Shown here: in pieces, positions 1 to 64,000 of the stretch | Numbering within the stretch: the stretch's first letter is position 1 | Layout: each line of letters starts with the position of its first letter | Source of the DNA: Trichosphaerium sp. ATCC 40318 | Lineage: Eukaryota > Protista > Tubulinea | Direction of reading: 5' to 3' | Assembly: GCA_038496445.1 (NCBI GenBank) | Contig: JALMLS010000354.1 | Span: 1 to 64,000, forward strand | Length of the DNA stretch: 64,000 bases | The notes under the pieces: generated by a model | What the model was told of the DNA's origin: nothing | Seen by the model: only the letters and a program-made list of their open reading frames with translations | Databases searched by the model: none | Program-made: the position numbers and the translations under genes

Positions 1-620
1 CATATTGCGTTGTTTGTCATCAATTAATCGTAAATGTCTGTTCGTGAATTGCTTCTTTACATTCATATTATACCTTTGTAATACCAGCCAAAGCTCTGGA
101 CATACACCGCAGCTACAGAGTATGAATAAATCAAACGCGAAGCTCATTCCTTACCCATTTTTTATTGTTACGTCACCTCCAGCAGATATCATCCAACTGA
201 ATAGTTCTAAATCGCAGCTATAAAGACAAGCATGCAATGGTGTATCTCCATACTTGTTCTGCTGATTACAGTCGACACCTACGTACAACAAATACGTGAG
301 CACTTAGCTCTCCACTTTTCTTTGTACCCAATTCTATGAGAATGTCAAACAGTTGTCTTGCATCGCGGTGGCCATGATTTTCACGCGATAACGCAAGAAT
401 ATGTAGAAGATTATCCCCACTTAAATCATCAACATACCACGCAAACGTCTTATTTACACATTTTTCTGCGTGTTTGTATTTTCCTTGTTTAATTAAAGGT
501 TAGTTCCTTCTCATCTGAGTTTTAATAGTTTTGTTTTCTGAAGAATAAGACCTTACATACCCGTCTTTATTAAATCAAGTACTTTTGTATCGCTGTGTGG
601 AGTGTTTAGTATAGTGAGGA
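1..620 (-). CDS. Ankyrin-repeat protein, multi-exon, partial (runs off window start; 5' end not resolved)
   Basis: Spliced minus-strand exons read GDNLLHILALSRENHGHRDARQLFDILIELG-VDCNQQNKYGDTPLHACLYSCDLELFSWMISAGGDVTIKNG, matching the ankyrin consensus GxTPLH. Confidence 0.75.
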
Positions 621-699
621 GATTTTAGAAATCACGTGTCCAAAAAAATTAGATTTGGTTATAACGCTTCACAACACGTGTATTTTACAGCGTAGTTTT

Positions 700-1630
700 A
701 TTAATTAGAAAAGGCACGCGAATAACATACGTATCTATATTTACACGCGTCATACGCTTGCTTAATCGTTTTATCATAGTAACACGTGATGCTTCATAAC
801 TTGTGAAGTCCTTCGGCTTTTGTTTGTTGAACAATACGAGAAAAAGTGTGGAGGGATTTTTTTTCTATTATTACTTGAAACACCAAACAGCAAATCTGCT
901 TTACCTCAAAATATTTTAAAAGGAAAAAGTATTGTAGTTCATTAGCAAAGATGTGGCTTCAAGGTCATATTTATTCGCATTGCCTTGGACAGGCTTCAAA
1001 ATAAATAAATAAACAAAAAAAGAAAATGCCAACAAAGCAATCAATTTATTTTGTAGTTTGCTGAGAAACAAAGCCACAACATGGATGTGGTTACTATAGA
1101 TACACTCACTTAATTACATTTATAGCGGGTTACTTGCTGTTTCATACCAATCATCATGGTACCATCGTAGTTATTACATCTTCCAGAACTAGGCTTTCGC
1201 TGATTGCATCGTTTACCACAGTTTTTCTTGCCTGATATGTGTTCATACTAAGCTTTAAATTGAGTGGAAAGTTGAAAGCATATGAGATGAACAAGTACGT
1301 ACATCATCGTAACTGTCTTTAGGGCAAGATCCCCAACGGTCGGCGCAAAAAGTTCCAGACTCTCCGTCAGTGTTTTCATACAGCCTTGAGCACCATTTGG
1401 CCCAGCACCCTCCTTCTACATCTTCATCGTTTCCTGATACTGGACATGCGAACATAAATACTACAAAAACAATAGCCAAGGATAGCGTAGGTATTAAAGA
1501 AAAGTTGCTCATTGTAAGGTGACAATAATTTTTTGAGTGAAAATGTTTAACGAGTTTTCAAGAGTTTGTCCGATGTAATCCCGATTTCACATAACCACAA
1601 AACACGTAAAACTACACGACCCTACACGAC
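700..1630. repeat. Segmental duplication, copy A (paired with 3021-3775)
   Basis: Colinear similarity with 3021-3775 across the gene, 3' flank and 5' flank. Copy A has an extra ~185 bp at about 805-990. Confidence 0.9.
1110..1512 (-). CDS. Small secreted cysteine-rich protein, copy 1 (exons 1303-1512 and 1110-1247; 115 aa)
   Basis: Signal peptide MSNFSLIPTLSLAIVFVVFMFACPVSG. GTACGT...TTAG intron at 1248-1302. Exon 2 reads YEHISGKKNCGKRCNQRKPSSGRCNNYDGTMMIGMKQQVTRYKCN*. The predicted mature part has 8 Cys. Confidence 0.8.
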
Positions 1631-2167
1631 ACGATGTTTCACTATTATAATTATCCTTGCCGTCAACGAGTAGGTAAGTTACAAACCCTAAGGCAAAGAT
1701 TGCCTGTTGAAATAGTAAGGAATGTAACAATATCTGCAAAAAAAATAAACGTTGTTGTCTTTTTGTAGCACGTGGAGTATGTAGTAATTTGTACATACAA
1801 AAGAGACCAACGCCTATTTGAGCTATAACCAAATTTATTGTCAACTTACAATGGCATTCCTTTTATTTACATACCTCCGCAGATAGTGTACACCACAGTA
1901 TGTATAATTATGTTAATAGGGTGAATGGAACAAAAGGTGAGCAAAGACCAAAAACAGTGAACCATAAGTAGTGGTCTATTACTGTTCAAGCGACAAAAGA
2001 TAATTCGGAGGATGATCTCAAAAAGTAGTGAAGTTCTCTTTATGCTGTGTTTTTCTCAAAAACAATTGTTGACAACACGTTTATGATCGGTTTATGTACT
2101 GTGGCATAAACGAACAATGCTCTTTCTCTGAAAGTTCAATCTGGGCTACAACCTTTTAATTTTCATC

Positions 2168-3022
2168 TATTGTCCGTATCATTCAAGTTTGCGACAGGTT
2201 TGGCAGAAGTATCAAAGTGTAAGATCTTGCAAGAACTAACAAAACTGACAGATCTTGTAAGTTCTGCTAGTTCTTGCAAGTTCTGTCAGATTTTGTCAGT
2301 TTTGATAGTTCTTGCACTGACAGCTTTGATAAAAACCTGCTGAACCAGTGCAATGTGAATGCATCACATTCTATAACTCATGACAATGTACCTTCCTTGC
2401 CGTCCTTATGTACGTTAAGGCAAGCCGAAAAAGCACTGTGTCAAAGTCGCATCATCTAACAAGACGACCTCAGTATTTCACGTAGGGCGCTCTCATTACT
2501 ACTCACCCAGTAGCCATAAAAACGAGTACGAATCAATAATTATTTACATATTAACTAACAAGCACCACGCGCGAATGCTGGCACATTCAGGCGTAAAGAG
2601 GAGTATTTAACGTGAGATAACGTTAAAACCTCAAGGAAAATTCCAAGCGCTTCCAAAGTATCTTGCGCTGCATGTACGGTATAACATAGCGTAATAATCC
2701 GTTTTAGAGTATAGGAGACAATCGTTGGACCTTAGAGGTCAGAGACATAAGCTAATGTACCAAATAAATAATGGTGGTTAAGAACACGTGGTGTCACAAT
2801 AATTTGTATGCGTTGTACCTGTCCAAGTGGATTTAGTTTGTTCCAGAACTGACAAGATCCGTCAGATCTTGTAGTTTTTAACAGATCTTGCAAGAACTAA
2901 CAAGATCTTGTAAGAATTAACAGAAGTTGCAAGATCTGTCAGATCTGACTAAACACGAAAACCAAAAGTCACAAACAGCAAAAAGTTGCAAAGATTAGCA
3001 AACTTGAATGAAACGGACAATA
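2168..3022. mobile_element. Non-autonomous TIR DNA transposon (MITE-like), probable TA target-site duplication
   Basis: Left end TATTGTCCGTATCATTCAAGTTTGC and right end GCAAACTTGAATGAAACGGACAATA match over 25 bp with 1 mismatch (including the TA). Both arms carry subterminal arrays of AGATCTTGCAAGAACTAAC-like motifs. No transposase ORF. Confidence 0.85.
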
Positions 3023-3775
3023 TTAATTACAAGGCATGCGAATAATATCGCGAATAACATATGTATCTATATTTACACGCGTTATACACTTGCTTAATGA
3101 TTTTATCGTAGTAACACGTGATGCTTCATAACTTGTAGCTCAAGGGGTTGAAAGGCTTCAAAATAAAAAAAGAAAATGCCAACAAACAATCAATTTATTT
3201 ATAGTTTGCTTAACACTAGCACTGAGATACCAAGTCACATACAACATGGTTGTGGTTACTATATAGATACACTCGCTTAATTACATTTATAGAGGGCTAC
3301 TTCTAGCCATGATACCTTGAAAATTATTACATCTTCCAGCACTAGGTGTTCTCTGATTGCATCGTTTACCACAGTTTTTCTTGCCTGATATGTTGTCATA
3401 CTATACTTTAAAGTGAGTCGAAAGTTGAACAGCATAGACAATGGAGAAGTGCGTACGCCATCATAACTCTTTTGAGGGCAAGATCCCCAACGGTCGGCGC
3501 AAAAAGTTTCCGAACCTCCGTACGTATATTGATACAACCTTGAGCACCATTTGCCTACGCACGCTTCTACATCTTCATCGTTTCCTGATACTGGACATGC
3601 GAACATAAATACTACAAAAAGAATAGCGAAGGATAGTGTTGGTATTAAAGAAAAGTTGCTCATAAGGTGACAATAGTTTTTTGAGTGAAAATGTTGTGTT
3701 TTCAAGAGTTTGTCCGATGTAATCCCGATTTCACACAACCACAAAACGCGAAACTACACGACTCTACACGAGGAC
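3021..3775. repeat. Segmental duplication, copy B (paired with 700-1630)
   Basis: Direct-orientation homologue of 700-1630. Confidence 0.9.
3287..3663 (-). CDS. Small secreted cysteine-rich protein, copy 2 (exons 3457-3663 and 3287-3400; C-terminal frameshift)
   Basis: Same signal peptide and intron position as copy 1. Exon 2 reads YDNISGKKNCGKRCNQRTPSAGRCNNFQGIMARSSPL*. The ancestral ...YKCN* ending remains in another frame. Confidence 0.7.
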
Positions 3776-3790
3776 TACACGAGATATGGC

Positions 3791-3925
3791 CTATGCGTTT
3801 CAACTGTCGACTCACTTCAAAGTATAGTTTGACGCACGAAACTGTGGTAGACGATGCAATAAGCGAACACCTAGAGCTGGAAGCTTTAACTACTATCATG
3901 GCATGATAATTGGTCTGAGAAAGCT
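3791..3925 (+). pseudogene. Inverted fragment (intron end plus exon 2) of a third cysteine-rich protein paralogue
   Basis: After acceptor AGTATAG (ends 3827) it reads FDARNCGRRCNKRTPRAGSFNYYHGMIIGLRK. It is an inverted homologue of 3310-3437. No exon 1 upstream. Confidence 0.8.
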
Positions 3926-4554
3926 CTTCATTATGTTGCTGGTGAGCAACAAGGAGAGCATAAAAATGCCTGTTACTTCTTTGCCAAATTGAAGGTAACT
4001 TTCTTCAAGTATTTGACAGAATGTGCAATACAGTTAAATTCATTTATTCCCTATTGCTGGCACCTTTTGGGCAAGCTCTCCTTGAAGTATACAGCTTGTT
4101 AGACGTAGATTATGACCTACTAGAAACCATCGGATTCCTTTTGCAACTCTCACTCAATTTCCTAAGCATATCTTCATTTAGCTTGTCATATAATTTATTG
4201 TAATCAGCTTTTCATCAAGTTAATGAAGCTACTAAAGCTTTGAATGTAACTCAGCAAAAATTGTCGACAGCATTACAACAAGAATTATCAATAAATGAAT
4301 TCAACGTAATGACTGCGTACCTGACACCCTGCTTTACGGCATTAGCCAAGAGAGTAAATGCCTCCAAATAAAACCAATTTCCTTGGAACAGGATTATTAT
4401 GGAATCAAATAACAGTGAAGGTAACCTCTATGTTACTTAATATTGTGAAACGAAACTTGAAATTTCTTAAGTCACGTATTTTGTCACGTGATTTATTTCA
4501 AATCAAGTTTTACGCCTGAAACACTTACTGTGGTAATCCGTATATCAATTCTAG

Positions 4555-6178
4555 ATGAAAAGAATTAGTGCTCTTTTATTTATTGCGTACGTGCAGTAAA
4601 ACTTTTGTTTTTCCGTTCCTGGCGCCGCAAGGCTTTAACTCATACAGTCTTTTATATCTTTTTTTCTAAAATTATTTAATCCAAGTTTCTTGGTGGCTCA
4701 TGCTGTAGATTTATCCATGTACCTATGCCCATTAGAAGGTACATTGCCCTTTCTAACGTTTATCTGGCTTTGTATAAGGTCATTCATTTCTTACGCTTTA
4801 AATTTGGACTTTAAAGTTCTCATCCTCAATAGACGACAACTGTGGAACGTCAGTAAAGTCTTGTACGCTTAACAACCGAACACCAGTTGGAGATTGCTTT
4901 CCTTTAGACCCTTGTATTTTCCTTACAAATGATACCCATTACGCTCATTTTGTACCAAACGGAAACGGGTACGTGACGGAAATTTGTGGATACTTCGGAG
5001 CTTTTTTTTCGAATAGCTACATTTATTAAATGAACACGTGGGAATTTTTTTAAATGGTTTTTGTGTTAGGTTCCAACTTGTTGGATTTCGTGATTCTGTA
5101 TGTACAGATAGATCTGGTGTTGTTGGCGCAGCTGATACGGATGACTCGTGTACTACAAAAATCACTGGTTGGACTTGTACATACCTGATCAGACTGGGTG
5201 TACCCGCAGTAACAGGAAACGCATGGAGTGGATGGGAACACACCTCAGGTTTGTTCCTTGCTTTTTAATGTAGTCTATACTAATAGAATACCTGTTAGGT
5301 GGTTGTAGCACCGTTCCTACTATGAATAGAGGTCCTGTATTATTCGGAGAATGTGCATTGAGTCCTTTTTGTGATAGTGGAGATTGGATCAACGCGCAAG
5401 TTAACAGTGGAGATTCATCAATCATTGATTTGAATCACTACGCATCTCAAGCTGATTGTGAGAACAATATTAATCCATTTTTCCAAAATTCAACACTATA
5501 TGATAGAGAAGCCGTGCCTTTCGGAAAATGTTCGGATTTTGATTGTAATATGAGTAAGTTCTTTTTTTTTCAAACACTTATTTTCGAAAGGCTAATATTC
5601 TGTTTTTTTGAACAGCTACGGTTTCACCTGGAATAAGTTTCGCTTATGCTCAAATTGGTCCTGATACGCCTACAACATCTCCACCTTTTGTTGTGCCTGT
5701 ATCCCCAACAACTGAAACACCTGTATCCCCAACAACTGAAGCACCTGTAGAGCCTATAGCTCCAGTTGCACCACCAGTAGCACCTCCTGTTGGAACTCCT
5801 GTCCAATCTCCCGTCTCAACGCCAGTTACCACTCCAATAGGATCACAACCGACAACAGAGGCACCAACGACTGGTACTCCTGTATCGTCCACGGGAACCA
5901 CACCAACAACAGGCGAAACACCTGCCACTGTTATGACACCAACAACAGGGATTACTCCTTCGTCATCACCACCTGCTTCAAACATGCCAACTACAGCACC
6001 ATCAGATACTGTACCTACAGAAATTGCTCCTACACCCGCTCCAGTCGCACCACCTACTCATACCTCACATGCTTCTGTTTTGGTAAGTTGCCTTACAAAT
6101 ATTTACACTTACGTGTTTTACTAGTTGCCTTGTGTAATTATTTACGTTTTGATGCTATTATTTTGTGTTCCGCAATAA
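4555..6178 (+). CDS. Secreted, probably GPI-anchored surface glycoprotein with a Cys-containing N-domain and Pro/Thr-rich stalk (multi-exon)
   Basis: Signal MKRISALLFIA/FLVAHA; Cys-rich exons at 5070-5550; PTTE/PVAP stalk at 5660-6060; hydrophobic C-terminus HASVL-LPCVIIYVLMLLFCVPQ*. Confidence 0.7.
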
Positions 6179-6673
6179 CTCTTTCATTTGTATGAATCTT
6201 TCAATGTCGTATTTAAAGTAGTAATGAACTATCAATTTAATAATTTATCTATGGGATCATCATTCTACCGTTAGCACACTGATCGGTGCTCAATACTATT
6301 TGGTCACGTGACTTTATCCTCGTGGCAAAGTTATTCCACAACACTTGCAAATAATACTTGTTGAAACAAGCCAATGACAGCACAAGTTCGTAGTTCCTGA
6401 GATTGAGTCGGATTTCGCTCCATTATTTATTGTTGCAACTCTTTTCAATAGCTAGTCATTACTTTTGCCGATTGTAGCTAGCCTTTGATCACGTTCATCC
6501 TGTAATCGTAGTAGATCTATACTTCTGACAACCTGCATACCGTAAGTGTATTTGCAATGACGGCAAAATAATTGACGTACAGAGCTGCCGGCAAAAAAAA
6601 TAGGCCGCAATTCGTAAAAAATGAGTACATTTTGAGAAAGTGACATTTCAATATTTTTTGCCATCTCGCTCAT

Positions 6674-7857
6674 ATGGAAGCTCCTGCAACGGATGAAGAA
6701 TTAAAAATAGTCAGAGATGTTGTAAGAGACGGTCATGAAGATATACCACAAGGCTTTTTGGACGCAGAAAACATTTCAAGGTCAGATTTCTTTGTTTGCT
6801 TTTTACAAAGCGCTAAAAAGCTATAGATACATACGAGCAACAGAAGGTAACGTAGAAAAGTGCGCAGAAATGATGATTAATACAATAAATTGGAGAAACG
6901 AGTTTAAACCGCATAAAATATCTTGTAAAGGTATTCAAACGCTACAAATAACACGTTGGCAGTATATTAACAAGTGTACATTAAGATATCGCTACACATC
7001 TCAGCCATGGTAAAAATTACCACTCTGGGTTCGATAAGGTACATATTTCAACGTTAAAACGGGAGTATAGGCCAAAAGAACGACTTCTGTTGTTTATTCA
7101 ACAAACAATTCTAAAATGTCGTCTTGACAGGAAGGAAGACCAGTTGTATTGATGCGCATTAACAGAGATACACCTGATGATGTACCGGGTAAACTGAAGA
7201 TTACAATCTATAACTTGGAGAGGTAACACAAACACGTTTTTTTGTTTTCCTAAAAATGTTCCAAAAAAAGCCAACTAAAACAGGCTTGTGTTTTTCTTCA
7301 TTAGTACCCTCTTCAAGCATTCTTATTTTTACATAACCCAAGGTCTCTTCGGTTTCCAAATGCGAAGCAAGTCACGTGGATAGTAGATCTAAAAGGATTT
7401 GGTACAACAAAAGAAAATCGAAAACGTGTCACGTGCTGACGCGGGTGATGTTTAGGCATGAACGATATGTCGTTTGCACAAAACAAAATGTCGATGCAAT
7501 TTGTGAATATCTTGACAAGTCATTACCCTGAACGATTAGGCCTGCTACTCATAATCAACGCACCGTGGGTGTTTTCAGGTATTCTCGAAATATTTTTTTT
7601 TTTGAACGAGTTTTAACAACTTATCATGTCTAGCGTTTTGGAGGATTATTTCACCGCTCTTGTCAAAGCACACGTGCTCAAAAATACAGTTTATAACAGG
7701 AGATATCGGAAAAGGACTGTCTGAGTATATACCAAAAGACCAGCTGGAAGTTGAGTATGGCGGGAATAGCACAATGACATACGATCATGAAAAGTATTTT
7801 GAAATGCTTCAAAAAGAAGAAAGCGACTGGATGACTGAAAGCACTAAAACCGAATGA
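6674..7857 (+). CDS. Sec14/CRAL-TRIO lipid-binding protein (multi-exon)
   Basis: Motifs RYIRATEGNVEKCAEMMINTINWR, GFDKEGRPV, HYPERLGLLLIINAPWVF, YIPKDQLEVEYGG. Confidence 0.9.
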
Positions 7858-8182
7858 AGAAAATAACCTTATAGGAACTCCAACAGGGCTCTCGCCTTAT
7901 TGTTTGATACACAAAAGAATGAAAGAAATAGCTGAACACTGTATTTGTAATAAATGTCTACTTATGAAATATCGATGTTTTTTCTGCACACATATAGTAC
8001 TTATGCAACTATTTTGCATGCACTCACAGGTGGTAGCTAAAGTATTGTGTCTTTTCAAGTTAGATTTAATTACGACTGGATTGAATTGAAACTTTGGTTA
8101 CAGATATGGCGGGTAAGTAAAAGACAAAACAAGAAGTTATGTAGTTTATAAAAAAGTTGTACAAATGTTAAAGAAAATCTGT

Positions 8183-10310
8183 TTAGTAAAATCCGATAAT
8201 AGCTCTACCATATTCGCTTCTTTGAGCTAATATCTCAGGTTGTTTAACACCAGATCCAGTTACACACATATCTTTTAAATACTTGGCTGAACGTAGTAAA
8301 GGTAAAAGACCTTCCAAAGAAATCTGAGCGCAGCCTCTTAAATTAATATCAACGAGTTCCAATAAGAATGGTCCTGCTTCTTTAATGCCTTTGTCTGTTA
8401 CGGAAGACTTCTCCAAATTAAGATATCTTAGCTTCTTGCACTTTTTTGCTAGCACGCTAACACTCTTGTCTGTGAGACCTTGAGCAAGCTCCAAAACTAA
8501 GAATAAATTAAGAATGTTTATCACTTGATATTTTGCAAAGCTTTCAAAATCTACCTGATAGTTCAGGGCAAGCGTTTGCTAGTGTGATGATATCCTTTTC
8601 TGTGACATCAAATTTACCACCGCCTATAGAAGATAAGTTGTTGGATATAGTCAAAGCGTGGCGAGTACCAATCATCAATAAGTTCAAATTACGGCAGCGG
8701 GAAAATGTTGAGATGCTTTTTGTTGTTAATTTAGCAGCTGATGTAAGATTTACTGAAGAAAGTGAAGGACAATTCTTTGTTAAAACAGTGACACCTTTGT
8801 AAATGGGTGAGTTTGTTGCTCAAAAAAGTTAAATGAATTTCAGAAAAAATCAGGAATAAAAAGTGCTGATATAAAAGAACTTACTGGCATCTGATAAGTC
8901 ATCACAGTCTTTTAGCGTTAACTCACATAAAGATCTATTATTTTCTGCTAATCTCGTCAAAGTAATATCAGATATTGGCTGGGCAGGCAAGCAAAAATAC
9001 AATCTTGTCAAATTATTGCAAAACTTTGATATTGCTGTAAGTGATTGACCACCAAGTTTGCGGCAATAGTTCACAGATAGGTTTGTAAGTCTACTCCCAA
9101 TCTTTTCTATGAATGAAGCAAATCCCTATTTGAAGATTAATTCATGTTTAAGTACGAACTTAGTTCCATAGTAAAAAGAAGAGGTACCTCATCTGTAATA
9201 CTATCACTAAATGTGACTTCAAGGAAATTCAAGTTCATGCCACTGATACTAGAGAGGCCCCAATCTGTTATCTTATTACTGCTTCCTAAAGCCAGTGTTC
9301 TTAAGTTACTGCAAGTAGCTACTTTAACCAATACTAAGGATTGTCAAAAAGGGTTAACATCTAGAAGCCAAAAGTTAAAAAAAAAGAGCTTACACTCGTC
9401 GGATAGTTTGACACATCCAGGTGCCAGTAGTGCATATAGTTCTTTTTGACCCTGCTTATCAAGTATAGCTTCAAATCCCTTGTCAGATACACGTACGCAC
9501 TCTTTCGCCTATTTCGAAGGGTTAATCAAAGATAATGGTCCTTTTTTGCTTAAAGAGCTTACAACAAGTGCTTTAAGTTTAGGACAACCGCTGGCTATAC
9601 TGACAAAGAAAGGATCCTTGATGTTTGCACGACTCACATCTAGAAACTCTAGATGCTGTAACGCGGCAATACTAGCACCGCATCCATCTACGTCCAAGTC
9701 AAAACTTTCACATCACTTCTTTCGAAGAGAAAACCAAACAAACAAATAACACGTGCCATTTATCTTTGTACCACCAAGTGACAAACTGCGAAGATTGGGT
9801 AACGATGATACCATATTGCATACACCATTAGCAGTGACCTTCTTGCATCCACTTAAATCTACTGTTTGAAGACGTGTACACTTGGCCAAAGCAGAAAGAA
9901 CCCTGGGTTTTTTTCTTGAGTTAATATTCTGTTTTTACGGTTGACAGTGGTTTTTTTTAACGTACGAATCTGTCACACCTTTGTTATTGGTTAAGTCTAC
10001 TTGCTCGAGCGACTGTGAGAGGTTGTCACCTATAGCTTCGAGTGAAGATGACAGTAACGGCGTATAACGCACTCTACATGGTTTTAACGAAATATTAAAG
10101 AGTTTTAGGGTACCCTAAAGTGCTTATATTAGATTGTAGCATACACTTGAACACTTCATCCTGTAATGACCCTGAGCGCCTTATAATATGAAATAAACGC
10201 TGAAACACCGACTTTGGCAGCCTTCCGAGTTCTTCTTTATCGCTACCCTTTTCAATACTTTCAATGAGAGCGTTAAGGCTTAAAGAAACGAGATCCGGAA
10301 AGTCAGACAT
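8183..10310 (-). CDS. RNI-like / cysteine-containing LRR protein (AMN1/FBXL-like), multi-exon
   Basis: Many LxxLxLxxCxxITD repeats. N-terminus MSDFPDLVSLSLNALIE...LGRLPKSVFQRLF resembles BC-box/F-box-type adaptor motifs. Confidence 0.8.
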
Positions 10311-10712
10311 TACTAACGCTTTTTTTTGGTTTAGTTTTTTTTCTGCAAATTTCGTTGTTTGTAAATTCTTGAAATTTATCCCTTCACTGAAATTGAGACA
10401 AAAAAGAAGATAGCTCACTGCCGAGTCATCGCTCCACTTCATCTTCGTACATTCTAGTTCCACTAGCCAAAAGGTGTGCGATACCAGGCTACAGTCCTTA
10501 ACATTCGGCTAACTAATGTAAAAGCAGATGAGGGTTAGCAACATTAATGGTACTTTGGTGAAGTCAAAAACTTAAACTGCTACCTGGCTATAGCAGTTAA
10601 CTGCCACCTCAACCTTGTTGTAATTATTTAAAACTTCAATAAGCCAATAATACAATTATCAATTCTATGCCTTGTCGTAGCCTACCAAAGACAAACTAGT
10701 AAACACCCAAGA

Positions 10713-10901
10713 TTTGACCTGAAATAGCGCTATTTTGTGTTTGTACAATAGCCTTTGCAACTCTGCAAGCTATACCATGAGTGTAAACTCATAGAAGTAA
10801 TGTGAGCATAAGAACAGAAAGTCACGTGCATGCTACAAATTGGGAGTGGCTTTTTAAAGTAGGGTTAACGCTGAAATAGAATAGCGGTATTTCAAGCCAA
10901 A
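10713..10901. mobile_element. Short TIR-bounded dispersed repeat (MITE-like family 2), copy 1
   Basis: Ends TTTGACCTGAAATAGCGCTATT and AATAGCGGTATTTCAAGCCAAA (19/22 inverted match). Interior homologous to 32717-32944. Confidence 0.7.
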
Positions 10902-11337
10902 CCCCAGCAAAGCATGGTTCAACATTACCCGAAAACTGTAGACTACCAATAGACCAAAAAGGGTGCTAAGACCACTTATTGAAGTGGTAGTACACGACCT
11001 CGCGTATTCACTATTACTAAAGAAGGATCCAGAATAAAACAGATTTTGAAACAGCTGATGCTTGTTATGTATGAGCACTATCACTTAACTTTAAATTAAC
11101 ATGGTGCTACGTAGAAAAAAAAGTGTAGTGGGCTAGAAGAAAAGGCCTACTTTAACTCCGTTGTACTCTTTTCGCACCAATTTTCCGTTTGTCGGTTGCC
11201 TATGCGTGTAGTAACGTAACGGCAATACTTTTGTGAAACATAAGTGTACTTGCTCCGCTTCTTCAGAAAAAAAATACTGCAATTTGTAAATAGTCCGTTA
11301 AATTCTCTGTTGTTATATTTTCTAACGCGCAAACAAC

Positions 11338-13062
11338 ATGAGGTAAGGAGCTTTAACTACAAGAGATGTTTTAATAACGTTTTCTTAAAAGCGAACCAAA
11401 ATCAGACGACTACACAATAATTGCATTCGTAAACGGCAAGAGCGGCGGTAAACTCGGCTCAAAAGTGCTACAAAAGCTTTCAGAAGTATTGCCGTCAGAA
11501 AACGTCTATGATTTAATGGACGCACCAATTGGACCTGAAAAGGGGTACGAAGAGTGTTGGAACTGTTAAAAAATTAATGATGTTTTATCCAGGCTCAAAA
11601 AGTACAAAGATCTCTCTAAAGTAAAGATCATTGCTGCTGGAGGTGATGGTACAGTCGCTTGGATTTTATCCGCACTTGACAAAACAGGCGTCGACCCAGG
11701 TACCCATAATAAGCTTTCTCACGCATTGCCAACGCTAATAATGCATCATAGACAATTTTCCGATTGTAGGCGTACTCCCTCTTGGTACTGGTAACGATAT
11801 GTCCAGGATTCTCAAATGGGGTGGTAGTACGTCACGACAGAAGCCATTACAGCTTTGCACAATAAAATTAATGACGTCAGTTAACAAACCTGTTTAGGTT
11901 ACACCGGAGGTGATCTTAAATCCTTTATTACCAACGTCAAAGAGCATTCTATGCCAATTAGACTTGATAGATGGAAGGTAACGGCTATTCCTCTCAAAGA
12001 CCATGAAGTTGATTCAGATTGCGAAAGCTGTTCCGACGCTGGTACGCTTTTTGTTTGGCTTGTTTTGAAGTATTCTTATCATCGGAAATAATTAACTTTT
12101 GGTTTTGTAGAGAGCGATGCAAAGAAGAAAAAGGCCCCAAAAAAGAAGGAGGCCAAGAAGGACGCTAAAAAAGAGGGTGAAGAAGAACCAAAAGAATTAC
12201 ACCTTGTTTGCAACAACTACTTCAGCCTTGGTATTGGTGCTTCGATTATTAAGGATTATGAAGAGTTCAGGTACAATACAAACGAAAAGAAAAGAAGAAA
12301 AGACCAAATCTACAATTTTGTATTTATCGATCAAACCGCGTTTCAAAGACCTTGCAGCTTACTTTTATACTAGAAATAAGCACAAGGGTCTAGTTACCAA
12401 CCGTACTGTTGGTTTAGGTTGGTATGGCTTATTGAGCGTTAACCGCATGGTAAAGCCTCACTCGTCATTGAGAAAGATTGTTTCAGTACGTTTGAATAGT
12501 GTTTATTGGTTATTAAAGCGAGTAATAGGTGAAACTTGATGGAAAGGACTTGGCTATTCCAAAAGAAGTCCAAGAGTTTACTATCTTGAATATTCCTTCA
12601 TACATGGGTGGCGCAGACACCTGGGGAAAGTATAAAAATACGAAAGGTATAATTAAGCGCTATGAGCTCATATTTCCCCCCAACAGTCGCTCTGACATCC
12701 TATAGGACAAAAGAGCGAGCCTCGTATTAACGACAAGCAATTTGAGATTGTTGGCTTCAAAGGCGTTAGCCATCTTGGTCGCGTAAAGGCTGGTATCTCT
12801 GCATCTGGTGGTGTGCGTATTGGACAAGGACAAGTAGTTGAGATTACCAACCACCGTACACTAAATGCTCAGATTGATGGAGAACCTTTATTGTTACCTC
12901 CTTGCAAGGTACTTTTCAATTTTTTTTTTTTTTGCGTAGATACTCATGTTTACGCGTTAGATAACAATCGAACACCACAACCAAAGTAACATGTTGTTGA
13001 ACATGTCTGGCGGTACCAAGGACGAGAAATGGATGAAAAAACTCATTGGAGACCAACCATAA
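11338..13062 (+). CDS. DGK: Diacylglycerol kinase (catalytic plus accessory domains only), multi-exon
   Basis: Motifs FVNGKSGG, AAGGDGTVAW, LPLGTGNDMSRILKWG, NNYFSLG, LNIPSYMGG, QIDGEP. Confidence 0.93.
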
Positions 13063-13344
13063 GGATGTTCAATATGAACATTTAATAGACTTTATTTCAA
13101 TAAAAAAAATCCCAAAAAGGGAAATTAGAGTAGTCCATGGATTTAAAAATCAATCTTTCCAATCCGTTACTAGCGTGATGTAAACTGTCACGAGGCAACG
13201 CAAGAATCCAGTGCATTTAGGAATACAGGAATGACAGAAGAAATAGGCCAGGGAGAAAAATTGGGATATTGAAACACTTTTTGAGGAAAAACACCAAGCT
13301 GGCTTAAAGTCTCCTCTCAATTGCTATTACATGCCTGGGATGTA

Positions 13345-15642
13345 ATGCTGCGCTATGGCAGTCCCGTTACATGGTATAAACGGGTAAACAGTAGACGTAA
13401 AGGAAATGTATTTCCAAGTCAACCAAGAGCCTTCTACGCCTCTCATGACGCAGAAAAAGCTCTAATTTCGAGTGTAGGCATTGTTTTAGTTATTAGTTTT
13501 AATATGTTTAGCTAACAGCGAAATTAAATATCAAAAACCCTATAGAATGGTATAATGTATCTAAATCTGATATTTTGAGCGTTGGAGGAGCAAGTATACT
13601 CAGGTTGTCAACTCAAACGCTTATTCTCGAGTATAACATACCACAATAGCGTTCATAACAATTCCTTGGCGTCAATTTTATCCGTTGTACATCCAAAACA
13701 CGATTGGCACCCTTGGAAATTCCGTACGCTTGCTTCCTTTATATTTCATTCAGTGACAAGCAAAATAGGTGTTTGCACACCTGGATATTGGGAAGATGCC
13801 GAAAATATCCGATTATTTGCAAAACACGTGCGTACAAGTACTCAACAAAACAAGATTAATGTACAATAAAAGGTTATAAAAGAATACAATCTTCAGGCTT
13901 TATCAGGATGGTACAAGGTTAATTTAACTCAAATATACGATGCTGGAGGTCGCGCATTAATAACTCAGTACGTTGCTGGTCATATAGCTTGCCAGCTTAT
14001 GTTCTTTTAAGGCATTATCGAGGTTGTTTGTACTCGTTAGTATGTGACATTTACCCAGATAGTGAATGGCACATTTGGAAGTTTCGTATGAATTAGTACC
14101 TACCACAATCTTGGTTCTGATAGCTCTTTTGTTCAGGAACTACTAAAGCTTCTGTGTTTAAACGCAAGGATACTATTGTTGATTTTATTAAAGATGTAAG
14201 GTATTATAATTTATTTTTTCAAGTTTGATTGTTTTATTTTTTTATTCATTTGTGCGGTTTTTCTTTAGGCTGAATTGCAGCTTCACATACAAGATATTTC
14301 TGATTGGCGTAGAATTGAGTACAAAGATATTGTAGGTATTCACGGTGGTCATTTATTGAAGTAAGCTCACAATTACTTGGTTGTTTTATTTACTGTTTTT
14401 TTATTAAGGCACTTTAATAATTCTCTTGAAGACGTTCTTGCAATAGTTTACCCTGAGTTTCACTGGCCTCAACGTCAACCTTGTACGATTAAATTGTATA
14501 TCGTTGCACCACTAAAATAACTTTCAAAGTGACTTATACTGGCTTGGACAACTATGTCATTAATTTCATGGAAGATGTACTCAAAATTTTTGATGAAATT
14601 TATAAGTATTCCTTCATGCTGAAATAGTACTTCTAGGCGAGTAAATTATGGCGTGTTTGTATGCTATCTGATTGGTACAATATCACTACACAACATTTTA
14701 GTGAGTTGCGTGGTGTAGGAGTACTGAAGTACGCTCTAATTGTTTTAACAGTTTTTTGTAAGCATACTCATTCAACTAGTCGCTTTGGTGGATCTTTACA
14801 AGAGTTGCTTACTTGCATGTTCCCAGACTATGAGTGGATCCCATGGAACTTTGGTAATACATTAATAACCATATTTCAAAAAACAGATGTAAGCGGGCTC
14901 CTCTGTTGACACGTTTTTAGGTCGAGTACAAAGAAATTTTTGGGAACAACTAGAAAATCAACAGCACTTCATCAGAACGGTAATTAATCAAAGTAACTAG
15001 TGTCTAATGTTCTCAAAGGTTGAAAGCAAGTGTAAAGTACGTTATCTCGATGATTGGCATCACGTGAGCATCAATACAGTACGAGAAATTGGAGGTTCTG
15101 CATTACTAAAGTGCGTGGTTTTTTTTTTTCGGTTAGGCTCTTGTTTCTCTCTTGTGCCCTTTATACAAGCCTAACAACAAAGATTAGTGCGTCAGGCGGT
15201 TCGCTGTATAAATTACTTCAAACGGTATACCCTGACTATGATTGGCTTGTTAAGAACTTCAAAAAGCCTCCAAATTTTTGGCTTAAGAGGCGTAATATCA
15301 GATGGTTCTTGGGTACATTAAAGCCAAAATTACGTATTAAAACAGAATCTGACTGGTATCGTGTTTCAAATAATCAACTAGCATTACATGGAGGTAGCGG
15401 GTTATCAGCTCATTGGCCTCAGGCGTTGTTAAAGGCATACCCTCATTTTGATTGGAGATTAGAACAATTTGTAGGTATAGATAGGCGTGCTGTTCAAAGG
15501 TACGCTTCATAAGACAAGCACACTGCGTTAGAAGTCTTTTTTTTTCAGTGGACAGCGTTGATGACTAACTTTGCTTTTTTGTTTTATTAGATTGCTTGTG
15601 TTGCTTACAGGCGAGTTATTTCGCCAGCAGACTTCTTTGTAG
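13345..15642 (+). CDS. DWY/YP-W tandem-repeat protein, paralogue A (6 repeat units, no nuclease domain), many exons
   Basis: Spliced repeats such as EWYNVSKSDILSVGGASIL-SVHNNSLASILSVVHPKHDWHPWKF-RVCTPGYWEDAENIRLF. Arg-rich N-terminus. Ends DRRAVQR-LLVLLTGELFRQQTSL*. Confidence 0.8.
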
Positions 15643-15904
15643 CTTGTTTAACAAACGTTACCAAAAAAATGTACCATAAAACTGTTGTACTTTCTATGAA
15701 TTAGTATAGCGTTAAACTGGCTCAATACGCTTGTTATGCGTTCATTCCCAAAAAACAAAAAAACTGTTATTCGGTTGTTTTCGCGTTACATTTATCGTTT
15801 AATGTAACGAGAAGCTTATAACGTAGCATGGCGGGTGACTAAAAAGATATTGTACTTTGTTTGACCTGTAGTTTGCTTTGTACTCGCCTCAGACTCTACA
15901 AAGC

Positions 15905-18900
15905 ATGGCATCGTCTTGTTCGCGCGTCATATTACTGCTAGTGGTATTTGTGCTCACGCTCAACGTTGTTTCGGCTCAAGATGTTACTGCTGCTCCAACG
16001 ACCTTAGTGCCAACCACAGCAGCACCTACAACTGAAGTACCAACCACAGAAGCCCCTACAACCGAAGCGCCAACTACTGAAGCGCCAACCACCGAAGTGC
16101 CTACAACTGAAGCGCCAACCACTGAAGTGCCAACCACAGAAGCACCTACAACCGAAACGCCCACTACTGAAGCGCCCACAACTGAAATGCCAACCACTGA
16201 AGCGCCTACAACCGAAGCGCCAACAACTGAAGTGCCAACCACTGAAGCCCCTACAACCGAAGCGCCAACAACTGAAGTGCCAACCACCGAAGCGCCATCA
16301 AGCGAAGCGCCAACTACTGAAGTACCAAGCACAGAAGCACCAACTGTGCCAACAACTGAAGTGCCTACAACCGAAGTGCCAACCACCGAGGTGCCAACAA
16401 CTGAAGCCCCAACAACCGAAGCGCCAACTACTGAAGCGCCCACCACTGAAGTGCCTACAACTGAAGCCCCTACAACTGAAGCTCCTACAACCGAAATGCC
16501 AACTACTGAAATGCCGACTGTATCTCCTACAACTGAGGCTCCAGTACCTCTACCAGACATCGAAGTAGCTTTTTCTATTGCGTTAATCCCTTTTCTTGGC
16601 TTGAACACTTCTCATGTCCTCGAAAACCCTTCCATCGCTTCAGGACGGATCGCTAATCAAGTAAGTCTATTCAACGAAAAGTAAAACAACTCTAACTAAA
16701 TTGATTACAGGAATACTTTGTTATGGCTTGTCAAGAACGTATTGACGCTAGCACCAATGACATTTTGGTCGTTGTTTTTACAAAACAAGGTACATCTTAG
16801 TAAGCAACTACTGGCCACTTTAGCTTACCATGTATTTGTTGTAAAGGTCTGGCAATTGGTGATGTACAAAAGTTTACATTAGATAATGGTGTAGCACCAA
16901 GCGTGTTGTTCTCTGGAGATGAGACAATGGAGTTTGTTGTAGTTTACAAGACTGATGAGAAAGTTGCTGGAAAGACAAGAGTTCATGCTCAATTTTTAAA
17001 TCTAGCACAGAATGGACAGGTGATTATTATTACTCATGCTTTGGGTTTGTGCTGACGATTTTTTTATAAGGGTCTAAATATAACAGAAAATGTTGTTGTT
17101 CACGAAGGTGATGACGACTCAGCACATGCACCAAAGGTCGCATATGATTTTGGTTAGTTTTTTTTCAATTTTTTTTCTTCGGCTTTTCAAGTTTGGTTGG
17201 ACTACTAATATTCTCGTTACCTTAGTTAATAACGCGTACCTTGTTTACTACCGTGTTAATACTGCTGGTGGTTCATTCGAAGATGGCTTTGTATTTATTG
17301 ATGCTGCTACAAAAGCAGCAAATTCCTCGGGATCTTTCTGTACGTAAATTAACTAGTCGTTATTATATGTTGACATAATTTCTTCAAAGTGACTACTGGA
17401 CAAAGAGAAGAACATGCTCAACTTACATATGGTGGAGAAGAATGTGAATGCTTCTTGGTCGCTTGGCCAGCTGAATTTGACATGCTTTATGTTACAATCA
17501 AAGCACCTAGCTCGGTATTTGTTTTTTAATTTTTCTTCGGCAGGGCAATTGCCCTTTCCATGTTTTAATGTTTCTTACATTTCTTAAGAACACACCTGAA
17601 GCTTCGTTGAACATTGGACATGAAGCATTCGTAGCTGCAGCAGCATATCACCCAGTCAGCAAGAATGTTGTCGTAATCACTGCATCAAGAGATGAGAATA
17701 CCGCAGGTGTTCTTGCAGAGAGCTATTTCGTCTCCACTACATCTGAAGTATCCTATGAGATACAAGGAGAGAATAAGACCATTCATAATGGAGCAGTTAC
17801 TAATAGTAACTATGCTTTGGATTTAATTCCAATCGCTACAAGAGAAAATGCATTCTTGTCTTGCTATGCTGATTCTGATAGTCCTAGTCGTGTATACGTT
17901 ACATCTTTTGACACTTCAACAACTACTGAGTTGAATATAACCACTGCTGATGTCACACCAAAGTCAGTTAATGTGGCCATTGATAGTACATCCACTGATA
18001 TATGTGTAAGTCATTTTTTTAAAAAAAACCAGCTTAATATCTTTCAGTTCGACTTATTAATTGCGTTAGGTTACTTATGGTAGCGATAGCAAGGTTTTCT
18101 TGCAATTTTTGACAGCATCAGAAGTGACTCAGTTACTACCTGCAGTACCAACTGTAGCGCCTACTACTGTAGCTCCTACCCCTGAACCAACACCAGCGCC
18201 TACAACCGAAGCGCCTACTACCGAAGCGCCTACTACTGAGATACCAACATCAGAAGCTCCTACAACTGAAGCGCCAACATCAGCAGCACCTACAACCGAA
18301 GCGCCTACTACTGAAGCGCCTACACCTGAACCTAGTGTAGCTCCATCAACAACTTCTCCAACAACAGTTATCCCAACAACAGCTGCGCCTGTCGTTCCAA
18401 CAACAGCAGGTCCAACCATGCCATTCCTTCACATCGTATGATCTTTAACAAACACTTCTTGTTCTTGCTAATATTGTTATTGTAGGGTCTGATCCGTCTT
18501 TCTTTGGATCAAACTGAGTTTTTGACAAACGATGAAATCCTTAGGGAACTGAGACTTGGTATACAAACAGTCACACCTCTTCGTGTGGCTGGTATATCTC
18601 CATCTTCTAAACGTCAAGTTTCTAATGGAATTGATGTTTCATTGACTTCGTTTGATGTTTTATCAAGAGATTTTCATGGTATTCTCTGCAACCAGAATGC
18701 TATCTCACGCATTAATCACCTGATGGCCAAAATTAACATTAAACGTTGTGGAAGCCTTATATTTACTCCAGTATCTCCACCTGTTGAGCCATCAAGCGCT
18801 ACTGGAGTACCAATATCTCGAAGAGACTTTCCAGTTTTCCCTATTCTTCTAGGAGGTACGATTTGATTTGGTTTTTACGACTTTAGTTGGCTGTTCAACA

Positions 18901-19196
18901 GCCCTTATTTCGTGTTATTATTAACACTTTTCCTAGTCCTTGGTGTTGTCGCTTTAGCTACTATTATTTATGTTGTTTGTATCACACTGAGGAAGAAGAA
19001 AAACAAGAGCAGGATGCCGGATATTGAGATGAATCATATTGACATGTCAACAAACGCTGAGCTTCCAGTTGACAGCACTGATTCTTCTGATGATGATGAT
19101 ATCCGCGAAGCTGCAAGTGAAGATAGTGGTTCTAGTGGTGAAGACGAAGAAGATTACTCTAGCGATGAAGGAAGTGACTTTGATGTCAGAGCTTAA
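15905..19196 (+). CDS. Type I membrane mucin-like protein: PTTE repeats, central beta-rich domain, TM helix, acidic tail (multi-exon)
   Basis: Signal peptide; two PTTE(A/V) arrays; TM ...GGVLGVVALATIIYVVCITL followed by RKKKNK; D/E/S-rich tail. Confidence 0.85.
16010..16540 (+). repeat. Coding 15-bp tandem repeat (PTTEA/PTTEV)
   Basis: About 35 degenerate units of CCnACnACyGAAGyn. A shorter array lies at about 18190-18330. Confidence 0.95.
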
Positions 19197-19355
19197 AAAC
19201 TCAAAATAATAAAACCAAAATTTTCTACAAACATCAAAACCTATTTATTATGCTGCAAGATTTTGTTCGCTGTTGGGACAAGAAAGTCGTTGTTGGTCTT
19301 CCTTGTCCACTTTGAATAGAATTAAAATAACCACTCCAAACGCGCACTGTTGCTC

Positions 19356-20245
19356 ATGGCGACGCGTGTTGGGGTCGTAATTGCATTTTTGTGCACTGTT
19401 GTAAGTGTTTGGGCTGAACCTGAGAAATTATGCTTTGAAACATTAGCTTTAAAGTTTAAATACGCCAATAACGATGATTTGGATTTTTTCTACAACAGGT
19501 GTTCCTTACGGAGCAGAGAGTTCTGTTTTAATATTCCACAAGCGTATAAAGAATCCGTGAGTGGCTCATACGACATAACAGCAATTCCTCGCCAAGAACC
19601 TGAAGATTCCTTCACAGCGACGTAATAACAGCATCAATACATCCACCACAATTTTAATGCATAACAGCGAGTTAATCAACATGCCGAAGAACAGTCACAT
19701 AGTAAAACACGTCTGCTATTTAAGCAACACAGACGACCTTACAGTGACACGTACAGAGAAGTTCTTACTACAGATGGAGGATATAGCCATAACAACCAAA
19801 GAAAACGAAGGTAACGCTTAAGGAAAAAAAAAAGCAAAATCTCATTCGTTTTCTCTGTTTTGATGTTGCTCTAGATTGCTCTGTATCTATTGCAGACTGG
19901 TCATTCACATCTTATGGTGCTAGGCCCACCCGTTTAAATGCGTATGAATACACTAAAACGTAGAAAATACGTTAAACTGACATTTTATATTCAGTGAAGA
20001 AATTGAGAAAGTGTCAAAATCATTACAAGATTCTCTCACTCAACAACTTGCAGGTACGTTTCTTCTACTTACTTAATAAATGTATTAACTAAATCTACTC
20101 TTCAGAACACTTATGTATAACCTCTTCGGAAACAGAGGAACCTGAAGGTATTATAGAAGAAGTTCCTGACTCTGCGATAGATTCACTTCGCTCCGAGCTT
20201 CGACGTGCAAGTGATGAGCTTAAAAAAAGTAAATCAAGAACTTGA
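19356..20245 (+). CDS. Secreted hypothetical protein (multi-exon)
   Basis: Signal MATRVGVVIAFLCTVVSVWA; splice-consistent exons ending ...LRRASDELKKSKSRT*. Confidence 0.6.
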
Positions 20246-21988
20246 TTAAAGTCAGTTTTTGTACAGGAACTAAAACACAATCTACGCCAGTATGTATAAA
20301 ATTGTACACGTGACATTAAAAAAAAAAACGTGATTAAATTCGAAGTTTTCTCTTTTGCTTTTTGAATGAATACACCGTGTCTTTACTACATAACCAAGCA
20401 GTAGTGAGGTTCTAGAAAAAGGTAGCGAAAATGTTGGTACGACAGGGAATACCAGGGTTTTCGGTTTTTAAGGAGTTTTGCAATTGTGGTTTTACACGCT
20501 TTAAATTGCTAATCTGAGTATTTCGTATACTTCCGGAGTGGCGTACCTAAAGCTAGTAAGATAGGTTGTGAATTTGACTATGTTATTCCAATATGGCGCT
20601 AATTTGCTGGTTATTCTAAGTGGTTAATGCCACGGGAACAAATAAGCGTCTTCAGCTTGCAACACTACAAAAAAACTAACGTTTACAATTTCGGTAACAC
20701 CGGTATCCGGGGTTATTTTGGTTAATAAATAAAGCAAGAAATAGTACTAAACGCCTAAATGTTGACATACGAACTCACAAAGAGTTTGCCCTGACTGAGA
20801 TTTGTAATGTGACTGAACGCCAATTTTTGTTGTAGTGTGAAGAACTTACGTAGAACGGGGTGCTATAGCCGACAAGTTTTAATTCTCCGAGTTGTTACGA
20901 GCCACTCTTCAGTTGAGATATACTTTTTACACCATTTAATTGATTGACTAGCTGTGTTACCATGTCGCGACAAAGTGGAACGCAAACCTAGATTTCATTG
21001 AATTGTTTCTGTACAAAGGTGCTCTGTTTGGATCAAGCTTGAGAGCTTAAATATACCATGTAGGCAGTATATTTTGACTTTTCTCAGTATTTATTTCCTA
21101 GTTATCTCAGGTTGGAACAAGCAATACCGAATGTGATTGTGCTTTCATTTTTTTTTTTTGTAGTCTTTGACGTCTACTCACCGGAGTCAAATTAGTAAAT
21201 GACAAACTCCATCTTTTCTTGATTTTTTAGTTTGTATTGAACTATTACTATAACGGATTACAATAACAATAAAAAAAACAGGTCTGGATTTAGAAAGAAA
21301 TTTTAACAAAAAATCACGTGTACGAAAACTATGTTGAGAAAAACGGATCAAATACATCCCAGAAAGCTTGATACAATTATGTTTCCTCATTTTTGGCAGT
21401 GTTGGGTGTTTTGCAGTTTTTTTGTAGTGTTTATACTGTCTCACTATTCAACATCGCGTCATCGAATACTACACGGTCGTCCAAAACAGTAGAGACGAGT
21501 AATAAGAAAGAAAAAAAAACTATCACTAGTTTTTAATAAGAATAATCTCGTTTAACACATGGCGACATTTGTTACTTTGTGATCATGACGCAAACTAGTT
21601 TTAATGGTTTATAGACATTTAATTATGAGGACTATCTCTTTTAAAAATAGAAGGCTAAGATAAAGTGAACACAGTCATTATAAAAATGAAAAGGGGAGCT
21701 CCCATTTGTCCCCAAAACCCAAAAAAACCTCGCGTTTTAATCAGAATTATGTAATGTAGTAAGTGGACAATAGAAATTATACAATGACTTGCGATTGTTA
21801 GTTACGTTATTTGGCTACAACACAAAAAAAAAGAGACGTTCAAACTACTTTTTTATTCAGAATTACGACGTTACCAATGTAGTATCAAATACGTCACGAT
21901 TTTTATTAAAAAACACGTGCTCGTCAACAGCGTTTTATTCTAAACGAAAAACTCGCCAACGAGCAGGTCACGCATAGTATATCTTCAC

Positions 21989-23238
21989 ATGTCTACATAT
22001 CATTTAATGGAGAATAAAACAAGGACAAAGTTTCCAGGATTTTATCCGGGTAAAATCACATTGTGAAGTATTAACAGCAAAAGTGTCCAAAATGACGTCA
22101 GGTGCGCATCTTCGTTCTTGATTAATTTTACAATATAGCGACTATACGTATACAACTGGCGATAAACTCCGACTCTAAGCCAGTAGAACCGACTCACAAT
22201 CAAAAACAATACTGCATTCTCATCAACAACGCTCATTCGACCTTAAACAATACAGTGATGACCACTTGGCATAATACTACCTCAACACAACAAATCAACC
22301 AATACGTATGTAGTTTAACTGATTACCTGCGACGCTGTTAACAACAAATATAGAAGCCCACCTTCAATGTGCGTATGGCTGTATCCGCGCCAGTATCGTA
22401 CAATAAACCAACACCAGTGTACAAATACTTGAAGGGGCAATGGAGGCCACGTGAATGGAGAATCGGGTTCGACGGTTTACAATACAATGCGACGCGATAT
22501 GAGGTTGCTGATATGGTACATACCCGAAGCTCTTCACAAGTCAGAACTCATTACCAGAAAGTAAAATACAAAGGTACCAACTGACTCTCACTTTATTTCC
22601 TCTAAACGATGTTGCGTTAATAGGAAGAGTTAACTGTTTCTACCTTGCTTCTGTCGGAATATTTGTTCCTCAAGTCGTAGATGAGGTGAGATACCATTTC
22701 GTAGCGTTCGGAACTTATTTTGTTGTAGCATGACAAAGCTATGATGTCTCTTGATCACAATGCATTACCGTTACCAAAATGTCACGGTCCGTTTTCAACC
22801 AGAGAGACGTGGCTAGCTGTTAGGGCGTTATTCCAGTGGGGGTTACGACCAGAAAAAATAGCATGGTGTATGGGGACACGAAGAACGGACGATGTTATAG
22901 CTGTATTGCCTTTATTGGAGGTCCGGGCTTTTTTCTTTTTTTTTTTATTAAACCGTTTGTTAATCACATGATATTGAACTAACATAACGTAGACGTTGGC
23001 AAATGCTCATGGGTTCAAACACTCAAGAAGATCTTTACGTCTTAAACACAAGCGTTGGTATTGTCCTCCCCAAACAACAATAGAATTGGAGAAACCACCA
23101 ACACAATGTAAATCTCCGAGAAGTCAACCACAGCGGAAGCAGATATTTACTACCTCTAAACCGTATTCACCTACAAATCCGCCTCCCAGTTTGTTTCCTA
23201 GGGTGAATCCTGTACCAGAAATCTCATGGCTAGTGTAA
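21989..23238 (+). CDS. Myb/SANT-domain protein (SHAQKYF-like plus a degenerate second repeat), multi-exon
   Basis: KGQWRPREW...VADMVHTRSSSQVRTHYQK and GPFSTRETW...IAWCMGTRRTDDV. Confidence 0.7.
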
Positions 23239-23932
23239 AATAGAATAAAAATAAAACACCAGTGAACATTCATGAATCTATTTTCATGAACAGTTAAATG
23301 CCATTTTGGTCCTAGAATAAGAATTAATTTAGCTTGTATACTAACGGAGGAAAACAAGTATGCAGATTGTTATCTGCAATAAATGGAACACTAAGAATGT
23401 ATATTTACGGTTATTCATTTGAACTATTGCTTATTGATACTTCATCTAACAATACCAGATTGATGCAGATCAGCATCGAACGAGGCCAAGGTAATGGTGT
23501 TCATGGTGTATAGTGGTAGCCGTACAACATATCAGTTTAAAATGCTTGATATTTGAAGGGATTTTGTCTTTAATTTTATTGGGCTTACATCGACTTGAAG
23601 CTCTCTTAGGATACTTTAACGACGCCAACTAGTGCTGATCGTAACCGTGAGGTTGTGATTCTCCCCAAAGGATCGTGGCCATACCTGAAATTCGCGATAT
23701 TTGATGTTAATAACAGCGACGCGTTTGTATAATATGACAAAGGACGTCATAGCCTCCAGCATATATTGAAGCCAAACTTTGTGTAATAAAACAAGCAATT
23801 TCACGTGCTGTTTGATTGGTAGTTTAGTTATAAGCATAACGTTGTGGGCTAAAGCTAGAGTCTACACTTCATGTTGGAACAAGATTGTTTATTTCCGAGC
23901 GATTAATCTACAAAAGTTGTCACCTTTACAGC

Positions 23933-25021
23933 TCACTGGAGAAAATGGTCTTCTGGGTTACTTTCTGGTTCAAATATAACACCAAGCCTATCTTCAATAT
24001 CTGAATCCCAATCGAAGTCATGTATATATCCCCGAAAAACTTTTAAACAATCGCAACTTGCCAGAAAATCAATACAATCATTTGACAGATTAGAACAACC
24101 ATAAACGCAAATAAACTCAGCATTATGCAACTGACAAATACCATCATCTGTAATGTTATTGTTGTAATGAATTGTCAACTTTTTGACTTTTTTCAAAACA
24201 TGAAGCCATTCATCTGTTGCATGTGGTCCCAGATGTATAGTATGAACATTGCAGATACACTTAATACCTTCTAAAGTTATACAGGTACATCCTCCCAAAT
24301 CAATTTCATGGACAGTTGTGAGTACCTTCAAAGACTCGTCTGTAATGTTTGTATGGCTCAAATCTATTGCATGAACACTTGTTGTTCCTTTTGTGAGTGC
24401 TTTAATACCTTTGTCTGAAATGCTAGTGCAGCTTAAATGTATAGTGTGTACGCCAGATAAGCATTCTAATCCATCATCTGTAATGTTAGTTTCAGTAAGA
24501 TTGATGGTATGTACACCAGCAAGGCACATAATACTCTCTTTTGATACATCACATGTCTCAAGATTTATTGTATGTATCCCTGAAAATAGTCTAATAACAT
24601 CATAACATGCATCGACTGGCAACATCAAGTCATGTACACCAATAATAGCTTTATAACCTTCTACACTTGCGCATGTATGACAAGCGCTAATGTGCAATGT
24701 ATGTACGCCCTTGAGACAAACTAAATGCGCATCAGAGAGCCAAGAAGCACTTTGGGCATCATATTCTTTCCCAAGTTTTATTTTTGTGTTTTTGAGCAAT
24801 GGGCTTCCTTTTAAGAACGCAAACATGCTCAGTTCCGGCTCTTTTGTTATTAATATAAAATCTAATCCTATATTGGTGCGAATGATATCTTTGAAGCGGT
24901 GAGATACAGCAGAAGCTGTAATTCTTGATTGTCGTGGTAAAAAGTATAAAATATGGCTCAATATCTCAGATGGAACATAGCACGCATAATTTACCCGTTT
25001 TACTACTCGTTTCGCGGCCAT
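23933..25021 (-). CDS. F-box/LRR protein, intronless
   Basis: F-box VPSEILSHILYFLP...SAVSHRF; ~21-aa LRRs LAGVHTINLTETNITDDGL. Confidence 0.9.
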   Translation of the reverse strand: MAAKRVVKRVNYACYVPSEILSHILYFLPRQSRITASAVSHRFKDIIRTNIGLDFILITKEPELSMFAFLKGSPLLKNTKIKLGKEYDAQSASWLSDAHLVCLKGVHTLHISACHTCASVEGYKAIIGVHDLMLPVDACYDVIRLFSGIHTINLETCDVSKESIMCLAGVHTINLTETNITDDGLECLSGVHTIHLSCTSISDKGIKALTKGTTSVHAIDLSHTNITDESLKVLTTVHEIDLGGCTCITLEGIKCICNVHTIHLGPHATDEWLHVLKKVKKLTIHYNNNITDDGICQLHNAEFICVYGCSNLSNDCIDFLASCDCLKVFRGYIHDFDWDSDIEDRLGVIFEPESNPEDHFLQ

Positions 25022-25182
25022 AGCTTAATCCCGAAGCAACACCGGTTTGCTGCACGTCAGTTGCAAGCACGTGCTTTTTTGGATCAAGTAGCAGGAATGG
25101 TCAATCCAAGTCAATCTGGTTTGTTTAGTAAATCGCTACCACAAATCAACACAAACCGGATTGGAGACTTACCTAACATTAT

Positions 25183-26309
25183 ATGACCGCGCCAATAGTA
25201 CCAGGGGAGATAGTGTACCATATACTCGCTTTTGTTGATGATTTACCTACAAAGCGTGCTGTGACGCTTGTATGCTCTTATTGGCGCACTGCCATAATAT
25301 CTACAACAACGACACTTGATATTTCGCATCTTTGTCCAAAGAAATACATTCACTTCAGTTATTTTCCGAAATACTCAAAAATGAAGGCACTGTTTGCGTT
25401 TTTTCATAATGTACACACTGTAAAGGTACTCATTCATAAAGAACGTAAAAAAAACCGTACATCCAAGTACCTCACGTGCCAGCTGGTCTTTTTGCCAAAA
25501 TAGAAGGGATCTCTTGTTGCTGTTTAGTTCTGACTGTTATTAGATTTGTGATATTGCTGTTTACTATCATACATTCTGGCAACTTGGATGTGCTGTGATT
25601 TCTGGAAAACTAGGACTAGAAGAAGAGATAGGATATGAGGCATATAATAACTACAAGGATGTTGCTAAACTTGAGTCACCGCTGTTTGAGAATCACCTAC
25701 TTGTAAAAAGTGCGGACAACCCTTTTTGACACTTAATTTCAACCTGACTGTTTGTTGATAGTGATGAGGCAAAAAAGCAGTTGTACACCGATTACCAGTT
25801 TAGTTTTTTCTAATTGTGACATTAAGTATTGGCATGGCAAGTATTTTAAGGGTTAAGAACCACTAACATTAAAATTACAGCTGGGTGGCCTTATGGAATG
25901 TTTGCAGGTGTTGCACTATTTAGAGCTTTAGCGCATAAAGATACTGTATTTACAGTTGATGTTTCTGGATCTACTGGAGATGGGTTAAAGCGCTTGTACA
26001 CCCAAGGACTACAAAGTACGTTACTGTAATCATTGAGCATAACTTGCCATATTTCTTGTTAGTACCAAAAAGGTTACATAACTCCAGTTTGCGCCCATTA
26101 GTATCTCACTTTGAAAGTAGAAATATCGTATCTTCCTCTTTACCTTGTAGGTAAATGGATGTTTATCATGTCAGGTGCTGATATACCAGAGAATGGGAAA
26201 AAAGGTACTGGACAAGTTTTTTGGTTGCATTTCTTTGACGTTTTGTTCAGTTATACGAAGTGCTGTTGATCATTTGATGACACAAGCATCATCATATACA
26301 TCAAATTGA
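25183..26309 (+). CDS. F-box protein, multi-exon (3' end approximate)
   Basis: F-box VPGEIVYHILAFVDDLPTKRAVTLVCSYWR, followed by splice-consistent exons. Confidence 0.65.
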
Positions 26310-26458
26310 TTGTGGTAATTTCAAGGACTTACTCGGGAAGAAAAGTCAGCTTTGTAAAACAGAGCTCCAGTATTCACTGAAAGCAATAATATAATATTTG
26401 ACTGAAATAACGTTTTCTTTTTACTACTTGCTGTGAGAATTGACTTGGCGTGCAAAAA

Positions 26459-27596
26459 ATGGCGTTAAACTTCAAAGCAATGCTTGCTGAGGCGCGCAAA
26501 CAGAAAGCGGCCGAAATGAGCGCAAAGTTACTTAATACCAACACAACAAAAGAAATTGAACCTGTGGAAGCATCAAAAACCAAAAATGAACTGATTAACG
26601 AGACGCCGTTCGAATTTTGTAGTTTGGCGCCTTCAGAGTTTTCTTTGGAAGCACATAACGTCGGTGGGGCTATTAAGAACATTTTTTATATTCCTGACTT
26701 TATAACTGAACAAGAAGAACTTTCTATAGCCTCAAAGGTATTAAAACGTAGTTAAATCATCAAGTGGACCACTGTTACCTCGCAACTATAACTCAAAGCC
26801 TAGATCTCCAACGCGCCTCCAGAAAGGTGGACACAGCTAAGCAGAAGGCGTTTACAAATGTGGGGTACGTTCACGAGTCGTTTTGGATCGGTTTAATACT
26901 GCCTCAAGGCGGAACGCCTTCTGCCTCTGGAATGAAAAAAGTAAGAATGACAACCTTTCATATTTTCGTTCTTCTCATCTATGGATACATTAGGAACCTC
27001 TACCGCAGTGGCTTGATGCTATAGGTCAAAAGTTATACAATTGTAAAATATTTCCTCGATCTCCTAATCACGTGCTGATAAATGCATACGAAGCTGGAGA
27101 AGGCATTATGGTACCCTTTTTTTTTTTTTTTGAAAGATTATTGTACAATCTTTCATCCCTCCAACACCTTTTGCTTATCCACACTATAGCCTCATAAAGA
27201 CGGACCTTTGTATTACCCTCGTGTTTGTATATTATCTTTACAGTCCACCAGTACGACTGTGCTTCAAGAATTTAGCTAACGGTGATGGCGTAGCTCAACT
27301 TGATTTTCGAAGTGGATTAAAGGACAACCCAACAGCAACAGTAACACTTGCTCCTCGAAGTCTTCTTATCTTTGAAAAGGAATCATATGTTTCTTACTAT
27401 CATGGTATAGAAGAGACAAAAGAAAATCTAATTACAGAAAAATGTATTAATACAAAGAAGAGCCACAAAATTGGCTATAAATTTCCAAGGTACAAAAATA
27501 TAATAATCAAACCAAGCACATCTAACTCCATTTCCAAAAAAAAGATCCCTTCGCACATCTCTTACAATAAGGATTGTTCCAAATGTTATAGAGTAA
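26459..27596 (+). CDS. ALKBH6: AlkB homologue 6 (2OG-Fe(II) dioxygenase), multi-exon
   Basis: [68 protein letters not shown]. Confidence 0.92.
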
Positions 27597-27832
27597 AATA
27601 ACAGCTGTAAAAAACGTCGAGTGGGTTCAAGTACAATATCAAAAACATGTGACTATTTTGTTTTCGTAAACTAAAACCTAACTTTATTTATCTATGCGCC
27701 AAGCCTGAGGCTTGGGCCATTTTTTAACAACTTACCTCGGCACTCGCTGAGGGTAGTGACATCAGTCTTATTATCACTTTGCAACAGGCATTGCGACATT
27801 CAAACAGGATAAACTTGCATAGTTCTTTCATA

Positions 27833-28804
27833 TCAGAACGGGAAATATTTTGCTTTAGTGTGCAAATTCACACGTGTGTATCTTCTTATTGTTTGGATGC
27901 ATTGCTCTGTTATGTGACAACCTGTTATATTGACTGTATGAGCACTTTTGAGTGGTATGATATCTTGATTTGTGACACTTGTATCTGATAGCTCAATGTT
28001 GTGTACACCTGCCAATACCTTAATTCCTTCGTCTGTAACTTTTTCGCAATACGCTAAGTTAATGGTATGAGTTCCAGCAAGAGCAAACAATGCTTCATCT
28101 GTTACGTTTGTGTTTGATAAATCAAGTTCGTGTACGCCCGCCAATGCTTTAATACCTTCATTTGTAATTAGTCTACAATCTGCTATGTTAATAGTATGAG
28201 CTCCAGCAATAGTAAACAGCGATTCATCTGTTATCCAAGTATTCTTTAAAGAGATTAAGTGAATTGAATTTGTATTGCCTACTAGTGCTTTGATTCCTGA
28301 ATCTGTTACTGCCGTGCGTTCAAGATAAATAGTATGCACTCCTCTCAAAGCTGATATGCCTCTATCACTGATGTTACTGCAATGTGTAAGGTTAATAGAG
28401 TGTACACCTTGCAATGCAATCAACCCAGCATCTGAAACTGTAGTGCCACTCAAGTTGATTGTATGAACACCAGCAAGAGAAACAATGGAAATGTTACTAA
28501 ACTTGGTGTTTGACAAATCGATGGTATGTACTCCAGCAAGCATTTTTATAGCTCTAGTATTCATACGAATGCTACTAGCAAGAGGATCGACTATTGTTAT
28601 ATCTATATTTTGGAGCAGCTGGCTACCAGAAAGGCGTTTGCACTTATAACAATGGCCTATACTGATTTTCCCATAGTGGAAATGCACGTGAACAATTTGA
28701 CAAAGTAGTGAGCACGTTAATCGTATACATCGCAGCGACACACCAGGTAGAAATTGTAAAATACTAACTAACATCTCTGTAGGCAACTCATCCATTATGT
28801 TCAT
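27833..28804 (-). CDS. F-box/LRR protein, intronless (paralogue of 23933-25021)
   Basis: F-box LPTEMLVSILQFLP...LTCSLL; about 11 LAGVHTINLS-type LRRs. First in-frame ATG at 28804. Confidence 0.9.
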   Translation of the reverse strand: MNIMDELPTEMLVSILQFLPGVSLRCIRLTCSLLCQIVHVHFHYGKISIGHCYKCKRLSGSQLLQNIDITIVDPLASSIRMNTRAIKMLAGVHTIDLSNTKFSNISIVSLAGVHTINLSGTTVSDAGLIALQGVHSINLTHCSNISDRGISALRGVHTIYLERTAVTDSGIKALVGNTNSIHLISLKNTWITDESLFTIAGAHTINIADCRLITNEGIKALAGVHELDLSNTNVTDEALFALAGTHTINLAYCEKVTDEGIKVLAGVHNIELSDTSVTNQDIIPLKSAHTVNITGCHITEQCIQTIRRYTRVNLHTKAKYFPF

Positions 28805-28828
28805 TCCTGGGCAAAACACGTCAGCAAG

Positions 28829-30484
28829 ATGCTGTTAGAACAAGCCTACGTGGACCGTACAATATACTCACTTTGTTGTTATGACTCTCTTGTGTTGCTG
28901 TGCTGAGGTAGAAATGATAAACTGTCAACGTGGTTTGTTATTGATGTTGCCTTGAAGCACTTCTGGTTAAGGCCTGGTACGTTTCAAGGAAAAAAAAGAA
29001 CACAGCAAAAACCACGTGGCAACGTCAATGGTAGATGGTGTATACGTTCGTGTTGTCTAATCGGTTTGATGTGACGGTTGCCACATTTTTTGAGCTGTTT
29101 TTTAAGACAAAAGACTTTGAAACAAAGTATCACGGTAACGCAGGCCATACTGGTATGTGAAGCCAATAGAGCGCTTTTTGAAGGCTAATTACCTTTTTTA
29201 GGCGTGTATATTACAGAATGGATGGATTTACCTGATAATCGCTCATTCAAGCGTGTTTGCTTCTTTAAAACGCATGAAAACAAAGGTACAAGCTAAACCA
29301 AAACTGTCGTTAATTCTAATCAATAAAGACGCTCCCGCGAAGTGTATAGATACGCAAAAATACCATTTTAGCGAAGTAAGTGAATATTTATTTGAATTAC
29401 GCTGTGAACCGATAGAATAGGATGGAACACTTCATATCGAGTGTAACGTAGTGCCAGAAGGTCAAGTAAACACAATAGGCAATTTTTTTCGGTACAATGG
29501 TTGTAGATAGCTGGAAACCTCATTTTATTATAGAATTCAATCAAAATGGTCAATTACTGCAACAACAGAGTCGCAAATTGAAGTTAAAATCAGCGTGGAG
29601 GTGGAATGCACCAAAAAAGTTTTTGGAGTAACTGACATGATCGAAAGTGCAATGAGCAAACAGGTACGTCCCATGCCCACCACAATACATTTATGAACTT
29701 CGCATCGTTCTTAACATATTTGTAATTTACAAAGTACACAATCAAACTTCATGCTTCGGATTATGATTCAAACGTCGGATGTTTGAATCATGATTGATAT
29801 GAGTAAGACGTTAACATCTGCTAGATGAATACAACATACACCTCTTGGCTTACACTATGTCGTGCGAGATTAAATGAATGGCGTGAGGCACAGGATAGGC
29901 TAAAAAAAACTGATAAAAAAAGTAAATCTGGAAGCAGCAGTAATAATGTTTCTGTTGCTCATAGACGCGGAAGGAGAAATAGATTGGTACTTAGTATTTT
30001 TTTTTTAAGGCTTTGTAACAAGTTTTTTATTTTCTTTTGTTGTGACATCCTGTGTAGAATAGGATCGTTTCCGGAACTGAGAATATTGTGAGAATGTTTC
30101 AAGAAGAAAGTAACACTGTGACACAACCTTCTTATCAAAACTACTCAACGCATAAAGAAAAAGATAAAGGTAGCGACGGAGAGGAAGGTAAGCAAAACCA
30201 ACAAAAAAAAAAAAGTTTATTTCAGCACAGTGACTTTTTCAATCACGTGTTTTATTGCTATTCTTTATTTGGTTTTAACTTTTCTTGTTCTCTGTCTAGA
30301 CAACGATCATGTCTCAATCTCTATGCCTATGATGTCTTCCACACAAAGTAGATTCGATAGAAGTACTTTTAGCGTGATACCTAAACACAACAAGAAATGT
30401 ACAGCGCTTCATTACATTACTATAGCTGTTTCTCTTATAGTTGTTCTGCTCTTGTTGTATCAACTATGTTCATCTCTCCTATAA
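28829..30484 (+). CDS. VASt/StART-like lipid-transfer protein with C-terminal TM anchor (multi-exon; start uncertain)
   Basis: DFETKYHGNAGHTGVYITEW...R, FYYRIQSKWSITAT...VKISVEVECTKKVFGVTDMIESAM; terminal TM YITIAVSLIVVLLLLYQL. Confidence 0.65.
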
Positions 30485-30629
30485 ACAAGTAATAATAATA
30501 AAATAAAACAAGTACCATAGTCGAAACAACCACGTCACCGGTAGACGGAGAAATGCGCAAGTATGTTTCTCTGAAATTGGCAAGTGCACTTAAACAGTGG
30601 CTTATTCATACTCCCAAAGGTCTCAGTAA

Positions 30630-31663
30630 ATGAGCTGGGGTACTGAGTGTGTTACCAGCATGTTTATTTATTAATATAGAATAGAGGACGACGATTTTGA
30701 CCCTACACCACTAAAAAACACCAGCATTGGCGTAAATAGTGCTTCTAAAAAGCAAAGGAGCGTTGAAGAAGAGGAAAAAGCCGTTTCAATGTCAGAGCCT
30801 TCAAATACTCCAAAAGCGACCCAAAAACGCACAAAAACTGAGTATCAAAGCAAACAAGCCAATCAAACCAAAACAGTAACACAAAATTCTAACGACGGTC
30901 ACAAAACCACAAGTGAAACAACTGAAGCTCCTCAAAACATTAAAACCAAACGTAACAAATCAAGAAAAAAACAGAACGCACAAAACAAAGATGTACGTAG
31001 CATAAGCATCCTATCCTATGCCTTAACCTTCTTTTAAAGAATGATGCTGTCATTCTAGTACCTCCAAAGCAGTTGACACTAGTACCATACGATAGAGTAC
31101 GTGATCATTGGCCTAAACTAGGGAACCATATTATCGCATCGTACACAGATACAGCTGTACTTGTGTATCAAGCGTTTAATGATAAGATTGCGGATTATGC
31201 ATTGAAGCATCAGAAGTTCGATGGTTGCCCTTCATACAACACAACAAGAATGACATGGATAAAAACAAACTTTCTATGGATGATGCACAGAAGCCTATAT
31301 GGGTCTAAAAAGAACCAAAACAGAGTTCTTGGTCTATGGCTTAAGAAATCTGTTTTCGATGAGATTTTAAGCAAGGGTAGACTTAAGGGTAAAGGTGCGG
31401 GCAAGACAAGAGTACAGTGGGATCCAGATTATACTCCAGAGTTCCTTGTTCTTAAAAGAAGAAGAGATATTCAAATTGGTATTAAAGGAAGAGATAGCTT
31501 TAGAACAGGCGAAGATTTTGTTGCTATTGTTGATTGTAGTCAATTGGCACGTGAATCAAAGGCTACAAGATCTATACCTGATGAACGTGTTTATACGCCT
31601 ATTGACAAAGAAGTATATGAAAATCTAGGGTTGGATAAGTTTAACAGTAAGACCAAGAAATAA
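30630..31663 (+). CDS. DUF4291-domain protein with low-complexity N-terminus (3 exons)
   Basis: VYQAF...RMTWIKTNFLWMMHRS...K.NQ.RVL...RVQWDPD...RRDIQIG. Confidence 0.88.
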
Positions 31664-31811
31664 ACAGACAATTTTGATGTAGTAATCTTTTTTTTTTTCT
31701 TATGAGCGAGCCTCATCTTTTAGTTAATGTTTGTAGTATGACGGTATTGATAGCAGCTGATTTATGCCAATTGGCAACCACAAATGGCGTGACAGCGTCT
31801 TCTACGCACAG

Positions 31812-32440
31812 TCACCCTATTATTGGCTCACCATTGTCGCGCCAAACACAGTATTGAACATCAACTATACCATTAAAATAAATACGTTGGAAAAGCAATT
31901 GACCGTTTCTTCTCCAAAGCTTGAACTTGCCCTCAAGCTCACCACAAACGTAGTTACATTGTGATTCTATTTGTCCAGAATCATACCACTTCCTGCTCTC
32001 CTTCTAGTTTACCAGCAACAAAATTGCACTAGTACTCCAAAACACCGTTTTCATGCCAACCTTTGGACTCTCCTTCTTGTTTATCAGCAATGTAGTACTC
32101 TAGCGAAGATAATTGACCGTTTTCATGCCAATCTTTGGACTCTCCATGTAGTTTACCTGCCACGTGATTGCTCTGGGAGGCTAAAAAACCTCTCAACCAT
32201 CGGTTTTGTTCTCCATGTTTTTCGCCATGTTTCCAATGCCCTTCCAGTGTAACGTACCTTTTGTTGGGATTTGTTAGCCATTTTCCCGTGTTTTTTCATT
32301 TCAGCATCAAACCTTGTTGTAATTGCTGTATATTTCGAAAGCAGAGGCCAAATAACATAAACTGAGAAATCTAAATCAATAATATCAAGCTGAATCTCCA
32401 CTGGAAGCCTCAGAAGAAGGCAGGGTTCGCATCTCTCTTT
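31812..32440 (-). pseudogene. Disrupted intronless F-box-like plus MORN-variant (YwqK-type) repeat gene
   Basis: LRLPVEIQLDIIDLDFSVYVIWPLLSK, then GKLHGESKDWHENGQL, DKQEGESKGWHENGVLEY*, GKLEGE/RKWYDSGQI, GELEGKFKLWRRNGQL. One in-frame TAG, two frameshifts and no in-frame ATG. Confidence 0.8.
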
Positions 32441-32716
32441 TCTTATGTTGAGTTCGTCTGAAAATTACGGACGTTCATTGGCTGCACGTGTTAGCACTGA
32501 GTAAGTTCTACAATAAATAAACACTACCGAGTACCTAACGAACATTGACATTAGATTACGTTAATAACTCACGTGACTATTCAAACTTAAATGGATGATT
32601 TAATAACAACATTGTATGCTCCGAACAGGGGCACTCCTATATCATAATTACGAAAAGTTATGTCAAGTGACGCAGTGATAGTCTTGTAGTGACTTAACGT
32701 ACCTCTTGCATTGAGG

Positions 32717-32944
32717 GGATTTGACCTGAAATAAATCCATTTTGTGTTAGCGCTAAGCCTGATTTTCTGACGGTTTGTGAACATAGATAGCCCTTGTGCA
32801 ACTCTGCAAGCTATACCATTGGTGTATCCTTGTGGAGTACTTAGCGTGAGTATACGAGCAGAAAGTCACGTGCGTGCTACAAATCGGGAGTGGCCTTTAA
32901 AAAGTAGGCTTAAAGTTATAATATCCATATTTCAGGTCAATTCC
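32717..32944. mobile_element. Short TIR-bounded dispersed repeat (MITE-like family 2), copy 2
   Basis: Ends GGATTTGACCTGAAATA and TATTTCAGGTCAATTCC (16/17 inverted match). Shares GCAACTCTGCAAGCTATACCAT and CAGAAAGTCACGTGC.TGCTACAAAT.GGGAGTGGC with 10713-10901. Confidence 0.72.
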
Positions 32945-33048
32945 GTGACCAAGATTGGCCCTAATTATTTAAGCAGAGAATTATGCCACAACACCTGTTA
33001 TTCTTTATACTACTACTACCAATAAAGGACGTTGTAAATACATAAAAG

Positions 33049-35522
33049 TTATTTAATTTTTTTCTTTTTTTTTTTAGTGTCGACTTCGACTTTTTCTTTT
33101 TCGTTTTCTTTTTCATCTTTGTACAACCATTTCAAAAATACACTTCGTAGATACTTTCCAGCTATGAAACATCTACGAGTAATAGAATACATCGCCTTTA
33201 ACCCTATAACAACTAACAATAAACCAGCTGTGAGCAACAGACCTACAAATCCGCATTTAGAAAAAACAACCAAAAAAACAAAAAAGATAAGAGCGCTCAC
33301 CCATCTCCAAGTGTTCCAGGTCTGGAACCATCACCCACCAATCCCATGATGGTGGTAAAGGTGGGCAAGTGTTATTAGAGGTCTGTAGTATCCGGAGAGT
33401 AAAATCATCTAAGGGCTCATAGACCCAAGGAACATCGTTATGTCGGGTCTAGAAAACTTGGTTTAAAAAAACAGATTCGAAATGATTTGTGTCACGTACA
33501 ACAGCGCGAGCAATCTTGAGCCCGTATCCGAAGCATGTGCTCGTGATTAATAATAATATCAGTGTACCCAAAACAAATACAAGGGCTTCCTCTTGCGTAT
33601 GGACTTCAGCTTTGAGCTGCTATAAAAACCAGTCAAAATCAACAAAACTACAAAATAGCTTGTTTCGTACATCACTTGGTGGTGGGCCAAATATCCGTCT
33701 TGTTACACGCTTTAGATATGTATCAATGAACTCAGGCATAAAAAATCGAAGCACTAGCTTTAAAATATTCAACACAGAGACAAAAACAGCATTGACAACC
33801 GCCCTAACAAAAACAAAAAAAAAAGTTAGTTTCAATTGAAAAAAAAAAAACAAAAAAACTTTGAAGCCACTCCATAGAGTATGTAGATAGTAAATTATTT
33901 TAATACCAATTTAAATGCGTACCGTATATTCATGGTTGATTTTACAACTTCAATCAATACACCAAGGACATGCATAAGGAGAGTTTGAATTGGAGAAAAA
34001 AAATCGACAACACCAATTACTTCGAAAAAATATCCAGCCGCATGAATACAAGGTGTTAATAGATACCACCACAGTATTGATGTTTTAGCCCATAAAAAAT
34101 TAAAGTCAATCACCCTCACAGTGGCCTTTAGTATAGCCCAAAAGTGAGTTGTAATGACCATATAGAAGGACAATATAACGATCCAAAACGGTCTACATAT
34201 GACTGATATGATGGGTCCAAAAATTGGCGCCAATATGCTCCAAACTGGTTGACAGTAGTAAGATAAAGGCCAAAGAATTAGTTTGATTAGTAGTTCCCAA
34301 GGTGCATAGAAAGCATTGAACCAATCAGATCGTTTTAAGTAGTTCAGAAAATACTCCATAAGAACTATCAAAATCACTTGTGCAATATAACGTGCTATTG
34401 TCCACTTTGTGACGACTTTTGTCTGATACCAGGCGTCTTGACGCCAAGATTTCGCAGGCTATGAAACGTAAGATAAAATAAATCAAAAAAAAAAACAATT
34501 AAAAAATAAATCGCACGTGGGTTTAATAAATGGCACGTTGTGCCACTTTGAAAGTTGACAGTTCATACTACTTTACACAATGTGTACAAAAAATAAAAGG
34601 TAAAAAGGTGGCAGGTACCTTTTGTGGGTTTGCAGCAAGAGCGAGAGGTAGTGTCGTTTCGTTTTTTTCTTGATATTTTTGTACACTTTTTAATACAGCT
34701 GAACACGTGCTTGGATCGCCTAATTCTAGCGGTTTACGCCCGTAACTATCCTTTAGGTTGGTATCTGCGCCACGAATAATGAGAAGTGAAGCAACCTGTA
34801 CGTTCAAGTGAGCCATAACGGATTAAAAAGAAAATCCAAATAAAATCCAAAAAAAGAGCCACTTGTGACTTGAGCGTTCAAGTGTTCAGCACTTGTTGAA
34901 ACGATTGTTACTAGTAAGTACTAGAATGGCAACGTGCTATTTGACGCGCTGTGGGGAGAACTTTGAAAAACCACCAAAAACTGGGAGTGTAGTACCTTGA
35001 TTTTGTTGCTATTCATTGCTAGATGTAGCGGTGTATATCTCTCTCTGTTACGGGCACTTAACAAGGCTCCCTCGTCCAATAACATTGCCACAACCTGTAC
35101 ACGTCATCATATTAGCGCGGGAATAAATTACGACTAAAATGGGCGGCATTCAAGGGTGTATACGTGTGTAAAGAAAAATAACGTTAAGAATTTCTGATAA
35201 ATGTAAAACACCTCCTGGACCATAGCCACACGCGTGCAGTGTATAATGGTTGGGTTTTACACTCCATGCTGTTCATTCGATACCACAGTGTATCAAATCC
35301 AGCGGACAATTGTAAAAATACGTTCCGTACCTTCGTACTACCTTGTAGAGCAGCATAGTGGAGTGGAGTGAACCCAATCTGATCCATGTCATTTATATAC
35401 ATACTTTGAGTCTTCATAAGCTTAGCTAGTGCCTGGGCATTCCCTTGCTGGACTACTTTAAATATTTCTGGCACACGAGGGGATGGAGGCGTATGAACCA
35501 CTGAGCTCTCCATACGAGGCAT
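33049..35522 (-). CDS. Ankyrin-repeat, multi-pass membrane protein (multi-exon; apparent frameshift near 33330)
   Basis: GFTPLHYAA, TPLHLAM, GADTNLKDSYGRKPLEL, followed by long hydrophobic Trp-rich segments. Confidence 0.7.
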
Positions 35523-35897
35523 TTTATATCAATACAGTGCCATGAGCGGTTATACAATTACACTAATGCCTATTTATCGAAATTTCGTAAATATCAGAAC
35601 AAGGCCTTGTTGCAACGTCAACACAAGTCAATAAACATAAGACAATCACTCACTTTTTGGCCTGCCATCCCTGTTTACAGATTGTAATAGTCTGGTGTAA
35701 TCGTGCGTATACCTTGTGGAGATTTTTTGAAAGTACAATGACGACCTCACTAGGTCCATCTTACACCAAGGAATGGTGCTTGCAAGGAGCGTACTAGCTG
35801 ATTGAGTGTAGGGTGCAAGTGTTTACGGCACGTGATTACTGTGTGGTGTTCATGTTACTATACAAGGGTTTTTTATTTCTTTTTTTCTTTGACACTA

Positions 35898-38471
35898 TTA
35901 CTGCTGCGCACAAAGTGTGTTATGATGCTTACTATCAACGGACATAGCATAACCACGTTTGAATTCATAAATAAGGACAGCTAAGCTCTTTTCATCCACA
36001 TTTTTAGCGAGATTGTGTGTCGTCTAAGGCAAAGACATTAATTTCAATTCCAACAGAGAAAAAAAAGCTGTAAAAAAAAAAAAACTGTTGCTTGACAGCT
36101 CTAATGCTCACCTCAAAAGGATCTTCAACAGCCAAAAAATAATGAAGCTTCTCTTCATCCTTCTCTAGTGTCCATTCCTTCTCAGTTTTGCTCAAACGCT
36201 TACCATACTTTACACTAACAACAGAATTTTGATAATCAAAATCATACGCATACTGTCTAAAAAATCCTGCAACCAATCTTCCCGTAGACTCTCTATTGGC
36301 TCCAAAAGATACACGCACTTTTCTAATGTCTGTGTAATAAGAACAATCAAAACCTGAAATCTCAACATGTTCCATATCATCTTTATGATATGATTGAAGA
36401 CAAGGAAGAACTGGAGAAGGTAACATTTGAAGGTAGTTGATGCACATCATAACCAAGCAATAAGACGATAACGTTCCTTCAAATACACTATTTATAGACC
36501 GTGCTCGAGCCCAAAATTTTAAAAAGTACGCTATAAAAAAAGAAGATAAGAAGACTGAACCAAAAAACCAGAAACAAAAAGTTTCAAAAAAAAAAATGTG
36601 TAAAATCGAAAACGCACCAAGCTGTTGTGCACGTGTGTCTACAAGCATATAATCCCTAACTAAGTTTGTGTTCTGTACAGCAAGCCTATTATTAAGGCAA
36701 ATATCACAAGATAACCTGGTATCAGCATCTACAATCTTGACAATAGGTACACGTGCACGATGTAAATCCATCACCTTTGTAACGGAATCCTCTAAAAATG
36801 TTTGGTCAGAAAACGCTAATGAAACACGTGAAACGCACCTTTACGCAATCTCTCGGCCATATCATGAATAACATCAGAATACTCTTCTGGTTTTACTTTA
36901 AGTTTAAATACAGTGACATCTATTACAAAAAAAAGTCAGCGAAAGTCGTGATCACTTTAGAAAACGAGAATATTCAACAAACGAAAAAATGATGATGTAA
37001 TCGTACCTAGGTCAGCACTTCTCATACCCAACCCTGACGCTGTAGAACCAAAAGGTTTCACTTGTGGACCTTGATCTTCATACCATTGGTTCATCCACTT
37101 TTGGAGTTTCTCAAGCAACTGTTTCCACTTTGCTTTGTCCTGGTCTGTTGCTTTTCTCCTGTTAAATACTTTGGCAACCTGTGTCGACAGCTGATCACTT
37201 GTCAACCTGTCTACAGATACCTTCTCTTTAGGTCTATGCCAAGGCATAGGCTTCCACCCACCACCTTGTATACGTTCGTCTACTGTCCTTAAAGCACCTC
37301 TGCCTCTGCCACGACCGCGAACTGAGTTCTTTCTCTTCTTATTTGTATTTTTAGCATTATCTATGCCTCTGTCCTTGTCAATCCATCGCTTGCCTTTTTT
37401 GCCCTTGTTCTTGTTTCCACTACGATCTTGGCCTTGTCTACCTTGTTGACCTTGTCGTCCTCGTCCTCCTCGACCTTGGCCTTGATTTTGACGACCATTA
37501 TTATTTGAAGCAGGCTTGGTTCGTCCTCCTTTGTTTTGTGTCTGCTTTCTTTGGTTACCTCCTTTTTTGTTTGATTGCGTGGGTGCCGCTCCAAGTTTAG
37601 GATAATCAGAATCTAGTTTATCTTGCTTTCCACGCTGCTTAACCGGTTCTGCACCCAAGCTTGGAAAAGAAATGTCATCAACAGCAATCACATTCTGTTG
37701 CTCTTTTGGATGCGATTGTTCCGGCTGCCTCTTCTTTACTTCCTTCTTACCACGCCCCTTATTATTGTTGCGTCTCTGGCCTTTTTGTTGACCTTGTTTT
37801 CCTTGCTTAGATTGCTTTCCTTGTTGTTTTGCATGTTGCCCTTTTGATCCCTGTTGTTGCTTTTGCTGTTTTTGTTGTTTTGGATCTTTTTTTGGTTGTT
37901 CATTTTCCTTGACAGGTTTCGGTACAACCTCTCCCTGTTGTGATCCTTTCTTCACTTGGACTTCATTTGATTGTTGTTGCGTTAATACCACTGGTTCTGG
38001 CGGAGTAACAAGTCGTGGAGACTCCCTTTTTTGTAACTCTTGAATACCTTTACTTACAATCGCTTGAACATCAAATGGTTCCGCAGCTTGTTGTTCATTA
38101 CCATCCTTTTCATTAGCGTTTTGTCTGCTCCCGTGCTGATTTTCGCCCGTCTCAGAGAGTGAAGCAGGGTTCATCTGACCCTCAATATCGGCCAAAGAGA
38201 ATGTACCTTTTAAATGAACTAAAGGAGGTCCAGGACGTGGCGGCATCATACCAGGAGGAAATGGAGGCATATGACCATGAGGAGACATATGGGGAGGTCC
38301 ATGAAAACCTTGCATAGGAGGCCAACCATAACCTGGAGGCGGTCGAGAGAAGTTGCCTGGTGGAGGTCCATAAGGTTGATAGAACTGTTGAGGAGGCCAT
38401 GCATTGAAACCAGGAGGTGGAGAAGGGTGACCAGTCCGATCCTGAGGTTGTTGATGGCTATTAGGATGCAT
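35898..38471 (-). CDS. Cid1/URT1-type terminal uridylyltransferase with long disordered N-terminus (multi-exon)
   Basis: PFGSTASGLGMRSADL(D), ARVPIVK, CDICLNN, GTLSSY, and EDPFE-TTHNLA with His at the position equivalent to the Cid1 UTP-selecting His. Confidence 0.88.
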
Positions 38472-39280
38472 GGGTATTCCTTTATTTAAGAGTGTTAGCA
38501 GATGACAAAAAAAGGAAAGAAGTGTTAATTTAAGTAAGAGACGTGGCCACACGCCAATTGTGGCGAAAAAAAAAAAATCGTGTTTGGGAAACGGGTGTTA
38601 AAAATGAAAGTAGCGCGCTAGCGTAGGAATAGTGCATAGCTACAACCATTTCAAGCGCGATAAAGCGTGTTGTGACACTTTTGCTTAAAACGGTAAATTA
38701 ATGCGTTTGATGCGTACTTGGATCGAGGGGAAGTGGTAAATTGAACAGCTGGCTCAAAAATGATTGGTCTCCTGGACGTAGGTTTTCGAAACCATAAAGC
38801 GCCAGTAGCGATCGTATAGCGCCAGGGTGTTCCTTTTTGATCGGTTAAACATGGTATGGGTTTAGTGTTTACGTACTTGCTGAAAAACTGTCGGAAGCCA
38901 CGTTAAATAAGTTCCGTGCGTCTCAGCGCCGATTGGCAACTTTTTTTGTAGCAAGATAAGATTACCCTTTTCAATACTCTGTAAGCTCTTGCAGCACTAT
39001 CAAACTAACATTACGACCACAAACAGGTTACGCTAAGTACCTGTGTGTTATTACTTGCGTATGTTATCCTAAAAACAGGACTAGGTACGCTTTGTTCCAT
39101 TCAATAGCTTATGAGCTGATAGGAATACGTTATGCCTTAAATTCTGTAAGTCGCAACAAGTGACACTTGACACAAATGTCTGATATTCTATTGTACGCGA
39201 TAGAAACCACTAGCAAACCTCACAAACAAAAAACTGTAGACAAGCGGGTAGATAATATAGAATCTATTCTAACAAGCTTT

Positions 39281-42200
39281 TTATCTCTTACCAGCCGGTT
39301 GCGTGGCCGAACGAGCTGCGTCAAACATGTAACCAGGTAGATAGCCTTTTTGTATAAAAATGTTAGTCGTCAACGCAGACAAATAATTTATGTCTTGTAC
39401 CTTCTACTACGCGACGAGAAAGACCACTGAACTTGCAAAAGTCTTCCAAAAAAATGATTGTATTTGATAGCTCAACAGGAAAGTTACCTTTATCCCTTGC
39501 CCTTTGGCTAAAAAAAAAGGATACACATTAGAAATGAGGCCAAAAAAAAAAGAAAAGAAAAAAAAAAGATCTGACGTCAACAGTCGTTTTCTTATTTGTT
39601 GGTACGTACGCGCCAATTGCAAACTCGGTATTCGCACGAACATACTGACCCAAGAAGCTTAAAAATTTTTGTGTGTTTATGGAATGAAACTGCTTGAGCA
39701 CTGTAATAATACCAACTAAAAACGCTGTAGCATCTATAGCATTCTTACTCGTCTTAGGCATCAACAATCCTAGATATTCTTTAAGTCAACCACAAAAAAT
39801 CACAAATACGTCATTTTTGGTTTAAATATCCAAAATAATCCTTTTTACGTACCCAAGTGGCGGTTGTATACATATTTCGGCATTTGAGAAATAACATTAA
39901 GCGCAAGAATTAATGAAAAATTTTCAATTGGGTCAGTTGTCATGTAAATCTTAGCGAATGGGTTATGTAAGCCAGAGTGCTCAACGTATTTAGCAACTTC
40001 TCCGAGGAGGGGGTTATCTTCAGCAGGATAAGGCTTTTCATCAGGACTACAGAGATGTGAGTAATCAAAAAAATCAATTGCTCCAAAAAAAGGAGCCTGA
40101 AATGAGTGTGTTCGTACTTTCTGTAGTGAGCGCGAACATCAGTTATTAGAGCTTTATTCATAATATCTAATGCGTTACACAGCATATTAGACTCAAGTTT
40201 GCATGAAAACTATATATCTCTGTAAGTATTGAACTGAAGAACAAATTTTCAAAGAAAAAAAAAAAAGATAAAATGATAGATACCTTGAGCATGTTCGAGA
40301 TTTGCCGACGTATTAATTGTTTTTGTCCTAGAGCTGATACAGCATTTGTCATAGGAGTCCAGAACTTGGCAGTATCTATAATTTATCGATAAGAAAGAAT
40401 GTTTGACATGTCTAAGTACTAATACCTTTAACAACTTGTTGGTAAATTTTATCTCCATTTTTAGGAATGTTGGTTGTTGGATTTAGCGCCTTTCCAGCCG
40501 CTACGATTTTAACGCCATAACGTGCTTTGGTCTAAAAGGTATTAGTGTAAAGTTAAATAACAAAATAGGCTTACAAGTTCGCGAAGCTGTGTCGCAAGTT
40601 GGCCAAGATCACGAGCCATACGGAAGCATAAAAGTCTGTCGAGTCCAGTGATACCAAACACACCGATAGCACGTTGCATCAGAGAAAGTGTTTTTATGCC
40701 AACTAACTCTCTACCACTAGTGTCATACCAACCACTAAGCCTGTCCAAGAATATAGTTTTGGAGAACCTAAACAGACAAAGTTAGTTAGTTCCACACTAA
40801 CACATGACTTATTTTTATTGTCTTACCCAGTGTGCAACAGCAACTCTTGACATAAACGTCCAATGAAGTTTACATTAGAGTCAATAGGCGGTAGTACAGG
40901 TATAGGTATCGTTTCCGATTGGTACATTGATTGCCATGAGAATATCTTCTTTTTTAAGAACGAATTACATTCCTGGAAATAGTTAGTTATTACCCCAGCG
41001 GATTATGATTAAATTACGCACTTGTTCCACTGCAAAACTGACGATCCTTGAGAACTCTTCTTGCCATATTTTTAATCCATATATAGCTACGTAATCTTGC
41101 ATGTCTTTGTGATAGTCAAAGAAATTTGAGTGTTTAACAAAACAAAGGTAAAAAAAAGAAAGGATACACATAAAAGATTGCTGGAAACCATTCAATTGGA
41201 CAGACAAGGTACGTAATTTGCCCTCAAACTCTTGAATCTTGTGTGACTGAAACACAAGCGTATTGTGCAGAGAGCTATTGAGTCGGTATACAAGCTCTTT
41301 TCTAATTCCGTCTTGTAAGGTAGAGTTAAGGCAACAAAAATAAAAAATAAAAAAACTGAATAAAAAACTAGTCAAAAAGGATATCAAGCATTTGCTTTGG
41401 CTCCACTTCAATTACACCTACAAGAGTAGTAGTCATAGCAAGCATTCCCCGTGTGAAAACAGATATACGATGCGTGAGTTTAGACAGCTTGGCTCTTGTT
41501 TCAAGCTGTGCATACCTAAAACCAGTTTTAGCAAAAAAAGCCAACAACAAAAATTCTCCGCACTTTTCACGGAGTTCATCTTTCTCAACTTGTGTTGGTA
41601 GCTCCTTCATGACAGTTGTTTGGAGTTTGATGATATCATTCAAAATATCAAACATACTCTTAGGCACAACACTGAGTACAGTGCGCACAAATGCTAAGAA
41701 AAAACATTGTTAACATGACTATAGGTCACATGGTCGGAAGAATACGCACCAACAAGTTCGTTTGAATAGTAGTGAGATACAGACACCAAATCATTACTCC
41801 CAGCAGCTAGGATTCTAACTAGAGGTACTTCTAAAGCGTTGGCAAGCTTCAAAAACAGAGAACGCAATTTTACAACAGAATTGGGTTGGCTGCAACATTA
41901 CAATTAGTATTGTACTGATTTAATCATATTGCGTACCTTCTAATACGAGCTTGCATATACTTTACATAGTCTACAATAACATCTCTTGCATAAGCAACAT
42001 CAGTAACAATTTGGAAGATTACAAGCTGATTCTCTGTAACATGTAGAATTCTGATCATTTGTTGAAGTGTTTTACGTGTTTCAATAAGTGATTGTCTGAT
42101 ACGAATATCTGTTTCAATCTAGAAGAAAAAAAAATCCAATGTAAGCCAAGAGCAACATACAAGAAGGACTTGTCAGATCAAGGTTTTCAGGGGGGGTTTT

Positions 42201-44711
42201 TTTCAATTGAAAACAAGTTTGTACTTGATGAAGTTGTTCGACTTCCTCCAATGCTTGAATTAGTTGCTGCATCTTACGACCTGATACTGTTGTATCGTTA
42301 TAATCTAATTCGATAATCTAAGACCATTTTAGTTTATGCGTCATGTTCAGCAGTAAGTACTTACTTGTTTCGAGATTTCACTAAACCAGTTTTTTAAACC
42401 ATCATTAGTTGTTACTTTAATCAGTTCACCATATTCTCCACCGAAGACTTTACCCAAATCAGCAGCTCTATTTTATACAAAACATAAGTAAATTGAGCAT
42501 CACAGAGAAGTAAGAAAAAAAACGCACTTGTCGCTACTCTCTTTCTTCAATTTGTTCCATTTTTCTTCTTTTGTCCTCAAAAAATCCAAAAAAGCGTTTT
42601 TCAAAATAAACTCAAACTGTGCTGTATTGAGCAACAATAACAACAACTTGCTCTTGTCCATGCCTTTGATACTCAATTAATAATCAAGTAATAGCGAATA
42701 AAGAAAGATGTACCCTTGTTCATAATATCAGCAATCTTGGCATTGCAAGTTGTGTTTGTGTCTTTTCTGAAGTCAAGGAAATTGAAATACAAAATCCAAT
42801 GGTGCTAAAAGAAAAAAAAAACAAAGAAAAAGAAGGATACGCAAGATGAGCCATCTCAGGGTTGCATTACAATCGCGAAGTACACCCATAAGAGTATTTC
42901 GTTTCTGTAGGATAAATCGCTCTACGAGGACACCTTCACTCAATAGACCTCCCTCACCTATAACTTAGTTAACAACATGTTTGGAAAATGAAAAAAAAAA
43001 ACAAGTCAGTACCCATCAACACTTTTAACATCTCAGCTCCTTTTCTCAAGTGTAATGCTTTCAATTTAGTGACATTTTCAGGTCTCAATGTATTCGCTAA
43101 TGCGTTCTTTGCAGCAGTATAAGGAGCCCTTGATACCAAGAAATTAATACAATGGAGACCTACTTTTTCGAATACAAATTTGTCTTACCAGGCACTTCCC
43201 AAGTCAACAATGAAACCTAGATAATAGACAATAACCCAATTATCTGGAAAGTGCTTATCTACAATCTCACGCATGATAGCCTATCATAAAATTTAGGTTG
43301 GTACGGTGAATACACCAACAAAAAATTAAACAAAAAAGAATGACGCACTGGCTCTTCATTTAGTATGTCTGGAGCAAAATATAGAATGATGTAAAGCATT
43401 TGTGCTTGAGTTGACAAAGCAGTTGATCTATGCATTGGTTTTGGATATGCCTAGAAAATGTCATTAGCTGTGAAACAGTATTTTCGAGAATTTACAAAAA
43501 AATGAAAGAAAACCGAAGAATTGCTTACTTGGACGTAGTTATAAATGTCATCTGTTCTTAACCGTGCGACAATCATCTCAACTACCTAGCAAACAAAGTG
43601 GTAAGTATAAACACAAAGAAATATAAACGCGAATTGGAGTACCTTCTTTGGAACGCTAACACGTGAGAAGTACATTTCAGGATACTTTGCTGGTCTCTTC
43701 CTGCCCTTTTTCGCGTTTTCAGCATACCCTGTTCTCGCGCAAAGCTTACAAACTTCATCAATAAGCATGACTTCATTGGAACCCTAAAATAAAAGCAGTT
43801 AGACATGCTCACTTGTTTAACTTTAATCGAACATTTTTTACGTGTCAGTCAATAGGTTGTAACGTACAATGTATCTCAAGTATGAAATAAGCATACGCTC
43901 CCTTACAACACCAGGTATACGAAGATCGAGAAGGATAAGCATAACACCAAATAGGTATAAACCCTCTGTTATTAATTGTTTACCATCAGAGTCAGTCAAA
44001 ACATTCTAAAGCGAAAGTAAACAAAAAAAAAGCAACATGTGCCAAACAATAAAAAAAAAAAGGATTTTTGATTTCCCACGTGATTGAAACGTACTTCAAG
44101 TGTTTGTTGTATATAAATGCCTTGCTCTATATCCTCAAGCCATTGTACATAATCAGTCACATACTTGTAGATACTCTCAAATAGAAGGTAAAACCTCTTG
44201 AGAATCTCCATATGATTTTCTTTAAACTCTGCGTCTAGTTCTAACAGTTCCTTTTGTCAAGTGAAGGAGAATAATTTTTTTTTTTGGATTTTTTTTTATC
44301 AGCGTTAAAAACGCTGCGAGTCAATTTTATGAGCGTAAAAAAATCAAATGGTAGCGCTGAAGCAGCTTCTGAAAAGTTTGGAATCAACAAAACATTTTGA
44401 AACAAACTTTTCGCTAGAATGTTTCTTGAGTCTTAATCGTTGTTCAGGATACGGCACTGTTCTCTATAATTTGTTCCATGCGATCTGAGTCTTGTACGTA
44501 TTCAAACGCAAACAGAATTTTCTCATACTTTCTGGTAGGGTTCTTCAGTAGTGGTGGGATGTGTGCTGAGAGTCTCAGTAACTCTGCGATTATTGAGTTA
44601 CCACGCGACACAATGCGTAATATCGTCTGCCCACAAACATTTGAGTTATCTAGAGGGATTTTAGAGCGGTGACACGCTATTAAAAACGTTTTCAGTACCT
44701 AAGAATTGCAT
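39281..44711 (-). CDS. WASHC5: Strumpellin, WASH complex subunit 5 (many exons)
   Basis: [62 protein letters not shown]. Confidence 0.96.
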
Positions 44712-44861
44712 AGCTATCAAACAAGCTTCAATACATTAAAAAACGCGGTGTGGATGTCTCGTTAACGTGAAATTTGAGGCGTGACTTGTTACTCTGATTA
44801 AGTGTTGTGCCATTGCTACGCAACTCTATATTGCCACACAATAGGCAAATGACACAACGTA

Positions 44862-47353
44862 ATGATACACAATGGAGTACGAGGTGGTTTGACACGCGTT
44901 TGTAGTAAAAAGCGTTACTGTCGTTTAACGTTGAAAAAGGTACCTTTACGCATGTTTATACGCCAGAAGGAACAGTTACAGTAACAATAAATCATAGAAA
45001 GCAGCAAAACGTTCTTCCACGCGTTCGATTACCACTAGAAAACAGTTTCAACGCCATTGTAAACATTTTAACAAAGTTACACAACAACTTGGCATTACTG
45101 ACCTAGATGAATGGTACAACATTCGAGCATCAGATATAAAGCATATTTTATCTAACGCAGTACTTCAGAGGTACCATAAACAACCTTGAGCGTAAATACA
45201 ATTAATTTCTGTCCTCCCTTATCACTTCATTGTAGCTATGGTAACTCAATTGCTGAGGCTGTAACAACGATATATCCTTGCCATCATTGGCAATTTTGGC
45301 GTTTTGAGCACGTGATTTTCATAGGTGCTTGTAAATAACATTTTCTTTTTTTAGGACTTGTCCTCGAGATAAATGGCAAAGAATTGATTGTCAGCGTCAT
45401 TTTCTTGATGTTATGAGTATCAAACTAGGCTTCAAGAATCTTCAGGATTGGTACAATGCCAGCGGTGAATTAATCAAAATGCATGGAGGTTATACGATGC
45501 TGGATAAGTGTTATAATGGATCATTGTACGAAGCTCTGGTAACCATCTATCCCGAATACAAATGGAAACCTTGGAAATTCAGGCATGCACGCTTCAAGGC
45601 AATTAAACCTTTTGACAATCAACTTATTTTTCATAGATTTGTTGCAAAGTTATTTTGGGAGAATGTAGCAGTACAAAGGGAGTTCATGACAGATATAGAA
45701 CAGAACTTGATGATTAAGGTGTTGGATGACTTCTACAACTTGAACTCTGCGAATATAATAGAACACGGTGGCATTGGGCTACTGCAACAGTACGCTCTAT
45801 ACGATCTTTATGATAGTAATAACATATACATTTTGTTATAGGTATGAAGGGTCTTTAATGAAGATACTACAGGCTTTGTATCCTTTGAGCAAATGGCACA
45901 AGCGGCTATTCAAGTACATTGATTTTTCTTCAGTCGTTATTACATGTTGATGACACTCACAGGAAGAAGTCAGAAAAGCGCATCGTAGACGCTCACAGGC
46001 GTATATTCGAACAAGCAGGTGTTAAACTACGCATACATGAGCTAGATGAGTGGTATAGCATTAATTCTGCAGATATTGCTGACATAGGATTGGATACCTT
46101 CCTGCACTCTAAGTAAACACAATCTTACATTTCAGGTGTCTTAACAACATACATAGATATTCAGCCTCGTTGGCAAGAGGTCTCAGTGCTGCTTTTCCTT
46201 TTCATCCATGGAATTGGAGCTTGTTGGAGTATGTAACCAAGAATAAACTGAGTGTCCTGAGCTTTGTTTTAGAAGTAGAGCACCCCAAGGATACTGGAAC
46301 GATGATGCTCACTTGATAAGTTTTCTGCGTAGGATAGCACCCTCATTGAATGTTATCGAGGCAACGGACTGGTAAGCGATAATGAAGTATGTTTTGACAG
46401 CGCTTACAAAAGATAGGTATAGAGTGTCGAGAAATCAGCTCGTTGCTACAGGAGGTAAGATGCTTTTAATTTTAAAGCTTTTGCAACTCATTAAAAATGT
46501 TGTCTAGCCGCTTCTCAGATGAGCAAATATCCTAAAATCCTAGCAGTAATGCACCCTGAGGTTGATTGGGATTGGGAACGTTTTAGCATAAAAGACAAAC
46601 GTACAGTACAAAGGTACTATTCACAGTTTTTGTGCTTCCAGAATGGACTATAAAGTTATAATTTTTTGTATCTTTTGATCTGACGTGTATTCCTTCTCAG
46701 AGAGCTTGCATTTGCCGTCAAATCTTTATTACCTCATCAAGTTATTATTGAGGAAGAACACCTGCATTATGGAGACTTCGGTTTCTATTTGGATATTTAC
46801 ATTCCTGACTTGAAACTGGCTTTGGAGTATCAAGGTTTTTAGCTTTTTTTTAACCTCAGCTAACATTGTATCCTAAGGAGAGCAACACTACCATGACAGT
46901 GGGTATTTTGGAAGCGTTTATATGTATCAAACACGTGATGTTGAGAAGAAACGAGTTTGTGAAGCATTTGGTATGAACTTGGCTTTTTTACTTTCAAGAA
47001 AAAACTTCTGTGTTCACCAGTTAATGTTTTCTAGACGTCACAGTTGTACCCATACCATATTGGTGGAAAGGCACAGTCGGTGAAATAGCTGCAACAATTC
47101 GTCAATACAGGCACGTGATTACTTCGAGGTTATATAGCCTAACAAATAACAAAACCAGACCTGAAATCCAGTTCAGTATTGAAGCTACTACACCATTGAT
47201 CAAAATACCTTACAACAAGTCGTTTGCACTTGAACGTACGTTCTTAGTTGTTCGCCATGGTAATGACTTATCAAATAAATTCAAGAGACAAATGTCAAGC
47301 CCATGATGAGTCCTCTTCTTGAGCATGATGTAAAGGTAAACAGATGCCACTAA
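44862..47353 (+). CDS. DWY/YP-W tandem-repeat protein with C-terminal PD-(D/E)XK (Vsr/DUF559-like) domain, paralogue B (5 repeat units; 3' end 47306 or 47353)
   Basis: Basic N-terminus; repeats such as LQDWYNASGELIKMHGGYTMLDKCYNGSLYEALVTIYPEYKWKPWKF. C-domain YLDIYIPDLKLALEYQGEQHY...RDVEKKRVC...VVPIPYWW. Confidence 0.85.
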
Positions 47354-47437
47354 ACATTACTTGCATATTTTATACAGAGAAACAAACGATTGAAGTGTAC
47401 TACTACTGTAAACATATATTGTACTTTTGTCTTCAAC

Positions 47438-48078
47438 AAACTTCTTTTGGCCAATCTCTTTTCCAGTCACAAACAGGAAAACTAGTGTTAACACTAAAAG
47501 TTTCTGCGCCTACAAATACTTCCATATCGAAGTCAATAGGAGTCATAAAACGCGTGGCATTATAGTTGTGTTCCATAGTTCAAGGTAAAGCGCGATGATA
47601 AAAAGATCACCAATATAAATCTCAAGTTGCACAATGTTGTCTCCGTTGCATCTTCCAAATGATATTCAATCATATCTATGCACTTTCAACAAGGAAACAT
47701 TTACAAAGTCAAAGGCATCTGCACCAAAATATCGAGCCATTGACATTGGGTATCTAATGAAATACTTGTAAACACCTGCGATTGCGTATCAGTATCGTTA
47801 TTAACTGCCATAAAATAATAGACACTCGAAACGGTAGCCACGTTTAAGAATAACAGTGTTTGTTTTATGCATCTTTTTTGATGGACTTCAACAAGTGCTT
47901 TGTCAAAAAACAGTCTGAATCGCTTTTTGCAAGTAAGGCACTGTAGCGCATTGCGTGTATGTCTTGAAGTGTTTACAAATGACGTGTTGATACACAATAT
48001 ACAGTTTCTTGTTTTTTGGAAAAGGACTTAGCCAAGCTGCGGTTAATAAAAAGCTTCAAGATATGAGATATACTTCAT
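47438..48078 (-). CDS. Hypothetical protein with a possible C2HC zinc finger (exon structure uncertain)
   Basis: CLTCKKRF...VEVHQKRC; plausible GT-AG junctions. Confidence 0.4.
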
Positions 48079-48157
48079 TGCTAGCGAAAATACAGTAAGT
48101 GGCTTAACGAAATCTACTTTTTAGACATACAACGTATCTTACACCAGAACCAGCTAA

Positions 48158-48643
48158 ATGGCAAACGTCGTAGCACAATTAACAAAGTTTATTGGTGCCA
48201 AGTATGCCAACAAGCACGATGAAATAAAACGTTACACCGGTTCATTTGATACTCTGGCTGGTTATACGCTATCAGCTATAGGAACCGTTCAACTATTCGA
48301 CGCTAGCAATGATTCAAGCGAAGAACCGCAACTTGTTGTTGAAGCTAAAGTACCAGTACTGAGAAGAGAATCGTCTTCAAGTTCAGCAAGTAAACCAACG
48401 CGCAAAAGAAAAACAGTTCATAAAGTAAAAGTAGCATCTTCTGCGCAACGACTCTATGATAACCAGGAACGTATTATGGACGACTTATTCTGTCAGGTCT
48501 TCGAAGAGTGGGCTAAGGATCAATCTGACCAACCGTACGCTAGCACACTAAGGATGAAACGTCCAGCATATAAGATTCTATCCTCTCTTTCAAAGAATAA
48601 TCGCACCTCCAGACATAGACATCTCAATAAGCGCTTTAAGTAA
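48158..48643 (+). CDS. Hypothetical protein, 161 aa, single exon
   Basis: ATG-initiated ORF with protein-like composition; no recognised motif. Confidence 0.55.
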   Translation: MANVVAQLTKFIGAKYANKHDEIKRYTGSFDTLAGYTLSAIGTVQLFDASNDSSEEPQLVVEAKVPVLRRESSSSSASKPTRKRKTVHKVKVASSAQRLYDNQERIMDDLFCQVFEEWAKDQSDQPYASTLRMKRPAYKILSSLSKNNRTSRHRHLNKRFK

Positions 48644-48819
48644 GTGCGCTTACTCAGGTCCATGGCTTACTTGGTAAAAACGACTGACTTGTACTCGGGT
48701 GGTGTTGAGCCAAGTTTCTGTTGCATTTCGTGAAATAAAATGAAAACGACTAATTATGTACATGTGATTTTTATTATTATTATTTGACATTTTGAGGAAA
48801 ACCCTTTGAACCCGACATT

Positions 48820-49746
48820 CTATTTAAACTTTAATCTTTTCTTTTGTGGTTTATCATCTTCCTCCTTCTCTGCTTCCTCTGCTTTTTTTGCCTCATACTT
48901 TTTCCTCTTTTTGGCTCTTGTAGAAATCCTCTTTTTACGTTCTCTTTCCTTCTTTTTTCTTGCCATCAGGAGTTGCTTCTTCTTATCTCTTCCTTCTGCA
49001 AATTCTTGAAGTAAATGATTTAAAATAGACTTATCACGGTCCTTGCGCTCCCTTCTACGCTCCTCTACAGTAAAAAGTGAGTAATACACCAATAACTTAA
49101 ATTAGACGCGAAAGCGCCGTACCTTCTTCTATTTTTCTGTTTTGTTCTTCCTCCCACCGCCTACGCTCGTTTTCTCTTAATATATCATCGTGAAAGAAGT
49201 GATCAGAATCGGATGATCGTGAATCGTCCGATCTGTAGCCTCTTTCGTCTCTGTCCCACTTTTTCTGTTCGAAATCGACCATAGAGTTAGGATCATATAC
49301 ACCTCCTCTAATTTCAGTTAGTTTAACGGTTTTTGAGAGCAATGTAACGTACTTTACAAATTGACGATATTTTTCTGATTTTTCGCGAAGTTTTTTTTCT
49401 GAGTTATCAATGCTTTTTTCTGTGCGTTTGAGCTTTAGTTTATCCTGTTTATCTCTTTCGAAGACACCTACAGTACTTTTAATTAAAATGCCAACAAATT
49501 AGTAACGCTTTCGGTTAAAAGTGCGTATTTTGATTTCACGGCGCGTTACCTCTATTACTCTTCGCAAAAGGATCCCGTACGGCTTGTTTGACCGGTTTCT
49601 CACCAGCTTGAGCAGCAGCGAGTACAGCCTTCAAGGCTATCACCTACACAGTGTTAGGTTTGTTTGCTACAAATATTTGTAAATTTACGTACAGATGTTG
49701 TATTCACGCCAGTAATAACCTTGGCCTTTTTCCATGTGGAAGACAT
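48820..49746 (-). CDS. CCDC174: CCDC174-like coiled-coil protein (multi-exon)
   Basis: SVIALKAVL...NRGVFERDKQD...SEKKLREKSEKY...MVDFEQK pattern; charged coiled-coil C-terminus. Confidence 0.65.
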
Positions 49747-49874
49747 GGCGATTGATGCCTTAGCTGGTAGAATTTGATGGTGCCTTATCAAACGTTGCTT
49801 TAGTTAGACTCAATCAACCAATAACCTCGCAACCAGCATAGCGTTCGCATATTTTGCGAGCGGTTGCAGTACAA

Positions 49875-52200
49875 ATGGATTTTTTAAACTCCAACGCTGA
49901 CATAAACGAAGAGGACGATAAAGTAGCAGAAGAAGTCGTTCCTTCTTTATTTGATCTCCCACAAGATGATAGTAGCGGTTATATTAACGACGACTTTCAA
50001 TCATCATTCAGCTCTAAAACAGACGTAAGTAATGTGCATTAGCTGCTTTAAAATAAAGCAACGGTCTAGACCGGTACTAACGATCAAAATGAGCCTCAAC
50101 GATAGAAATAGATTAAAATGCTAACATTATATAGGGAAAACGCCGTGGCGGCGAACTAGAAAGGGAGAAGCCAGCTAAAGTACTTTTTTATTCAATTTGG
50201 TACAAAACGTTTCTAACCCGTTCAACGTAGCGTCAACGGATAGAAACCGCAGTAAATGAAGAAGCTATGAGTCTATCCGAGGATTTACCAGCTATCCAAG
50301 AAGATGTCGTTTTGAATGAAGACGCAACTCAATCTTATGAACACGACTCTCCTCCACTACCATTAACGTATGTAACCAAAAAAGCTTTGAAAATTCCATG
50401 AAAAATTTAAAGGTTGCTCGAAACAACAAAAATGGTTTTTGTGATTGTCGTTGCAAACCTCCAACATAAATTGTCTTTACAGCCCTGGTAACGATCAAGA
50501 TCCAATTTATGTGGACTCACTACAAGAAGAAAGGTTAGGTATAGCCATACTAAACTCTTTAGCGTAAGTCATTACAGATATTTTGCTTTTTGATTGAATT
50601 TTGGTTTTTTTGGAAAACAAACAAAAAAAACTGTTGTCTTATCTTTTTAATTTAAGCGATGTATCGAGTAGTCAAACCCCAGTGTATGTTGCTGACACGC
50701 AACCGTTTGTCATTGATGAACAGCCATGGCTCAGTACGTATTTATTTACTCGAGTTTGACGCTGACAGTTCAACAGAAGATAGGGTGTATGACAATCCCG
50801 AAGATATGGCAGTTGCTGGCGTTGGTGCGTTTGAATTATATATTATATATATGTCTTCCCTTGCTTATACACTGTAGTGAGCGATTTTACATTTACAGCA
50901 CTCAACAATAGTATTGTGACGTCTGTACTGTCTTTCTTACCTATCGATGATTTTCTTTCTTGGCGTTTAGTATCAAAGCAATACTTGAATGTCATCGAAA
51001 CCACACCTACATGGGTCCTTGCTAGTAAGAAATTAACCACAGAAAAAACACACCAAACACACAGTCAACCATTCCAAGCAATGACTGTACTCAATGAACG
51101 TGTACGTCGGCAGAACTTCCAATTTTCAACTTGTTTTTTTTTTTGGTTTATTTTGTACAGTCTCTACCGGTCGTTAATTCCTTGAACAGATATTTATATC
51201 CAGGAAAGAAAGTCATTGTATAGAATCTTTATCTTGGGATGCTGATAACCACTTCAGTTTGGGCCATATTGCCGGGAAACCTCAAAAAGAAGGAGAGACA
51301 AAGCTTGTTGTAGGTAGATTTGAAGATGCAATGTTTGGGCGTATTACATCTATAGAATCTAGAGATGATTGTCTCTATGCCTGCGATATTGATAACTGCG
51401 TTATTTTATGTATAAATGTTGATTTACAGACTGTGGAAGTATTTGCAGGGTATCCAAAAGGATTATGGCACATGGGATGTGCTATTGATGGTCACATTAA
51501 GGCAGCTACTTTTAAGGCACCTTATAGCATCTCCTTTACAGATAATGCCGATCTTGTTGTTACAGACTGGACCAGACACTACCTCACAGAAAGTGAGCGC
51601 GAACTCTCACAGAAAGCTGATGATCGTACAATTCTGAACACATGTGCTTTGAGGAGAATATCATCAAAAACAATGTCAATACGGACTATGCATAAAGGAG
51701 TAGCAACGCCTCCTTCAAATTATAGTGGGCACTTAAAACGAGATGATGTGTCTCTATGTCATTTATATAACACGAATTTAAAAACTATATGTGTTGGCGA
51801 TGATATATATGTTTCTGATGGTGTGATGGTTCAAAGAGTGTCAAAGTATGGCTATGTGACATTGTTGATTGAGGATATGCCAAAAGGAACACTAACATTC
51901 GCTAAAGACGATAAAAATACTCTTTTCGTTGCTCATCCTTCTACAGGCCTTTGTATGATATTAGAAGGTACTCAGAGGTTATTGCGTGTTAAGACTACAA
52001 AAAAGTTATCGCACATCTTTGGGATGGTTTGTAAGAAACGTGAGCTCATTGTATGTTGTCGTGGTGACATTGAAGAAGGTTCCATCCTTCTTTATAAGAT
52101 ACTACTAGATAAGGGTGTTTCTATGCCTAAAAATACTGAGTCTCTACCTGCTTCTGATGACGCAAAGTCATCCAACTGCCTCCGTATTAAATGTGTTTAA
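49875..52200 (+). CDS. F-box plus NHL-like beta-propeller protein with acidic N-terminal region (joining of 49875-50750 to the F-box exon is uncertain)
   Basis: F-box LNNSIVTSVLSFLPIDDFLSWRLVSKQY; NHL-like DGHIKAATFKAPYSISFTDNADLVVTD. Confidence 0.7.
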
Positions 52201-52601
52201 ATTGTTTATGTTAATTCGAAAAAGTTATTAAGCCGTTCCCTGGGATTCTACATTCAAATAAAAACAGCTTAATATTGTACATAGTTCACGTGTCATGATT
52301 ATTTTGACTTTCACACAAGAGTTGCTAACTAAGCAGGCTGTCAAAACAAAATCCAAAAATAAATGCAATTTTTATTATTCACTTTGTTCTCATGAGAATT
52401 TCTGCTGAAGCAGTTTTAAATTCGTTTCCAGCGTTAGAAAGGTACTTCAGGCGCCGTCGAATAATTAAAGGTATTGACGTACGTCGCGGTCAAAGGGAAG
52501 TCAAATAGCACTTAATCGCGCAAACATCAAAGTGGGGAGATATTTGGCGTGAGCTCCGATAGGCGTATTGTTGCGTTTTATAATTGTTGCAATTGCTAAC
52601 A

Positions 52602-55600
52602 ATGTCAAAAAAGTATCCATCGCCTGAGGCAGTATGGGACAAACATACTACAAAGCTACTCGTACAAGGTACGATAAAAGCGGGTGTATTTGTAGCGTAT
52701 TTGTAACGAATTTAGTTGTTGAAGCCTCAGACCTAGCTGTTGATGGTACAACCAACTACGGTTGCGTTAAACGCGAAACTAATAAAAATAGCTAAAAGTG
52801 AGGTGGTTTGCAAAGTTACAATAGGAAAGAAGACGCTAGGTAAAACGAAGGTTGTTAAGAAGCAGGCTGCTAACCCTAGAGTACGAAATAATCAAATTTA
52901 CACGTACATTCACTAAAAATTTTTTTTCAAAAGTGGCACGAAACCTTTTTTGTACCGTACGTAGTAATGTTTGTTTGCATCTAAAAAGTACTTAAAAAAC
53001 CCAGAGACCCTGCTTCCACATCGTATGTGTCAGTAGAATTACATGACATCAAGGTACGCCCAAATTTGTAAGAAAATTTGATACCAGATTTTACCCGACT
53101 CTCCCCGATTCGCTGACTGTCTTTTAAAAGGGATTTGGACGTTCTTATATCGGCGGAGCAGTGATAACACAAATACACGCAATTTCAGCACGTGACGAGG
53201 TCATTGAAGAGTGGTAGGGCCCATGACACCGCAGTGCCAACCGTTTTTTTTTTTGGTTATTTTGTTGACACAGAGTGCCTTAGGTATCCTCTAGTAGCAC
53301 GTAAAGGAAAGAAAGATAAAGTATCAGGAAAGATAAGAGTCAGCATGTACTTTTCGTCTTCTCCTGAATCAAGATCTTTACTTGAGTCCGAAGAGGAGGA
53401 CATGTTTCTTTACAAGAATTATGTGCAACATTTTAAGGTACAATTTGGAGTTGGTATATTTGTTTTATTTGTGCTAACACAAAAATCGTAGACTGGCGAT
53501 TTGATAATATATTCAGGCACAGGCATAATATCAGGTGTAACAAAACTATCATCAAATTCTCCTTTCTCCAAAGTGGGCATGATTTTGAGATTGCCTAACA
53601 AGTACACTTTTTTTTTATTATAACGACAGACAAGGCTTACTTCTTTTTTTTTTTTCAAGGTGGACAAGACATCCTGAACTATATGTTGTAGAATCTACTA
53701 GAAATGTTGATAAAATGGTGGATGCTTTTACAGAAACACCTGATTTTGGTGTCAATGTCTTCCGCCTCTTTGAACGATTGCATCAGTTTCATGGCCCTTC
53801 CGTACGCTTGACACTAAAAATAGCTAACTTAGCCTTAACTTCGTAGGTATGGTGGTCACCTCTGTTGGATCCAGTCCCAAACGATAAAATAGATAGTACG
53901 CTAAACTGGCTATATCACGTGTCAACGAACAACAAGAACTACGACCAAAAAGACATTAGAAAAATTTGTGCAACAATCCCAGTAAGGAAAACAAATGTCT
54001 TTTCGTATGAATTTTCTTACACCTAGGGTTTTAGGTCCACTCTAGACTCAAAGCACATGGTCCTGCTTTAAGATGGATGACTAATACATTCGGCTACAAA
54101 CCCAAGGACCCTCACGAATTCGCAGAGCTTATGTCTTGCGACTTGGTAACAAAATTGCTTAAGTACGTCAAGTTTCAGTAGAAGAAATTCACTCAATGGT
54201 TAATTACCACCTAGGCGCATGAACAAACTTACCACTATTCCCAAGAATCCTACACCTGTCGATGTCATAAACTATGAGTGCTACGGAAAGCCGTTTATTA
54301 TACGTGTAAGGGCAAAATACTTCCATCCGGATATGCTTCCTGAGCATTTACGTAAAACTATACCTCAACCACGAGCAAGCAAGGTAAATTAACCACGTGT
54401 TGTCATTGTCGTTTCTAATGATACAAATAAGGCACAAAATAATCCTCTGATGGCAACAGGATTCTTTGCTGTTGGTCTACGTGATAACGAGCCACGTGCA
54501 AATTGGCAAGAAATATTCAAACCTCCTACACCTGATGATTCCGAGGATTCAACCTACGAACGAGGAGACGACTCAATATCGTCTGTAAGCAGAACAGATA
54601 GCAGCGAGAGAAATCTTCCAGCTGTACCAGAAGAACAACCAGAAAGTGTAGAGTCTGTACCTCAGAGTACAGCTAGCAAGGAAACTGATGAGTCAAACAC
54701 GTTGATTGATGTCTCTGACGATGACGACCCGAAACCTCTTCCGCCACCACCAGTAGTTACTGGCACAGTGACAGCAGATGCAATTACTACAGTGGACAAG
54801 ATGAAATATGTCAAAGGAGTAGCAAAGAGTACGTGAACGTTTGTTGACTTCAAATTGTTTTGATGCTGTAAAAAAAACATCCTCACATCCTATCTGCAGC
54901 GATGAATGTCATGACGGAACAGGCAATATTAAAATCCATGAAGCACGGTGCAACTATGCAGCGATACTATACAGATAAGAAGTGCAGAGAGCGCAAACTA
55001 AAATTGTCAGAAGATGAGACTGAGCTCATGTGCGGAAATACAAGTGTATCTGTTATAGACATGGATGAGATTCGTATTGGACAACATACGGATGCTTTTA
55101 AGAAGAGCAAAGGAGCAGATATACACGAAGCACTCAGCTTCTCTATCATGTATGGTAAGAGAGGAAAGAACCAATACGGATACAACAATAATTCTCTTGA
55201 TCTTGTTGCCAATACTGAACAAGGTACACGTGATTACTGATGACATATACCAACACTTATTATTCTCGTAGAGATGAAGCTATGGTCGAAGGGTGTAAAG
55301 TTCTTGCTACTTAGACAACGTGACCCAGAACATACGTTAGTAAGAAAGATATGGAAGAGGATTGGCAAAGAGAGTCTTAGAGTTGATCAAGCTGCAAGTG
55401 CTCTCTTGATGCTTAATTTCAAGATAAGCAAGAAAGATCTTCAATTACACTTTACTGTACGTCGGCATATGAAATGCGATAATATTTTAATTTGTTGATG
55501 TTTGTTTGATAGAGCTTTGGTGTACCTGATAAGGGTCAAATGTCCTTTGATACTTTTATTTTATTACTTCAAAAGCTTAGACATCGTCGTGAGATTGCTG

Positions 55601-57764
55601 AGTTATTCAGCAAGTACGCAGCTGGGAGCCATGTTCTTAATGAAGAACAACTCATTGAGTTTTTGCATAAAGAACAAAATGAAACGATGGTTGACTTAGA
55701 GACATGTAAATCTATCATCATGCGCTTCTCAACTGCAGTTCAACATACCCTCAGTATTGGTACGAACAAAGGAGAGGTAAATCCAATCTTACTTATCCTT
55801 TTCTTTTTAAAGGGGAAGTACCACAGCCGCCTCCTGGTATGCTATTAACAGAATTCGAAGCGTTTTTGACTTGCTCATTAAATAGTGTTCTTGCAGTTGA
55901 AGATCACGTGCGTAGAATATAGGTGACCTGCGGTTTAAAGTAATCTTTAACTTAGGAGATTACCCAAGACATGAGTCGTCCTATTACACACTACTGGATC
56001 AGTACATCCCACAACACCTACTTGGAAGGTCATCAACTTGCCGGAAACTCCTCGATAGAAATGTACATTCGTGTCTTGAAACAAGGATGCCGATGCGTTG
56101 AGTGTACGTCATTTGAACTGTTAATCAGTGATTACTAAGTAACATAATGTTTAGTGGATTGTTGGGATGGTAGTGATGGCGAACCTATTATTTTCCACGG
56201 TCACACGTTTGTTGGTAAAATCAAGTTTGCTGATGTCGTCGACGTTATCAACACCTATGCGTTTTATGCATCTGAGTACCCTGTTATTCTATCACTGGAG
56301 AACCACTGTTGTATTGAACAACAAAAGAAGATGGCTAAAGTCATGGTTGATATATTTGGCGGTACGTGCTTGAAATACCTTTACAGTAATATCTCTAATT
56401 GCCTCTTGAATAGACAAACTTGTGACTCCTGGAGACAGAAATGCAACTGACCACCCAGGATTCTTGCCTAGTCCCGAGTTTCTTAAAGGAAAAATCATAC
56501 TAAAGGTACCATTTTTTACCAGTGTTTGAAAAGGCATTGCTGGATATCAATTACTCACTCCACTATTTTTAAGGGTCGAATGCATACTGGTATTGATGCA
56601 GGTTATTTGAAGCTAAAGAAGGTAATGGCACTTGATGATTATGTGGCAACAGGACAAGGTGATGACGCGGAGTATGCTAAAAAGATTGAAAAAACAGAAC
56701 AATCAAAAGTAAAAGAAAACATTGCAGAGGAGCTCTCACATATCATTTTCTTAAAAGCAGTAACATTTAAGGGTTTTAGTGCTTCTCAACGTACGTTTTA
56801 AGACCGAATTTAGTTTCAAACACTCGTACTAACAGCCCTTGTTTTACAGAAAACTCACCTTGGGAAATGTCTTCATTCAGCGAACCAAAAGCCAAACAAA
56901 TTTGCAAGAAGGATAGGCACGTCAAAGCCTCATTAATCATTCGAATAATAGGACGTATTAATTGTTATTGTTTAGGTTACGTTTTAGAGAATACAATATG
57001 AAATACTTTGCACGTGTTTATCCACGTGGTACACGTTTTGGTTCTTCCAATTACAGCCCGTACTTGGCTTGGGATGCTGGTTGTCAGATGGTAGCTCTTA
57101 ATTGGCAGATGCCTGGTTTACCAATGTATCTCCATGAAGCTTTATTCAGAAGCCAGGGACGATGTGGATACATACTAAAACCGCCACATATGCGTGCTGC
57201 TGGATCAATCACTGCAGATCGATTAGCTTCAATTAAAGTCCGAGTTTTATCAGGCAGACAACTCCCAAAGGTTGATTCAATGTCTTCAACAGATATAATA
57301 GAACCATATATCAGTGTTCAAGTCTTTGGCAAAAAGGTAGATCGCAAAGAATGTACAACAGCAGCAATCAGTATCCGACCCATCCACAAATTTTTTTGTT
57401 TTTTTTTTGTTCATCTTTTTTTTTTCTTTAACGGCTGAAAGAAAAGAACGGTTTTAATCCTGTGTGGGACGAAGACTACTTTGAGTTCTCTATGACGAAA
57501 TCTCATGTTGATTACCTCGTCTTCCAGCTATTTGATAAGAACTCAGACTCCGCTATAGGGCACTACGGTGTACGTTTTATCAAAAGCATCTCCCTTTTTT
57601 GTTAATTAATATGGGTTTTTTAGCTTCCCGTTGAGTCAGTGAGACCTGGTTATCGCTTAGTACCTCTGTACAATGCCGGTTTAAAGAAGATTTTAATGGC
57701 TAATTTATTTTGTCATTTTATTCTCGTAGAAAAGGCCAATGATGCTGTTGCGCCAACTGTATAA
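52602..57764 (+). CDS. PLC: Phosphoinositide-specific phospholipase C: C2 - permuted papain-like - PH - EF - X - Y - C2 (multi-exon)
   Basis: [26 protein letters not shown](L/V)[57 protein letters not shown]. Confidence 0.93.
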
Positions 57765-58188
57765 TATCTGTCATTTGAAACCCTTTTGCTCGAAAGGTGA
57801 TGTAAAAATTAAAGAAACTACATGTTGTACTTTGTACTAAGTAAAAAATATTTTGAACATTCTGCGCACCAAGGTAGTAGGCCTATTTTGTTCGGGCGTA
57901 CACGACAGTATGTAAGGAAGGTTTTCACCTCCTTTTTGGCGTATACCCTTGACTTCCTTAAACGTACGTTGGCCAACTGATGCAAAGAGGTTTAAAGAAA
58001 GCTCTAGAGGGCTGTGGGAAGCCCAGCGGAGAAATACATCCGCAACATATAGGCAACAATCACGTTTTTTGTCAACAGTTGAGAATAACGTTATAAGAAG
58101 GCGTTTAGTCGCCAACACACATTTTCAATTGGCTTGAAACTTTGACATGAAAATTCGTCTGTCACCAAACATTTTAAAGTCACAACGA

Positions 58189-59458
58189 ATGTTCCAGCAA
58201 CGCCTAAAAGCGTCGTTAATCTGTTTCGCGCTATTATGCCCATATTTTGCGATGAGCATGTTATGCCCAGGCCAATACGCCGGCACACCACCTAGAGACC
58301 ACTCTCCTATACCTACAATTGGAGATTACAACAAAGCGTTGCAAGGGCTTGATATTAAGGATGTAATAGAAGAAATAAGGACAGTAATACATGATTCACA
58401 GGAATGCTGGCCAGCTGACGCGTTTAATGGCGCTCAAACATACGGTCCATTTTTTATTCGCCTTGCTTGGCATTGTTCCGGTAGTTACCGCGAAACTGAT
58501 GGCGCAGGCGGTTGTGGCGGTGGCAGACAACGTTTTGAGCCTGAAAGAAGTTGGGAGGACAACACAAACTTGGACAAGGCTCGTGCACTTCTAGCTCCGG
58601 TCAAGACTAAATATGGAGACGCCTTGAGCTGGGGAGATCTGCTAGTATTCGCAGGAACAGCCGCAATCATCGACATGGGCGGTCCTATTGACAAAATATG
58701 CGCTGGACGTGTTGATGACTCAGATGGTGCAAAGAGCCGCACACTCGGCCCTGGTCCTGAGGCACCTGATTGTCCTGTACAAGGAAACTGCCAAAGACCT
58801 ATTGGAACATCAACGATTGGATTGATCTATGTAAACCCAGAGGGATTCATGGGTAAGTCTTTTGATCTTCTTACTTTTTTTCGTTCTTTTGACTAACTCG
58901 GTTTTTTTTTTAAAAGGCACCCCTGAGCCTGTTAAGAGCGCTTTCCAAGTCCGAGATGTTTTCGGCCGTATGGACTTTGACGATAGAGAGACCGTTGCCT
59001 TGATTGGTGGCGGACACGCTTTTGGTAAATCTCACGGAGCTTGCCCTGCTGGCGCCGGTTTACCACCTAAAGATGACCCACTTAACCCATGGCCTGGTTT
59101 GTGCGGTACTGGTAAAGGTAATGATACGTTCACTAGCGGTATCGAAGGGCCTTGGACGACTAACCCTGATCAATGGGACAATGAGTACTTTAAGCTGCTA
59201 TTGAACCAGAAATACATATTACACAAGGGACCTGGTGACAAGTGGCAATGGAAGATTGATGGCGATGATTCTGGTCGTATGATGATGACCACAGACATCT
59301 CTCTGCTACATGACCCTAAATTCAAAGACCTCGTTGATGAATTCGCTCAGGATTTGGACGCCTTGAATACAGCTTTCGCTGGAGCATGGTACAAGTTGAC
59401 ACACAACGGTGGTGAATGGGCAAGCAACATGAAATGTGCTGACATCAGGTCTTACTAA
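58189..59458 (+). CDS. katG: Secreted catalase-peroxidase (KatG family), N-terminal domain only; one intron at 58853-58916
   Basis: YGPFFIRLAWHCSGSYR, DNTNLDKAR, GLIYVNPEG, FGRM...ETVALIGGGHAFGKSHG, TSGIEGPWT, AWYKLTH. Signal-like N-terminus; alternative ATG at 58147. Confidence 0.92.
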
Positions 59459-59675
59459 TATGTCACCTTCAATAAAATTGACCATCAAAATCTCGCTTTA
59501 GCACTTTTATTGCCGTGATCTCGGCGTGTTAGGCACTAAAAGACCTTCAAAGAATAGACGACGGATTTATCAAGGATATATGTCTGAAGTTTAGTTATGT
59601 ACATACAAACCAGCACAAGGGTTCCTTCGTTTCAACGTAATTTTTTTTTTGGCTTTTTTTTTTTTCTCGTTTTGT

Positions 59676-62045
59676 TTAAGCGGTTGTATCCATCGCATCC
59701 CCATCTTTCACTTCTTCACCTTCTTTCACCTCTTCTGCTGGCTTTGGTTCAGCAACTTTTTTAGTTCTGTAGATGCAAAGGTAGGCAATATCCCAATCAG
59801 CACCACCTAAGCAAACAATCGTAAACATCAAAAAAAATGATGAAGAAAAAAACCAAGGGTTTGCATACCTCTACCGCTGAGTGCTTCAATTTGTTCCCAT
59901 CTTACAGGAGTGACTTTTTCGTCATCATACAAAAGCCAATCATCTCTGTGCGGACCCTATAATAACGTTGAGCGGAGAGATTTGTGGAAGCAAGTCAATG
60001 ACGCTTGTTTTTTAAAAAAGTACCTTTCTGCAATAACAAACATAGTGACCACCATCAGCGTATCTTCCGCGATGACATAAAACAGCGACAAGCTCGTAAA
60101 TACCAGATTTGTTAACCATCTCACTTGGAGGTGTAACCTCATTTGGATCATCAGCAGTACTTGTGATATCTGCAATGTCTTCTCTGTATGGCTTCAATTG
60201 TTCTTTCAACTCATCAGTGCACAAGTCGTATGCGTCCAAGTGGAATGGAAAAGACACTGGCTAAAAATACAATGGCGTGTCAGTACTATTAAACTGAGAA
60301 GAAGGGTTGTTTGGGGTGATATCACGTGTTGTTTTGTACCTTACAAATTTTAGCACGCTTTTCAACTTTTTGTTTCCACATGAAACGAACGAATTGGATT
60401 GTTGTGCAATAAGGCAATCGAGATATCTTGGACTCTTTGAGGTACTCTGCTTCACCACCCAACGTAGGAGAGTGCTTACGAATGTGCTCTTGGAGGGACT
60501 ACAATGAAGACATATTTGTTAGTTTTTAAACAAGGTCACTTGGCCGCAAGGAGGGCGTACATTCTTTAGAGCAAGGCCCAAAAAGGCAGTGTTGCCATCA
60601 ATGTGACAAGGGATTTTTTGAAACGTGGTTTTCTTGGTTTGTTTACCTTCATCAGGTGCACCAATGCAAGACATACTTAAACAGAAAATGTCAATTGACA
60701 ACAGTAAAAAAAAAACTATGATTATTGTACGTCTCTGTCATTTCTCCTTGGAATATCTGTAGGGTGGATGTGTCACCTGGTGGTCCATCTCCTTGGAATC
60801 GAGGCAGTTTACGCAATGCTTGAAGTAATGCTGTCCAGCACTCTTCGGCGTCCTTGAAGTGTCAGCGATTATGAAGAAGTTGGGGACTTGAGAAAGAAAT
60901 GACAAAAAAAAAAGAAAAGAAATTCATAAATAAACATAAAAAAAATCAGTCGCGTACTTGTTGTAAGTACTTTCCACTTCTTTGTTGTGCGAACTGAGGG
61001 AAAGCAGCACGTAGCATCTAAATAAATTATAAATAAAATAATACAGGCTGTAGCAATGAAAGGAGACAATAAAGCTGACAGCTTCTTCGTCCTTTTTTTT
61101 TTTTTTTTGAAAACGTACAGCCACCAGAGGAATTGGTGCAACAGAGGTGTTACCGTATTCCAAAGCACCAATGACTTGTCTCAAGCATGTTGTAACATTA
61201 TTCATTGGGTCTTGACTAGTTGGGACGAATCTAGACGTCCAATAAGCATTTTAACAGTACAAGAATGCTTTAAACGTACTTTGCCAATGCACTCTTAAGC
61301 TCAGGTACAGTCTTCAAAGCTTGTACTGAGGCGCTCATGTAACAAGTGTTACCCAAATTTTTCAAGCCAAGACCTAACTACAGACGCGTGAGGAGGAATG
61401 CAAAGGACATTACAAACGAGCTTGCGCAGTTAACGTCGTTTTTTTCAAAAAACAAATTGTGTACGGCACAACACGGACCGATACACGCGGGAAAAGTTTA
61501 AATGGCTCATTGTTAAAGCAAAGCGTACATTCATGGACGCTGTTTGGGCCTCGTCTGGTAGATCCTCCAGGAAAACTTGTTTGGTTGTTGGAGCCTTCAC
61601 AAGTTCATCAGCACTTCCTTGCATGCGAAATGTCATGTTCTACAGTTTAATTAGTAATTATTCGTTCCTGTACTTTTTTTAAAAAACGTGCTACATACGT
61701 TCTTGATGCGCATTTTCGTTAGATCTGAGCCATCCTATGAACAGTTAGCCTCAATATGACATTCATTATACAAATACCTTCATTACACGCCCAGCAACGA
61801 CAACTAATACGGTTTAGCCCACGAACAGACGTCAATATATTGTTTGGTTAAAAGTGCTCTACGTACTTTTTTGTCGGTCTGGAGGTACATTAGACAGTGA
61901 GAATAACTGCGCCTTGAAGTCATCAACGGAACCAGTAAGGTCTAACTCCAGTTTGCGAAATGTCTTTGAGCCCCATTTAACGTTTACTATAACGCACGTT
62001 AACGGCACAACTTTTATCACATCACATACCTTTAACTTTGCTCAT
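59676..62045 (-). CDS. USP14: Ubiquitin-specific protease 14 / Ubp6 (multi-exon)
   Basis: UBL domain VKWGSK...SLSNVPPDRQK; GLKNLGNTCYMSAS; HRGRYADGGHY; GGADWDIAY. Confidence 0.95.
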
Positions 62046-62149
62046 GCTGTGACTAACTTTTTGTTGAGCTAAGTGCAGAAAAACAAAAATTTGCGTTTGT
62101 GAAAGCTGCTGACCATCAAAGTTATGCGATTAGCTCTGATGCCTGTGGT

Positions 62150-64000
62150 ATGAGTGTAGCTGCCAAATTGACTAGAAACACAGCTAAGCGTGCAACATGG
62201 GCCAGTCAGATTAAAATCGACGCGTTTACACGAAAGGTTAGGCTTATATTGTACCCTACGCTTACAATTACGCTGTAGATAGAACGAAATTTAAAAATTA
62301 AGCACATTGATGAATGGTACTCAAGAACAGCTCAAGACATTATCCAACACGGCGGAAAGACACTTTTAGAGTGCGTTAACGCACATTATAACTGAAATGT
62401 TTACCAAATACAGCAAAAAAAATGGTTCTCTGCAACAATGCTTAGAGGCTATGTACCCAACTGTCAAGTGGCAGCAATGGGATTTCCGTGCGTCTTATCC
62501 TGTATACAAGCTTTGGTTTTAACATCAGTAGATAAGAAACATGGTTTTTGGAATGAACGGACAGCTAAATCCTTCATTAGACACGTGCGCAAAAAAAAGT
62601 TAAAAATTGAGCTAACGTTAATTTGTTGCAAATCTAGCTCAAAAAAAAGCTTAAAATAAAGAAGTTATCTGATTGGTACAATTGCAGTGCTAGGGATATA
62701 CGAGACCACGGCGGTGGCGGGTTACTGCGTCACATGTACGCGATGATGACAAGACTCGGCTGTTGACACACTCGCTCTTCACTAGGTACAATGGTTCTCC
62801 AATGATGATGTTTCAGAAACTCTATCCTGGATATGATTGGGAACCATGGAAGTTCCGCGCAGCACCTAGAGAGTACTGGAAAAATGAAGATCATTCACGC
62901 GTTTTTTTGATTCATGTACGATTTAAGTACAGTGATGCACTTCACTTCCTCACTTGTATCATAGGTAGAAGAGAAGCTAAACATTAAATCTATAGAAGAT
63001 TGGTATAGTATAACGTACAATGATGTTACTAAATACGGTGGAACAGGAATACTTGCGTAAGTAGTGCAACATGCAGTGTCCGTTTGTATTAACAATCAAG
63101 AAGGTATTTCAATTGTTGTGTCGCTGATTTTTTAGTGCACATGTATCCAGATATTAAATGGGATGCTACAAAATTTAGTGCGCATTGTTGTTGCTAGTAA
63201 AAGTGCTAACTTTAAGAAAGATATTGTTAAACGAAATTACTGGGAGAGTTTGGAAAACCAACGGGAAGAAATTATAAATGCACGTGTCAACATAAAGTAC
63301 TATTTGTTAACATTCGTTGCTTAGGTTGAGAAACGGTTGAATATTTCTAAGCTTGATGATTGGTACGATGTCAGATGGTCTTCTTTGAAAAATGGGCTAC
63401 TGAAGTACGCTTTTTTGTCAAATTGAAAAAAAAGAAAGTTAAAAAAAAAGTTAGCCATCATTCAGCATCGCGATATAATTTATTGAAAACACATTACCCT
63501 GATCATCCATGGGACATATCTAAATTCAGGAAACATACAGGTTAAGACTGGTCTTATCAATCATTAGCTAATGTTGTTGTTGTAGCTTTGAAACCTGTCA
63601 AGTACTGGACGAAAAGTGAAAATGTCAAACCCTTTTTGAAGAGTCTAGAAGGTGTGCTTGGTATCAAATCACCACAAGATTGGTACCGAGTGTCAATTCG
63701 ACAACTTACACAGCTTAATGGAGGAGGTCTTAAACGCCACTGGCCTGGTGTGTTGAGTATGCTTTACCCTCAACTAAAATGGTCAAACACTCCCACAACA
63801 TGTGATGATAAACGATCGGCACAGAGGTAAGTCACTTCAACTTAGTGGCCGAGAACTAAACCATACTAAGATGGCTTATTGAATGTTTACACACGCTGTT
63901 TGATGGTGCAGAGATAATAGAAGAATATAAATTGGGCCTAGTTTCAGACAGTGCAAGAGGAGATTTGGTTATAGATGCTTTTATTCCTTCCGTTAAACTT
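62150..64000 (+). CDS. DWY/YP-W tandem-repeat protein, paralogue C (5 repeat units; nuclease domain begins at window end), partial
   Basis: Repeats such as LSDWYNCSARDIRDHGGGGLLRH-YNGSPMMMFQKLYPGYDWEPWKFRAAPREYW; ends DKRSAQR-WLIECLHTLF...IIEEY...LVIDAFIPSVKL. Confidence 0.85.

What the first reader, a model, noticed from the sequence alone, without database searches (positions are those of the whole stretch)
44862..47353. Tandem-repeat array fused to a PD-(D/E)XK nuclease: candidate natural repeat-programmed nuclease family (three paralogues in the window)
Seen: after splicing, the genes at 13345-15642, 44862-47353 and 62150-64000 each contain 5-6 copies of a ~70-aa unit, [V/A]ExxLxIxxLxDWYxVxxxDIxxxGGxxLLxxYxxSLxxxLxxxYPxxxWxxWKFxxxPxxYWxxxxNxxxF. 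Each ends in a distinct capping repeat (DWYRVSxxQL...D[K/R]RxxQR). In B this is followed by QRELAFAVKSLL...LDIYIPDLKLALEYQGEQHY...RDVEKK...IPYWW, and C shows the start of the same domain. Established: D...ExxGxxH plus RDxxK is the signature of Vsr/DUF559-type PD-(D/E)XK domains. Helical-repeat arrays plus a C-terminal catalytic or nuclease-like domain is the logic of PPR-DYW/SMR, OPR/FASTK-RAP proteins and engineered TALENs. This repeat is not PPR (35 aa), OPR (38 aa) or TALE (34 aa). From memory it resembles the Firmicute DUF4046 repeat, which I have not verified. Inference: a modular, sequence-specific DNA/RNA-binding scaffold with a nuclease effector, expanded in this genome.
Basis: partly seen in the sequence, partly recalled or inferred. 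Interest (0 to 1): 0.88.

Follow-up and report, generated by a model that had tools for sequence, protein, structure and literature searches.

The report
Helical-repeat array fused to nuclease
A spliced, expressed gene of a heterolobosean amoeba encodes five copies of an unstudied 77-residue helical repeat joined to an apparently intact Vsr/RAP-type nuclease; it belongs to a very large uncharacterised protein family that may cut or mark specific DNA or RNA sequences, which nobody has tested.

Summary
Gene B (44862-47353, + strand) is a 16-exon gene. RNA contigs support at least 10 of its 15 short introns, three of which are GC-AG. It encodes 562 aa: a basic, acid-free N-terminus, five ~77-aa repeats, and a C-terminal nuclease domain. 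Gene A has six repeats but stops where the nuclease would begin. Gene C has five repeats plus the start of the nuclease and runs off the window.

The nuclease model matches Vsr, solved RAP domains, I-Bth0305I and DUF559. The Vsr-type catalytic positions are conserved. By sequence it is closest to phage families annotated as homing endonucleases.

The repeat has no solved structural counterpart. Its model superposes on bacterial DUF4046 models, but the Pfam cutoff is not met.

The family is large (3733 cluster representatives) and I found no paper naming DUF4046 or PF13255. Repeat-plus-nuclease is its commonest architecture. Some relatives add a Lig E-like DNA ligase.

Sequence-specific, "programmed" recognition, the substrate (DNA or RNA) and the cellular location remain untested. 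I favour organellar DNA over RNA.

The scan had already noted this family on other pieces of the same genome. Verdict: real and uncharacterised, a new variant of the helical-repeat-plus-nuclease theme.

The parts
44862..47353 (+). Gene B: complete coding region, 16 exons, 562 aa. Exons: 44862-44939, 44998-45170, 45236-45307, 45355-45582, 45637-45789, 45842-45913, 45963-46112, 46157-46228, 46273-46371, 46417-46454, 46508-46613, 46701-46834, 46878-46970, 47035-47110, 47159-47235, 47286-47353.
   Evidence: Assembly and translation. Ten joints seen in RNA contigs, plus one loose end.
44862..45021 (+). N-terminal 34 aa: 11 Lys/Arg and no Asp/Glu. It looks like a presequence and could also be a nuclear localisation signal. 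Includes intron 44940-44997.
   Evidence: Composition. Family N-termini have a median of 5 basic and 1 acidic residue in the first 30 aa. No targeting predictor was available.
45022..46602 (+). Five tandem ~77-aa helical repeats, with introns: R1 45022-45370, R2 45359-45652, R3 45641-45981, R4 45912-46279, R5 (capping variant) 46280-46602.
   Evidence: Repeat HMM hits, E 8e-27 to 4.5e-12. Coordinates, alignment.
46549..47186 (+). Vsr/DUF559/RAP-type PD-(D/E)XK nuclease domain (aa 393-524). Putative catalytic residues: D445 (46792), Q458 and H462 (within 46825-46888), D479 and K482 (46937-46948).
   Evidence: Family nuclease HMM 123.7 bits, E 3e-40. Fold matches come from the model of the homologue P0004. 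Residue mapping.
45583..45636 (+). In-frame 54-nt GC-AG intron. Removing it restores the consensus spacing between W.F and the next FW motif. If retained, the frame stays open.
   Evidence: Joint in an X5 RNA contig. Sequence read.
47111..47158 (+). GC-AG intron whose donor, GCACGTGA, is the same as that of the predicted intron 45308-45354.
   Evidence: Joints in X7 and X1 contigs. Sequence read.
13345..15642 (+). Gene A: paralogue with six repeats (13512-15509) and the capping repeat, truncated where the nuclease domain would begin.
   Evidence: Six-frame HMM scan finds repeats but no nuclease match. Translation. About 29% identity to B. The gene model was not checked against reads.
62150..64000 (+). 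Gene C: paralogue with five repeats (62279-63827) and the first nuclease exon (63860-64000). It runs off the window.
   Evidence: (nuclease HMM E 1.4e-4 on the last piece). About 28% identity to B.

Best explanation
Gene B encodes a nuclear-encoded protein, probably imported into the mitochondrion. Its five rigidly packed 77-aa helical repeats form an elongated recognition surface, and a C-terminal Vsr-type endonuclease is attached to it.

The most likely mode of action has two steps. First, the array docks on a nucleic-acid target; I favour double-stranded organellar DNA. The variable, exposed residues of the long fourth helix of each unit would make the contacts. Second, the nuclease nicks or cuts nearby, using the Vsr/EDxHD-type Asp...Asn/Gln...His...Asp centre.

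Nuclease-less paralogues such as gene A would bind without cutting. Relatives that add a Lig E-like DNA ligase would cut and reseal.

Shown: the gene structure, transcription and splicing, the repeat architecture, the nuclease fold, conservation of the catalytic positions, and the size and architecture of the family.

Inferred: binding to nucleic acid, sequence specificity, DNA rather than RNA, nuclease activity, and mitochondrial location.
For: - Expression: the gene is intact and its splicing is supported by RNA contigs.
- Catalytic positions: D61, E72, G75, H78, D98 and K101 are invariant or present in at least 90% of 59 diverse members. The spacing D-13-N/Q-4-H-20-D parallels Vsr D51/H64/H69/D97 and I-Bth0305I D196/N208/H213/D222, as given in PMC3239194. 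All are present in gene B.
- Sequence relatives of the nuclease: PHROG families annotated homing endonuclease or intron-encoded nuclease, E 1e-14 to 1e-7. More than 461 viral-contig loci share the EY[QH]Gx[QH]H[YF] motif.
- Ligase fusions: relatives from Cavostelium and Physarum add an ATP-dependent DNA ligase. P0157 matches PDB 8u6x at E 1.2e-23.
- Repeat model: the three-unit model is confident and rigid (pLDDT 95.8, pTM 0.86).
- Variable positions: variability concentrates at repeat positions 36, 37, 40, 41, 45, 46, 49 and 50 of the long helix after DWY.V[T/S]. That is an i, i+1, i+4, i+5 pattern.
- Helix-turn-helix hint: the only recurring solved-structure likeness of one unit is the TetR-type helix-turn-helix domain.
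- N-termini: across the family they are basic and poor in acidic residues.
- Architecture: repeat-plus-nuclease occurs in 89 of 167 top relatives. It also occurs in an AlphaFold DB entry named DUF559 domain-containing, A0A3Q9FTI3, with repeats at 165-395 and the nuclease at 397-522.
Against: - No experiment or binding prediction was possible.
- The closest structural neighbours of the nuclease include RAP domains, whose partner repeats bind RNA.
- Net charge is only about +1 per repeat.
- Targeting was judged from composition alone. The basic N-terminus could be a nuclear signal.
- The fold evidence comes from the homologue P0004 (31% identical to B overall), not from gene B itself.
- The homing-endonuclease names in PHROGs are annotations, not tests.
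Confidence: 0.45

Rival explanations
1. The protein is an organellar RNA-binding factor of the FASTK, OPR-RAP or HPR-RAP type. The array would bind a specific mitochondrial transcript or rRNA piece. The RAP-like domain would process or merely hold the RNA, for transcript end formation, stabilisation or mitoribosome assembly.
- UniProt names some family members 'RAP domain-containing protein'.
- The layout is the same: helical array, then a C-terminal RAP-like domain, with presequence-like N-termini.
- Nuclease-less paralogues exist, as with PPR proteins that have or lack a catalytic tail.
Against: - Pfam RAP matches only 1 of 59 nuclease domains, at E 0.035.
- Sequence-level relatives are phage DNA homing-endonuclease families.
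- Ligase fusions are of the DNA-ligase type.
- A 77-aa unit of four to five helices is unlike the 35-40-aa helical hairpins that read single-stranded RNA.
Confidence: 0.3
2. The family is a domesticated or still selfish homing-type or defence-type DNA endonuclease family acting in the nucleus. Possible roles are genome conflict, programmed DNA cutting, or defence against giant viruses. The basic N-terminus would be a nuclear localisation signal.
For: - The nuclease is similar to phage homing-endonuclease families.
- Paralogues are clustered and highly divergent, 25-35% identical.
- Relatives occur in bacteria. A repeat-fold relative in AlphaFold DB (A0A6C0ETA5) carries an accession that I recall, from memory only, as belonging to a viral metagenome.
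- The N-terminus of B contains a KKKAAKR stretch.
Against: - The gene has 15 spliceosomal introns and is not inside an intron, an intein or an evident mobile element.
- Many family N-termini look like mitochondrial presequences rather than nuclear signals.
- None of 80 viral loci carrying the nuclease has the repeat, and the repeat has no BFVD match.
Confidence: 0.12
3. The repeat array is a protein-protein or structural scaffold, like many helical-repeat proteins. The nuclease-like domain would be a non-catalytic adaptor.
For: - There is no direct evidence of nucleic-acid binding.
- Charge per repeat is weak.
- Bacterial DUF4046 proteins are repeat-only and have no known function.
Against: - The catalytic-type residues are conserved in at least 90% of members. 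That argues for an active enzyme under selection.
- The array is repeatedly fused to nucleic-acid enzymes, both nuclease and DNA ligase.
Confidence: 0.08

Closest known systems
Bacterial DUF4046 proteins (Pfam PF13255)
   Same: The predicted fold of the repeat array is the same: TM 0.77 over 228 residues in the ESM Atlas and TM 0.80 in AlphaFold DB. The protein language-model features are also similar.
   Different: The Pfam model does not reach its cutoff on the window's exons or on close homologues. The Bacillota proteins are short (about 260-330 aa), apparently repeat-only, and of unknown function. I found no paper that names the family.
FASTK/FASTKD, OPR-RAP and HPR-RAP organellar proteins
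   Different: The repeat is a 77-aa unit of four to five helices, not a 37-40-aa hairpin. Pfam RAP is not matched. A published survey reported RAP as undetectable in Amoebozoa and Excavata (PMC8190603).
EDxHD / Vsr-like homing endonucleases (I-Bth0305I) and related phage nucleases
   Different: The phage proteins use NUMOD or helix-turn-helix modules, not this repeat. This gene is an intron-rich chromosomal gene, not an intron- or intein-borne ORF.
E. coli Vsr and DUF559 proteins
   Same: The fold and metal-site residues are shared. Foldseek's top hit is 1cw0 at probability 1.0. Many AlphaFold DB neighbours are named DUF559.
   Different: Neither HMMER nor Pfam detects similarity. The sequence shows no obvious Cys/His zinc-site motif like Vsr's. 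The domain is fused to a repeat array.
TALE nucleases, PPR-SMR and PPR-DYW proteins
   Same: The concept is shared: a tandem helical-repeat array carrying a catalytic tail.
   Different: The repeats are unrelated, with no Pfam match. No per-repeat recognition code has been shown here.

Membership tests
DUF4046 (PF13255) | Sequence scores above Pfam's gathering cutoff | tested here: not met
   There is no DUF4046 hit on the window's exons at E<=1 or on ten full-length homologues at E<=0.01. One of 70 three-repeat segments hits at E 0.0095. Precomputed PF13255 hits are listed for a few homologues.
DUF4046 (PF13255) | Same fold as DUF4046 proteins | tested here: met
   ESM Atlas cluster with 100% PF13255: TM 0.77 over 228 aligned residues. 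AlphaFold DB A0A559JGK5: TM 0.80, E 1.2e-6. All of these are predicted models.
RAP domain (PF08373) | Pfam or sequence match to RAP | tested here: not met
   One of 59 nuclease domains matches, at E 0.035. No PDB chain is found by HMM at E<=10.
RAP domain (PF08373) | Fold of solved RAP domains, placed C-terminal to a helical array | tested here: met
RAP domain proteins | Organelle targeting and RNA binding | not testable with these tools
   Only composition is available: 11 basic and 0 acidic residues in the first 34 aa of B, with similar N-termini in relatives.
Vsr / DUF559 / EDxHD clade of PD-(D/E)XK nucleases | Vsr-like fold | tested here: met
Vsr / DUF559 / EDxHD clade of PD-(D/E)XK nucleases | Conserved metal-binding Asp, Asn/His, His and second Asp | tested here: met
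   D61, H78 and D98 are invariant or at least 90% conserved. Position 74 is N or Q. The spacing parallels Vsr and I-Bth0305I. Gene B has D445, Q458, H462 and D479. The correspondence is inferred from spacing and fold, not from a residue-level superposition.
Vsr / DUF559 / EDxHD clade of PD-(D/E)XK nucleases | Pfam DUF559 (PF04480) above cutoff | tested here: not met
   One of 59 members matches, at E 0.03.
DUF2726 (PF10881) | Pfam score above cutoff | tested here: inconclusive
   30 of 59 members match weakly (best E 1.3e-6). The first member scores 18.6 bits against a cutoff of 24.7.
Homing endonuclease (as a functional class) | Encoded within a self-splicing intron, an intein or a free-standing mobile ORF | tested here: not met
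   The gene is a 16-exon chromosomal gene with spliceosomal GT-AG and GC-AG introns.
PPR / OPR / TALE repeat proteins | Repeat of 34-40 aa that matches the family profile | tested here: not met
   The unit is about 77 aa. No such Pfam families appear among the hits.

The most novel reading that the evidence does not exclude
The 77-aa repeats may form a modular recognition code for nucleic acid, making this a new natural programmable scaffold. In this lineage the expanded family, including nuclease-less members such as gene A, could mark sites on the mitochondrial genome that direct co-transcriptional single-nucleotide insertion editing, for example by making the polymerase pause and reuse a template base. 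How sites are chosen in BB2-type G-insertion editing is an open question (PMC5421314). Relatives of the family occur in heterolobosean BB2 and in Physarum, the two lineages named here that are known for insertional editing.
Probability: 0.06. Interest if true: 0.92.

Novelty: new variant of a known kind. Interest (0 to 1): 0.62.

Why it matters
Helical-repeat arrays joined to a catalytic tail (PPR, OPR/HPR-RAP, FASTK, TALE) have explained much of organelle gene expression and have supplied programmable tools.

This one is a further class. It is structurally confident and has a different, larger unit with no solved structure. It is fused to an apparently active Vsr-type nuclease and sometimes to a DNA ligase. 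It has thousands of members in amoebae, heteroloboseans and bacteria, and I found no paper that names DUF4046 or PF13255.

It also places RAP-like domains in Amoebozoa and Excavata, where a published survey could not detect them.

If recognition proves modular, the family would be a new scaffold for targeting nucleic acids. If it acts on mitochondrial DNA or RNA, it becomes a concrete candidate set for unexplained organellar processes in these lineages. The homologue in Dictyostelium (Q54JM7) would give a genetically tractable entry point.

Tried and rejected
- Pfam on single exons of the three genes gave nothing.
- Pfam on full-length homologues gave only weak summed matches to small helical DNA-binding-like domains (Myb_Rap1, SAM-like, CH). 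I do not rely on these.
- An HMM of the nuclease domain against all PDB sequences found no match at E<=10.
- Foldseek of the repeat model found nothing in PDB (best E 1.3) or in BFVD.
- The viral-contig scan with the nuclease domain found many phage relatives, but none of the 80 fetched loci has the repeat. I therefore dropped the idea that the whole fusion is phage-derived.
- Literature searches for DUF4046 and PF13255 returned no paper. Searches for insertional-editing factors and for RAP in amoebae found nothing on this family.
- I could not establish whether the window comes from heterolobosean BB2. The only taxonomic anchor is the DUF4291 gene, whose best hits are Naegleria and Willaertia at 66-69%.
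- The structure models are of homologues, because a spliced window protein cannot be given by reference.
Full report
**1. What is in the sequence**

The window has about 38% G+C, and its coding sequence is broken into many short pieces. One is L.I..L.DWY.V...DI...GG..LL. The other is GSL...L...YP...W..WKF.

For gene B I joined the pieces through short introns and obtained one open frame of 562 aa. The model has 16 exons and 15 introns of 43-87 nt.

Contigs from four public runs were laid on 44700-47500. Some of these runs are labelled RNA. The contigs carry ten of the fifteen joints, and a loose end fits an eleventh.

Three introns are GC-AG.
- 45583-45636 and 47111-47158 are both seen in the contigs.
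- 45308-45354 is predicted. It shares the donor GCACGTGA with 47111-47158.

One contig of run X1 covers 45841-46387 unspliced, so that run also holds DNA or precursor RNA.

**2. The repeats**

I built an HMM from the seven repeats of an independent homologue (P0004). It finds:
- five units in B, with E from 8e-27 to 4.5e-12;
- six in A (13512-15509) and five in C (62279-63827).

The unit is about 77 aa. Its family consensus is P...W....NQR.F.DWL...LG....EDWY.V......GG..LL..Y.GS....L...YP...W..W.F.

The last unit of each gene is a distinct capping variant that ends in D[K/R]R..QR.

The three paralogues are only 25-35% identical to one another. They are as far from each other as from homologues in other phyla.

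**3. The nuclease domain**

B continues after the capping repeat into a domain that matches a family HMM at 123.7 bits, E 3e-40. C shows the first exon of the same domain at 63860-64000 before the window ends.

A does not have it. After the capping repeat, the open frame at 15565-15639 reads ...ELFRQQTSL and the stop codon ends at 15642. No nuclease match follows. The title's 'three paralogues' of a repeat-nuclease fusion should therefore read two fusions plus one nuclease-less member.

**4. The family**

A full HMMER pass over 1.84 billion cluster representatives, using the large exon of B, gave 3733 proteins at E<=1e-3 and 125 at E<=1e-30. None was more than about 43% identical. (That exon later proved to include the 54-nt in-frame intron.)

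Among the 167 proteins I held:
- the median is six repeats and the maximum 23;
- 89 have the repeats-then-nuclease layout;
- 98 of the 102 with a tail of at least 70 aa carry the same nuclease.

Named sources include Heterolobosea sp. BB2, Cavostelium apophysatum and Physarum polycephalum. AlphaFold DB neighbours include a Dictyostelium discoideum protein (Q54JM7), other dictyostelid entries and bacterial entries. One repeat-only member lies in a bacterial-looking metagenome-assembled genome. Every source name is 'hypothetical' or absent.

**5. What the nuclease domain is**

Pfam gives only sub-threshold hits: DUF2726 in 30 of 59 members, and DUF559 and RAP in one each.

An AlphaFold2 model of the domain from P0004 has pLDDT 88.
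- Foldseek places Vsr first.
- AlphaFold DB neighbours are named 'RAP domain-containing' for the family's own members and 'DUF559' for many others.

In the alignment of 59 members, G75 and H78 are invariant. D61, E72, D98 and K101 are conserved in at least 90%, and position 74 is N or Q. The spacing is D-13-N/Q-4-H-20-D. It parallels Vsr D51/H64/H69/D97 and I-Bth0305I D196/N208/H213/D222, as reported in PMC3239194. Gene B has all of them: D445, Q458, H462 and D479.

At the sequence level, the nearest annotated relatives are PHROG families called homing endonuclease, intron-encoded nuclease and a multidomain 'HNH endonuclease', with E from 1e-14 to 1e-7. More than 461 viral-contig loci share the motif EY[QH]Gx[QH]H[YF]. 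In those loci the domain stands alone or follows helix-turn-helix-like N-termini, never this repeat.

**6. What the repeat is**

A three-unit model is very confident (pLDDT 95.8, pTM 0.86). It is all-helical, with four to five helices per unit.

- It has no counterpart among solved structures (Foldseek best E 1.3) or in BFVD.
- It superposes on predicted models of bacterial DUF4046 proteins, with TM 0.77-0.80.
- The language-model search also pointed to DUF4046.
- Pfam's DUF4046 profile does not reach its cutoff.

Across 1097 repeats, the aromatic and proline positions are nearly fixed. The most variable positions are 36, 37, 40, 41, 45, 46, 49 and 50. They lie on one face of the long helix that follows DWY.V[T/S]. 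That pattern is what one would expect of a recognition helix, but it does not prove one.

**7. Other clues**

- Ligase fusions. Relatives from Cavostelium (repeats, nuclease, ligase) and Physarum (nuclease, ligase, repeats) carry an ATP-dependent DNA ligase domain. The Cavostelium tail matches minimal DNA ligases in PDB at E 1.2e-23.
- N-termini. Those of A, B and C, and of many relatives, are basic, rich in Ser/Thr/Ala and almost free of acidic residues. This fits mitochondrial presequences. No predictor was available, and B's stretch could be a nuclear signal.
- Organism. It is a heterolobosean: an intronless DUF4291 gene at 31073-31663 is 66-69% identical to proteins of Naegleria and Willaertia.
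- Editing. Earlier unchecked notes of this scan say the same genome has mitochondrial cryptogenes that need G insertion. That is the editing type described for heterolobosean BB2, where site recognition is unexplained (PMC5421314). I could not verify that link from this window. The family also occurs in dictyostelids, which to my knowledge are not reported to have insertional editing.

**8. Interpretation**

The architecture is shown: a presequence-like N-terminus, a DUF4046-like array and a Vsr-type nuclease. Function is inferred.

I favour a nucleic-acid-targeting endonuclease whose array supplies target choice. I prefer DNA over RNA for three reasons:
- the sequence relatives of the nuclease are DNA homing-type enzymes;
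- the ligase fusions are of the DNA-ligase type;
- the unit weakly resembles a helix-turn-helix domain.

The main rival is an RNA-binding organellar factor of the FASTK or OPR/HPR-RAP kind. It is supported by the structural closeness to RAP domains and by the shared layout. A nuclear selfish or defence nuclease and a non-nucleic-acid scaffold are less likely.

**9. Novelty**

Helical array plus RAP/Vsr-like tail is a known theme, and so is modular binding modules plus a Vsr-like homing nuclease. The repeat itself is an unstudied fold class. It is known only as a bacterial DUF, and I found no paper that names it.

A published survey found RAP domains undetectable in Amoebozoa and Excavata (PMC8190603). 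This family shows that a RAP-like fold is abundant there in a divergent form.

I rate it a new variant of a known kind. It is of solid interest as a lead but not yet a demonstrated 'programmed' nuclease. The scan had already flagged the same family on other pieces of this genome.

Noticed in passing
window 45308-45354, 45583-45636, 47111-47158: Three of gene B's 15 introns are GC-AG, and two of them share the donor GCACGTGA. Two of the three are seen spliced in RNA contigs. GC-AG introns may be unusually common in this genome.
   Followed up: partly
window 45583-45636: The 54-nt GC-AG intron is in frame and has no stop codon. If retained, it would add 18 residues between repeats 2 and 3, a possible alternative isoform.
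   Followed up: no
window 36004-38552 (- strand): This gene has a Cid1-family PAP_assoc domain and an MTPAP-like palm domain (E 2.6e-15 and 1e-10). They follow a long low-complexity region rich in Gly, Gln and Lys. It is a non-canonical poly(A)/terminal nucleotidyltransferase lying between the repeat-protein paralogues.
   Followed up: partly
window 58147-59458 (+): Two adjacent open frames match the haem peroxidase family (PF00141, E 1e-22 and 1.5e-17). From motifs alone they look like a catalase-peroxidase (KatG-type) gene, which is unusual in a eukaryote.
   Followed up: partly
window 23933-25021 and 27833-28819 (- strand): Two paralogous intronless genes encode F-box plus leucine-rich-repeat proteins with a GVHTI.L repeat signature.
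   Followed up: partly
window 15878-16684 (+): This ORF has a signal-peptide-like start followed by about 25 copies of a PTTEA/PTTEV mucin-like repeat. It lies immediately downstream of gene A.
   Followed up: no
window 31073-31663 (+): An intronless DUF4291 gene has its best hits in Naegleria and Willaertia (66-69% identity). This places the genome in Heterolobosea.
   Followed up: yes
P0157 (Cavostelium) and P0166 (Physarum), relatives outside the window: These family members carry a Lig E-like ATP-dependent DNA ligase domain in addition to the repeats and nuclease. The domain order differs between the two species.
   Followed up: partly
P0011, P0034, P0060, P0082, P0153 (relatives outside the window): Some family members end in a different tail of about 125 aa. 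Read in P0011 only, it contains an FEFHGDYWHG motif and matches REase_MTES_1575 weakly. This suggests that the array has been combined with more than one kind of Vsr-like nuclease.
   Followed up: no
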